Of a stretch of 64,000 nucleotides of DNA, positions 1-64,000 are shown piece after piece. The notes below the pieces were generated by a model that saw only the letters and a program-made list of their open reading frames with translations, was not told the origin of the DNA and made no database searches. The DNA comes from Podarcis filfolensis (taxonomy: Eukaryota). The stretch lies in NCBI GenBank assembly GCA_964270895.1, contig OZ185435.1. The stretch is one strand, 5' to 3'. The translations under genes and the position numbers were made by a program. Each line of letters opens with the position of its first letter. Position 1 is the first letter of the stretch.

Positions 1-1655
1 CCAAGTCTTCTACTGTCTCCTGAAGACCAGCAAATTGGGATGTCTGATAGATCAGGATATGGAATCCATTCCAAAGACTGTCCTACCACAAGTTGTCTAT
101 AAGACGAAATGTCAGGAGAAGATTACAAACAGAGTTTATTTTGAACCAGTCTCCTTAGGACTTTGAAAGAAGGCAGATCTACCTTAGATGTTGAAACTGG
201 TCCCCCTCAGGAGCCCTGAGGGTGGACAGCACTTATCTCATAGGGTGGGAGGTACCAGAATGCAATTCTCAGATTCTGCATGGACATGCATGATCCGAAA
301 ACTATATCCAGGCAACACTGGAAAGGAATACTTGAGTTGCATCTCTGGGATTGTATACTGCTTCAGTGGAGCAATATACCGAATCACTAAAATAGTGCTG
401 CCACAGGGAAATGATTAGGTTGCTTGTGCATTTGGGTCAGCCTCAGTTTTGATGCGAGGATTCATTTGAGGGGTATTTCTAGCCCTTTCACAGCGCTTCC
501 CCTGATTCCTGGGTCAGTAATTGTTATAGCTGAACAGGTGATCTCCCAGACTGCCATGTCCCAGAGTGCATAAAGCCTAGGAGAAACAGTTTGAAAGTGT
601 TAAAGAGTCCAGCTTTGAGACAACTTTAGAATATATGGTTTTCTTCTTGACAAAGTGAAAATACTTTGACACTCAGATTTAAGAACCAGTTGAATGAACA
701 GCCAATCTCCCCCTATGTATTTCCTCTAACATTATGAATATTCCATGTCAGTTTTTCCTTGTTTTCCATGTTTTTTCATGTCAGTGCAGGGTGTAGCCTA
801 GTTATCATAAATGGTGATGATCCATATCACCTGAATATTTCCAGGTCATTTGGATTATTTTGTTCAAGTATTTGAGTTGTGTCATGATATTGTTGCTTAT
901 TTTTTATCAGATGCAAGCCCTCATTACAATTTAGCCCCCCCCCCATTTTTTACAAGCAATTCACCAAACGTGTGTATGTTCATATACCAAGAAGCACATA
1001 TTCAAAATCTGTACACCATTTTAAAAAAAGTAGAGTTTGGATGATATGGCCCTTCCACATCATGGTTTAGTGTGCACTTTTTGTGTGCAGGGTCCACATA
1101 ACATTGTCATTATCAGAATGCCATCTCAGATTTTTCCCACCCATTTGATACATATTTACCATTTCTGGGTTGTTTGCTGTTTTATTTATTGGATTTTCTG
1201 CAGAATTTCCGCCCTCCCTTCCCAACAGGTGGGCGGATTTGCGACACCCAGTGGGCTTACCTGCTCCGGTGCCTCCCGCCTGGGTAGGATGGCCATCATC
1301 CCACCCCCTCCCAGTTAGGACAATGGTCAGCTGGCTGGGGGGGGCAAGGGGCAAAGGAAAAGAGGCCGACCTCTCGGCCTAATCCTCACTCCGTTTCCTC
1401 CTCTTGCAGGTTCATTTGATAAATGAAAAGAAAACAAGACCATCTGGAAACAATGCCGGAATAGGACTGAACCAGATTTTCTGGAATGTTTGTGACACAA
1501 AAAGGAGCTTTGGGGGGAATGAGATGTTCTTGAAAGACACCCCCCCCCCGGCCCACAGCCCTTTACCTTTTTTCATAGTAGTTCACGGCTGTTTGCCCTT
1601 GCTCTCCATTAGCTTTATTTGCCTGGAGTTCCATCCACACGTTGCCAGATTTGCT

Positions 1656-1804
1656 CATAAGAACATAAAAAGAGCCCCAATGGATCGGACCAAAGGCTGG
1701 TCTAGTCCAGCACCCTGTTCCTACAGGGGTCAGCCCAGATGCCTTTGGGAAGCCCACAGGGAGGAGGCAAGCAACTGGCATTCAGAGGTATGCTGCCTCT
1801 GATA
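1656..1804 (-). mobile_element. CR1-type LINE 3' fragment
   Basis: Starts with (CATAAGAA)n tail complement then ...TCTAGTCCAGCACCCTG...; same family at 62893 onward. Confidence 0.65.
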
Positions 1805-2028
1805 CCGACAGTGATATACAGCTACTGTGAGTAGCAGCCGTTGATACCGGTATCTTTATCTTTTGTCCATTGTCACTGCTGAAAAGGAAGGAAGGGTTGT
1901 AGTTGATCAGGATTGCAAAGAGCATTCTATGCCGTGCTGCTTCCTCAGACGGTGCTCTGAATGATTGTTAGAGGGCACTTCATGGACACTTGTGGAAGGC
2001 AGTAGTGGATGTCATGGGGGGCCTGCAA

Positions 2029-2214
2029 TGCTCACCTGACCTCCTTCCAGTTGCATGGATGCTGCATACCTGGCCAGGGAGGGAACGATGAGGTGAGGCG
2101 ATGGGGAGGTCAGTGTGACGCAGATGCACCAACGGGGAATCTGACCTCGCCACCACCTTGCCCCTCCATCTCAATAGGCAGCAGCAACACAGCTGGAGGG
2201 AGGTCAGGTGAGCA
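2029..2214. mobile_element. Palindromic MITE-like element
   Basis: Arms TGCTCACCTGACCTCCTTCCAGTTG and CAGCTGGAGGGAGGTCAGGTGAGCA are near-perfect reverse complements; explains the mirror ORFs 1980-2225 and 2009-2251. Confidence 0.6.
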
Positions 2215-2796
2215 GCACCCCACATTACTGTGGGGAGGAGATATCTTGTAGGGGGAGTAGATGTCTCATGGACTGTGTACTACTTTCCTTTGGCTCAACC
2301 CTATATCTGAATGAATTTATACACAGAATTTGGTGGTTCTGACCCTGTCAAGCTTTGCCATCTCTTGTATCAAGTGCCTACTTTTGTCCTAGTCACTCAT
2401 GTATCGTCAGGTTTTGTTTTAAAGCCTGACTAATTCTATGCAAAATTCTATGCCCCCAAATACCTATAGCATATGTATAAAAGAGTCATGCTCCATGTGG
2501 TACCCTAGTTCTTCAGCATAGTTTATTAATACATAATGATCAGTTATAGGCATTGCTGCATGTATCTGTTTCAGTGCTGGTTATTATAGGAATATGCCTA
2601 TATTACAAACATAATAATGTATGCAATCGTTGACATTTTCTGAAAGTTACATCACTATCTGGGCAAAAATCTGTCCAGGGAGCAAATCACTTATCAAGTC
2701 AGGTACGCAAACTTTGACTCGATGAGTCATAAGGACCCATTCTGTCACTGCCTAGAAGCTCCTGTTATTTTCAACCCCTATCCTGGCAATGAAATA

Positions 2797-3038
2797 CAGT
2801 GGTACCTCGGGTTAAGTACTTAATTCGTTCCGGAGGTCTGTTCTTAACCTGAAACTGTTCTTAACCTGAAGCACCACTTTAGCTAATGGGGCCTCCTGCT
2901 GCTGCCGCGCCGCCGGAGCATAATTTCTGTTCTCATCCTGAAGCAAAGTTCTTAACCTGAGGTACTATTTCTGGATTAGAGGAGTCTGTAACCTGAAGCG
3001 TATGTAACCTGAAGCATATGTAACCCGAGATACCACTG
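2797..3038. mobile_element. Tc1/mariner-pogo (Tigger-like) MITE, 242 bp
   Basis: TIR CAGTGGTACCTCGGGTTA...TAACCCGAGATACCACTG with TA duplication on both sides; second copy at 61681. Confidence 0.85.
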
Positions 3039-4000
3039 TATCTTCTTTTGCCACATTCCCAGGACCCAGTACTTACTGGTAGTCTACCCACAAGACTCTC
3101 ATGACCATTATGGAATCCCTAGTCAGTGGGGACCTTTTCTCAATCTGTCAGCAGCAGAAGAATATATATATGAAAGGGCAACAGAATGAACCCATTTTCG
3201 GAACCTTACTTTTTTCACTTAAAAGCTTACACATCTTTAAAAGATGTGTGAAAATCCTCACAGACGTTTTTGCAGTTGTTGGTCCAATGGATGACTTGTC
3301 AGTTGAGGTCCCATTGGCAGGGGGGGGAGTTCTTGGCCAATTTCTACCATTAGCAGCAACCACCCTACAGATTCATGATGCACCTAAAATGGGCCCCGCT
3401 TCCTTGGAATTGCATTAGCAAATAAATCGTTTTTTCAAAAATTGTCTGTGCTTGTGTATCTTTATTTCTAAGCTCAGAAGAAAAGTTAAAATAGATGTGT
3501 TGGACAAAAGCCGTTCCAACACCTCTCAGGTGGGCGCCATTGGCATCCTAAGAGAATGAAGGAGGTGTTCATGGTGAGTTCCAGCACCTCTTTTTCTAGA
3601 AGAATAGCACTGACCAAAACTATTTTGGGAACAGTTAGATTGGAAGGGGACTTTGGTGACTCTTCTGTGTTTTCCTCTTTGCTATGGAGAGCCTGTACCA
3701 CGCCATCCTCAAAACCAAAATATTTTCTGCCTGTTGTCAGGGGTTTATCACTGGAACGCTCAAAACCTCACGACGCAGCGGAACGGGTGGGGTTCGGGGC
3801 AGTGTTAAGTGCACACCCTTCAGAGTGTTTACGTTGTATCATTAAGTGTTGTCACTGGGAGCTGGGCAGGACCCCTTATATGGCAGGACTCTTGCCTCCA
3901 GGATTATTAGACCCTTCTGAAATAGAAACCTTGTGAGCCGCAGATGTTCCTTTAGGACGCACATCCATCTGCCTGCTCCTTCAAGACTCCTCTCATATAT

Positions 4001-4580
4001 CAGCTGAGTAATGAACTCAAGTCGGGGCTTGGGTTTCCTGGGGAGGAGCCTCTGTTTTCTAATTAAAGCTCCGTCCATCATGAATTTTGCTGGATGTTGG
4101 ACGAAATCCCCCTTGCAGAGCTCATCGTCCCTGACCTCTCCGAGGTTTTCTAACCCTTTAAAAATAGTTCTGCAAAGGCGTTGCTAACCGTCACCAAAAA
4201 AGTTGTTGCTGTGCTTTCAGTTCTCCTCTGAGGCTTCTCCTGCCGCATTGTGCAGCGTAAGCAGCAAACGCAAGGCCAGGTTGACCAGGCACTTAGCTGC
4301 TTGGGCGAAACAGTGGTAGCATCTCTGCCGCCTTGAGCACCATTTGCTATGCTGGGAAAGTGGGAACCCAAATCCCTCATGATCCCAGGTTTTTCCGGAG
4401 CTTACCCAGTGGTATTAAAGCTGGCTGTAGTAAATACAAGAGCTAGCCAGATAACGTTACCCAAATAACCTTGTTAATTCTGGCACTTTTCCATCCACCC
4501 TTTAACAAATGAGCCTGCAGCTGATCTCGTCGTAGTTGTCTTTGGAATGAATAGAAGCCCTGTAACCGCAGCAAATGGTA
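4001..4580. promoter_or_regulatory. Candidate muscle promoter/enhancer upstream of TNNT3 exon 2
   Basis: CAGCTG at 4001 and 4518; MEF2-consensus TTAAAAATAG at 4158-4167; TEAD/M-CAT TGGAATG at 4543-4549; CAAATG at 4506 and 4572; no recognisable repeat in this stretch. Confidence 0.45.
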
Positions 4581-4624
4581 TGTGTGTTTGTGTGCGCGCA
4601 TGCACTCACACACAGAGCCTGCGT

Positions 4625-5250
4625 TTTATTTTATTCATTCAATTTATATCCCACCCTTCCTCCCAGAGGAGATCAGGGTGGCAAACATAGCAAAGCAAAT
4701 GATAAATATATCTAAAAACTGTTTAAAAACATTCGGGGGGGGGGGGAAACCCCCAGCGAAAACGTTTTCTCAAGCAGTGATTGCCAGGCTGCCAGGAACA
4801 TTGTCTTTCAGCCATCATGCCTGGGTAAACAGGAATGCTTTTAAATTTACCCTGAAAATCAGCAAAGTGGAGGACGGATATAGCTCACTAGGGAAGGCAT
4901 TCCACAAATGGGAAACTGCCACTGAAAAGCCCTATCACCGGCCACTGCCAACTGGGCAACCCATGTGGTAATGCCACAGCAAGGCCTTACTTGCCAATTG
5001 TAGGGTCCAAGAACGTGCTCTTTGGGGTATTTAAGACTTATGCTAGTACTAAGTCCCTGAATTTGGCCTGGTACCTCAATGGCAACCAGTGCAGTTCTTT
5101 CAGGAATAGTAACACATGGCCTCATTGGGCTGCCCCACTTAACTGGCCTAGCACTTGCATTCTGCACTAGCTGAAGTCTCCACACCATCTTCAGGAGCAG
5201 CCCCACAAACAGTGCATTACAGTAGTCCAGACAGGATTGCGGCATTCCTC
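4625..5250 (-). mobile_element. L2 LINE 3' fragment
   Basis: Minus-strand ORF contains SCLDYCNALFVGLLLKMVWRLQLVQNASAR, typical of the L2 ORF2 C-terminus; boundaries approximate. Confidence 0.8.
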
Positions 5251-5859
5251 TCCCAGTGGTATTTCCGTGCTGGTTGTTGAGAAAGAGATATGATATGGAC
5301 CCAGTGGGAGCTTTTTTTCTATGCCTATTAGCTGTGGCGGCATTGGATGGGGTGGGGTGTAATAGGCTAGACTGCAGACTAGATCCAGCCCATGGGCCAG
5401 CGACTTTCCATCTCTGATCTAGGGGAATGTTTCTCACTACCAGATATCAGGCTGACATGCCTGAAGTTGCCCATTCACATATACATCACATAGTGAGGGC
5501 CTGATTGTGTTCCATCTAGTGCTCATAATGACGTGAGTGCAATTTGGAGGGCTTGAATGCCACAGTGTTTGACATCTTATTTCAACTTGGAGTTAAATGT
5601 ATGAATTACTGTAGTTTATAAGGTTCGGCTCAGACAAGTGACAGGCTAGCCTCCCATTTGATGATTAATTTTACTGTAGGGTTTACGAAGTGTATTGCTA
5701 CAATAATCCCTTCTTCAACTCATTTAATTACCCTTGCTCCACTTCTCAAGTATCATGGGATTTTTTTTTTACATCTATAGAAAGATCAGGTGTGCATGGG
5801 TGATATGTCACATACTTATTCTGCTCTTCACTTGTTCTTTCATCTAGAAACCTGCCAAC

Positions 5860-5879
5860 ATGTCTGACAACGAAGAAGT
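5860..5879 (+). CDS. TNNT3: TNNT3 exon 2 coding part (MSDNEEV); exon begins at 5848
   Basis: catctag|AAACCTGCCAAC ATG TCT GAC AAC GAA GAA GT|gtaagt. Confidence 0.93.
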
Positions 5880-6278
5880 GTAAGTAGAAGCATATCAATA
5901 TTACCATTGGTTTTAAGGGGCATTCTTTTTTTTAGGGGGGAGGGAGGTTTTCTGGTAGTATGAAACAACTGGCCCCCACAGGTACAAAGTCAATGACCTG
6001 TTCCAAAATCAATGAGAAGCAACACCTAATTTTACTGCATTTATTTATTTATTTATTTATGAATCCACAACCCTAAATAGTCAGTGCTATTTGCTGCTTG
6101 CGCAGATCATGGGCAGAATGTAACTTCTTAACTATAGTTTGGAATTAAGATGAAGCAAATGAGGAGGTTAGTGGTGAAATACTGAGGAAACAGAGGACAT
6201 ATTATGTATTTATTATGTATTTTAAAAATCCAGGTTTTTCTGCACCACACAGGCCTGGCTTGTACTCAGCACTAATTC

Positions 6279-6603
6279 AAACTATGGTTTAGCTTGAATG
6301 AGGAAGTATGCTGGTGCACAGGGAGCAAATTGTTGCTGCTTTGCTCACCTGCTGCCACCATGCTATCAGGAGCGAAACCATGGTTTCGTTTAGCATTATG
6401 TCCAAGCCTGGGGTTATTAACAACCAATGTTTGTTTGTGGAGAGCAAACCACAAACCTTGGTTCGGACATAATGCTAAGCCAAATCTTGACTTTGTTGCT
6501 TTTGTGGGTTTGCGGCAGCAGTACAAGCAGGGAAGGAGCAAAGTAACCACAATGTTTTCCTTGTGTGCCAGCATGCTTCCCCATTCATGCTGAGCCATAG
6601 TTT
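6279..6603. mobile_element. Long palindromic non-autonomous DNA transposon
   Basis: Outer arms AACTATGG...GCACA / TGTGCC...CCATAGTT and inner arms TTAGCATTATGTCC / GGACATAATGCTAA; similar element near 41800-42170. Confidence 0.65.
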
Positions 6604-6771
6604 GGTTTGTGTCATGTGCAAGTGAAGCCATACCATGATCACAGAGCAGTTTCCAACCTGATATAATATAGCAACATGCAGCATTAAACGACATTAGTAT
6701 GCATTAATTAATAAAACCAATCACTGATAAAACAAAGCAGGGCAGCCTCAGACAACTTTAACTAATTTAAT

Positions 6772-7020
6772 CCAGTGTGCTGTAGTGGTTAGGAGCGGTA
6801 GACTCGTAATCTGGTGAACCGGGTTCACGTCTCCGCTCCTCCACATGCAGCTGCTGGGTGACCTTGGGCCAGTCACACTTCTCTGAAGTCTCTCAGCCCC
6901 ACTCACCTCACAGAGTGTTTGTTGTGGGGGAGGAAGGGAAAGGGGAATGTTAGCCACTTTGAGACTCCTTAGGGTAGTGATAAAGCGGGATATCAAATCC
7001 AAAGTCGTCTTCTTCTTCTT
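6772..7020 (+). mobile_element. tRNA-derived CORE-type SINE (Squam3-like), near full length
   Basis: tRNA-like head (GTGCTGTAGTGGTTAGGAGC...GGGTTCAC), CORE-like GCTGGGTGACCTTGGGC, (TCT)n tail. Confidence 0.8.
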
Positions 7021-7552
7021 GCAAACATGCAGGACGAAATAAAAAAGGTTCTATAGTACATTCCCAGGAGACTTAGATTTGTCATTGGTAAAAACACAGA
7101 AAGCTGATAAGGTGATGGTTTAGTGGAGCTGAAGCTAGAATGCTTCATAGAGAAAGCTTACTACTAAATTTAGTTTTCAAGGGAGTCTTGAAGTCATGAT
7201 GGAGTGTCTTGACAAACAGAGAGAGGGATGCAGTGCTCACATGCATAAAACCTCCAGCCTCCAGCCAGACTAGTGATGCTTTACCATTTTTTTATTCTGA
7301 CAATGACTTGGAGCTGAAAGATGATAGCACAAATAAGGCAGGATCTATGAATTATACTTACAAGCAGCAAGTACATCACATGATAGCTATAATTAAGTCT
7401 GCAATACTGTGCACATTCACCAGACTGTGAGTCCATTGAACAGAGTGAGACGTCCCTTCAGTGTAAACACACATAGGATTGCTCTGTTCATTAATTTGAA
7501 TACGGTCTTATCTTCTGTGTTTCCTTTTGTGTCTGTCTTTTTTTTGTAACAG

Positions 7553-7566
7553 GGAGCAAGTAGAGG
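7553..7566 (+). CDS. TNNT3: TNNT3 exon 3, 14 nt (EQVE)
   Basis: T-rich tract + aacag|G GAG CAA GTA GAG G|gtgagt; phase 2 to phase 1. Confidence 0.9.
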
Positions 7567-8280
7567 GTGAGTATGGACAGCTTTTCTTAATTGTATATCA
7601 GTGTAATTTTTTTGATATACCTTTCCAATGCATATTAGGGTTATTTTTTTTAAAAAAAGCATCTTAGTTTTTTAAAAAATGTACTCCGCATATATATATT
7701 CAGAAGGCAGAATCCTAAGAGGATATCTGTTTCTATTATTCTTGTGATGGTTTCATACTGTGAAGGTCTCATAACTTAAGTCATTCATTTCTTCATACCA
7801 AATTCCTCCCCTTTCCCACCTGTAATCCATCATACACAAGCATTCTGAATTCTGGCTGACCGTGAGCATAGGATCATGGTATCTCATTTTATAAAATTCT
7901 GACCAGTGTTGACCTTGCTTACATGGTCAATGCCCGTTTCACATGGTTGGATTTCCTGTTCATTAAAATCACATCTATCCTCTCTCCTCCACCTCCTATT
8001 TTTGCTTTCTTGTCATGCAGCTGCTGCCATCTGTTGGTGACGGATTTGACAATCACGGAGCCCATAAATATGTCTCTATTTGTAGCTTATTCATTTCAAG
8101 ATTATCTTATTGCTGCTTGTTACCCTGTGGATGGCGTGAAAATGAATGAATTTTTTATTTTTATTAAACAAAAAAAAAAACATGTTTGCAGACTGTCTCC
8201 AACCTATGCATTTTGAAAAGTTTTGCCTTTTTAAGATAACACCATTGTAGACTGGGGTACAAGTACTATGTAACTTGTTC

Positions 8281-8340
8281 CCCAGGACTCGATGGCCCTT
8301 GTGGTCTCTTCCAACTCTATGATTCTATTCTATGATTCTA
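8281..8340 (+). mobile_element. CR1 3' terminus
   Basis: GATGGCCCTTGTGGTCTCTTCCAACTCTATGATTCTATTCTATGATTCTA, the (ATTCTATG)n CR1 tail. Confidence 0.75.
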
Positions 8341-10292
8341 TCCCGTGTCTGTTTCCATTGTAGAAGATTACATATCCAAACATATTAGCTGTTTCAAAAT
8401 ATATGAATTTGTGCATTGTAGTTCATTGCTGTTCTCTGTATTTGTTCACGCTATCAGCATATGTTCCCTGTCAGAAAGCATCATACTATCAGTGCAGACT
8501 TTTGTTGTCTTGCAGTCGCATGTGGAAGCAAATTTTCTGCGCAGGGTGCTTGGTCATGTCTATGAAGCATATCTTCTTTTTGGACTGAAGACAGACGACT
8601 CTCTTTTTTAACAGTCTTTCCTCAAGCTGATGTCATTTAAGAGAAAGCTGACTCACAAAACTGTAAAGCTGGGATGGAACTGAAGATCACATAGCTGCAG
8701 ATAAATAGTTCAGCCTTTTGAGGCAGCACCTTCTGGGAACAATTTAAGCACAGCATCTGTGGTCAAGAGGAGAGTGTTTGACCTGTCCTTGTTCTTGTCT
8801 GAAAAATGGCTTCTCCAATCTCCCCAACCTCTCCTGGTGACACTCCAAGATCAGAAACAACCCTGCCAGGAGAAAAATTAGCTGAGTAGAAGCAGTTGTT
8901 GAGGGCATGGAGTGAGAAGAGGAGTCATCATTTTTTCCTCCCATACATGTGACACTTTAAATTATCCCACTCCCCACTTTGTAGGATCTTGGCATGACCT
9001 GTATTATCATACATGGGCTGGGCTGCCATTATGTCTAGTTCTTTCCTAAATTGCACTGAGAAGCTGGTTTGATCTTCCCTGAGGATGACTTTCACAGCAG
9101 CAGCATGTCATATGACCACCGGTGGAGACCTCTTTAAAGTGGGTTGACACAGCAGCCACTTAGCAGGATGGTGCCAGCTTGCTGTACAAGATTGCCTGGC
9201 TCCCACCATGAGGTTTCTAGTGCCCGAGACTGCTGAAAGATGCCACTGTGAATATTTCGTAGGGGCTGATCTACAAGGTGAGCCAGTGCAAGAAATACTG
9301 GCCACTGCATGGAGCACTTCCAAGGCGGAGGTAATTTTGTGAGCAGCCTCCACATTGTGGCTGTGTCATGTGGAATTGCTCCAAAAGCAAAAGGCAGCAT
9401 TTTGTGCATTGCTTACTCATTCCACTACCAAACGTGAGCAGGGCTGCTGAATAGTATATTCCATATTGGAAATGTGCGTTGGATATGAAATATGTTCAGT
9501 AAAATAAATCCAGATTTTTGCAGCAGTAACACTAAATATCTTGATTCAAAACCTTTCACTAATTTTAGCAACCTCTAGTTATACATTAATGAAACAGGAA
9601 CATTTAATGGAGGAAATTGCATTGTCGTTTTACTATCTATTGAGGCTTATTGACCAATACCATAGCTATCCAATATAAACAGAATCAGGAAAAAAATATT
9701 ACAGCTGTAATTCACTCTAAGATTGAAATACAACCCTCTCCAGCGTTTACTTGTTGGTATTAAATTAGCGGATTCTGAAGCTACCATTCCACCTACAAGA
9801 GATCACCAGAGTGAATCAGAGCAGGCAGTGAGCTACCTTTGACTGCTTGTGCGAACTACACAACAGTATCCTATAGAAATCATTTGGAGGGAAGAATTAC
9901 TCCTGCTGAAAGTTCATTTATGCAATATGCCCTTCCTTTGCAGAAGTGCAATGGAATCTCAATCAAATTTTTACATTGGGACATGCTACGTCTATTAGAA
10001 TAATATAATTTACTCATGCCAACTCAGTTGAAATCTCTTATTCTTGAAAGGAAACAATGGCCAGTTCATTATTTTTTTGTACTTGATTAGCTCCAGACTT
10101 TAGACCGAGAAGAACCATGGAAATAGGTTTGGGTGTTTTGTTTTGTTTTGGCTTTTTATAAATAAAGGGTGTTTTTATTTTCAGTGAGTTTTTATCCTTT
10201 GTGTCGGTCCTTGTGGTCCATGTATTGCAATTGCTATGCTTTTTTGTTGATTCTGTTGCTTTTCTCGTTTTCTTTCTTTCATCTCAATGCAG

Positions 10293-10310
10293 AGGAATAC
10301 GAAGAAGAAG
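10293..10310 (+). CDS. TNNT3: TNNT3 exon 4, 18-nt cassette (EEYEEE)
   Basis: pyrimidine tract + tgcag|AG GAA TAC GAA GAA GAA G|gtaacc. Confidence 0.9.
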
Positions 10311-12425
10311 GTAACCAAAACCTGGAATGTGCCTTCTCTCTCCTGGATGATCCCTTGATCTTCAGCTCTTTAGCTGCCTGTCATTCACCCATCTCTTTGT
10401 TATTGTCTGCTAAAGATGATCTGAAATGCTAGGTGAATGACCAGCCCAGTGACTTTAGAATTAAAACTGGAGGCCATTTCACAAGGCCAAAGGGGAGATC
10501 TTGACAGCCACCAGATTAAATGCATATTACACAGCTAGCCTTTAACCCAAGCAATTATATGATTGCTCAGTTGTGCATCTTGCTGAATTCCCTTTCTGGC
10601 CCTCATAATTAGATTTGAATTTGTGGTGGCAGAAACTCCCATTATAATATTTAAGTTCCCAAACAAACTGTCATCAGCACAATAAGTTAAATGTGCAGGT
10701 TGATAATATAAAATTGGGAAATGTACATCATCTTTAGCTGACTACAGGTTTGACAAGTTACAGTAGTGTATATTGATACAGGCACGTTTTGAAGATGGAG
10801 TGAAGAAGATTCCCTTTCACACAGTTCCATTAGTGCTGAACTTATTGTTTGTACTGCAGACTCTTGGCAGTGACGGGGTCTTCAGAAAAGCTTACAGGAT
10901 CAAAGTGTTGAGTGAGACCACACATTATCTAGGTACTTGGATGTGGAAGTGCTAATACGTTTTTCTAGTGCAAGAGTCTTCTTTGTTTTGCTGTACTCCA
11001 TATCAGGATACCCCTCAAATATTTTGAAACAGGCTACTTAGGACTCAGCTACATTGGCAAAGAAAAAGCACTTTATATGCGTTGCATATGCCTTTTAACA
11101 CTGTGACACCAGATGGTGCTGTTCCATTTTTGCCAACCCGATTTCTCACAAAGTTTACAACGCATTTAACTGAAATGCTTCTTTGATGTGTTTAGATCCA
11201 GCCTTACAATCCCTTGCCATTTGATGATAAAACTTTGCTCTCAGGTTATAAAGGGAGAGAGAGAAACCAGCCTGGAAGAATATTGATTTTGTGGTTGTTG
11301 TTCAGTGATATATAAAGGATTTGTTTTATTTTAAAGCATTTCTAAACTGCTTAATATTTAAACATAAAAAGAGTAGAGTGATTGAATAAAGCAGGAATCT
11401 AGTAATACCAAGGACCAGTTGTATAGATCAGGGAAACCGTGGGCAAGCAGAGATGCCTTTACAATATGGATTTCTTCTCCCACCAGGAAACAGAGGCCTG
11501 TCCCATGGGGTTGGGTTGTGTGTGTTAGACCTTCTGGGCTAGCCTGCTCTCCCATGTACCGCAGTCATTTCCTTCCTATATGCATGTGATACTGTGGATA
11601 GCCTGGTTCAGTTGTTAACACTTTTAGTTGTACCAGAAGAGAATGCTGGGATTGGAGCAGGAATGCCATGGTGTTAAAAATGCAGGGCAGTGTAGCCCTT
11701 GAGGCTCTGGATATACTAACATGTCTAGTGTTGGGGGGGGGGAGACTATGGAAGACTGGAAGACTATGAGCAACCGACTCCAACACAGAAACTCCATAAA
11801 ATCACAATGGGAGGCTTAAGGCTAAATGTATTATTCTTAGCTCCTGAGTACGATGCTGCTGAGGAGAAGTTCATTTCCTTATTGAAACAACAGCTTTTAA
11901 GCCAGTACCCTAATTGAAAAGCAAAGAAAAAAAACAGTGCTTTCCTTAGGGTTATTGTGAATGAAGGTCCTTTTCAAACTCCATCTTCAGCCACTTGTCA
12001 AACCTAACAAAGAAATAGTCAAGGGTGCTAACCTAATACAGGCAGCTTCTTCTGGGAAAAATGAATTTCCTTTTCTTCTTTCCTTCCTCCTTCTTTTCCT
12101 ATGTTCCTTCCTTTCTGTTGGACAGGGGGAAACCCCACATTGATTTCAGTGTGTGATTGCTACGCTTGGTGTTTCTCTTCTCTTTAAACAGCATGCTCCC
12201 CTCTCTCCTGAATTATGTTTTTCTGGTTTCTGAATTGACCATCTTTGTTTGATCTGTAACTGTCTTCTTCTGTTTGCTTCCTGTTTTGTACATTCTCTTT
12301 TTTTTCTAACCACTTATTTCTCCAGCAGTAGTTCACAAAAATAGTTTTTAAAGGGTTTGGGCCACTATCTTAATGTTATTATTTTGTTTGTCTTTGCCTC
12401 TTGTTCCCATGATGTCTCCTATCAG

Positions 12426-12443
12426 AGGAAGCACAAGAAGAAG
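12426..12443 (+). CDS. TNNT3: TNNT3 exon 5-like copy A, 18-nt cassette (EEAQEE)
   Basis: cctatcag|AG GAA GCA CAA GAA GAA G|gtatgt. Confidence 0.85.
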
Positions 12444-13175
12444 GTATGTGTGTGCGTATGTGTGTGGTGTTGCCCTCTGGATTTCTCTCTCTTCCTTTTC
12501 AGAAGAGTGGTTTGTCTGCACAAAGGAATCCTAGGGTGGCAGAAGAAAAAGAACAAGATAAAAGAGAATATTAACTCCAAAGGCTTGATTCCATGGCATC
12601 AATGTGGGTGGGTGGGGGAGTCGATGAAACTGAGTTCATGACAACTCAGTTTTGAATCCCCTATACACTAAAAGAAGTGTTTGTTGTTTGTTGTTCATGG
12701 TAAATAACAGAATTGGTTGCATTTTTTTCAAACTTCTATTTTTTTCCCCCAGAATAAGACTCTGCATAGCATCCCTCTTTGGAGAAATATAGTCATTTTT
12801 GGTTCATTTTCTCCACAAATTGCAGGATTTGAAATGTGGCATATTATATAAATAACCTCTGTCTAACAAAATATGGGATTTTAGGATTCAACCTAACTCT
12901 GATCTATATGCATGCTTTAAAAACAAAGAAAGCCAAAAACTGCCCATATTCTTACTATCCAAGTAACATTTCAAATCACTGCTCAATGTGTTGTGTCCAT
13001 TCAATGTGTATGTGATTCATTTTTCCCTGCTTGACTTGCAATATTGTTATTTCTAACTTTAGCCCTACGACCTCATGTTCTTCACACAGTTTGGGCGGGC
13101 TGATTTCATTTTTATTGTTTAACTCTTTTTTCTTTCTTTTGCTGTTTCCTTCTCTTTTTTCTATTCTTCCTCCAG

Positions 13176-13193
13176 AAGAAGCTCAGGAAGAAG
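13176..13193 (+). CDS. TNNT3: TNNT3 exon 5-like copy B, 18-nt cassette (EEAQEE)
   Basis: long pyrimidine tract + cctccag|AA GAA GCT CAG GAA GAA G|gtacgt. Confidence 0.85.
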
Positions 13194-15249
13194 GTACGTG
13201 TTGAGGCATCTCGGTTCTGACCATTTAAATAGAAGTTGGAGCACTGCATTTCTTAAGGCTGTGGAAGAGAAGGTGTAATTATAGTACTGTCCTTGCTAAT
13301 TGAATGCAAAAGGGCACTGACTATAGGCACTGACTATATCTAAATAGACCCTTCGAAAAATGTACAGCCACTGACACGCCCTAAGCCATCTGTGCATGGT
13401 GCTTGATTTTCTATTGACTTCAGCTGAATTACCTATGGCATAAGAGACTGGGTAGTTGGAATGAATGGGATATTATGTAGGTGGCTCAGACTTCCGTTCC
13501 ACAGCCCTGCCTTGGAGCAAGCAACTATATCCTTTGGTGTGTGTTGCTGCTAATTCCAATATAATGGCTTCTCTCCTACCCTCACAGAGAAATTAAGGCA
13601 GAAGAATACAATTGGGAAAACATTGCATTGGAATTCAAAATCCACATCTGCTTTTCTTTCTAGCACAACAGCTTCCATATGTGCTTATGGGGTGAAAATA
13701 TGTAGTCAAAATCAACTCTTAAAAGTTGGTATTATTTATTAGTATTAATAAGGCAAGATTTAGGATTAGCTGCTTGATGAAAGCCCACATGAGCCTTCAG
13801 CAAAATGCAGCCCAAACATTGAACTCATAAATATGAACTCATACAGATGACCAAATTAGCCTGGCATGAGATTAGTTGCCTGGCATAGCTTCCTTCCTTC
13901 AATGAAGGAAGACTTTACCACAATTCTGTGCAGATATGAGGGGGGAAATGTGGTGAAATTGACAAACGTTCTACCCTAATCTACAGAACTCCCTGTTGAA
14001 TTTGCCCTGCTGTGTTGCTTAATATCATCCTATACTTGTGTAAGATTCGTTCTGTCTGCTTGAGTACATATACGCCTTTAATTCAGCTCCAAAGCTTTAG
14101 TTTGGCTCTTTAAAGAAAAGTAAGGAACGGTTATACTGCTTTTAATGCCCTCTTGAGACTTGATGTCTGCAGCCATGATTCAATTCAGGATTTAGTGGAA
14201 TAGAGAGTAAATTTGTTTCCGCGCTCCTGCTTCTTCCTGAATTGACAATGCATTGCACTGGCCTCAGGCTGATCCACCCATTACCCAGAAGTCTGTGCTG
14301 CAGTCCCATGCCGAAGAATTCATACAATAGACAAGCATGGCAAGATGTGAATGCATATTCCCAACATGTGCCTGCCTGCTGACAACAGCAGCACTGGCAC
14401 TAGCTTGCCTCACATAGTTCCACAACAGGTTTTTGAGCACCGGTTCTTCATGGCCTTCTTCGTCCTGCCCTGTTTAAATGGCTGAAAGGGTCAGAAGCAA
14501 CCTAAACTTTGTGCTGTTTTGGCCCTGTAAGCATATTCAGGGCTTAACCACATGTGGTGCTAACAATGTGATTAGGAATAAAATTGAGAAACCGCATTGC
14601 CTCCTAGTACTTGCTATTAGTGAATGAAACCAGTGCGTCTACTATCTGCTGGCGAGGCTCAAGGGAGAAATATGCACATGACATCTTCTCTGTTTCTGGC
14701 TGGGAGCTGCAGCATGCAAGCCAAACCATAGGTAGTGTTTCTAGAATAGGCAGGTAGCTTTCCTTGTTGGGGATACAAAGGAGCCGACTGGAAATCCAGT
14801 TGTGCCTATTTTGCTTGCCATATTGATGTCACTACAGTCCTCCATGCCATCTGCAAGGACAAAGTATGTGGTGACAGAGAATGGCACAGGCCGAGGCACA
14901 CTTTGATTGTGGGGCTGGGTGGTCTCTGTGAGTTTGTTCCTGAAGTATGTAGATGTGCCCCAGAAGGAAAGGAACAGTTTCATAAACAAAGTGATTCTTG
15001 GCTTACAATTCATTTGCAGTCTGAACTCTTTACATTTCCTATTCCGCATTTGCATGAGCTGCATTTGTCTATGTGCATTTCACCATCCCTGTCTTAACTG
15101 CATTAATTTGCTTTCCTATAATGAGCTGACTTACTTATCAACACTGTCTTGAATTACTTTAAGCCTCTTGTAATCGTGCTGTCCTTTTTCTAATATTCTT
15201 GTTTTCTATTGCCTCAATCTTGTTCCATGATACTTCCCACCTGGTGAAG

Positions 15250-15261
15250 TTCATGAACCAG
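15250..15261 (+). CDS. TNNT3: TNNT3 exon 7-like microexon copy 1, 12 nt (VHEP)
   Basis: ggtgaag|TT CAT GAA CCA G|gtatgt; first AG after an AG-free pyrimidine-rich stretch 15164-15247. Confidence 0.75.
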
Positions 15262-15493
15262 GTATGTGACTTGACTTCTGAATTCTTCTCTTTCCATCTC
15301 ATATCAGTGTGTGCAAGAATTTGAAAGTGATGGAAGAGAACAGGAGAGCAACACATTACCTTAATATCTATGTTGGTTTCCCTGGAGACAATCTCTCTTT
15401 CCCTCTATCTCATTTTCATTAACAAATGGTGATATTTATTGTGCAGTGAAACCTTGTCATATAGGACAGACACTCAACATATATGATCTAGAG

Positions 15494-15746
15494 CAGGGGT
15501 CAGCAACCTTTTTCAGCAGGGGGCTGGTCCACTGTCCCTCAGACCTTGTGGGGGGCTGGACTATATTTTTGGGGTGGGGGGAATGAACAAATTCCTATAC
15601 TCTGCAAATAACCCAGAGATGCATTTTAAATAAAAGGACACATTCAACTCATGTAGAAACACGCTGATTCCTGGGCTGTCCACGCGCCGGATTTAGAAGG
15701 TGATTGGGCCGGATCCGGCCCCCAGGCCTTAGTTTGCCTACCCATG
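15494..15746. mobile_element. hAT-type MITE
   Basis: CAGGGGTCAGCAA...TTTGCCTACCCATG ends; flanked by degenerate 8-bp duplication ATCTAGAG/ATCAAGGG. Confidence 0.7.
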
Positions 15747-15754
15747 ATCAAGGG

Positions 15755-15892
15755 CAGTGGTTCTCAACCTGTGGGTCCCCAGATGTTGTTGGACTACAAC
15801 TCCCATCATCCCTGAGCTCTGGCCTTGCTACCTAAAGGTGATGGGAGTTGTAGTTCAACAACATCTGGAGACCCACAGGTTGAGAAAGGCTG
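15755..15892. mobile_element. Palindromic hAT-type MITE
   Basis: CAGTGGTTCTCAACCTGTGGGTCCCCAGATGTTGTTGGACTACAACTCCCATCA with inverted counterpart; flanks ATCAAGGG/ATCTAGGG. Confidence 0.8.
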
Positions 15893-17185
15893 ATCTAGGG
15901 TTTATCCATTCACTGCAGTGCTCTTGTGGATATAAGCCAACTGAGACTCTGCTAAGAACACGGTGAAGCACAGGATTACTAGCTGCACAACACTTTAGAC
16001 ATTCCCAGGGAAATACCTTTATATAGTATTTGGTTAGTGTACCCATCTCTATGATCCAAGCATTCCCCTAATTGCTAGCCTTCCTTCATATTTTTATAGG
16101 ACTACCTTTTGCCTTTCCCTACACATGTTCCAAAAGACTGGGAAAATTAAAATGCCCTCTTTAGTCTACTTTCTTTTCATTCCCTGGATAAGCTGTAGCA
16201 TATAAGTTTGCTCACACTGTCCACCAGTAGCTGATGGACTTTGGTGGAACCCTTCATAGACAACTAGAAGCAGGTCTGAGGTCATTGGGGGGGCAAGTGG
16301 GGAGGCGGGAGGCTGAGAGAATCATCACAGGAGCTGCTGAAGCCCCTTCAAAGTACAAAGGGGCAGGCTATCTTGTCCTCTTCTCCTGCAAATTTGCCCA
16401 GCACTTCCACATGCTTGCCTCTCTAAAAAAAGGTGAGAACTTATGTAAAGTCCAGTCCAGACGACACAAGTAATTCATCGCTGACATCCTTAAAAAAAAC
16501 GGTATAGTTTATCTGATTCTTAAGGGCTTCGGTTTTCTGAAGCACTTGGCAAAATAAAATAAAATAATTGCTCTTCCACAGATGAAGTTCACAACAGACA
16601 TGAATCCTTGTGCGTTATGAATAGTGCATTTGTGTTTTTTTTTTAATAATTGGAAAACCATGTCATGTTTATTAAATTGTGAGCCTGCAGGCAGGGATCT
16701 GCTTGTTTTTATAACTGTACAATGGCTAGTATAGTATAGGCATTTTTATAAATATTAAATAGTTGTGTTGTTTTTACACCTAACAATAGCAGGTGTACTA
16801 TGGTTAGATTCACATATGCACACAGACGCACAGACACAACAGCCATGGTCCATATCAGAAGGATATATAGCTTTTAGGAAGTGCTGCTTCCTATGCTACT
16901 TTTCTGAAATGGAGAAATACGATCCATGCTCAGAAAAGCAACATGTGAAGTGATCCTCAATTCCATGTATGCAGACAATATGTGCATATTTCATATTCCA
17001 CATGTGCAAATCACCATAGGGTGATATCCAACTAAGCCATGTTCAGAGCAGACCCATTAAAAACAATGGCTTAAGTGCATTGATTTCATTCGGTCTGTTC
17101 TGAGTAGCTGGCTATCATCCCTACGTACTTAAGAAAAGTACAAATAGATTCCAAGGGTTTCTATTCACATTTGTAAATCAACTTA

Positions 17186-17284
17186 GGCTGCAATCCTATA
17201 CCTACCTACCTACCTACCTGGGAGTAAGCTCAATTGAACTCAATGGGGCTTACTTCTGAGTAAGCATGTACAGGACTGCACTGT
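17186..17284. mobile_element. Short palindromic MITE-like element
   Basis: GGCTGCAATCCTATAC...GGGAGTAAGCTCAATTGAACTCAATGGGGCTTACTTCTGAGTAAGCATGTACAGGACTGCA; related decayed copies near 7395, 17024, 23005, 26860 and 37330. Confidence 0.55.
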
Positions 17285-17528
17285 TTAATATTATACAAGA
17301 GACCCCATGTTAATTTGCCTGTCTCTCCACCTCTTTTCCTTCTTTTCCCATTCATGTTTGTCTCCTTTTTTATTTTAAACAGGTCATTAATTTGTGTTCC
17401 CCTTTAATCCCCTTTAATCAATTACTTATTTCAACCTTGACTTGCAAGAGTCAAAGGTTGCAGTCACCCTGTATTTATTACTTGTCTTGTCTTCCTTTTT
17501 CTCTAATGGCACGCCCCACCTCACGAAG

Positions 17529-17540
17529 TCCATGAACCAG
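17529..17540 (+). CDS. TNNT3: TNNT3 exon 7-like microexon copy 2, 12 nt (VHEP)
   Basis: cacgaag|TC CAT GAA CCA G|gtatgt; AG-free stretch 17464-17526. Confidence 0.75.
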
Positions 17541-19000
17541 GTATGTGACATGACTTCTGAATTCCACTGATTATCTGAAAGGGTGATGTGTACAGGAATT
17601 CAAAGGTGGAGCAAGGAAACAGGAGATAACAGTTTCAATAACTCTTAACACTTGCTTGATTTTAATTTCTTTTCCTGCAACCTTCTTGATCAAAAATAAT
17701 GCATTTTCCCATCCTTCACTTGTAAGTATCTGGGAGAAAGAAAACATTTGCAGGCGCTTGAAATAGAAAAGGCAGAAAAGACATAGGGTTTTCTTAAATG
17801 GGCAGCTAGTGGGGGCAGAATCAGGGAAGATCTGAGTCCTCTTCATGCATTATGATGAGCACAGGTAGAGGGGGGAGCAGGATCCCACCCACTGTCTTTC
17901 CTTCAATACAACACACAACTAACTTAAGTCCCACGGATTTAATCTAAGTCTGGATCCAACCTATTGGCCATTTCACAAGTCATGCTGAAAGTGCTCCTCC
18001 CTCAACACGTTTTCATTGTAACGGGTGAAGAGAGCTAGAGACTAGAGTTCCTTTTAAATGGCTTCAGTTTATTAAACTGTAATGACTTTGTGTAGACAAA
18101 AGCTACTATGGATAAGCTGCTGTATTCATGAGTGAATATTCTTTGTAAAAGGGCATGGTCGCAAAGATCCATTTTTTGGTTTTGGAATTCTGCATGTATA
18201 GCTTTGTTCTCCCCAGAGATGCAGATGGAATCAGAGTTGGTTTCCATCTTTGGGAGTGGAATGGAAGCCACTGATGTGCAAAGAACCTAACCACATGACA
18301 GATCAAATTTATTCTTGTAACAAGAATAGATTTAAATCGAACCTTTGCTAGATAACCATGGAACTTCCTTGCTTTCTTGCACGTCTAGGTACTAAAATGT
18401 TACAATGAAGATCATAGCTACCCTGAAATTGACTGCAGCTTTTTCTTACTATTCAAAATATGAAAGCTTACCATGGTGCAAATTGCCATGAACAAAGTAT
18501 GCAGATGTAAATTTCGGACCATACATGTGGTTCTAAAATGGGCTGATGAGACTATCTACCCAGAAACAGAAATAAGTGTGCTCATTTCTGGTTTTGTGGA
18601 GATGGTCCCATGCAAGCTCTTTAGAACTGCTGCACTCCAGATGAATGGGATGATACTTGCATTTCTTCTGGATCAGCCAAGAAAACATTTTTGTAAAGCA
18701 TAATGGTGAACTCCTCTTGGCCCGGGCTATGCTGACAAGTGAATGACAAAACGTGTGGCATTTTTCTATGTGCCTTTTTATCTGGTATTTGCCATTCACC
18801 TTCATTGATTCCCCAGTGGGCTGCTTTCATGTGATTTTTTCAATGTTATTAATTTTCTTTCCCTCAACTCCCCTCCCCCTCCCCCACCCCTCTTGAAGCT
18901 CATAGAAGCACCCAAAGACCTTGTAATAACATGTTCCTCTTGTTTCCGTTCTCTCGCTGTCCGTTACATCTTGTTCCATGACACTTCTCCCCTGATGAAG

Positions 19001-19012
19001 TTCATGAGCCAG
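19001..19012 (+). CDS. TNNT3: TNNT3 exon 7-like microexon copy 3, 12 nt (VHEP)
   Basis: gatgaag|TT CAT GAG CCA G|gtatgc; AG-free stretch 18918-18998. Confidence 0.75.
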
Positions 19013-19395
19013 GTATGCGACACGACTTCCACATTCGTATGTTGATTCTGATATGTTCACAGAATGTACATAATGTCTTTGAATGGGATGTTGGAAGAGA
19101 AGAAACAAGATAAAAAAGATTAACAAACTGTCACTTACAGACTAGTGGGTTGTTTTTTGAATGCTCCACACTTATACCAGCAATAACCTAGTTTTTCCCT
19201 CCCTCCCCACATTCCTACAGCTTCCCTCAGTGTCTCTTCTGCACTAGATGTTTATATTTAACCAGTATTCTTCTATTCCCTTTTACCCATTCCTTGATCA
19301 CCTGATGAAGCTCAAGAGTGCTTACATGCATATTCTTTCTTCCTTTATTCTCTCCTTCCCATCACTGCTTGCTTCCACTTTGACACCTCCGGCAG

Positions 19396-19407
19396 AAGTC
19401 CAAGAAG
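19396..19407 (+). CDS. TNNT3: TNNT3 exon 8-like microexon, 12 nt (EVQE)
   Basis: long pyrimidine tract + ccggcag|AA GTC CAA GAA G|gtatgt; mammalian exon 8 encodes EEVQE. Confidence 0.8.
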
Positions 19408-21289
19408 GTATGTGCTTTCCACTTAAGGAACTGTTTGTCTTCCTTTTCTCCTCTAGGGCGGTGCAGAATAGCGTTTGAAGCTTTGCAGCGCATTCTGATG
19501 CATGTTTACTTGGAAGTAAGGGTGCTGTCAGACGGTTGCTATTTTTTGGTGGGATTCAGTCAAATTCAGGCTGCAAAACTGTAGTTGATTGGAAGGTCTT
19601 GCGCAATGAACACGCTTCTCCAAAAGATCAGATTTATGGTTATAAGCAAAGGGACGGGACAATGCACTGAGAAGTGTGGGATGACACTTGCTTTAACGTA
19701 AGGTCATCTCATCTGCCTGGCAACAAATTCTACGGGAATGATGGTTAAATAGCCAGCATTGTCTAATCTCCCTGCAAACCGATCAGGGTGAAAATGTTCA
19801 ATAAACATACAGTATTGCCTGGAAGTCTACTTCATCACACTGTTTTCAGTGGCCCTTACTCCTAGGGAAAGTGTGCATAGGATTGCAACCTTAGGTTTCA
19901 TGAATAGAATATCATTTATTACGGCCATAGGCCCATACAGGTAAAAACAACACATACATAACAGCTTGTGCCGTAAGGAGAAAAAAAAGCAATCGCTAAA
20001 ACACCACTATAACAATAAAATACTATAAAATGGAAAGGCATACTATAAAATGGAAAGGCATACTTTCCATGTAGTGAGGAAGGATGGGCATAGGATTCCT
20101 TGCATAGGAGTTTTCTTTGCAGATTTTCACAGAAGGTTCCAGATATGCACACGCACTTTCAATTCAATCTACCTCACAGGTTTGTTGCGAATATAAAACC
20201 TAGATTGCCTTGAACAGCCTTTGAGGAAAGGTGGGATGTACATGGAATTGAATACAAAATGGAAAGTTTCCATTAGTAAATCTTTACAATATGAAAAGGG
20301 GCCTTAGATGTTCAAACTGAAGAGTGCCACCCTAGTTTTTTGAAAGAGATTTTCACCTGCTGTACCTTAATACTAGAGGATATTATGCTTCTGAAAGGCA
20401 TCCTTACTTTCAGAGGGTTAATATTAATGCATTATGGGATGGTGAAGTTTTAGAAGGCCAGAAGGATCATGAAGAAAGGCAAGAGGGTTTACTAGTGGCT
20501 GTTGAAGTTTCCACTAACTCATGCATTTGTTGGATGACATTAGTCATCAGGGCTGGTCATAGACTGAATTCTGCCCCAGCCAAAGAGTGGCCTTGGCCTC
20601 CCCCTTCTGTTTGTTCAGCTTTTGATCACCTTACTTAAGATATCATTTGCAGCAGTGCTTTTTTAAAAAAAATGTTTAGCATACCGCTAAACATTTTGTG
20701 AATCTAAGTTTGGCCTCATTGAGGGGCAGTATTTCAGTATGAGTAGGAAATGAGAGTACCCATAAACATTTTTTTTTAGAAAAAGGAGCACTGATTTGCA
20801 GCCTATTTAGCTTTAATGCACAGTTTGCATATAGGATCTCTATCTTTGGCATATAAGTTGACAAATTCAAACATTAGGATCTGTAAATATGAACTGTATA
20901 TATATTTTCTTTCAGCTACTGAGCACATGGTTTGTTTACTTAATGCATTTCTACCCCATCTTACAGGCTGCAGTACCCTTGCAGGAAAACATTGGAGCGC
21001 ATACAACACCAAAACCACAATAATACTATGAAATACATTTTCAAAAATCAGTAAAAGTTAAAAATTTCCCCAAACAGCAAATTAGCCAGCCACAGACCTC
21101 TTGTTACTTTGTATGATTGCCACTCACATCCATTTCTGGAAGTTATATATTCAACAAAATGTAAGGATGACGATGTTGATAACAACAACAACAACAACAA
21201 CTATTATTATTATTATTATTTATATGCCACCCATCTGACTGGGTTGCATATCTGAAAGACTGTCTCCTGCCCTACAGACCCTCTTGGAC

Positions 21290-21452
21290 GTTAAGATTGG
21301 AAGGAAGGGCTTTCTTGGTCATTCCACAACCCTCCAGATTTTGGGAGGTTGCAGTGGCCTGGGAGAAGACATTCTCTGTGGTGGTCCCTAAGCTGTGGAA
21401 CTCCCTTCCCACAGAGGTGTCCCTGACACCTTCATTATATCGTTTTTGCTGT
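21290..21452 (+). mobile_element. L2 LINE 3' fragment
   Basis: Translates KTFSVVVPKLWNSLPTEV, the L2 C-terminal RAFSxxAPxLWNxLP motif; followed by (CAT)9 at 21466-21492. Confidence 0.7.
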
Positions 21453-21840
21453 ACGATGGAGATGTCATCATCATCATCATCATCATCATCATTATAAAAC
21501 AAGCTGTTCCCTGCTACAAGGACCTTACAGTCTACACAGTAAACATGGCATTTGTCCACCCAAGAAGCCAACAGGACTGCTTGGGTGGAGAAAAATATGT
21601 CTTGTATGTATGACCTGGCCCTCAGAAATTGACATTTTTTGACAGTCCCTATCGCCTATTTCAGTCATAGGACACAATGTATTGCTCTTCTTTCTTTCAA
21701 CTGCACAGGAAGAACAAGTGGTTTTTAGAAACTGGAAAGTAGAGAGGGGAGAGACAAATAAGGGTGTTGTGAAAAATAGGAGGAGGAAAATTGGAGCATG
21801 TTGACCCAGTTCCTTTCTTTCCTTTGCCTTTCATCTGCAG

Positions 21841-21867
21841 CTGGAGCCGAAGGAGAATATTGTGATG
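21841..21867 (+). CDS. TNNT3: Candidate TNNT3 cassette exon, 27 nt (AGAEGEYCD), at the position of the mammalian fetal exon
   Basis: tcctttctttcctttgcctttcatctgcag|CT GGA GCC GAA GGA GAA TAT TGT GAT G|gtattt; phase 1-1, frame-preserving, acidic; donor only moderate. Confidence 0.5.
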
Positions 21868-23261
21868 GTATTTTGGTGACATTTGGAGATCGCACACTGT
21901 CTTTTCTAACACCTTTCCCCCGCCTTTCTGCTTCTAATCCTCACCCACTGTAAAACCAGGAACTGGGCCAAATCATCACAGTTGCAAATGTACAACCTTT
22001 CATGCCTCCGTACTGCTAAGAGATAAAAGTCTTAAGCCGTCAGCAACCCCTCCTCTTCCCCCAATCTGTTGTCATTCCCAGCAGAAGTAAAATAGCATTG
22101 ATTTAAGTCCAAACAACTGCAAGACATGTCTTTAGAGGGGTCCCTTTGCATATACTGTGCAGGCTTCTAAAAAAATATATATAAAAAATCAATAGCATCT
22201 GGTGGCAGATGGACAATTATCAGGATTGCAGTAGATGAGGAGGGGAATTTAATCCTTTCCTCTCCTGCTGTGGTCCTTAGAAAAAAATCCTCTTCTGAAG
22301 GGATTTACTTTGGGATGAAATCCCCCACAGTTTGGCCCCCATTCAGGCTGTTAATGGGGTCTTCTCATAGTGATTTGAGGTTTTAGAGTAGAGACCAAAA
22401 AGGACCTTGGGACAGAAAAACAACATTCCTTACTGATGTGTTTTGATCCTTTCTAGATTTCAGATTCTGAAGGGAGAGTGTAAACTGTTCTTTACATGAG
22501 ATTACTTCAATTCCCTCTCCCCTTTTAAAATCTCATGCTTACTTTCCAGCTTTCTTTCTCTTTATTTCCAAGCAGAGCACTGAAGGACTCTTTTTCTTTT
22601 GGCAGGATCATTTTAGGGATTTATGCCTTGTATCTCTTGTTTGTAAGAACCAGAACAATCTGAACCTCAGATAAAGTGAGGGGCAATTGAAGAAAGGGTT
22701 TTGCCATGATGATTGGGTTTGTTTATTTTATCCAGTTCCTTAAAGAAGAAGAAGAAAAGCTATCTTGAAGATACAACAGTAACCTTGAGACTAGTCTCTG
22801 TGCACACACTACATCTTGTTTTGTCACGTGTTTTCTGTTAATTAAAAAAGAAAGAAAGTAGAATAGACTTTTTGTTTTTTGTTTTACCCTTATCCTGAAA
22901 GTACAGAAATGTTACTTTTTATTCCAGGATCAGAAAACTAACCTTTTTAAAACTACATGTTCATGGAATTATTCCTGTATAATCAACAGATGCTCAGACC
23001 TATGGGGTGATATTCCACTTTAGCCATACTCAGGGAAGAATGGACTTCAGAAACTAAAGTCCATTGATTTCAGTAGATCTTCTCTGAGTTTGGCTTAGTT
23101 GGATATCACATGGGGTGGTTATATTGGCCAATGGCACATGTATTTCAAAGCCAGTTGTGAGGAACAGATGAACAATAAAAATATAAATATGTGATGACAT
23201 TCTTGTAATCTGTTCAGATATGGTGAAATAGGAATATATATGGCACAAGGAAGGAATGAGG

Positions 23262-23389
23262 AACCATTGACCCTCCAGATGTTTTTGGATCCCAGTTCCC
23301 AGTAGCTGCAGTCAGCCTGGGTAGTGGTCAGGAATGATGGAAGTAATCGTCTAGCAAGATCTGGAAGGTCACAAGTTCCCCACTCCTGA
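23262..23389. mobile_element. Decayed palindromic hAT-type MITE
   Basis: CCTCCAGATGTTTTTGG...AGATCTGGAAGGTCACAAGTTCCCC; further copies near 24928, 25570, 29670, 37213, 37449 and 55660. Confidence 0.55.
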
Positions 23390-23612
23390 TGAAAGGGAGT
23401 TGAGGCAAACAGGACTTAGTGGGTCTCTGAATAACATCCATGAAATATTGTTTGGTGTGATTTGTATTCTGTTCCTTAGGTTTTAAAAAAGCTATTTCAG
23501 ATCAAAAAGCTCACTGCTTACCACATGAGAAATATAAAGGCCTCTAAAAAAATTACACTTCTCATATATCAACTTCACTGAGAACATCCTCCTATTCACA
23601 TTTTATGTAGCA

Positions 23613-23858
23613 GTAAAGGTAAAGGGACCCCTGACCGTTAGGTCCAGTTGCGGGCGACTCTGGGGTTGTGGTGCTCATCTCGCTTTACTGGCTGAGGGAG
23701 CCAGCGTACAGCTTTTGGGTCATGTGGCCAGCATGACTAAGCCACTTCTGGCGAACCAGAGCAGCGCACAGAAATGCCATTTACCTTCCCGCCACGGCAG
23801 TACCTATTTATCTACTTGTACTTTGTCGTACTTTCAAACTGCTAGGTTGGCAGGAGCT
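23613..23858 (-). mobile_element. Sauria SINE (partial)
   Basis: GTAAAGGTAAAGGGACCCCTGACC...GGGTCATGTGGCCAGCATGAC...GCTAGGTTGGCAGGAGCT; (ACCTTT)n tail on the minus strand. Confidence 0.85.
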
Positions 23859-24682
23859 AAAGGATGGGTTAAGAAGAAGAAGATTTGGATAGTTCCAGTG
23901 CTGAAATAATCAGCAATTCCCAATGTTTTTACCTTTACTGGCTTAGAAAAATCCCAGGCAATTTTATTCCAGCCTTATCACTTTCCAAAGCAGAAATTTA
24001 CAATATCTCCATTTAAGGCTGATACTTTAAAACCTTGCTGTGAGTTGGAGGGTGGGGAAAAAAAAGAGTCTTGCTTCACAGTTTATTTTACCTAAACATT
24101 ATTGCTGTAAAAACAAATAGCCCTGCTCAGCTGAGGGGGTGACATTTTAAACTTGATTCTTCATATTATTTGCCTTGTAAATTCAGAACCTGAATGTTTG
24201 GAGTTCCTCAAATAAGTCTTCGTTCATGATACACTGACCAAATGGGCTCTGAGCTTTTTATTCCTGAAATCTCACTGCAAAAGTGACAAAGGTGGCACAG
24301 AAAGAGCATTGTATGACAGAATTCTTTGAATTCATACATAGCATGTGGTCATAAAAGACATTCAAGTTTCGAGAATCAGCACTCAGTGTGGAGAAGGAAG
24401 TTGCTGACTTCCTGATGCTATGTTGGAGCTTTCATGCAAGCTCTTGTTTCGTTTTTCTATACTGTTTTACTTCGAAGTAAAACTGGTCTGCCAAGGAGTG
24501 TGTCTCTATGAAGTGTCAAAGATATGATTCAAGTGCCCTTGGGATGATTCCATGAGAATGGACATCCCTTTTGATTCTTTTGCTTTAGCAGACCAGACTA
24601 GGATATATTGTTGTTCTAATATTGTCTTTCTCCATCTTTCCTTTCCTTGCTTTCTCTTTTCTTCCTGGATTGCTCTATTTAG

Positions 24683-24707
24683 AGAAGAAGCCCAGAGTTG
24701 TACCACC
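24683..24707 (+). CDS. TNNT3: TNNT3 exon 9, 25 nt (EKKPRVVP-P)
   Basis: ctatttag|AG AAG AAG CCC AGA GTT GTA CCA CC|gtaagt; phase 1 to phase 2, fits exon 10. Confidence 0.88.
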
Positions 24708-26334
24708 GTAAGTGTGCACTTCCAGATATTGAAAATACCGCTGGTTCTAAATAATCATGTTAAAACTTGAAGGTGGCTTCAACCAGATGTGCAGTGACTT
24801 TCGTATTTAGCTGGCTGAACTTCTCTTCCCCTCATGATGAAATGTGAAGATCTCCTTGGAATATGGCAGGGAAGTTCTGCCAACTGAATGCAGAAATGTG
24901 CATCCAACTGGTTGCACTTATTTAGAACATGGGGACCCTGTGGCCCATCAGCTGTTGTTGGACTCAGCTCTCATCAGCTCCAGCTGGCACAGCACGGACA
25001 GAAGTCAGCAACATCTGGAGGACCATAGGTTCTCTACCCTAATTTAGAATGTCCAAAGCCACTCTTCTGTTACCAACTGTGTGCTATGCCCTCAACAGGG
25101 TATAGTGCCACAGTTCCTGTCTGGAGTGGCATGGAATGAAGAAGGAAGAGAAAGAAAGCCAGAGTTAGATAAAGAAACTGTGATGGTGGTGCTGATGGGG
25201 TACTTGGGGATTAACTAGTCATGTACAGTGCAAAGTAGAGTGCAATGGTCCAGGAAAACATTTATGGTAAAGACAGACTTTGAGAAGGGATTGAAAGGAG
25301 GAGAGGGAGAAGGGTGGAAGGACAGAGAAGGAAGGATATTCCAGGTGTATCGAGGCCTGGAAGAAGGTAAGGAGGACAACACAGGCAAGGGATAAAAAGG
25401 GGACATGGAGCAGTGGGAGTTAGAGACGGATTGTGGTGTTATGTACATTAGTGGCAATGCCATCAATGCATATTAAGGATGTGAGTATTGGGGCTAGGGA
25501 ATGAGTGGCATGCATTAAAAAAGAAGATGACCTTTGACTGAGAGGAAGTCGGTGATTTCTTAAGAGTGGTGGCTGTGGACCAGTGGCCCTTCAGATGTTG
25601 TTGAACTTCCATCATTGCCACCCAGGGATGATGAGAGTTGTGGTTCAGCAGTATCAGGAGGGCCACAGGTTTCCTACCCTGGCTTAGATACTAGCTGGTT
25701 TATAGTAGCATGTGTTTACATATGGAAAAACTAGTATTTCTCTGTTGCATACAAAGATTGACACAGCAAATCAACTATTCTGTAAAGCAGGAGTGTCCAA
25801 CATAATGATTAAGGGCTTAATGTAGCCTTTTTGGGATCTCTAATCCAGCCTGCAGCATCTCTGTCATACTTCATCCAAACTGTTCCATGAACATCTCTAT
25901 GGTGCCAGCACTCTTAGTAGACCAGAAAAGTCCAAATATGTCATGATTATTGTATTTATGCTGCAATCTTTAAAGGATAGATATTTTATCAGATCTGAAG
26001 GAACAATACTGTATTTTCAACTTACCGGTAACTTATAATTGAAATGCAGTAGATCACTTGCTGTTGAAATCAGGTGGAACTGACATTTTGTAGCCCAGAA
26101 ATATTTGAGAGTGCTGCCGTTGGACATCTGTTAGGAGGTGAAATTGGTCCGTCAACATTTTTAAGTTTGACATCTCAGCTCTAAGCTGTCATTGTACTTA
26201 AGCTTTCCCAATTAGTGTTCATACAACCTTAATTTCAGTTACATTTTCTTCTGAATAGTTCTTTCAAATAGCATACCTCTCCTTGGAATGTTTCCCTTTG
26301 ATGTTTATATGCCTTACTTTCTCTTTCTCCAAAG

Positions 26335-26380
26335 GCTGACTGCTCCTAAAATCCCAGAGGGGGAGAAAGTAGACTTTGAT
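26335..26380 (+). CDS. TNNT3: TNNT3 exon 10 (LTAPKIPEGEKVDFD)
   Basis: ccaaag|G CTG ACT GCT...TTT GAT|gtaagt, 46 nt. Confidence 0.97.
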
Positions 26381-26572
26381 GTAAGTATTGTTGGCTCCTT
26401 TCAACACTATTGACTCCTGTAAATTTTCATTATATTTTAGACAAGAGGGTTAAAAACAGGACCTTCACCTCAATCCTAAAAACATATTCCTAATCCTGAG
26501 AGGAAATTGAGTGTTTGGGGTTTTAATTAATGAGGATGTGGAAGGATTCTTTGAGTGGGAAAACCCAAATAA

Positions 26573-26875
<303 letters not shown>

Positions 26876-27480
26876 TGAGAGTAGAACCATTGAAATTAAT
26901 TAACATTACTTATTTAAGTCTATTGATTTCAGTGAGGCTAGCCTTGAGTATAACCCAATGAACCATCCCTACTCTGTAACACAAAGGAGTGAATTTTTAA
27001 GAACTAACACTTTTTAATCTAAGTATAATTGCACCTTTTTGTTTAGGCGGAAGGGATACCATCCAAATGAGCTTCTAATAACATTATTGTTATTTTGAGT
27101 GAGGGAGAATTTGATCCTTATGCTATTTTCTCATCTGAAAAAAAAACCACATGACATAAAATCCACAATCCAAATGGGCATTGTAGTCTCTACTGTCGTC
27201 TGCAGCAGAGGTACTGCTTTATCCTTTGATCGGCTTAAATGCAAGTGTTTTAGAAGACATACAACTATTTTACCACACCCCTGTGGCTAATGCAGACCCT
27301 AGGTGGAGGGACCTCCTCTAGGGATATTTTGGCTATCTGTATGGGATCACTGTTGAACCAATTTGGACTGCTTCACTCTGAGGGAAGTTTCTTCTGTCAA
27401 ATGTTGTTCCAGCCAACAGTACATAAAGAGTCACAATGAAAGATCTAATTGCTTCCTCTTCTTTTGCATGAAATGAACAG

Positions 27481-27558
27481 GAGAAACGTAGAGCGGAAAG
27501 GGCTGAACAGCAAAGAATCCGGGCTGAAAAGGAAAAGGAGCGTCAGGCCAGGCTTGCT
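27481..27558 (+). CDS. TNNT3: TNNT3 exon 12 (EKRRAERAEQQRIRAEKEKERQARLA)
   Basis: gaacag|GAG...GCT|gtgagt, 78 nt. Confidence 0.98.
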
Positions 27559-27917
27559 GTGAGTTGTGGTTGTTATTGTTATTGTTGCTTATTGAATCCT
27601 ATACCCGGAGGTCTCAAGGTGGTTGACAGAATAAAATCAAGATATAAAACCACAAAACACACAATCAAAATAACAACCCAATAACCCCCTCCCCCCAAAA
27701 AACCCCACATTTTAAAAGGGCATAGAGAGACAGAGCAATCAAGCGACTTCTTCTGGCAGAGTTATTCTAATACTTTTTGCTCCATTCTGCAGTCTACTGC
27801 TGCTGGTCTCCTTTTGGCTCCATCCCACAATCTACCATGGCCATTCCCCAAACTCCTTGTTCTGCACTTATGATCCCCAAGTATGATGTTGGCTATTTTC
27901 CTCTTGTCCCTTTGTAG

Positions 27918-28100
<183 letters not shown>

Positions 28101-28549
28101 TGAAAAATCCTCTGGTTAAGTGTTCCCTGTATCTCATGGGTGGGTCTCATCAGCTGCTAGGAATTCTCTAACCACACACTGGCAAGAGCTCTGAAAAGCT
28201 CTTCTGCTTTCAAGGGAAGCCAAGGGAGCTTCAGGATCCGTGCAGAGACACTTGGACTTTGGTTTTCTCCTGTACAAATGCCAGCAACTTAGTTTTGCTT
28301 GACATCAGCCCCGCTGGGTCCTAAGGCCTTGGCATGGGCCCCAGCACTTGCCCCACAGTGCCAGGGGCTGATACTGGGCCTGCAGCCAATAGTCAAGACC
28401 AAAGAGCAAACCAGAACTGGAGGTCAAACCAGGAGGCAGGATCAAGAATCAATCCAGGAGTTAGTCACGAGCAAAGGACAGAGCTGGGGGCAGAACTGGG
28501 CAATAAAGACACAGGAATTCCTACCTACATGCATCCTGTGATATACTGA

Positions 28550-28687
<138 letters not shown>

Positions 28688-29131
28688 TAAAATGGAGTTG
28701 TACGAAATGGAAGGAGTCAAGTGTATTTATCATTCATTCATTCATTCAGTTTTGATCCTGTCCTTCCTTGCAAAAGAGCTCAGCAAACAACCAAGGACTA
28801 AAACAATTCAATTAAATTCAGTTAATATAAAATAAATATTGAAATACATTATGAACATCTAGAAACAGTCACATGCCTGCACAGTCCATAATTGCAAGGT
28901 TGTCAAAAGGAAAAGGAACGCTTTTAAATTCCTCCTGAATGCTAATAATGTTCATACACCTACCAGGGAGGGCATTTTAAGCTTCCGGATTATGGCGAGA
29001 TCTCCCATGGTGGGGGCAGCCCTGCCGTCAGAACCCAGAAAAGCAAGGGGGCGACCAGGGTTGGTGGCACCTTACCCTTTGGCCATGGGTTCCAAAATGG
29101 GACTGGCCACCCCGACTGTACACTCCTATTG

Positions 29132-29513
29132 AAGGTAAAGGCAGGTAAAGGACCCCAGACAGTTAAGTCCAGTCAAAGGCAACTATGGGGTGCGGCTTTC
29201 ATCTCACTTCAGGCCAAGGGAGCTGGCGTTTATCCACAGACAGCTTTCCGGGTCATGTGGCCAGCATGACTAAACCACTTTTGGTACAACAGAACACTGT
29301 GACGGAAGCCAGAGCACATGGAAATGCCATTTACCTTCCTGCCACAGTGGTACATATTTATCTACTTGTACTGGTGTGCTTTGAATTGCTAGGTTGGCAG
29401 GAGCTGGGACAGAGCAACAGGAGCTCACCCTGTCACACGGATTCAAACCACGACCTTCTGATCGGCAAGCCAAAGAGGCTCAGTAGTTTAGACCATAGCG
29501 CCACCCACGCCCT
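29132..29513 (-). mobile_element. Sauria SINE (near full length)
   Basis: Same diagnostic blocks as 23613 plus the 5' head (...GGATTCAAACCACGACC...TAGCGCCACCCACGCCC). Confidence 0.85.
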
Positions 29514-29883
29514 ATTATATTCCTATTGATATAAGCACCCTTTAATAACCCATGCTTGTAGTATTGCTCAAGCATATCATTGTTGTCCTAGTTTTGTTCT
29601 TTTAGTTTATGTGAACTACTACAGGTTAATAAAATCTCAAAAGTGCCATATTTGTATAAACAAGATGGCCCTTTACCTTTGCCAACCTGGTGCCCTCTAG
29701 ATGTTTTGGATTACAACTCCCAACAGCACCAGCTAGCGTGGTGCATAAAACTTTGCCTTATGGCTACTAGTTCTTTGGGATCTGTGTAATCTCACTGTAT
29801 ACAAGTTGTACAAGTGACAATAAAGTATTTCATATTTTATATCTACGGAAGATGTGCTATGGGAACTTCAACTGTTATCCCCT

Positions 29884-29977
<94 letters not shown>

Positions 29978-29984
29978 TTCACAG

Positions 29985-30075
29985 GGAAAAAGCCAAGGAG
30001 ATGTGGGACTGGTTATATCAGCTGGAAACGGAGAAGTATGAGTATTTAGAGAAGATCAAGAGACAGAAATATGAT
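29985..30075 (+). CDS. TNNT3: TNNT3 exon 15 ([30 protein letters not shown])
   Basis: tcacag|G GAA...GAT|gtgagt, 91 nt. Confidence 0.97.
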
Positions 30076-31165
30076 GTGAGTAGAAAATGAGATCTTGGTT
30101 ATTATTCTGCTTACGTCCAATGCCTAAGTGGAAAAGGGTTGCAATTCTCCTGGGAGAAGCGTAGTGTGTGGACCTTAAAATACCACTCTGAATGCTTATC
30201 AATGGGATTTACATTTCATTTGACTCTGAAACTATTCGTCCAGAGTGGGTTTTGGTTTTCTAGCAGGAGAAGAGAACTTATGCCTTCATGATTTGCCTGG
30301 AAGAAGAGCATGAAAAGCATTTTTAGCCCTATCCATGAATTTACCTGTCTCCATCATAAAGTGCCTTGAAGAGTAGAATGACTAATTTCATTGCTTTATT
30401 TTCCATCACAGAAACCAAGAGAGGTACCCTATAATCTCTATAGGTCTTGTCAGCACTTTTCAGCACTGGATTGAAATATCGAGGGGTATTCTAATGCTGA
30501 ACTCTGTTCTGATGTCACCTGCTTCTTTCACCCATAGATCATGTCACCTCCCTCACTTGTACTCATGTAGACAGAGAAACCAGCAACATGTCTTCTTTTG
30601 TGTTCCTAACCCTACATGACACCTGCCGTATTTTTTATTTTGAAAAAACAAACCCGTGTGTGTGTGTGAATGATCACATTGGATGGGAACGTGGAAATAT
30701 TCCAAATTTCTCTACAAACTGTGAGCATAGCCCCTGCTTTCCTGCCATGTGATAAAAGAGAAACCACTCTGTATTTGTGCAAAATCTAGTGTGCAAAAAG
30801 CTAGGCCTATGCACGCTGTACAGGTGGTACCCTCCTTATATATGTACGTGAGCTGAAGCCTAGAGAGGACAACTAGTTGTGCTGGGGGAGGACGGAACTT
30901 GACCGATGTGCAAAATCTGCCCCATCGTGCTTGGACTCTGTTCTTTGATAAGAATAGGGTATCTGTTGATGGACTCCCTGTTTAAGCATTTGCCTTGTGC
31001 TAGAATGTTAATGCGATCCTTTGCATTTTGCTTACAAGACACGATATAAAGCAGAGATTTTTAATGTGTTGCTCGGGACTATTTACCTCTTTCTGAGTAC
31101 ATACTGCAAACATCTGGATTTGAGAAGTACCCCAAAGCCAATATAATTATCTCAATCTCTCTTAG

Positions 31166-31206
31166 ATTTTATCACTACGTTGCAGGGTGGAGGCACTGTC
31201 TAAGTT
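31166..31206 (+). CDS. TNNT3: TNNT3 mutually exclusive exon 16 (alpha): ILSLRCRVEALSKF
   Basis: ctcttag|ATT TTA TCA CTA CGT TGC AGG GTG GAG GCA CTG TCT AAG TT|gtaagt, 41 nt. Confidence 0.92.
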
Positions 31207-33976
31207 GTAAGTACAAAGAGTTTGCCCACATGGCAAAAGCAGCAAAAAAAAAAAAAGGCTGTTTTGCGTGCATGAGCCTCCTGCATGCCCAGAGTCCGGG
31301 TGCTCCAGGTTCACGCAGGACAAGAGGCTGGCACTCAGTTCCTGGCACAGAGAGCAAGAAGCTGAACAGGTTAAGCAGATGAATACAGGTGCAGGGTCAC
31401 ACATTGCAGAATATAGTGGTTGTGCCTCTGGATTAAGGCATCTTGTAGGTTAACTGGATGATGGCAGCAAAACAGGGGGACTGGGAATGAAGGATCGGCA
31501 GAGAATTCTTGAATCCGGTGGTTATCTCAGGCTTCATAGAACGCAACCACAGAAATAGGATGTCAGCCTCTTTCAATAGAATTATTTCTATAGGATCTGA
31601 GCTGCAGTCCTCAGATTAATCCATGGGGTGTATTCCATGGGGAGACCGGTGAGAAGCAGTGGCTGGTTAGGGAGATTCTTATAAGTTTGCCCATGTCCTA
31701 CAGAGAATCCAGAACTGTGACTGTGTGCAGAGCCAGAGAGACAAGTTTAATGCGGGGTGGCCATCCTCGCCTTGCTCTGCTTGGGAGCTTCCCAGTGGCA
31801 TCTCTCTGGCTCCTGATGGGAACAGCATGTTGGATAGGGTGGAGCTTGATCTTGATCCAGCAAGCTAGTTCTTACGACATTTTAATGCTTGAATTAGAAA
31901 TAGAAAAGGGACAATTGTTTTCAACACAGGAACTAGGTAGGGGGCAGGGGCAGGTAGGCGAGTCTATAATGGAAGGGAAATAAGCAAGGCAGCAGGACAA
32001 AATTCATACAAAAGAAAAGACAAAATTAGCATAAAAGTAAGGAAGAATGGAAAGAAAGCATTCTTGTTAGAGCAACAGCAAGCCAAGTTGCTGTTCAGTG
32101 CTTGCCGATTCTGTTCTTCCCAGGAGACTGAGTGCCATGCCTGCTGTCTTCAGCTTACTGCAGGTTTAGCATTGAAGGTAAGTCCTAAACCCTGAGGCTA
32201 GGCTGATGAGCAAAATGAAGTTGGTTCCTTAACAAATACCTGGTTTAAGAGGGCAATCCAAGAGCCATTAGGGAGTTCCACAAGGCAGATTTTGCCTGCA
32301 AAGTAAGTATATCCGGTGGCCAAGTTTTTCCTTTTCATGTTGTTCCATTGCTTCTGATGTTAGAGTCTCTTTGCTTCTGCTTGCCATGGAAATCCAAGAT
32401 GGTGGACAACAAAATCCAAAATGGTGGACAAGGATGAAACGTGAACTCTTGCATTGGTTTAAAGTGTGTTTCAAAGGACAATAAATAATATTGCTGGGTG
32501 ACCTATTCAAGGACTCCTGAGAATAATATAAATACGGCTAATGAAGAATTTTAACTATGCTGAATTTGCCAGGGTCTAATAGGACAATTGTCTTGTTTTC
32601 TCACCTTATTTCTTAGGGGCTGAGGAACCTATGCCACATGGCGACCAGAGTAACTGGAATTATAGGAAAGGCTCATTAACCAAGCACACAATTAATTATA
32701 ATTTTCTCCCCCTGACTTCTGTCACAACTCAAAACATAGCACCCTCCAATAAAAAATGAGACAACCACAGAAATTATCAGAGCCTGGGAGCTGATTTCAA
32801 ATGTCTGTGGTTGATGCCTATTTCTGATATTTCCTTCCTTTACCCTTTGGGAGCTCTTACTTTGGCTAACAATGTGGCGCATAGCATCAAGTGGATTACT
32901 TGATGACAAGTGGTGCATCTGGTTTGGATGCACAGGACTCAGATTTATGTGTGTACATTTCTGTGGGACAGCCTCACATGTGGCAGAGGAGCATAATAGC
33001 CTTTTTCTGTGCATTGGCTTCTTTCCATGTTGTAGCACAGTAATGTTTGTAGCCAATCATATGTTCCATGATATGTCCCAGCCATTGCCTTTCTTACCAT
33101 GTGGAAGCAGTTGTGCTGCTGCTGTGGTAACATGAAGGGGATGTCACAGTCTTGGTAATGTAGCAGGTGGCTCCCTACAATTGACATTGGCAGTTTTTAT
33201 CATTTCATTTATGCATAGGAAAACTTCCATTGCCATAAGCTTATGGGAGCACCTTAGTTTCTCCTCCCTCCTTTTAAAGGTTCTTTTGAGTCCTGTAGGG
33301 TGGAGGCTGATGTGGGCTTTGTGCTTCCAATGTGGCAGCTCACAGGAGAAGCGTCAGAGTTAAGCTGAGCAAACTGAACTGGTTAAACTTCCAGCTTTGG
33401 AGTCTGTCCATTTCCAGCTCCTCTTCAACACAGGTCATTCTCTGTGTTCCAAATCAATGTTTGTTAACTGGCTGGTAAATCTCCAGCAATGTTTATGGGC
33501 TGGGGAAGAGGCTGCAACTGAGCTGTGAAGATGGGCAGGGGAAAAGGGGATGACATAACGCATACATAGACAGCTCACTTCAGGAACAGCATCATAATGA
33601 CTGTATTAAAATAAAAGCTTTCAAACTCTCCAGAGTTCCCAAGAAAGGTCATTTTTGATCTTCCTGTTCTTATTTTCTTGCCATGATTTGACTAGCCATA
33701 ATGTAACCAGGTTCCTTGAAATAAACCTGGATAAACACTTTAACAGCATTTCTTGCTCACTGGGGTGCCGTTATAAACATTTAACAACTTTTCTGGTAAG
33801 TTTACTGCCAGTTAGCCATGTCTTTGTCTCTCAGCTTTTCATCCCAAAGGGAAGACTTTAGGATCCCACCCTATCTACATGCAGCAGCCCTGCTGCCAGG
33901 TAACAACCACCCACCTTCCCTCCACTATGGGAAGCGAGATCACTTTTAAAAACCTCGTCACGTATGTTGTTTGCAG

Positions 33977-34017
33977 ATCACCACCCTCAGGAACCGGATT
34001 GATCAGGCCCAGAAGCA
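33977..34017 (+). CDS. TNNT3: TNNT3 mutually exclusive exon 17 (beta): ITTLRNRIDQAQKH
   Basis: ttgcag|ATC ACC ACC CTC AGG AAC CGG ATT GAT CAG GCC CAG AAG CA|gtgagt, 41 nt. Confidence 0.96.
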
Positions 34018-35169
34018 GTGAGTAACCTCCTTGTCTCCCTCTCCCAGCCCAAAGTACAGAAAAATCCGCTCTCAACGCTTGTCAGCGGTCACTTCAGTCT
34101 TGCTGCCCTTCTTTTCTGCTGCGAGGGGGATTGGGGAGAGGGGGAGAAGCAGGAATGACAACTTCCACCCCTCTCCCTTCCCTAGGGTAAAGATTGGCGA
34201 AACTGAAGTGAATCTTACCATGCGAAAGAACCCACCCCTTTTCCCGCAATCTCAGCAAAGCTCACCTGGGGCTGTGCTGCAGTTCCTTTGTGCTTTCTGA
34301 TATTGTAAGGAACAGGATGTAATAACACTAATCTCATCCACGTTTGCCGGTACCACATGGACACCATGGGCCACCAATGGGTTCTTTTGAGCTGGTCACT
34401 TGACCCTTTAAAAATTCCCCTTCCTCCTACCTAATTCAAATCCCTTCCTGCTTGTTTTGTTCCGTGTCTTCTTTGTTGCATGTGTCCACTAAGAAACCGA
34501 ATGCATCAGAGATGAAGGCCACTGGGAGGGGAAGTTGTCAAAGATTGGGAATGGGTAGTTGGGGGAAGAGAGGAAGAAAGGAGCAACTCTGTGCTTGCTT
34601 GTTCTTTGTACATAAATCTATATTGGAACACAGGATGAAGATAGGAAGCGGCCTTACATAGATTCAGGCCATTGGTCCATTAAGCTCAGTATACACTGAG
34701 GAAAGGAAAATAGCCAAAACGGCATGTCTCCTTATGCAGAATGGAATTAAGTACAGATTTTTGTTTGTCTGAAGTCAATTTGTGTCATTCCAAATGATAA
34801 AAAAAACAAGTATTAAGTGCTGGTGCCACATGCCTCATGCTGAAGCATCTCATATTAATGAATAAACAATGTCAATTTCAGACAAGGTAATGAAAGTATC
34901 AGCAGCATATTCCATTTGAGCGGACTTGTGGTCCAGATTTCAAAGATGAATTGAACTTTAAAATAATTTGCTTTGGAAGGTGTGGCATTCTAAAGTAAGA
35001 AGTGGCTCTTTATTGTTAAATCAGAACACTTTTTTTAAAAAAATAAAAGGAATATTTGAAAACTCTGAAGCAAAGTGCTCAGGGCTTCATGCTGTATTTC
35101 AGTACAAATTGGGACCCAGTGATAACAATGGCAACAGAACTGCCATTGAGATGGATCCAGAAGTTCTTG

Positions 35170-35400
35170 AGCTGGTCTGAAGCTTTTGCAAAGCAGCACT
35201 CCTAACAAGACCTGCTGCAACAATGCAGTGCCATCATCCTCATAAGCCATGTTTGCTATATGGGCAGTGCAGGTGGAGATGTCAGCGATAGGATGCCAGT
35301 CTCTATTGTCTGAGAAAGCACTTGGCAGCCCCTTGTCTCTCATGTATAAGGTTTAATTTCAGAATAGAGTGTCCACCTGCATTAACTGACAGGTAAAGTA
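35170..35400 (-). mobile_element. Highly decayed non-LTR reverse transcriptase fragment
   Basis: Minus-strand HERQGAAKCFL (compare GVRQG..LF) followed, frameshifted, by NMAYEDDGTALL (compare LAYADD..LL). Confidence 0.35.
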
Positions 35401-36658
35401 TGCACTCTGTCTTCTCTGTGTGTATATGCATGTATGTCACTGTGGCAGATCCTCCCATAGGTGAACCTACTGCTGAACAAATCCACTGGTCTTGGTAGCA
35501 GCCATGTAAGCATTCAAAAGATACTCCTTGTTGCTGTTGCATCTGAATACCTTCCATGGATGAGTCAGTACGGGAGTTTTCCTAAGGAACCTTTATTCCA
35601 GGCAGTCCCAGGCTGCTAATCCAGGATAGTTTGCTGGGCAACTTGCAGTACCATCCAGCTATAGTGTGCAAACTGCCTAGTAATTTCAGGAAGGAGCCTT
35701 ATCGGGATGTGCATGGGGAGGTCAGGAGTAAGCAATGAACAAGCATTGCAAGAGGGATCTGCTGTTGCCACAGTGCGGAGACTCTAACACTAGACTAACT
35801 CACTCACCTGGAACTAGACCTAGCTCATGGCAGAAAGGTAAGTGCTGCGCATGTTTTGGGTGCTGTTTTATCTGCTTGCAAAATAAAGGAATTTGGAAAT
35901 CATTTGAACCACCACAGGAGAACTCCGGGACTATCTCCTTGTTTCCTGGATCCTGGGGGGGAGGGGGCGGGGCGTGGAGAGAGAATAGGTGAATAGTTCC
36001 AGTAAAGATTAAAGGCATTTGTGCAATTCTGAAGAAAAAGTATTTTTGTGAACAGCCATGGTTCATCAAATAAGTAGTAAGCATGATGCACCGTTTCAAT
36101 CCATTTCTGCACATTGTTATCATTAATGGTTTAAGTCAAGAATGGGTAACTTCTGCATTCCCGGGGACCACTTTTTTTGCGACACAGTGGTCCAGGAGCT
36201 GGAAGTGTATTTTACTGTCAGCATTGCCCTTTCATAAGTCCCCTGGCTACATAATAAACCTGGCACTACCTAGCTAAAAGGTCTTTACAGCTGTGGGCTA
36301 CATGTGCTTAGCAATGTATGAAATCCAGAGAGGTGTAATGCAATTTTCATTTCTGGAAAATCTGAAACTGGGGGCCTGTTGTCACTTTTTTTTTACCACA
36401 TGGGGTGAGGTAAATTTGCTTCTGAGGCCAGCTCATACCCATAGATGGTCAGCTGGCCACTCCTTGTTTCAATGATAAAACGTAACAACCTGGAACTGTG
36501 TTTCATGCACTTTAATGCTGATGCACCCAGTTAAAGTGACATCGGATCTGGCCTGTTCTGGTGACGAGAAATGTTGAGTGACTCACCCACCGAAGGGTTG
36601 GTAAAGGATGTGTCTGGGACTGGCGCGCTGACGTGTTTTTCTCGTATCTTTATTACAG

Positions 36659-36707
36659 CAGCAAGAAGGCCGGAGCCAAGGGCAAAGTTGGAGGGCGCTG
36701 GAAGTAA
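36659..36707 (+). CDS. TNNT3: TNNT3 terminal exon coding part (SKKAGAKGKVGGRWK*)
   Basis: ttacag|C AGC AAG AAG GCC GGA GCC AAG GGC AAA GTT GGA GGG CGC TGG AAG TAA. Confidence 0.98.
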
Positions 36708-37015
36708 AGTTCCGGAAGGTGCCTGCAGGCAGAATCTTCAGCGGTGGCATGGCTAAAGATCGCTGGCCTCCCCTTTCCTCTTTAAACACAAATTCCGTTC
36801 CCTCGCCTGAGCAAAACCATAGTTGCAACATCAGCCTGGATTGCCTACTGCTTATTTCAAGGGCTCCCACATCTTCCAGAGCCAGCGCCCTGGAACGGAG
36901 ATGACTCCCTGCTGACACCTCCTACGACCTGCTGTGTGTGTCCTTTTATTTTCCCAATCCCAGCCCTACACTGACTGCCCAGTAGATTGCAGTGTATGAA
37001 TCATTTGGTTTTGTA

Positions 37016-37021
37016 AATAAA
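37016..37021 (+). terminator. TNNT3: TNNT3 polyadenylation signal AATAAA
   Basis: First AATAAA about 310 nt after the stop codon, followed by GT/T-rich sequence. Confidence 0.8.
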
Positions 37022-39303
37022 GTGTGACCGATAATGTACTTCAGCCATACACTCCTGACTAGCGTCTTCATTTACTTCCATTCTGTGATTGTCTTAGAAT
37101 GCATCCCGCCCCCCTCCTGGGACCAGAATGTTTATTGGCCCAGAGGGTTGGTAGAATTCAGCCACAGACAGTGAAATGTGTGCCAATTTACACCCAGCAA
37201 AGGCTACAACAGCAGTGGGGAACCTGAGGCCTTCCAGATGTTTCTGGACTCTGCAACACTGCCAGGCTCAACAAGTGAGGCTAGGGATGATGGAAGTTGC
37301 AGTCGAACATCTGGAGGTATCGCGGTATAAGTCATACTTGAATCCTATGCATATTTACTCAGAAGTAACTCCACTGAGTTTACTTAGCTATCCACTATGA
37401 CTACTCTTCTTAAATCCCTGTTAACTTTGTTTCATTGAGCCTCTAGGACAGGGATGGGGAACCTGTGGCCTTTCAGATGTTGCTGGACTCCAACTCCCAC
37501 CATTTCTAGTCACCGGACATGCTGGCTTGAGGGCCCACCCACATTTCCATTTTTCCTGTGATTTTAGGCAAGGATCCAAAATGTTTTTCTTTTGTCCAGG
37601 AAACTGCACATTTACAGCTGAATTGGAACAAACATCACTCTGCAGAAAACCTGACTGATATCCACCCCACCCCTCAATTCAGCAGTAAGCAGGGGGTTTT
37701 CCTAGGGGAAATGGTGGGCCAAAAGATGGACCTGCCTAGAAATCACGTGACAAGCAGATGTGTGGATGATCCCCGTGTGTCATGGGAGCTCATGACCAAT
37801 AAAATCTGAAGGGCCATAGGATCTTCTACCCATGCTGTAGAAGAAATGGGGAGAGGTATGCTGAGGCTTGCATCTCATGATTTGCTATCCTGTACACTGC
37901 TTCCTTCACTTTACCCCCGCAGAACTACTTGCCAATAAAGGAAAGGTAATTATTTGTTTACTAGCAGCCTCATATCTAGTGTAGCTCAGGAATTCTAAGA
38001 GACAAGGGCGGAGGGGAACCAGTGAATTTTGAAATCTGTGATTCAAATCAGTGCAATTTTGAAAAGTTCAGTCTGTCATTTTGACTCAAAGTAGTGCCCA
38101 GTTGTATCCCAACATAGACGAAAACTGGTCCTTGAAATCTCAAACCATCAGGCAAAAATTTAGAATATCGTAAGAGGTGTCCAAAGGTATCGCAAACAAA
38201 CAACATTCCAAAATATAAAGCAGAGGTGGCTGGCTGGAAAGATGGAACCACAAAAAATCTCATTCCTTTTTCAACACCCTCAGTCACATTCACAGGCAAG
38301 AACTACACAGCATTGGATTCAGCCAGCAGGACCCCACTGGTGTGCCTTAACTAGCTGTTTTGCACACCTGGAAAATAGGAATTTCCTCCAGGCTGCAGCA
38401 CCACACAAATGCTGTACAATAAGACGACCACCTGAGACAAGCTGGGCTCTGCACTCTCCTGACCTGCAAGATTTGAATGAAAACCATATGGACAAGTCCT
38501 TTTCCAGAATGTGGCCGTAGGGTGAGGGAGCTCTGGCCTTTAAAGTTCAACATGCAAAGCATATTGTCAAGGATCTTTGGGAATGGGCATGAAAATACAT
38601 TCAGGTTTGGCTCTGCTAAATAAAAAAATAAAGGCTGGCCATTCTGCTTGATCATAGCGAGGCATCAAGAGAGCTTTCCCCCCTTCCTAAATAGCTTGGA
38701 GACATCACTATTTGCTGAATCCACTGATTTTCCAAATAGCCACAAGAACAGGTTGAGATAGGGGAGTTCTGACTAAAATTTCCCCAAGCTTCACTGCCTT
38801 GTGAATAGGAATACACTCAGTTGATTGCTTTAGCTGCACAGTGTTCTCTAAACAAAGCTGAATGTTGGAAGGTTCAGGACACCTAAGGCAAAGTTCCTCT
38901 TCACAGAGCACATAATTAAAATAAGGAACTCATTGCTACAGGAGGCAGGGACCGCCACCAACTTGGGTGGCTTTAAAAGAGGACTTGTCAAACTCACAAA
39001 GGACAATGGCTATGAACCATGCTGGAGATGCTCTGCCCGTCTCATGTGCCTATAAGGAACAGGGGAGTCCCACTGACTCTGGCATATTTACAAGCCTCTC
39101 CCACCTGTCACCATCTTGGAACCACTTATCATGCAGTATCTCAAGGGGGCTAATAAGGAACCTGCGATGTAGGTCAGCATCACTTCTCTCAAATGAACCC
39201 CAAAGCGGAGCAATTCCAGCTGCAGATGCACAAAAGGTCACCCTTCACCTCCTTCCTTTCCGTAGCTCTGTCGCCGCGTCAAATGGGTGCAGCGAGCCTT
39301 TCT

Positions 39304-39322
39304 GCCCTGCAGGGGGCGATAG
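39304..39322 (+). promoter_or_regulatory. Candidate CTCF site between TNNT3 and MRPL23
   Basis: GCCCTGCAGGGGGCGATAG closely matches the CTCF core CCnSYAGRKGGCR. Confidence 0.5.
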
Positions 39323-40029
39323 AGTGACTTTCTAATTTAAATCCTCCGCGCATAGCAAGAGGGGCTTAATCGGAGGGAGCCCATAGAGATAGAAAATGTA
39401 CGACGTGACACGCAACGTTCATTTTCGCATTCCAGTTGAATGCAGCCACACGCGAAATACAATATGTAGGATCCCCTCCACTTCCAAATCTCTATGGTGC
39501 TATGTGCGGTTTCTTTGAATGAGGAGCGTTCTGTCACTTCACTGAGACTAACAGGGAAGGAGAGCAAAGATGAGCTGCTCGTATCCGCAGATTTGAATTT
39601 CGACGCCCATAAGCAATCGAACTTCGGGTCCCTTCTGAGAAGTGGGCTCTGCTTGCGGAAAATGACAGGGACCCCCCCCCCCAGTATTTTAACGTAACTG
39701 AAATGAGGCAGCGGCGCGTCTCTCCCAATAGTTTTTAGCTATCCCAAACGCAATGCAGCTGCATGCGGCTGAGCAATGGTTTGGGGCTGGTAGTGCAGCC
39801 CATATGAAGACTCGTACGTGCCTGCTCCGGGGTAACCCCATGGGAACAGAGTCCAAAGCCGAAAAGGGATCTGCACCAGGCTGCCTTTTGATGCAACCGG
39901 AGGGATGTCTGAGCACTGAGGCTGGAAACCCTCGCGCCTGCAGCAGGGGGAGGGGAACAAAGGGGGCTAAAGGAGCCAACATTCACCCCAGACAACAGCC
40001 ATCATCGCCGCTCCATCAGTTCCTACGTC

Positions 40030-40450
40030 TATGCGCTCCCCCTCTCGTAGCAGGATGTGCCCGCCCCTTCCGGGGGTGAAGAGCGCGTCGGAGGAGGAGG
40101 AGATCGGGAATCATGGCTAGGCGAATTCTGTAAGTGGCCGGTAGCGCGAGGGATGGAGTTTCCCTCTGGCTCCGCTTCTGCGCCCCGTGCCGGCTGCGAC
40201 TCTGGCGGCGGCGGCGGCAGCGGCAGCTCCCGCTTCTTTTGAAAGGGCTGCCGGGCTTAGCGAAGACCTCGCGGCCGTGGTGGCGCAGCCCGGAAGGCGC
40301 TGCCCCCGCTGACCTCCGGCGGGCGGGAGGCTCCACGGTTCGATTCCCAAGCGCAGCTCCTTCATAAACGCCACGGAGGGCGATGCGGGGCAGGCAGAGG
40401 CAGGCAGGGAGGGAGGCCGGCAGCCGGCGTGGTGCCCTCCAGATGCCATC
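40030..40450. promoter_or_regulatory. CpG island / promoter-first exon region of MRPL23
   Basis: Sharp rise in GC and CpG content around the MRPL23 ATG; boundaries approximate. Confidence 0.85.
40113..40129 (+). CDS. MRPL23: MRPL23 exon 1 coding part (MARRIL)
   Basis: aatc ATG GCT AGG CGA ATT CT|gtaagt; 17 nt, compare human MARNVV. Confidence 0.9.
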
Positions 40451-40463
40451 GACCCGCAATAAA

Positions 40464-40524
40464 TCCTGCACTGCAGGGGGTTGGACTAGATGACCCTCGG
40501 TCCCTTCCAACTCTACAGTTCTAG
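40464..40524 (+). mobile_element. CR1 3' terminus in MRPL23 intron 1
   Basis: CTGCAGGGGGTTGGACTAGATGACCCTCGGTCCCTTCCAACTCTACAGTTCTA. Confidence 0.75.
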
Positions 40525-40924
40525 GAACTCCCGCCATACCTGGCCACGCTGATGGGAGTTGCCCAAGGAATATATCCCTATTTATGTCACTATTTGAAGG
40601 TCATCAAATAGAAAATCCAGTTATATGATTAGAATTAAGCAAATGCAGGCTTTTTGCTGTGTATGAATGATCGTCTTTGTTTAGTTGGAGTTGCTTGGAA
40701 TAGAATAAATTCATTCAGATCACCTTTCCTTAAGAGATAGATGTATAAGGAAAAAGAAGCAGCTTGTTCTTTAAAACTAAGGTTTCAAAGCAGATTTATT
40801 CTTTTTATTTATAGCTTGATGGTGAGTTTATGATTCCCACTTCCTGGTAATAAATGTACTTGAAATAATTTGTATTAAGAATTCCAGTCCCCCCAATGGA
40901 ATTATTTATTACTTCTGTCTATAG

Positions 40925-41047
40925 ATATCCCCTGTACCAGTATGGAAATCCTCAGACAAGGGTTTTCCGGACAGATTACTTCTTGACAATGGTGAGGCCT
41001 GGTGTTCCGCAACCAGAAGACACTGTGCAATTCCGCATCCCCATGGA
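40925..41047 (+). CDS. MRPL23: MRPL23 exon 2 ([41 protein letters not shown])
   Basis: ctatag|A TAT...ATG GA|gtaagt, 123 nt. Confidence 0.97.
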
Positions 41048-41162
41048 GTAAGTACATACAAGAAAAGGAACGTCTGCTTATCAGGCTAAAATGAAACACT
41101 TCAAGAAGACATCTCCCCAGAATGTTGCAAGTATTCTGGGTCGAAAGGACAAAGACAAGGCT

Positions 41163-41722
41163 TAGAATCATAGAAGGGATCCAAGGGTCATCTAGTCCAA
41201 CCCCTGCAATGCAGGATACTCAGTTGAAGCGTCCATGACAGATGGCCATCCAACCTCTGCTTAAAAACCTCCAAGGAAGGAGAGTCCATCACCTCTAGTG
41301 GGAGTCTGTTCCACTGCTGAACAGCTCTTAGTGCCAGAAAGTTTTTCCGACTCTTTAGTCGGAATTTCCTTTCTTGTATCCTGTATTTTGAATCCATTGC
41401 CTTGAGTCCTACCCTCCAGAGCAGGACAAAACAAGCTTGCTCCCTCTTCCATGTGACAGCCCTTTAGATATTGGATGATGGCTATCATATCTCCTCTCAG
41501 TCTCCTTTTTTCCAGGCTAAGCATAGCTAACTCCTTCAAGTGCTCCTGGTAAGGCTTAGTTTCCAGACCCTTGATCATCTTGGTTGCCCTCCTCTGCACA
41601 TGTTCCAACTTGTCAACATCCTTCTTAAATTGTGCCCAGAATTGGACACAGTATTCCAGGTGTGGCCTGACCAAGGCAGAATAGAGTGGTACTGTTACTT
41701 CCCTTGATCTGGACACTATCCA
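41163..41722 (-). mobile_element. CR1 LINE 3' fragment in MRPL23 intron 2
   Basis: ORF SRSREVTVPLYSALVRPHLEYCVQFW...LERVQ-like...LSLEKRRLRGDMI is the CR1 ORF2 C-terminus; TAGAATCATAGAA tail. Confidence 0.93.
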
Positions 41723-42607
41723 GTGGTGGCATTCCAAACAGGTTGAAATGTCTGGGCTGTCTTCAAGCGTAGCCTCACATAGATCTGGTTTGTATGTCAC
41801 ATTAATCCAAACTATGACATAATGGGAATTTGCAGGATCCTGGGGGCTGCTTTGTTCCTCCCTAGTTCTCCCACTGGGCTTGGCTGAGTTGAGCTAAGCC
41901 ATGGCTGTCTGAACCCAGGTTAGCTCTCCAGGACAAGCCATGAGCCATAAACCATGGACAAACCTTGATTACAGCTCATGATTAGTCTGGTGAAAGCTAA
42001 ATTATGAGCCTGGCTTTGGAGAACATGCTAAGCCAAGCCATGGTTTATCTCAGCGCAGCAACAGAATAACTGTGGAAGAGCAATGCAGCCATGATCTCCT
42101 CACGCAGAGCCTGTACATTTGTGTGTTCATGTCAAGCCATGGTAAGGCTTAAGTTGATGTACGAACCAAACCAAAGAATGCATTTCGGTCATCTAGCCTG
42201 GAGGTGACAAGTGCATAGATTGGTTTCTCCAGGAAAGGACCAGTTGGCATATCAGACAAATGCACTCATGGCCACCCCTGCCACCTGAGCATTCAGGAGC
42301 AGGGTTGGATCCAAATTGCAGACCTGTTGCTTCAGGAAGAACACAGCTCCATCCATAACAGGCTGAACAGCTACTCCTGGGTGACTAGAACCCACAGCCA
42401 ACAGTAGCTCTGTTGTGTCTGGATTAAGCTCCAGGTGTGTTTTTTTTTACTCTTGATTTGTGTTAATAAAAGTCATCTCCTGCACCCCCCTGCCAAATAT
42501 ATTTCTCCCAAAGATACGGATTGTTATGTAGCTATCTTACCATTTAATATATATATATATGCTAGAAGTGTTTCTTTCTGTGTTGTAATTGTTTGCATTT
42601 GGTGCAG

Positions 42608-42690
42608 AATGACAAGAGTGGAATTGAAGGATTACCTTGAAAGTATATATAAAGTGCCTGTGGCTGCTATAAGAACCAGGATACAGCACG
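42608..42690 (+). CDS. MRPL23: MRPL23 exon 3 ([27 protein letters not shown])
   Basis: gtgcag|A ATG...CAC G|gtgagt, 83 nt. Confidence 0.97.
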
Positions 42691-44212
42691 GTGAGTCTTC
42701 TGCATACGTTTGGAGGGCATTTGGAGCTCTGTTTGTTCCTCCCTCCCTCCCCTAATTAATTCTCTCTTATTTGGAGAGGCAGTTGTTCGCTATTGATTAT
42801 TGATGCCCAATACAAAAAGATTATATTTCATTCTAATTCAAACAGTTCCTGCATTGATGTTGTTATCATCTCTGTCTTCTTATTCCTGGGAGGATCACAT
42901 GTGGATTACACTCTATCCTTAATGATTCATATATAATCCTTAGAATTTACTAATAATCCAGCCATCCTCTGGGGGGATTGTGGTCAAAGCTAAAAATTTG
43001 TGAAAGGTGGCCCTGAAACAAATGAGTGTTCAGGCCCATCATCATAAAGTTCAAAGGCATAAACCAAACTCAATTTTGGACAAGGAAACACCATGGAAAA
43101 TGTGTTTGTATTTGTCCAAAATTGATTTTTGCCACCTATCCCAGGACTTAGGAATGTTATGGTCTGAAGGCCCACCATCTTGCTGAAGCTGAGCAGGTCT
43201 GCATCTGACCAGTACTTGGGTGGGAGACTCCTTCAGAACCACACACCTGCTGCAGTGAGCTCCGTGGCAGAAGAAAGGCAGGAAATCTAAATGGAAGAAA
43301 ATGCAGTCCTCAAATTCAATCCAGCCCCTTTGTAAGAAAGTCTGAAGTGTGGTTTTTCTTCAAGAATATCGTTGGTATAGTAGAGAGCAGGATTGCAAGA
43401 TTGGTTAGGAAAGTAAATCTTTTTAGATAATAAGCTTCAAATTTATAAGAGCAAGAAAATGAACACATACAAGAGATGGATAAGTAAAGGGCAAAAATGT
43501 GAGGTTTGCTAAAGCACCCTTAGCCAAATAAATGAGACCAACTGCGCTGAACTTTCTAACCATGCTGAGTGCTTTATTGTCTGTGAGCACAGTCCACTGG
43601 GAGTTTGATTTCTATGAACTTTCCATCCTCCTTATAGAATCCTAAACCACTGGAAACTAGTACGTGTACATGAGGAGAGAGAATGGTGGGGGCTGAGGAA
43701 ATATAATGAATGTGTGGAGATTTAGCTCAGACTGTTCCAAATGTGTATATTGTCTGGGTTCTGTATTAATTGTAAATGCTTACATCATTTTAGAAACAGA
43801 AATGACACTTTCTGCTGTGCATAGATAATGCTAGGGATGGCAGGCCAGGCTGAGGAACTTGAACTGTGCCAATGTGGATGCTTCTCTTAGTTCAGTAAAA
43901 AGTTTCTCTCTTGTACCGTGACATAATATGTGGGTTTTAAAAAAAATATGTACTGATGCTTTACATTAATTATCTGTGTGTGCTGCTATGACCTACAGTT
44001 CATGCAGTTAAATAGAAAGTTGATTATGGTGTAAAACAGCATCATGGGCAGTAAAACTACATCCTTGGCACTCAGGAAGTGCAGCTGGTGAGACTACGAA
44101 ACTCATTTCCCCCAAAGATCAGAACCGACTCTAATTGAAAAAAACATTTATTAGGGAAGGGAGGAATTGCTAGTTTGTGGAAAGTGAAGTGAAACCTTCA
44201 TATGCTTAACAG

Positions 44213-44286
44213 GTTCAATGAAGCAGAGGGATCACAGAAACCGACGAATCAAGAAGCCTGATTACAAAGTTGCTTATGTACAGCTG
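44213..44286 (+). CDS. MRPL23: MRPL23 exon 4 ([25 protein letters not shown])
   Basis: taacag|GT TCA...CAG CTG|gtgagt, 74 nt; [10 protein letters not shown] is typical of uL23. Confidence 0.97.
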
Positions 44287-47200
44287 GTGAGTAAATGCAT
44301 TTCTTAAGTGGCTGGGCCCAAACATTCTAAATCTTAAAAATCATTAAAGTTAATGCAATTTAGGCGGATCTGCATAATGTTCCTTCTTTTACACAGTGTA
44401 GTTTTTGGTAGATTCTCTCTTTTTCAGTTGCCTGTTTTGATTTGATTTATTTCCCTTTTAAGAACTAATAGTGTTATTATTATTATTTACTTTTTATTAA
44501 AGATTTTATTGGGTTAGAAAAATACCTGCACTGTCTCTCTTTTCAGGTCGCATAGTCTTTTCTACAAACCAGTTACATTTGATGTGAGACATTAATGTTG
44601 TACACGGTATAAGGTTGGGGGGAGAGGGGGGGAGACTTACATTCTTTTACTTAATTATATGTGGGGGTTTTGCATCAGTGTCACTTGGGTAGGTTCTCAT
44701 TAATTTTTATTTATTGACATATTTATCTCACATTCTTGAGGGGAGAGGCTGGGCCAGGATGTTACAGTTCTGAGGGCTACAAGAAGGTGACTGAGAAATT
44801 GTTTAAAGTGTTTTTATCCCCAATGTTTACTGTTTTCTTAGTGCAGCAGTTCATGGACTCAGAATGTTGACTCTGTGATGCTAATGGCATGTCCATTCTG
44901 CTAGTCTTACAACTGGATTCTCACTTTTTTTGCAGCAGCTGAAGAACACACATTTGAACAGGACAGCTGTAAAGTGAAATCGTTTAATCTTACTGGCAAT
45001 ATTAGTAGCTATTCTCTTTTAATTTTTGGTATCCTCAGCGTGTAGCCAAAAATTGTGTTTGCTCCTCTCCCAGCTCAGGAACTGGAGGGGTTTCATATGC
45101 CATGCTGCATTGGACTTCATGGATCAAAGTCTTGCTGTTTTGGACCTGTGAAGCTCAGAGAGGCTGCAGAGATCAGCTCCTCCTGCTCCTTTCAGGCTTG
45201 AGAGAAGGTCGGGGAGCCTTGCTGAACTTCACAGGTGCTCTTTTGATGCAGACAGACTTTGATGCAGACAGGTTTGTGTGTGTGTATCTTCACTCCTTCT
45301 GTGCCCTGCACACTCTTTGTATCTTTTGGCTCCCTGATAATTAATGATTGCATCTTAATGAGTTGCTGATCTGTGAGATGACTCTTCATTCTTTCTATTT
45401 TAAGCCACCTTTAGTTAACATTTTCAGAGACAAATGGAGAAGCTCTTCTTCAGCCTTAACGGGTTTGTCCTTATCTGTGCAGAGTTTCTAGGTTGACCTT
45501 AATCTTGCTCTCAACAATGACTCACCTTCAGTTCCTCATGACTGGGAAGTCTTTGAACCAATAGTCATATTTTTTTAAAACCCACTGCTCATTAGTTTTT
45601 AATTAGTGGCTAATCCTGTAGGGCTCCTGTTATGTTTTTCTTGCTTAGTTGTGCGTAACTCAGTATTACATTAGAAATAATATTACTCATGAACGACGTA
45701 GGAGGAAAAACATTGCTAAGGCCTGATTTATATGATTTGAGGATAGCATACGGCATTTCAAATGGATGCATTTGAGGTGGTGGCCATCATAAATCAGCTA
45801 CCTCCCCTAGGCTCTGTTTGCAAAGGTGAGCTAGGATGTTCTAGCTTCCTGCCTTGGTTCGTGATGTGGTATCATTTTCACAAAGAGCTAGTCCAGGATG
45901 AAACAGACAAGAAGGGAGTCCTTGGTCATTCCAAGGTTCTTTTCCGTCCTCCTTCCTTTGCTTCAAACCCTGCTTCACCCCTTGATTGGTGTAAACAAGT
46001 CCAAGGCTCAAACAAGTTCATGTTTCTTAGACGTTCCGGGTAATCCTTTCAGAAAGCCATCTGTTTTGGAAGGTTTTCATGTTTGCCTCCTGAAAGAGTC
46101 AGTAGGTGGCAGCATTATTCTTCCCTGTATTCTTTGTCTTTGGTTGCTGGCATTCTTACGCATCTGAGAAATATTGTTTTGTCTTGAAGGCAGCAGTTAC
46201 GTTTCCCTACTCTGGAAGTCATCAGCTTGTAGTTTCCAGGGCAACTTATGCAATATAATATGCACACATTAATCATTGCATTTCAAGTGTTGGAAGATGA
46301 AAACCCTGATGTGTTAGACATCATATAACACATAGCCGTACGGGCGAGAGTAGAGAATTGACTCGCATGCACAAGGACCAGGTTGTCTGGAAGATTGAGG
46401 ACTCTTCCCCCCCCCCCCCACACACCGAACTTGGCAAGTGAATAGTTCAGCGCAGGTGGTATTTGTCTCCCACTGCAAATGACCTCAAATTAGTGCTTGT
46501 GGTCAATATCACCTTCAGGAGTTTCAGGCTGTTCTTGGTGTGCTCTCTCCCTTCTTCCCGAGGAGAAAACGTTTTGTAGCCTTCATTATGATGCAGAACT
46601 AATGATTGCCTTTTATGCTTCAAAAACTAGAACCAGGTTATATATCAAAATGGAAACTGCTTCTGTGCCTGGAGAACCTCAGCTGCTCTCTGCCCTTCTT
46701 CCCTCGCCTCCTGCTGTTAGTAAGGTTCAGGCATGCAAGATCTGCGGGTGCATTTACCAGGTTAGCTGATGCCAAATCACTTGAGAAGGGTGTGTGACCT
46801 AGTGGCTAGCATAATCGTCTTGGAACCTTCTAAAAACTCAGAAGCTTGTTGCTTCAAATAGTTCATGGCTGGCACGTGTGATGTGGTTTGGGGGTCGTGC
46901 AAACTGCCAGCTGTGTTCCTGGTTGTTGTTGTTTTGCAGCCTGCTGGTTCTGTTGCAGAGAGTCACTGTTCATCAAATTACAGTGCAGTCAACAACTTCA
47001 CCTGGTAGAAGTAGTAAGGCACTTCTCCCTTCTCCCCGGTTTGGATCCCGTTACAGTCATGTATGCCTTCAGAACTTCAAGGCGAGATTTGCGTAAAGGA
47101 CCATTCATAGAGCTGCCCTTGGATGGCTCTGTGGAAGCTTCAGCTGCTGCAGAACACAGTGGTCCGTCTGACGGGTGTGGGTCTTTGAGATCATAGTAGA

Positions 47201-49888
47201 CCTTCCCTGGTTGGAGCAAAGTGGTTTGTTTGTAAGGTTCATTGCTCCCATAGCTGTAATCCTATCCTAAACAAGACCCATAGCAAATGTCCATTGACCC
47301 TGCTGAGAGATTTTGTCCATGGGTCTAAACAAATGGTTGTAAATATGGCAGAAGTTCAGATTTGACTTTCAGTGAGTAATAAACCACCATCCTTTACACT
47401 TGCGGCCTTTGCTATGACAAAAGATACAGGGTTTCTGTATGGATATTTAGCCCTCTGTGTGTAGTTATTCCTCTGGATATAGTTGAAGTTACAAAATGGT
47501 CAAGTTAAACTAGCTACTGAACATGCACAGTAACTATTTTTCATAAAGCTTTCAGCACTCCGGAATCTGACCAGTGCAAAATTACTGCATGGTATTGTGA
47601 GGATTTATAAGGCTTTCAGTTCTGAGAGTTCAATGTAATGTCTTGGCTGTTTCAAATCCTATCTGGCCGCTGGCCAAGATCAGCATTTCTCGGCAAAACA
47701 AGAGGTGGAAAGAGCCAACTTGTCTGCACTGACTTCTATTTATTAAAAGGTTCCAGAAACAGATCGACTTCTGCTCAATATTTGATTTTGACCAGCCTTG
47801 GAACTGGGAACTGGGAGCACTTTCCCTAGATAGCTGGAAGGGTATTGTCTAGTTCTGCTATCATGTCTGAGCATTGCTGTGTGCCTTCTTACTTGAAACA
47901 AATGAAGAGGATGGGAAAGAGATGTAGCATTTCGTGGAAACATCTGCCCTGAGCAGCATACTTTCAGCCTCCCAACTCTGTGACTAGGGTTGAGTGTGCA
48001 GAAGAAAAGTTCAAGGGCTAGCACCTTGGCTCATCCCACAGACCATATCCTTGCCCTTTGAGAACAGAAGGTCCCATGTCTACCATAAGACAAGGCCTCT
48101 CAGTTTTCAGCTTGGCAGTAGCCCCAACCCTGGTATATGTAGAAACATCACTCAATGACGACATTGTGCAGGCAAGGAGAAGGGACAGGTGGCAACCATG
48201 CTAATGTTGCTTGGTGACTTTCCAGTGCTGCCCGTGGTGTCTATACTGGAGTTATTTTTGTTGCTTTATTTTGTTTTTCTAGTTTCTTTAGAACTAAGGT
48301 GGACAGCAACAGCACACAACCAAAATGCTCCCAGGTGTTAAAAGCCCTTTCTCTCTCTTTCTTGTGTTGTTTCTGGAAAATGTTCACGCTTGGATTTCAG
48401 CAGACCTCCGGAACAGTTATCAAAAATGTTGCTGGGATCTTTCCTAAAGGGCAGAATTAGAGGTGCAGGACAGAGAAATTGCATTTGGCAATGGCATGCA
48501 GGGGTGGAAATGGTCTCTTATGTATGTAGGGGTCTGACCTCCTATGTTAGAACTTGGAATGACATAGGAGTGCTTCTGCTTTGAGGCCTGGATCTCTGTA
48601 AATTGGGACCAAGATCTATCACCTGTGCTGTAGGGTGAGAAGCCATAGATGTAGAAAGCTAAAATTGCCTAGTTGCCTTGTGCACACATCCAAAATCATT
48701 GCATGAGACCGCTATCATTGGCAAAAGCTCAGTTAGCTTGCAAAGCAAAATTTGATTTGTAGAAATGCAGCAAAAATGCTCATGTCTTTTGAGTTTTATA
48801 TGCTGTTGATTTCCAAGTTCTTTAGGGGTGGGCTAAAGCTGTGAAGGTATTTTGGAAAGTAGTTTCAAAATAGCCCCAGACAATATTTTTATAACACCTC
48901 TTTCTATGCGACGTTATTGTCTGATAGTTTTATTATACCAAGTCCTCTACTTGAATTGAATGGAAAGCTGACAGGGTTGATTTTAATGAGGTTGTCAACA
49001 CTGCATACACTATGGAAAAATAAAGAGATAATGTCAACGGAATAGAATGCTGTCCTCGAATAATAGGTTCCTGCTGTTAAATAAAAGCGAAAAGGTCAGC
49101 TGATGATTGTTTTCCAAATGGGAGACGTTGAGTCTGTGGCAGCGCTCTCTGTGCTGGCATGGACTCTCTTCATTATGGGGAGTGATTGCTGTAAATGTAA
49201 TCCTACATTTCAGGAATTACATGTATTTCAAGAATCACTTTTTATTTCCTATCGTTACACAGTTTTGTCTAGCATATCATTTTCCTCGGTCTGTTGTGCA
49301 GCAGACATGGAGGCACTCAGTAGCCATGGTCTGTGCTTTAATGCACGCTCTCTCTCAGATACACACACACACACACTTCTGGACCAAATGCTACCAGACC
49401 CAGGGTTGAGAAGATCACTGAAAATCTTCCCTAATTGATCCACTTCAGTGGTGATTCTGTCCCCACCACTTTTATATCTTAAAGGGGGAAAGTACCCATA
49501 AAACTGCTGTTTGCCCCCCAGCAATTTTAACCACATGGAGGTGCATTTGTCTTCTCTTGATACATTAGTCTGGGAGAAAAGAATGAGTGGAAGAACGTTC
49601 TGAGGCAACCCAAGACCATCTGCTGGATCAGTGTTGTCACTCACACCTGCTGCAATCGAGAAATGTAATTTTGTAAATGTATACAGTCTTTCAATATGTT
49701 CTCTCCAGCAATTGATCTTTTGGCTAGGCAGGAGCATCTTTTGATCTGACCACCTGCTTCCTGAATGGTACCACAAACCCTTGCACCATATTTCCTAAGT
49801 CACTGTTTTCTGCATGGACATCTGGGTCATTATTGAACCGGTGCTGGATATTTGCCTGCCTGTTATTTATGTAGTAAGTGGCACTGAG

Positions 49889-50086
49889 AGAGCCAGTGTG
49901 GTGCGGTCGTTTGGGTGTCAGACTAAGGCTGAGGTGTCACAGGCTCAAACCTCATTTAACAGTGAAGCACACTGGGTGATCTTAGGTCAACAGAGTGACC
50001 AGCCTGTCTTGCAGGGTTGCTGTGAGAATTAAAAAGGGGGAGGGATTTATGCCACCCTGTGCTCTTTGGAGGAAAGGTAAGATAAA
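49889..50086 (+). mobile_element. Old CORE/MIR-like SINE
   Basis: GAGCCAGTGTGGTGCGGT head, CTGGGTGATCTTAGG core, GCAGGGTTGCTGTGAG. Confidence 0.55.
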
Positions 50087-50236
50087 GCATATTCTGCATC
50101 TAACTTCCTACAAGCTCTGCTGAGTCTTTTGGGGGTTTGTAGTAACGTTCTGGACCAGCTGAAACTTCCCACAGCTGTTGAAAGAGTTGTAGCTGCTACC
50201 GGAACATGAGATTAAGCATTTGTTTTCTATCTTTAG

Positions 50237-50401
50237 GCTGCGGGACAAACTTTTCAGTTTCCAGACTTGTTTCCAGAAAAAGAAGAAGTCATTGAGCCCG
50301 GCTCTTTTGAAGATACCCAGAAGAAATTTATGGAAGATGAGAGGCAGAGGCAGAAAGGCGACCCCAGGCAAGCAGACATTCCCACCTGGTTTGGACTTTG
50401 A
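50237..50401 (+). CDS. MRPL23: MRPL23 exon 5 coding part (AAGQTFQFPDLFPEK...PTWFGL*)
   Basis: ctttag|GCT...TGA, 165 nt; total CDS 462 nt = 153 aa + stop. Confidence 0.97.
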   Translation, partial: AAGQTFQFPDLFPEKEEVIEPGSFEDTQKKFMEDERQRQKGDPRQADIPTWFGL

Positions 50402-50777
50402 TGGAAGCAGCTCGGAGGGACTCAGACCATTGCACCCAGGATGGGTTCTCATCTTGTACTGTCATTATGTGGACGTCATCCCCACTTCTATAAATCCTTT
50501 TGAAAATACACTGCTCATACTCCTTTTGTGCAGCAGGATCACTTCCGCTCTTTCCATTTCAGCTCATGATGTTTCTTTTTGTGGATGGAAATACTAACTG
50601 CTCTATCCATCCCGAAGGCCTTTTCCATTTAGGCTGTTGCTCTCCCCTTTTCCTGGTCTGAATAGTTTATTTCAATGCTGTTTACTGGCGTATAGAAAGG
50701 CTGGGACAGCCAATACCGTAACCATGAGGGCCATATGCAAGATTTGGGGTGACCTTTGCTATCTCTGAATTTGCATA

Positions 50778-50783
50778 AATAAA
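50778..50783 (+). terminator. MRPL23: Probable MRPL23 poly(A) signal AATAAA
   Basis: First canonical hexamer after the stop; only weak variants (TATAAA, AATACA) occur earlier. Confidence 0.55.
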
Positions 50784-50854
50784 AAAATTGTCCAGGAGCA
50801 ACTTAGTACTAAGTTCCATTCCATGCGACTCAATGTGGTGCCTTCCATGGTTCT

Positions 50855-51005
50855 AGATTCAGGTAGGTAGCCGTGTTGATCTGATGCAGTCAAAATAAAT
50901 TAAAAAATTGTCCAGTAGTACCTTAGAGACCAACTAAGGTGCTACCGGACAATTTTTTAATTTATTACGACTGCGTCAGACCAAGACGGCTACCTACCTG
51001 AATCT
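50855..51005. repeat. 72-bp-arm inverted repeat, probably a Penelope-like element terminus
   Basis: Arms 50855-50926 and 50934-51005, 65/72 identical, 7-nt loop; CAGGTAGGTAGCCGTGTTG...CACCTTAGAGACCAAC resembles reptile Penelope ends (from memory). Confidence 0.75.
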
Positions 51006-52202
51006 GAATTGGCAGACAGCCTCATACTTTGGGCACCTCACACTGTCTCAGGGATGACCCTGTTGGATGTGTGGGATTGATGTGTGCACCATTAATGAGA
51101 CACTGGCACGATGGCGTATTTGGGAGCGGAGGTATCGCGCAATATCTTCCTGCAGCCTGAAAGATGGTTCTGAATTTTCAAAACATGTATACACAAACTG
51201 AGCTCCTGACCCAGTAAAAAGCACTGCTTTGCCCACTTAGTTATTGTGTGTGTTGTCAGTGTGTTGGCTTTGTCTATCAGGATTCTCAAGTCATTGCATA
51301 AGGCTGCACTTCTCTCCCCGACTTGAATCAGTTACAGTGACTTGGGAAAAGGTTGCCATTTGCCTCGATTCTTGTTTAAAGAATTCTTTGCGCTTTTGTG
51401 TATGCTTAGTCCTGCTTTCCATTTTCTTATCTCTTATTTTTCAAGTTTGTTTTTCAGTTTTCAATGAAGATGGCACAACATTAGGCAGCCTGCTCTGTGG
51501 AAGCTGAGCTCTGTTGCTTTTTAGGGAAATACTAATTCAGATGTCGTGGTCTGTGGCTGGATATCCCAGAGGCCTGTGCTGCTACCTAAACCACCAGTGT
51601 GTGCTTCAATAAACATGACCCTTCCCGGTTCTCTTTAATTCAGCAAAGCCTCCGCCACTGTTTAGTAGGAGGGGAAAACATGCTGGATGTGGCAGACTAT
51701 GAGCATTTTTCTGTTGTTGAGCTCCAGAGCTGCACTGTGCCCAGCCAAAGGCTGGGGCTTTGTTGACTTACTCGCTGCAATAGACCTAAGCCCTTGTGAC
51801 TGGTGCACATAGCCTAACCTGGCTTATAGAGGTTGGCTTAGCTTGCGTACCTTTGTTTATATCCAGACTCCTTTAGAATCCTGAGTGATCAGTGGGTCAG
51901 GTTGCTTAAGCCTGTGGATGACCCACTTTCCCTTGGGATCTTCCTTTCCCTTTTTGCTAGCCAGCTATGCAATTTTTCCACTGTTACTAAATCAAACCAA
52001 GTTGATAGACCATTGTCTCCCAAGAGGGAATAATATTTGAATCCCAAGGCAAAGCACATTCAGTGCAACATAACAGATGTATAGAACTCTGAGGGGGACA
52101 GTTTCCTACATCTACCAAAGTGTTGGGGTCATTCTTACTCATATCACCTGCTTTTTAATTATAAGCTTAATTCATAAAATTTCCCCCACCAAAATGTTGC
52201 CT

Positions 52203-52233
<31 letters not shown>

Positions 52234-52237
52234 TATG

Positions 52238-52439
52238 CAGTCGTACCTTGGAAGTGGAACGGAATCTGTTCCGGAAGTCTGTTTGACTTCCAAAACGTTC
52301 AGAAACCAAAGCATGGCTTCAGATTGCCCCGTTGGACGTTTGGCTTCCAAAAATCGTTCGCAAACTGGTTCACTTCCAGGTTTGCCGTGTTTGGGAGCCT
52401 AAACTATAAGTAAGCTGTTCAAAAACTAAGGTACGGCTG
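52238..52439. mobile_element. Tc1/pogo-type MITE between microsatellites
   Basis: TIR CAGTCGTACCTT / AAGGTACGGCTG; (CA)n on the left, (TA)n(TG)n on the right. Confidence 0.7.
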
Positions 52440-55400
52440 TATATATATATATGTGTGTGTGTGTGTGTGCGTGTGCGTGTGTGCGCGCATGCATGCAGAA
52501 GCAATTAATACATTCTTTTCTTTAAGCTGACGAGCAAGTTTTCAGCTTAGATATAAGGATGCTCTGTTCATCCTATGATACTTAACCTGGTTCACACAGC
52601 TCCTAGTAGGGCATTTCTTCCTGACTCCCTTTTCCACATCAAGACTTTAGGCAAGGAGAAAGTGATTGCCTGGGGATTCAATTGTGCTAAGCTGCTTCTG
52701 GTGAACTTTGGCTTCATTTTTGGATAATTTGCTCGACTGAATATGCCCTCGGAACAAAAAAATACCACCAGCAGAAGTTCTTCAGATTTGAAGGTGGAAG
52801 GTAGTGGAAAGCTAGGAGATGAACAGGGCACAGAGAGAATTAATCCCCACCCAGTTTTTTCTAGCTACACCCATGGGCTCTACACTGGAGCCTGGATGGC
52901 TGGACAGAGGAATTGTTTGGGGATGAGGATATTTATTGAATGTGGTGCCAGCTTGTCCTCTTGTGTAATTCTTCTACAAATGTACAAAACAAGACAGAAT
53001 GTCAAAGCTTGGTGAGTGCTTTGGCTTCTACTCAACTGATCTGTCTGGATGGTAGATTATTGATCTTTGGAGTGGTCTTTGGGAGGCAAAGGGTCATGAT
53101 TTGTGCTTTCTTAACCAGCAACATAGCGAAATCTCTGAATAGTGAAATGGATAAAGTGGACTTTAGTCCACAAAGGCTTATACCATGATAAATGTTAGTC
53201 TTTACAATGTCTCCAGCCTTGTGCTTGCTGTTTTTAAATTCAAAGCGGGTGATCATTCTGAAGGTATCCCTAATTTGTTTTTTAATAATTTGCTTGCAGG
53301 CTAAACTGCTTCATTCCATTCCATTTCTTAATTCTGAAACTCAAGGAGTCAACCCATGAAACTTAGCAGTACAGTCAGGGCAGGTAAAAAATGTTTTACT
53401 GTTTCACTTAGTGAAAAATCAACTTTCGACACTAGATTCAATGGGTTTTTCAAAGAGGAGAAGACAACATGTCATGGAGATATTAACAGATTTGGGGTAT
53501 TGTAGCTGAATTAAATATCATTTTTCAGGAGCAACATACCACTAAATATTGGTTTATATGGACACAAAATTGTTAGATGCTACCTACATCCCCTTTGTAG
53601 GCTCTCTGGAGCAATGCCTTCCTGTGTTTTGTTTTGCTTTCTCTATATGATCAACTGCAGCAGCAGCTCAGTTACTGAGGAGGCTTTATGTGAGCATATA
53701 CAACTTGAATTTTCTGCTTTTGAGAGCCTGTCATTTGGACAAGCATTGAATCTTCCCCACTGACACCTTCTTTTTCTCTCTCCCCCCCGCCCCGCCCTCA
53801 AACCTTGGCCACAACAAATGTTTTTCATTCAAACTTGAAATCAGAACAACTCATAAAATGTTTACAAGGAAATAGCTGTTCCCCTGAGAGGCAATCTAAG
53901 TAGGACTTTTACGCACACCCCTTCTGCTCATTAGTTGCCTTTGACACCCCCCTCTCCTTATGAGTGTCCAGCGTGTCGCTTGCTGCTTACAACTGCTAGA
54001 AGCTGCCTGCCCCTTTTGTGTACAACTAACCAAAACAAATATTTCGGAGTGCGTCATGATCTACTTAAGCTAGCAGGTTGGTCCAAAACAGAGGGCGATC
54101 AGAGAGATTTTTTTGCCACACAGTAGTTAATGAGAAAAAGCCCTGGGTCCACCTACAGCTGGTCTTAAAAAAGAAAAGAAAAAATCAGAATATATGCTGG
54201 TTTTCCAAAAGGATACAGTATTGGAGTTACAAAGAGATGGCTTACCGTTTTGGATGGAGCTGGTTTGACTGAATAGTTGGCCTCCTGTATTCTATGTAGC
54301 ACAGCTGCTTTGCAGCCACTATTGAATATTTAGCACCGCATGTGTGCTATACAGGGCAGAGAAGTCAGTGTTCACTGCGGAGTTTGGAATAATGAACAAT
54401 TATTTAAATGATTAAAAATGGCACCTTCATATTTGGAAGCAGCATGGCTCTGATTACCAGATACTGGGAATAAACCACAGCAGATGAGTGCTTCTCATTT
54501 CACAAGGACATCTGGTTTATCCGCTGCTGGAAACGGAGTATTGGATTGTGGTTTGCTTTCATTCTGACTCAGCGAGGTGGGCATGTGTCTCGAGAGGCAA
54601 TGGAGTGTGCCTCGGGATGAAGTCAGACTGCTGCATTAGCAACACCAAAGTGACCTCCTCAGGGCACAAGCCCGGGCAGTGTGTGTATGGAGGTCCCGGG
54701 CTGCCCAGGCCTTGCTGATGTGGCCCAAAGGAAAGCAGAGCAATACATTTGGCACCAGCTTGGCTGCGGGAGTTGCTGGAAGGAGGCATACAAGACACCA
54801 TCTAACCGTCCTAGGGACTCCGCTCTGCTTTTGTGTAGGGTTTACTCCTTAGCCTTTTCTGCTCCCTAAGATGTCCCACAAGGCAGCAGAAGTTTAGGAC
54901 CAGAGTTTTCCTTCTCCTAGATAGGCTGCCTTCCCAGTTGACAAACCCCAACTACTCCTCATTTCCCTCCACACCATGTTCAGAAACCACCTTCTTGAGC
55001 ATTGGAGCCACTATTGGTCTTGTCTGCTCAATCCACTGGAGCCTGGCTTTGCATGCAAGGGAAGTCCCTAACTTACCCATCATGTGGTTTAGCCGGCCAG
55101 TCGAAGCCATCCCCAGGTTTGGGCTGCTGTTGCACACTGACAGCTTCTAGGAGCCACATGTGAGAGCTGAGTGCAGGGTGGGGACCAAAGGTGGACAAAC
55201 GACTCCAAAAGCAGCTCAATGTGTCCCCCACCAGAGGTACTACCCCTCCCTTAACACACCATACAGCAAGGTAGAGCAGCTATGTTATGAGTACAATACA
55301 ACGGGGCCCAGGGTGTTACTAGGGACTTGGGGCACAGGCCCACAACACAAATTTACATACAGTCTGTTTTTGCTGTTTTATATGTATTCAGGAAAGTGGC

Positions 55401-56317
55401 GTCTTGCCAGTGCTGCACTTCACAGTGTGTCCATATAAGCCAAGTTTTTCTCTTTTTTTTAGTTAAAAAATAAATAAAAGGAAGGATCTGGGACTCACCA
55501 CAAAAAAGCTGGTGGTCAGGCGCCCTGGGTTGTCTCCTAACTATGGGTTTAATGGGGTTAGGATGAAAGGCAACAAGAATAGTGAGAATTTGGTAAGGAA
55601 CATTTGGGTAGCAATGAAAGAATTGCCTTTGCTAATGGAGTAGGCCTTTGGAAAGAGGGAGGGAAGCAGAGCAGCCTTCCTCAACCCAATGTCATCCCAA
55701 ACGTCTGGAGGGGTAACTCCCATTAGCCCCAGCCAGGGATGGTGGGAATTAAAGTCCAAGACATGCTGAGGGCACCAGCTTGGGAAGGCTGGTGTGAGGA
55801 GTTTGCTTGTGGCCTAGGCCACCAGTAACATGGTGGAATTGCTAATGGTAGATATGGAAGGCGAACTTCTGTCTTAAATTCTCCCACTCCTGCTTAAGCC
55901 TTCTCTTTTTCAAAGTATCTGAATAGCAGCCTGCAAATGGCTCATCTGATCCAGAATGGCGTCTTCAGCTGTTGTGGCCCTTTCAGCGGGTGCATTTTTC
56001 AAAAAGAAAACATGCAATAATTTGAAGTTAGCCACTGGACTTCAAAGTTAGCCTTCTGCCTCCTTTTACAGTGGACTGCGGAGAGCCAGCATGTCTGCAG
56101 TGCCAGCTGGCCCTGAAAAGGTTACCTGGCCAACTTCATTCCTGCCTCCCTCAGCAGTGGTCAACTAGTCTTGGGCATGTAGCCAAGTGGCTCCTTCCTC
56201 TGAAAAGCACACTGTGAGGTAGCCATGAATGAGCACCCTGTCAGCAGAGCCATACAGTAGAAATTCTGCATCAGGCAACAGATGCCATATGTTCAGATAA
56301 TATATGTTGTGGGAGAC

Positions 56318-56545
56318 TGGCTAGTGTAATGTAGGGGGCAATAATCTGAGTCATGCCCTAGGAAGTCCTTGGTTCAAATGTCACCTTTATGACAAGCTCA
56401 CTAGGTGGCTACAGGCAATTATCTCGCAACCTCAGTTCCCCTTTGTACTACTGACCTACCCTGTGGTTGCTGTGTAAAGATCACTGAGAAACTGTATGTG
56501 TAGCACTGCTTTGAACACTCAAGACTGCTACGTAAATGCTAAGTA
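56318..56545 (+). mobile_element. Old MIR/CORE-like SINE
   Basis: tRNA-like head with GGTTCAAAT, CCTCAGTTCCCC core, GCACTGCTTTGAACAC...GTAAATGCTAAG tail. Confidence 0.5.
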
Positions 56546-59500
56546 GGGTTATTTACTGGATACATTTGACTTTGCACAAAAACACAGACTTTAAAACTGA
56601 AAGTAGATTCTGCCAAGCCAAGTGAGACCAGCTCTTACATTGCGTAGGCAGGAGGGGAAGGTAAATGACATTTTTTAGAGAGCAAGACAAATATTGACAC
56701 TTTCTAGTGCAAACTTTTTAATTTATTGATGGGGCAACATACATGATTAACACAAGAATGGTTTATAGAGTAAGAAGCCCATATACTAGGAGTCCTAGCA
56801 ATCGGATGCTGATAAAACCCAACCCCAAACCCTACTTTTCTCCCCCGTTAAGAGGGGAGAAATCAGATACACAGGCACAGGCAAAAGAGATTCATCATTT
56901 ATATGAACTGCCTGTTGCTTGCTGACATTGGGCACTCCAGATCCTGGTGTCACTTTTTCCAGACTTTTTGAAAAACACAGCCAAAAAATGCAAAACAAAG
57001 AACCACGGTAAATGTGGGATTCAATCAATCCCTGGAATCCCTGGCTCTCTAGCCTTTTGAAGAAACAAAGGGCTTGTGGCCCCACTAGCTTTTGTGGCTA
57101 GCAGTCCACTCAGCTGCAGGCAGTCCTGATGCATTTTAACCTGGGACTTCTCCTCCAATGCAGCCCCTGCCCCAGCCACCCCAGAAGTCAAAGCAGCCCC
57201 TTCTGGGAGGCAAGAAGCAACTCGGCTGCCAGCTGGTATTTGGCCGCTGCTGGTAGCTCAGGAAGGCAACAGCTGTACCTAGGAGGTCAGGTCCTGGACA
57301 CAGAAGTGGGTGCATGTCTCCAAGGAGCAAAATGATTATTGGACAGAAGTGCCTGGAATGAAGCAACATCGTTTCTGGAGTGACGCACAAAGCTGTTTCT
57401 TACATTTGGCACAGGGAGGGCTGCAGCTGCTGGCCTTTCTGTCAAGTAGCGGAGCTGCAGGATGGATCCTTTCCCCTCTGGCTCTACATAGATCCATGAC
57501 AGAAAGTGAACCAGGGAGACGGCGAAGGGATTTATGGTGTCTTGCCTCATCTACATGTAGGGGACGACTGCATCTGCACATCCTCAAGGCCAACAAACGG
57601 CACTGAGATGATTAAATTGGCTCGCAGTATTTCATTGTGTAATCCTCACATGAAGCTTCAACGATGTAGGGCACGGCGTTCCTTTACATGGCAACTTGAA
57701 CATGTTTGCCCCCGGTCCTAAATCTAGCTGATGGCTTTATCTGCGGGGAAAGATACATTTGAGACTATATCACACACACAAAATGACTTCATGAGGCCGT
57801 TGTCCCAGTAGATTTGTAGAAAAACTAGCTGTGGTAAATTCTGAGGTTCAAAGCAGCATTTCAAAAGCCAGCTCAGCTTAAAGGGCTTTCAATGAATCTG
57901 GGCCGGAGCAGCAGTCCCAGTCCCACATCCTGACAATGTTGAGACTCGCTGGCTTCTGTGTGGCTCCTTAGGTGTGGTTAAAGAGAATGTTGGCTATTCT
58001 GGATGGAATTAATGTGTTAAGGTGCATCATTTCCCTCTCACAGTACCCTTGGAGAATTCTGATGGGTTCAAGGCAACAGTTGCCCTGCTATTTATGCACA
58101 TAGGAGGCAAAACATTCTGTTCAAAACAGGTTTGCCTTCCATGTGGTGCATTTGAGAGAGACACACAGGATGGAAGCTGAGATTACATAAAAAGTCGGCT
58201 GCAGAATTTGGATCTGAACCTGGTATGTCTGAATGTTTTTGCTTTCCTTTGTTGTATTGTAATTGTTAACCTCTTGTAAGTTTGCCCTGAAAACCTGTTG
58301 AAGAGTAGACTATAATTCAAAAGACAAACCCCAAACCCGGGTCTTTTGACTCCCAGTTTGGGAGCATAGACCATCTCACAGAAGATGTGGTAAAACTATA
58401 CATTAAAGTCACATGTTCAGCACAAAGTAAAGTGCAGAGCAATAGACTCTAGTTGTCTTTAACTACAACTGCACAAATTGGCTTCTTTTTGTGTCCCAGG
58501 AAGAAGATGACATGATTAGGTTTAAAAAAATCAGCCTGAGAATGATAATTTGGCTTTCCCTTCCATGTTACTTATTCCGCTCTGGACATTGGGGACTCAT
58601 ACTTTCGATATTTTTAACACTAGGTGATTTCAAGTACAGCTATTGCCACCCTGAGGATCTATTGCTTCTCCACTGGGTTTCATATTTGGTCCACACATCA
58701 TGTGTAGTGTTTAGCACAGGACACCCTTGGTGTGTCCTATCAGCTTCAGAAAGTTGGTCAGCATTCTTGGGCAACCTTGTAAACATCTTGTTTGTTCCAG
58801 AGAAAGGGAACAGAATGATAATGATGATGGCAGTAATAATAAGAATAAGAATAGGTTTCTGTTTTGAGCACTCCCCCTTGTTCTAGACAGCAGACAAAAG
58901 AAAATAAATACTTGATAGGCATGTGGATTTCCACGCTCCTCTCTGCTCATGTGGAACTTGACTTGAGCACATGTGGTGCCATATGGTGTGGGAGGGGTGT
59001 GGCACCAAAAGCATATCCCAATAGCCAAAAGAAAGAAAAGAAAGAAGAGGGATTGGACCCAAGGCATAGTTTGTTTCACCACAAAAAACACTGATTGTAA
59101 ATGAGTTGGAAGGAGAATTGTCTCTCCCACCCCCCCGCAATGCTCCACCAGTTTGCTGTTCATTTGTCGGGACAGGAGAAGTTGTTTACTTTGCTAGGGA
59201 GAAGGCCAGATGCAAGAGAAGCTGTTTTGCATGCAAGGTTTTTATGAAAGGGTTGGGAAGGGGAGGAGGGAAGACAAGGAACATTCCAAGTCCTTTGCAA
59301 CAGATTTTAAAGATCCAGAAGCCTGTTGTTTTGCTTGTTAAAAAGAGTTCTCAGATTCTAGGCAAAGCTAAAAAATATATAACAGAAATGGCTTGTGTGC
59401 ATTGCCTAGTGTTGTGTATATACAGTTTTCCTCGGTTGGTATGTTCAACCAGGACAGAATGATACTGGGATATCTAGGAGAATGCACCTTGATCCAAAGG

Positions 59501-60685
59501 GTATTCACAGTTCAGATGTTTTGCACATGGGGAATCTCCCATTCATCTATACAGAAGCAGCCAATGCAAGCATTCGTGGATTGATTATACCCAGTAAAGC
59601 AAAAGGGAAGGCTGTTCCTGGATGGCTCCCTCTGTGCCAATTGCATGATTGGAATGACAAAATAGCAGTAAAAATAACCATTGAGCTAGGAGTCTAGTGG
59701 GAAGAACATAAATGGTGTCTTTCTTGTGTTATGGGGGAGATAAAGGCTGTGACATTCATTCTAGAGCTGAAACCAATTTGCACCCAAATTAATCTTTCCT
59801 TGCAAACATTCAAATCCTTATTTGAATATTTGGTGAATATTTGATGTTCAACAATGCATTTGACGCCCAAAGATTTTGCAGTAGCAGTCAACACTGGGCA
59901 ATTATATAACAGCTGGCATTCAGCATCAGTCAGCATTTAATAGTGTCAGTATTTGAAAATATTTCAGCTGGACACACAATTACCATCAGTATCTGACAGT
60001 AGCCAACACGTAGCAGCCAGCTGCTGCAGTCAACATCTGACTTGAAGCAGGATGTAGTATTTAACGAATCTGACATACAACTTTTAGCGTTTTGCCAATA
60101 TATCTGACAACTGATACGCAGTATTTGATAAGTCGTGGCCAATACGTTATATGCAGCAGTAGATGTCAAAATGTCAGTAGATGTCATCAGTATCTGCCAA
60201 CTGATGTAACAGAATTTAGGAAACATCATTCATTTAAGAAATCAAAACAGGACGATTGTGAAATTATGATGTGAAATCATGATTTCCGATGCCGGATGTA
60301 AAATTTCTGAAGGCAAATTTCAGCATTAAAACTTTTTTTCTTTTTGGTAATCTGTAGTTTTGCTGGGTTTTGAAAAACTGTATTTTGTTTCTGCTCTATT
60401 TCTTTCTACAACAGATCCCAAGTAAATGTCAATAATATGTAACATTCACAGCCATATCACACTGCCTGAAGCAGATTGGGGCTGTCAACACTTTTTGCCA
60501 CAATCTCTGCCCCCCCCCCCCAATCTTCCTCATCCTCTGTTGCCTTCCAGGATCCCTTCAGATTTGCTGCCTGAGACACGTGGCTCAAAAGAGGACCGGC
60601 CCTGTAAACATATGAAACAGGCTCAAATGACACTTTTCCCAGGGCTGACGTGAGGAAGGATCCCTAAGTGCTCATCAGTTTAGAG

Positions 60686-60798
60686 CAGAGTTGGGGAACC
60701 TGTAGCCCTCCAGATGTTGTTAAAATCACCCCTGAGCATGCTGTCTAAGGCTGATGGAGTCCAATAATATCTGGAGGGTCACAGGTTGCCCATCCCTG
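60686..60798. mobile_element. Palindromic hAT-type MITE with 8-bp TSD
   Basis: CAGAGTTGGGGAACCTG...CAGGTTGCCCATCCCTG flanked by GTTTAGAG / GTTTAGAA. Confidence 0.8.
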
Positions 60799-61680
60799 GT
60801 TTAGAACCGACAGTAATGATGCTGTCTTTTGTACCAGTCCCAAATGAGGGAGCTCAGAGGTGGGCAGTAGAATCGGAGTCTCTCTAAGAAACCTAGCAAC
60901 TGACCCTTGAATTTTAAACGCTTTTTACTTGTTAGTCCATGTATAGAGTGAATAATGGCATTGATAGGAACTTTGGCTTTATTTGGTGCCTGTGCTGAAG
61001 ATTGCACACCAGGTCCCCAGATGCTTACTAGCAGCCATGAACCTGTGCTAGAGGTTATCCTCACTTATGTGAATTGGCCTGGTCAGTTTATGGCTATTCA
61101 AGTAACTCCCACATGCTTAGTCATTAATTTAGATCATTCCTTTGCTTTTGGGGGGTGGGGGAGCAGGTTCCAGGAACTCAGCAGCCAGACGTGGTGGGTG
61201 TTATTTTGGAACATTTAGTGAAAGTGACTGCATTGCTTTCCTGTGTCTTTCTCTTGTTACTGTAAATATTTTCACCGAACATTATGTATCAAACACTGCT
61301 TTCGGATTATATTTGTGCTACGAGATCTGGGGGTGACTACAATGAAGTGCATGGCAGTGAATGACTCATACCACAGAGAAGGTAAGGAGACTCTAGGATC
61401 TCTTCCTGCCTTTGGCTGAATGGCTCTGATAATATTGGGGGGGGGGCTGGAAGGAGAGAAGGAAGAGGGGCCTTGGGAAAGAGAAGGCAGAAGGCCAAAG
61501 GAAGTGAGGGGGCTAGGGAAGGAGAGTTTGAAGAGGACATGGTTCTGAAGAATTATGTTCAGAGGTGAAGGTCAGAGTGGAATGAAAACCAAGTGTGAGC
61601 AGAATTATGTTATCAGCTGGTATTTGAGTTTGGTCCTTTAAATAAACAGAACGATCAGCTTCCGTAGGGTTGATCATGCA

Positions 61681-61922
61681 CAGTGGTACCTCAGGTTAAG
61701 TACTTAATTCGTTCCGGAGGTCCGTACTTAACCTGAAACTGTTCTTAACCTGAAGCACCATTTTAGCTAATGGGGCCTCTTGCTGCCGCCGCGCCGCCGG
61801 AGCCCGATTTTTGTTCTCATCCTGAAGCAAAGTTCTTAACCTGAAGCACTATTTCTGGGTTAGCAGAGTCTGTAACCTGAAGCGTATGTAACCTGAAGCG
61901 TACGTAACCTGAGGTACCACTG
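61681..61922. mobile_element. Second copy of the 242-bp Tigger-like MITE
   Basis: CAGTGGTACCTCAGGTTA...TAACCTGAGGTACCACTG; colinear with 2797-3038. Confidence 0.85.
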
Positions 61923-62892
61923 TACTAAGGTCCAGTATACAACAGCATGGTAATAAATTCCCAAAGAATGGAGATGATCTTTTATAGAGCCTTGTTTCTT
62001 CCTCCTCCACCTGCTGTTCTTAGATTGCCTTCAGCTTCCTCTCACTACTCAGGAAGCAAACTTTGAAACTTCCTGTTTCTTTCTTCACCTGAGCTCCTAA
62101 TAGGATCCACCAGGCTCTGCCTGGGACTCACTCCACATGTGCTCTAGATCTTCTGCAAGCACTCTCTCACACAGACACCTCCACAATCCTGTGACATAAT
62201 ACACGGACAAATGTCCTTCCTGGCCTCTGTCTCAACAAGGTAAATATCTCCCTGACCTACTGGGACAGAAAGTCATGCACACAAAACAGTTGAAAGGAAC
62301 TAAGGCCTATAACATTTAAGCAAATATTGGTGAGTGAGCAGTAATTTCATTACTATCATGTTTACAGTATTAAATGTAGAACAAGAAATGTTTGTGAGCA
62401 CCTCAAGTGACAGTTGTGGGAAAGCCACTTGCAGACCTCCTCTAGAAAGCCACTCCACATTTTTCAGTGACGGGGAGTTCTGTCATGGTCAGGTTTGGAA
62501 TTGGAATACCAACAGTATTCTCCTCAAAATGCAGGAAAATTCTTAGTTTCTTCCAAGCTCAATTTGATCAAAACAGACCCTGTTGCGATACCAGTTATGT
62601 CTTTCCCGAGTCTAATAAGGTCTGAACTCTTCCTCAACTTCCTAGCAAGCCTTGAGAGCTCCTCCCTTCAAATACCTGACCATCTCTTTTTTGTGCTTGG
62701 GTGAAGGAATGTCTCTTCCCACTCTTGCTCTTGGCATACTAGTGAGAAAACTACTTATCCCAGCACTCCTGGCACCTGGAGCAGCAGGCCAGGCACCAGA
62801 AGGGGAGGTGGGGACAAAAAAAAAATTCCTCCTTTCATCTCACCGCTACCCAAGCAGTAAGGAAGGTAATGGAGCAAATGGGAAGAGAGATT

Positions 62893-63740
62893 TAAGAACA
62901 TAAGAAGAGCCTGTGGCCGATCTAGTCCAGTAGCCTGTTCTCACAGTGGCCAACAAGATGTTTGTGGGAAGCTTGCAAGCAGAAACTGAGCACAAGAGCA
63001 TTCTTGCCTCCTGCAGCTTCCAGTGGTGTAGCTACGGGGGGGGGGGGGGTAGCTGGTTTTTTTGTCCTGGGTGAAGCCTCCAGAGGGGCACCATTGAGGC
63101 TCCCAGCCTGTGTGTGTACACAAATGTGTGTGGGGTGGGTGCCAAACTGGGTCTTTGACCTGGGTGAAATAAAGCCTAGTTTTGCCCCTGTTTCCAACAA
63201 CTGGTCTTCAGAAGCCTAGTGCCTCAGAACATGGAGGCAGAGTATAGCCATCATGGCTGGTAGCCACTGGCAGCCTTGTCCTCCATGTGTTTATCTAATC
63301 GTCTTTTAAAGCCATCCAAATGGGAAGCCATCACTGCCTTGGGTGGGAGCGAGCTCCATAGTTGAACTGTGAACTGTGTGAAGAAGTCCCTTCTTTTGTC
63401 TTGCTCTGAATCTTCAGGCATTCAGCTGCCTTGGATGTCCAAGAGTTCAAGTGTTACGAGACAAAAACTTTTCTCTAAGCCATGTGTAATTTTATAAACT
63501 TCTATCATGCTGCCTCAGACCATAGCTGTCAACTTTTCCCTTTTCTTGCAAGGAGTCCTATTCGGAATAAGGGAATTTCCCTTAAAAAATGGGAAACGTT
63601 GACAGCTATGGTCTGAGGCAGCATGATAGAAGTTTATAAAACTCGCCTTTTCTCTAAACTTAAAAGCCCTAAATGCTGCAACCTTTCCCCCCTAAGGGAG
63701 TCACTTGGTCATTTTAGTTGCCTCTTCCTGGACCTTAAAA
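62893..63740 (-). mobile_element. CR1-type LINE fragment interrupted by two insertions (about 63020-63190 and 63521-63610)
   Basis: (ATAAGAAC) tail, CTAGTCCAGTAGCCTGTTCTCACAGTGGCCAAC, continuing as CTCGCCTTTTCTCTAAACT...CTTGGTCATTTTAGTTGCC after the inserts; boundaries approximate. Confidence 0.7.
63521..63610. mobile_element. 90-bp MITE
   Basis: TIR CATAGCTGTCAACTTTTCCC / GGGAAACGTTGACAGCTATG. Confidence 0.8.
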
Positions 63741-64000
63741 TTTCTTCTTTGGTTCATATTAAAATCCAGGCAAGAAAAGAACTTTGGGGCCATAATGACT
63801 GCCTAATATTTGGAAATGAGCACTACAAAGTGCTGAGATTCATATTATGGAGCCAGGATATACGAGTTTGGGCAGCGTTACTGGTGAAGATTGGAATTAG
63901 ATTAGAGCATGCCTATAGGCAATTTCTTTCAGGCTGTGTCCGGCGAAAAACAAAACAATGTAAGCGTCGGAGACATTCCAGTACAAAGCTTTACACATCC

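Follow-up and report, generated by a model that had tools for sequence, protein, structure and literature searches.

A trio of 12-nt microexons in Podarcis fast skeletal troponin T appears to be an old feature shared by lizards, turtle and birds

Introduction

The N-terminal tail of troponin T (TnT) tunes TnT conformation, tropomyosin affinity, Ca2+ sensitivity and acidosis tolerance. Exons can be gated by RNA structure: stem-loops occlude splice sites in tau exon 10 and SMN2 exon 7, and MBNL-bound hairpins lie near the TNNT2/TNNT3 fetal exons. A described counterpart of the microexons reported here is the Tx element of breast-muscle fast TnT, encoded by the P exons. Tx is limited to some bird orders (Galliformes/Craciformes) and is included after hatching in pectoral muscle (PMC11016001, PMC7581897). 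It consists of up to seven (four to seven) pentapeptide repeats, AHH(A/E)E / H(E/A)EAH, with two His each (PMC11016001), and its metal binding was shown experimentally (PMC11016001, PMC7581897). Mammalian sequences cited as putative Zn sites are HEPAPEVHVPEEVHED of rabbit and HEEVHE of human, a 2023 review already noted Zn-type motifs in reptile fast TnT, and the peptide-level idea that non-avian TnT senses metal or pH through His is present in the literature (PMC11016001).

A preliminary description of a 64,000-nucleotide stretch of Podarcis filfolensis DNA (assembly GCA_964270895.1, contig OZ185435.1; hereafter the window) had proposed that a VHEP-encoding microexon, triplicated in lizards, may be an independent parallel to Tx. 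That claim fails in the comparison presented here, and what remains is useful but modest: in the variable region of sauropsid fast TnT, a three-microexon array seems to have been kept copy by copy, each with its own island, since before the squamate/turtle-bird split, which usual dating places roughly 280 million years ago.

Results and Discussion

The window contains the TNNT3 gene of Podarcis, which encodes fast skeletal troponin T. In-silico splicing of the gene's exons, all on the + strand, reproduced exactly the first 100 residues of the RefSeq proteins P. muralis X35 and P. raffonei X1 and X13. The exons include the start codon exon (MSDNEE-V, 5860–5879, as in P. muralis X35), exon 3 (VEQVE, 7553–7566), the 18-nt microexon EEYEEE (10293–10310) and the (E)KKPRVVP exon (24683–24707), the first after the variable array. 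Two (EE)AQEE microexons precede the VHEP exons c1–c3: copy a (12426–12443, or 12432–12443 with an alternative acceptor), whose upstream motif is common to c1 and c3, and copy b (13176–13193), orthologous to VQEE/VHEE-type exons of Hemicordylus, gecko and turtle (clade 94/88, 35-unit tree). Downstream lie the EVQE microexon (19396–19407), encoded in the Zootoca X9 and Lacerta X30 proteins, with the orthologs EEVHEE (Sceloporus, Hemicordylus), ETHEE (gecko), EVHEE (turtle) and EEAPEE (crane; clade 100/98, 35-unit tree), and the fetal-type exon AGAEGEYCD (21841–21867), encoded in the P. raffonei X13 model. The conserved core exons (26335–36704, namely 26335–26380, 26639–26755, 27481–27558, 27918–28031, 28574–28687, 29983–30078 and 36660–36704) were located by tblastn with bird TNNT3 proteins and match Pfam Troponin PF00992; alternative core exons lie at 31166–31204 / 33974–34015. 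By this map c1–c3 lie downstream of the constitutive 5' exons and upstream of the (E)K(K)PR...LTAPK exon; the map and the spliced N-termini equal to RefSeq confirm the earlier assignment to the 5' variable region of lizard TNNT3.

Each of the three microexons, c1 (15250–15261, TTCATGAACCAG), c2 (17529–17540, TCCATGAACCAG) and c3 (19001–19012, TTCATGAGCCAG), is 12 nt long, of phase 1-1, and encodes VHEP: a G carried over from the preceding exon completes V-H-E-P, and the final G opens the next codon. All variable-region microexons have this symmetry, with G carried in and a terminal G, and the spliced models translate correctly; since every exon is symmetric, any subset of c1–c3 can be included. 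The pattern AG-TYCATGARCCAG-GTATG has exactly three matches in the window, on the + strand (15248–15266, 17527–17545 and 18999–19017), compared with an expectation of 0.10 from shuffles, and three matches were reached in 0 of 100 shuffles. Canonical AG/GT signals and a polypyrimidine tract are present at all three; the AG-free tracts before the acceptors measure 84, 63 and 81 nt (70–73% pyrimidine) and the donors read GTATGT, GTATGT and GTATGC for c1, c2 and c3, respectively. Over the first 24 intron bases after the donor, c1 and c2 are identical at 23/24 and c2 and c3 at 19/24. Positions, phase, tracts, donors and flank identities all agree with the preliminary description. It had also limited the similarity to splice-proximal sequence: the likeness of the flanks holds, but its confinement to 24 nt does not, as paralog similarity around the exon extends from −149 to +97 for c1/c2, from −33 to +90 for c1/c3 and from −23 to +50 for c2/c3.

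A three-exon array of equal order and spacing was found in the loci of Sceloporus (VHVP/VHEP/VHEP for c1/c2/c3), Hemicordylus (all VHEP), the gecko Eublepharis (VHEP/VHEP/APEP), the turtle Malaclemys (all VHEP) and the crane Grus (VHEP/APPP/VHEP). The all-VHEP state of Podarcis is thus held in common with Hemicordylus and Malaclemys. The c1 orthologs start at 14830 in Sceloporus (VHVP), 13893 in Hemicordylus, 12897 in Eublepharis and 10693 in Malaclemys. Two unit trees were built, one of 15 units and one of 35 units, the latter with crane. Support for the c3 clade was 100/99 in the smaller tree and 99/98, with turtle and crane VHEP, in the larger one; the c2 clade obtained 96/95 including turtle (15 units) and 92/87 once crane APPP was added (35 units), and squamate c1 100/99 to 100/100 across the two trees. 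Turtle c1 joined squamate c1 weakly (58/2, 15-unit tree), and its placement comes mainly from synteny and flank similarity. The clustering by position was matched by 0 of 200 label shuffles. As the copies cluster by position and not by species, the triplication appears to predate the squamate/turtle-bird split. Sceloporus has an additional c1-like unit (psi), which is decayed, its donor GT having changed to CT.

These results leave very little room for a lizard-lineage triplication of a single amniote VHEP exon, parallel to and independent of avian Tx, which we regard as extremely improbable. The tetrapeptide is indeed identical in all three Podarcis copies, and a single xxEP-type exon is found in mammalian proteins and in the one mammalian locus examined; however, orthologs with paralog-specific flanks occur in Gekkota, Cordylidae, Iguania, turtle and crane, and the trees sort the copies by position. 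Copy for copy, c1–c3 are orthologous in four squamate lineages, turtle and crane, with the same three exons counted in the Sceloporus, Hemicordylus and Eublepharis TNNT3 loci, and the trio is also present and expressed in birds (VHEP-APPP-VHEP), next to the bird His-rich exons; neither the lizard specificity nor the independence from birds survives. Judged from the sequences compared, the trio is an old conserved feature of lizards, turtle and birds and no new lizard invention. The trio also gives a reference for tracing the homology of the His-rich exons of birds: the crane AHEP/AHEE/EPQEE units have the acceptor and donor flank architecture of the VHEP units, which is suggestive of the AH-type exons being paralogs of the same family, while the placement of the crane exons upstream of the trio, crane being the bird locus used, is not resolved by the 35-unit tree.

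Mammalian TNNT3 exons 4–8 resemble the array in their location, downstream of exon 3 and upstream of the (E)K(K)PR exon, in encoding acidic, His-rich peptides and in phase class (PMC2447309); they differ in having one xxEP-type exon, in the locus and proteins examined, as opposed to three in sauropsids. The meerkat (E)VHEP exon is identical in sequence to Podarcis c2 and has a similar donor flank, GTATGTGCCATGACTTC; the meerkat locus contains one xxEP-type exon, and an N run about 150 nt downstream leaves the mammalian count unsettled. The earlier statement that mammals have one such exon agrees with the proteins and the one locus examined, but further His microexons (VHEE/VHE units) exist. 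Ancestry of the triplication in amniotes, named beforehand as evidence against a lizard origin, is nearly reached: the array appears ancestral in sauropsids, with mammals not settled.

We consider it very probable that c1–c3 are cassette microexons of the Podarcis TNNT3 5' hypervariable region, belong to one tandemly duplicated family and were triplicated before the squamate/turtle-bird split. In each unit of this family a pyrimidine/antisense element would precede a GAAG acceptor, followed by a phase 1-1 exon of 12–18 nt and a donor flank of the form GTATGTGAC(A/T)TGACTTC. The family would also be the source of the AQEE and EVQE/EEVHEE exons and perhaps of the avian AH-type exons. Since the triplication, splice sites, length and phase would have stayed intact in each copy, within its own paralog-specific intronic island. 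Every inclusion would add four residues (among them one Glu, one titratable His and one Pro) to the acidic N-terminal tail, through which c1–c3 inclusion presumably has a physiological role.

Each microexon sits within a conserved intronic island of about 200–400 nt. Using blastn against Malaclemys, the c1 island (15059–15451) matched 10505–10891 at 70% over 405 nt, the c2 island (17306–17746) matched 11443–11886 at 66% over 460 nt, and the island over c3 and the EVQE microexon (18837–19430) matched 14528–15126 at 66.5% over 633 nt. The c2 island reached 75% against Hemicordylus, and mean column identity in the c1 island was 85% over −70 to +110 (5 species). Cross-species identity around the exons was 0.8–0.93 within −80 to +120 and 0.15–0.5 beyond about ±250 nt. 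This peak bears out the selection on splice-proximal sequence that had been suggested before, and at the sequence level the islands support regulated inclusion of c1–c3. Regulation would act through conserved intronic elements and, for c1 and c3, also through a predicted exon-burying hairpin; the long AG-exclusion zones would point to distant branch points. In every sauropsid locus examined all three copies keep AG, GT, the 12-nt length, the open phase and the flanking island. The peptides drift (VHEP, VHVP, VHES, VPEP, APEP, APPP) but splice signals, length and phase do not, which makes the array a clear-cut case in nature of selection acting on microexon splicing architecture.

The same drift bears on the idea that the VHEP repeats are chiefly a transition-metal (Zn/Cu/Ni) cluster and a functional analogue of Tx, which is compatible with the family origin preferred above. 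If c1–c3 were all included, His would stand at i, i+4 and i+8, and Sceloporus and Gopherus models have 4–5 His, 4 to 6 residues apart. With Pro at every fourth position, the helix proposed for HxxxH sites cannot form. Zn binding that needs no helix is seen in His-Pro-rich repeats such as those of histidine-proline-rich glycoprotein. HEXXXE/HEEVHE-type Zn sites were proposed for rabbit and human fast TnT, with motifs noted in reptiles (PMC11016001), yet a VHEP unit has one His as opposed to two in AHH(A/E)E, and His was lost from gecko and Pogona c3 (APEP), bird c2 (APPP) and alligator c2 (VPEP). Substitutions also affect other residues (Sceloporus c1 VHVP, Gopherus c2 VHES); as splice signals and length are invariant meanwhile, what seems to be constrained is the exon as a unit of splicing and length and not a fixed chelating geometry. 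The replacement of His in some lineages likewise argues against a strict metal-site geometry, so far as sequence comparison can tell, and we think a mainly metal-binding function unlikely. Compared with Tx, the trio is alike in consisting of His/Glu-rich microexons in the same variable region and in the proposal of metal binding for both. It differs in its tetrapeptide with one His and Pro, present in three copies; in its occurrence in squamates, turtle, alligator and many bird orders; and in being apparently far older and found alongside the His-rich exons of birds, not as a parallel to them.

At c1, a hairpin was predicted (15217–15263, + strand; MFE −16.4 kcal/mol, z −3.0): antisense sequence lying upstream would base-pair with the acceptor AG, the entire exon and the donor GU. 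Hemicordylus c1 has the same predicted fold (−17.0, z −2.75). An equivalent hairpin was predicted to enclose c3 (18968–19014, + strand; −13.6 kcal/mol, z −2.3), with c3 orthologs at −14.3 in both Hemicordylus and Malaclemys and −16.6 (z −3.6) in Grus. No such fold was predicted for c2; it was weak in turtle c1 and absent at the meerkat exon. In the hairpin alignment 85% of cells were paired across 17 units; covariation was almost nil (3 pairs, with the observed count of cells changed on both sides reached in 30 of 500 shuffles), and the hairpin may follow from the near-palindromic exon (GTTCATGAAC) together with sequence conservation. As in the structure-gated tau exon 10 and SMN2 exon 7, the predicted hairpin would bury the c1 and c3 acceptor, exon and donor; unlike there, c2 is without a hairpin, and the c1/c3 fold is a prediction with scant covariation. 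The folding model thus suggests a possible RNA-hairpin control of 12-nt exons, in which hairpins could gate c1 and c3 inclusion. It is a long shot that lacertids, along with cordylids and emydid turtles, have a muscle- or stage-specific (VHEP)3 isoform acting as a pH- or Zn-responsive N-terminal module gated by these hairpins. If this were true, RNA structure would have controlled this microexon switch for roughly 280 million years, and the avian Tx exons would be a later amplification from it.

Among the cluster members listed (15 of 53 and 15 of 72 in the lacertid-containing protein clusters), lacertid RefSeq isoforms had 0, 1 or 2 VHEP. The lacertid maximum among these models was VHEPVHEP, two copies, which occurs in protein models of P. 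muralis, Lacerta agilis, Zootoca, snakes and turtles; VHEPVHEPVHEP was absent from all 443 fetched proteins. The longest models of Hemicordylus (X1) and Malaclemys (X1) have one VHEP each despite three genomic copies. Together with predicted hairpins that would mask c1 and c3 while leaving c2 accessible, these counts could mean that only one or two Podarcis copies are functional and that the rest is an unspliced, conserved-looking pseudo-exon or decoy regulating its neighbours. We consider this improbable, as splice sites, length, phase and island are intact for all three copies across the sauropsid loci, and the truly decayed copy that was seen, Sceloporus psi, is one without a donor. We infer instead that Podarcis uses all three, as the three orthologous exons, which can be told apart by their differing peptides, occur together in annotated isoforms from Sceloporus (VHVPVHEPVHEP, models X1/X6/X7), Gopherus (VHEPVHESVHEP, VHEP-VHES-VHEP), Alligator (VHEPVPEPVHEP, VHEP-VPEP-VHEP) and many birds, with VHEPAPPPVHEP (VHEP-APPP-VHEP) present in 24 bird proteins.

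The TNNT3 locus of Podarcis and its three VHEP microexons

The window contains TNNT3, which encodes troponin T of fast skeletal muscle, on the + strand, and the assignment made in the preliminary description was borne out. The conserved core exons, among them two alternative 3' exons (31166-31204 and 33974-34015), span 26335-36704, a Pfam Troponin match was found, and MRPL23 probably lies downstream. In-silico splicing of exons 5860-5879, 7553-7566, 10293-10310 (EEYEEE), 12426-12443 (EEAQEE), two VHEP exons, 24683-24707, and 26335-26380 and onward yielded residues 1-100 of Podarcis muralis isoform X35, while P. raffonei X1 and X13 were reproduced from two intronic starts, 19305 and 21798. As the exons of the window reproduce the N-termini of Podarcis RefSeq models, it represents a Podarcis TNNT3 locus. 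The X1 and X13 models begin at intronic ATG codons, upstream of the EVQE exon and of the fetal-type exon (19305-19407 and 21798-21867), and look like intron-retaining or alternative-start artefacts, not real N-termini. The variable region, with microexons named by their encoded peptide, is ordered EEYEEE, (EE)AQEE a, (EE)AQEE b, VHEP c1, VHEP c2, VHEP c3, EVQE, fetal-type AGAEGEYCD, and the (E)KKPRVVP exon.

The three VHEP units were found where they had first been described. A search of the window for AG-TYCATGARCCAG-GTATG gave three matches, all on the + strand (15248-15266, 17527-17545, and 18999-19017), against a chance expectation of 0.10. In each of these microexons (c1, c2, and c3), a G carried over from the preceding exon and the 12 nt of the exon are read V-H-E-P, and the final G opens the next codon. 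Between the copies, the exon sequence varies by 1-2 nt. The splice signals were likewise as described, with AG-free tracts of 84, 63, and 81 nt (c1, c2, and c3; 70-73% pyrimidine) and the donors GTATGT, GTATGT, and GTATGC; identity over the first 24 intron bases was again 23/24 for c1/c2 and 19/24 for c2/c3. However, similarity is not confined to these splice-proximal 24 nt, as had been thought: paralog likeness extends from -149 to +97 (c1/c2), -33 to +90 (c1/c3), and -23 to +50 (c2/c3). No fourth VHEP unit was found in the window by a pattern search at up to three mismatches, and weak look-alikes at 16575 and 19298, which are without a donor, were ruled out as further copies.

The triplication arose before squamates diverged from turtles and birds

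We compared the window with TNNT3 loci of Sceloporus undulatus (L001), the gecko Eublepharis macularius (L002), Hemicordylus capensis (L003), the turtle Malaclemys terrapin (L004), the crane Grus japonensis (L005), and the meerkat Suricata suricatta (L006), a set in which Podarcis was the sole lacertid and which left out snake, crocodilian, and galliform loci. Every sauropsid locus examined contained three 12-nt exons of VHEP type at similar spacing, between AQEE/VHEE-type and EVQE/EEVHEE-type exons. From c1 to c3, these encode VHVP, VHEP, and VHEP in Sceloporus (14830, 16763, and 18433), VHEP throughout in Hemicordylus (13893, 16218, and 18529) and Malaclemys (10693, 11670, and 14694), VHEP, VHEP, and APEP in Eublepharis (12897, 15832, and 17158), and (E)VHEP, APPP, and VHEP in Grus (22458, 25069, and 26291). 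The triplication is not lizard-specific.

The flanks of c1, c2, and c3 are paralog-specific and common to the different species. In maximum-likelihood trees of the region from -70 to +110 around the exon, units clustered by position, not by species. With 15 units, support was 100/99 for c3, 96/95 for c2, and 100/100 for squamate c1, which turtle c1 joined weakly (58/2). With 35 units, c3 grouped with its turtle and crane counterparts (99/98) and c2 with those of turtle and the crane APPP exon (92/87); the downstream EVQE/EEVHEE exon (100/98) and the upstream AQEE-b/VHEE exon (94/88) formed clades of their own. The triplication is therefore older than the split between squamates and the lineage of turtles and birds, usually dated to about 280 million years ago. 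The preliminary description had read the trio as a possible independent parallel to the avian Tx segment; by its own condition for refutation, an ancestral triplication, this reading is refuted at the sauropsid level by both loci and trees. In the meerkat locus one (E)VHEP exon was seen, with an assembly-gap N run (L006:4905-5004) 150 nt downstream, so that this locus may understate the mammalian count. No xxEP unit was seen in the frog TNNT3 proteins fetched.

A duplicated microexon family and the avian Tx segment

Most small exons in the other species are built alike: a pyrimidine-rich element ending ...CACCTNNTGAAG lies upstream of the exon, and a donor flank of the form GTATGTGAC(A/T)TGACTTCTGAATTC follows it. 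Together with the AQEE exon at 12432, whose upstream motif recurs at c1 and c3, this places the VHEP trio within a larger microexon family formed by tandem duplication. The AQEE b exon (13176-13193) is orthologous (clade support 94/88) to a His exon of VHEE type in the gecko and the turtle, and in Hemicordylus to VQEE; His was therefore lost at this position in lacertids and iguanians.

Tx comprises at most seven P exons, whose coding unit is AHH(A/E)E, is confined to Galliformes and Craciformes, and enters pectoral-muscle transcripts through splicing after hatching; its metal binding has been measured (PMC11016001, PMC7581897). The VHEP trio differs from Tx in both repeat unit and taxon. Proteins of duck, goose, owl, crow, and manakin contain ...VHEP-APPP-VHEP..., the trio coexisting with the bird His-rich exons. 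Because the trio is shared with birds and stands beside these exons, it is ancestral and conserved, a neighbour of the bird expansion and not an independent lizard route to HxxxH spacing.

Upstream of the trio, the crane has the extra microexons AHEP, EPQEE, and AHEE (L005:19559-21085), with the flank architecture of VHEP units. This likeness suggests that the bird expansion derives from the same microexon family, although the 35-unit tree placed these exons without resolution. They look like a non-galliform counterpart of the Tx-type expansion.

Selection on splicing of the VHEP units

Conserved islands surround all three exons, with identities between Podarcis and turtle of 70% around c1 (15059-15451), 66% around c2 (17306-17746), and 66.5% around c3 (18837-19430). 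In a comparison of five species, the proportion of bases matching Podarcis was 0.8-0.93 at -80 to +120 and fell to 0.15-0.5 beyond about ±250 nt; mean column identity of the c1 unit was 85%. Sceloporus has a fourth, species-specific copy of the c1 unit (L001:12353-12376), which still reads AG-TTCATGAACCAG but carries CT in place of the donor GT; the tree pairs it with Sceloporus c1 as its sister (100/93). This copy is a decayed pseudo-microexon and shows what an unselected copy looks like. The islands, and their contrast with this donor-dead copy, support the earlier proposal of selection on regulated inclusion. The AG-free zones of c1-c3 also fit distant branch points, a feature of regulated exons.

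Residues vary by lineage (VHVP, VHES, VPEP, APEP, APPP), whereas splice sites, length, and phase never do, a pattern that points to the exon being selected as a unit of splicing and of length/charge, not for a fixed metal-chelating geometry.

A purine-rich block, GGTGATGGAAGAGAACAGGAGAGCAACACATTACCTTAA, lies about 70-110 nt downstream of c1 (15325-15365), with an equivalent at c2 (17595-17640); between Podarcis and gecko the c1 block hardly varies, and most of it is retained in turtle. Its sequence allows pairing with the region of the 5' splice site, although the fold is not significant. RNAalifold predicted a long donor-side hairpin between the 5' splice site and the downstream purine-rich U1-like element for c1, which was not adopted given single-sequence z values of -1.3, -0.4, and -0.4.

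Upstream of both c1 and c3 lies a conserved element that is antisense to the acceptor, all 12 nt of the exon, and the donor (15217-15263 and 18968-19014). The predicted hairpins had energies of -16.4 kcal/mol (z -3.0) for c1 and -13.6 kcal/mol (z -2.3) for c3 in Podarcis, -17.0 (z -2.75) and -14.3 kcal/mol (z -1.8) in Hemicordylus, and, for c3, -14.3 kcal/mol (z -1.8) in Malaclemys and -16.6 kcal/mol (z -3.6) in Grus. The hairpin was not predicted for c2 or the meerkat exon, and was weak for turtle c1. Among 17 distinct units, 85% of cells pair, compared with 25-41% for slid partners. Since covariation in these units is weak (three pairs change on both sides) and the exon is nearly palindromic, forming with the preceding G the 10-nt palindrome GTTCATGAAC, we hold the acceptor/exon hairpin of c1 and c3 as a hypothesis. 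A 12-nt "shadow" block corresponds to the loop and 3' arm of the predicted structure.

Isoforms and possible function

A set of 443 TNNT3 proteins was obtained by phmmer with a core exon, word-index searches, and cluster listings. The triple VHEP sequence VHEPVHEPVHEP occurred in none of the 443 proteins listed, among which lacertid-containing clusters were represented in part, while VHEPVHEP was present in 38. In the lacertid models listed, namely P. muralis X35, Lacerta agilis X24/X30/X42, and Zootoca X9 (which includes the EVQE exon), VHEP occurs 0, 1, or 2 times. Three tandem VHEP-type tetrapeptides were found in 34 of the 443: VHEPAPPPVHEP in 24 bird proteins, VHEPVHESVHEP in five of Gopherus, VHVPVHEPVHEP in Sceloporus X1, X6, and X7, VHEPVPEPVHEP in Alligator sinensis X6, and VHVPVHEPAPEP in one Pogona protein. 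As these isoforms are gene models, their co-inclusion of the units depends on the evidence used in annotation. The exons c1-c3 are three intact, ancient, separately conserved cassette exons, variably included in annotated isoforms.

By extension from established work on the variable N-terminus of TnT, each included unit would lengthen the acidic, low-complexity tail by four residues, among them one Glu, one His titrating near muscle pH, and one Pro. This would in turn shift TnT conformation, tropomyosin affinity, Ca sensitivity, and acidosis tolerance. (VHEP)n might bind metal, but we consider this unlikely. Mammals have several His microexons; a review proposed that fast TnT of rabbit and human has Zn sites and also pointed out such motifs in reptile isoforms, and the idea of a metal-binding function is in part already in the literature (PMC11016001).

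Other features of the window

A long simple repeat of CTT/TCT type (29814-30090), which appears as poly-Leu/Ser/Phe in ORF listings, lies directly upstream of the core exon 29983-30078. A 179-aa ORF on the - strand (41261-41800), with no Pfam match at E 0.01, gives the impression of a C-terminal piece of retrotransposon ORF2. The stretch 39700-40540 is rich in G+C, has Ala/Gly/Arg-rich ORFs on the two strands, and is followed by an exon with a weak Ribosomal_L23 match (42435-42755; 21 bits, below the Pfam cutoff of 30.8 bits); these are probably the MRPL23 promoter region and gene. MRPL23 adjoins TNNT3 in the crane and meerkat loci too.
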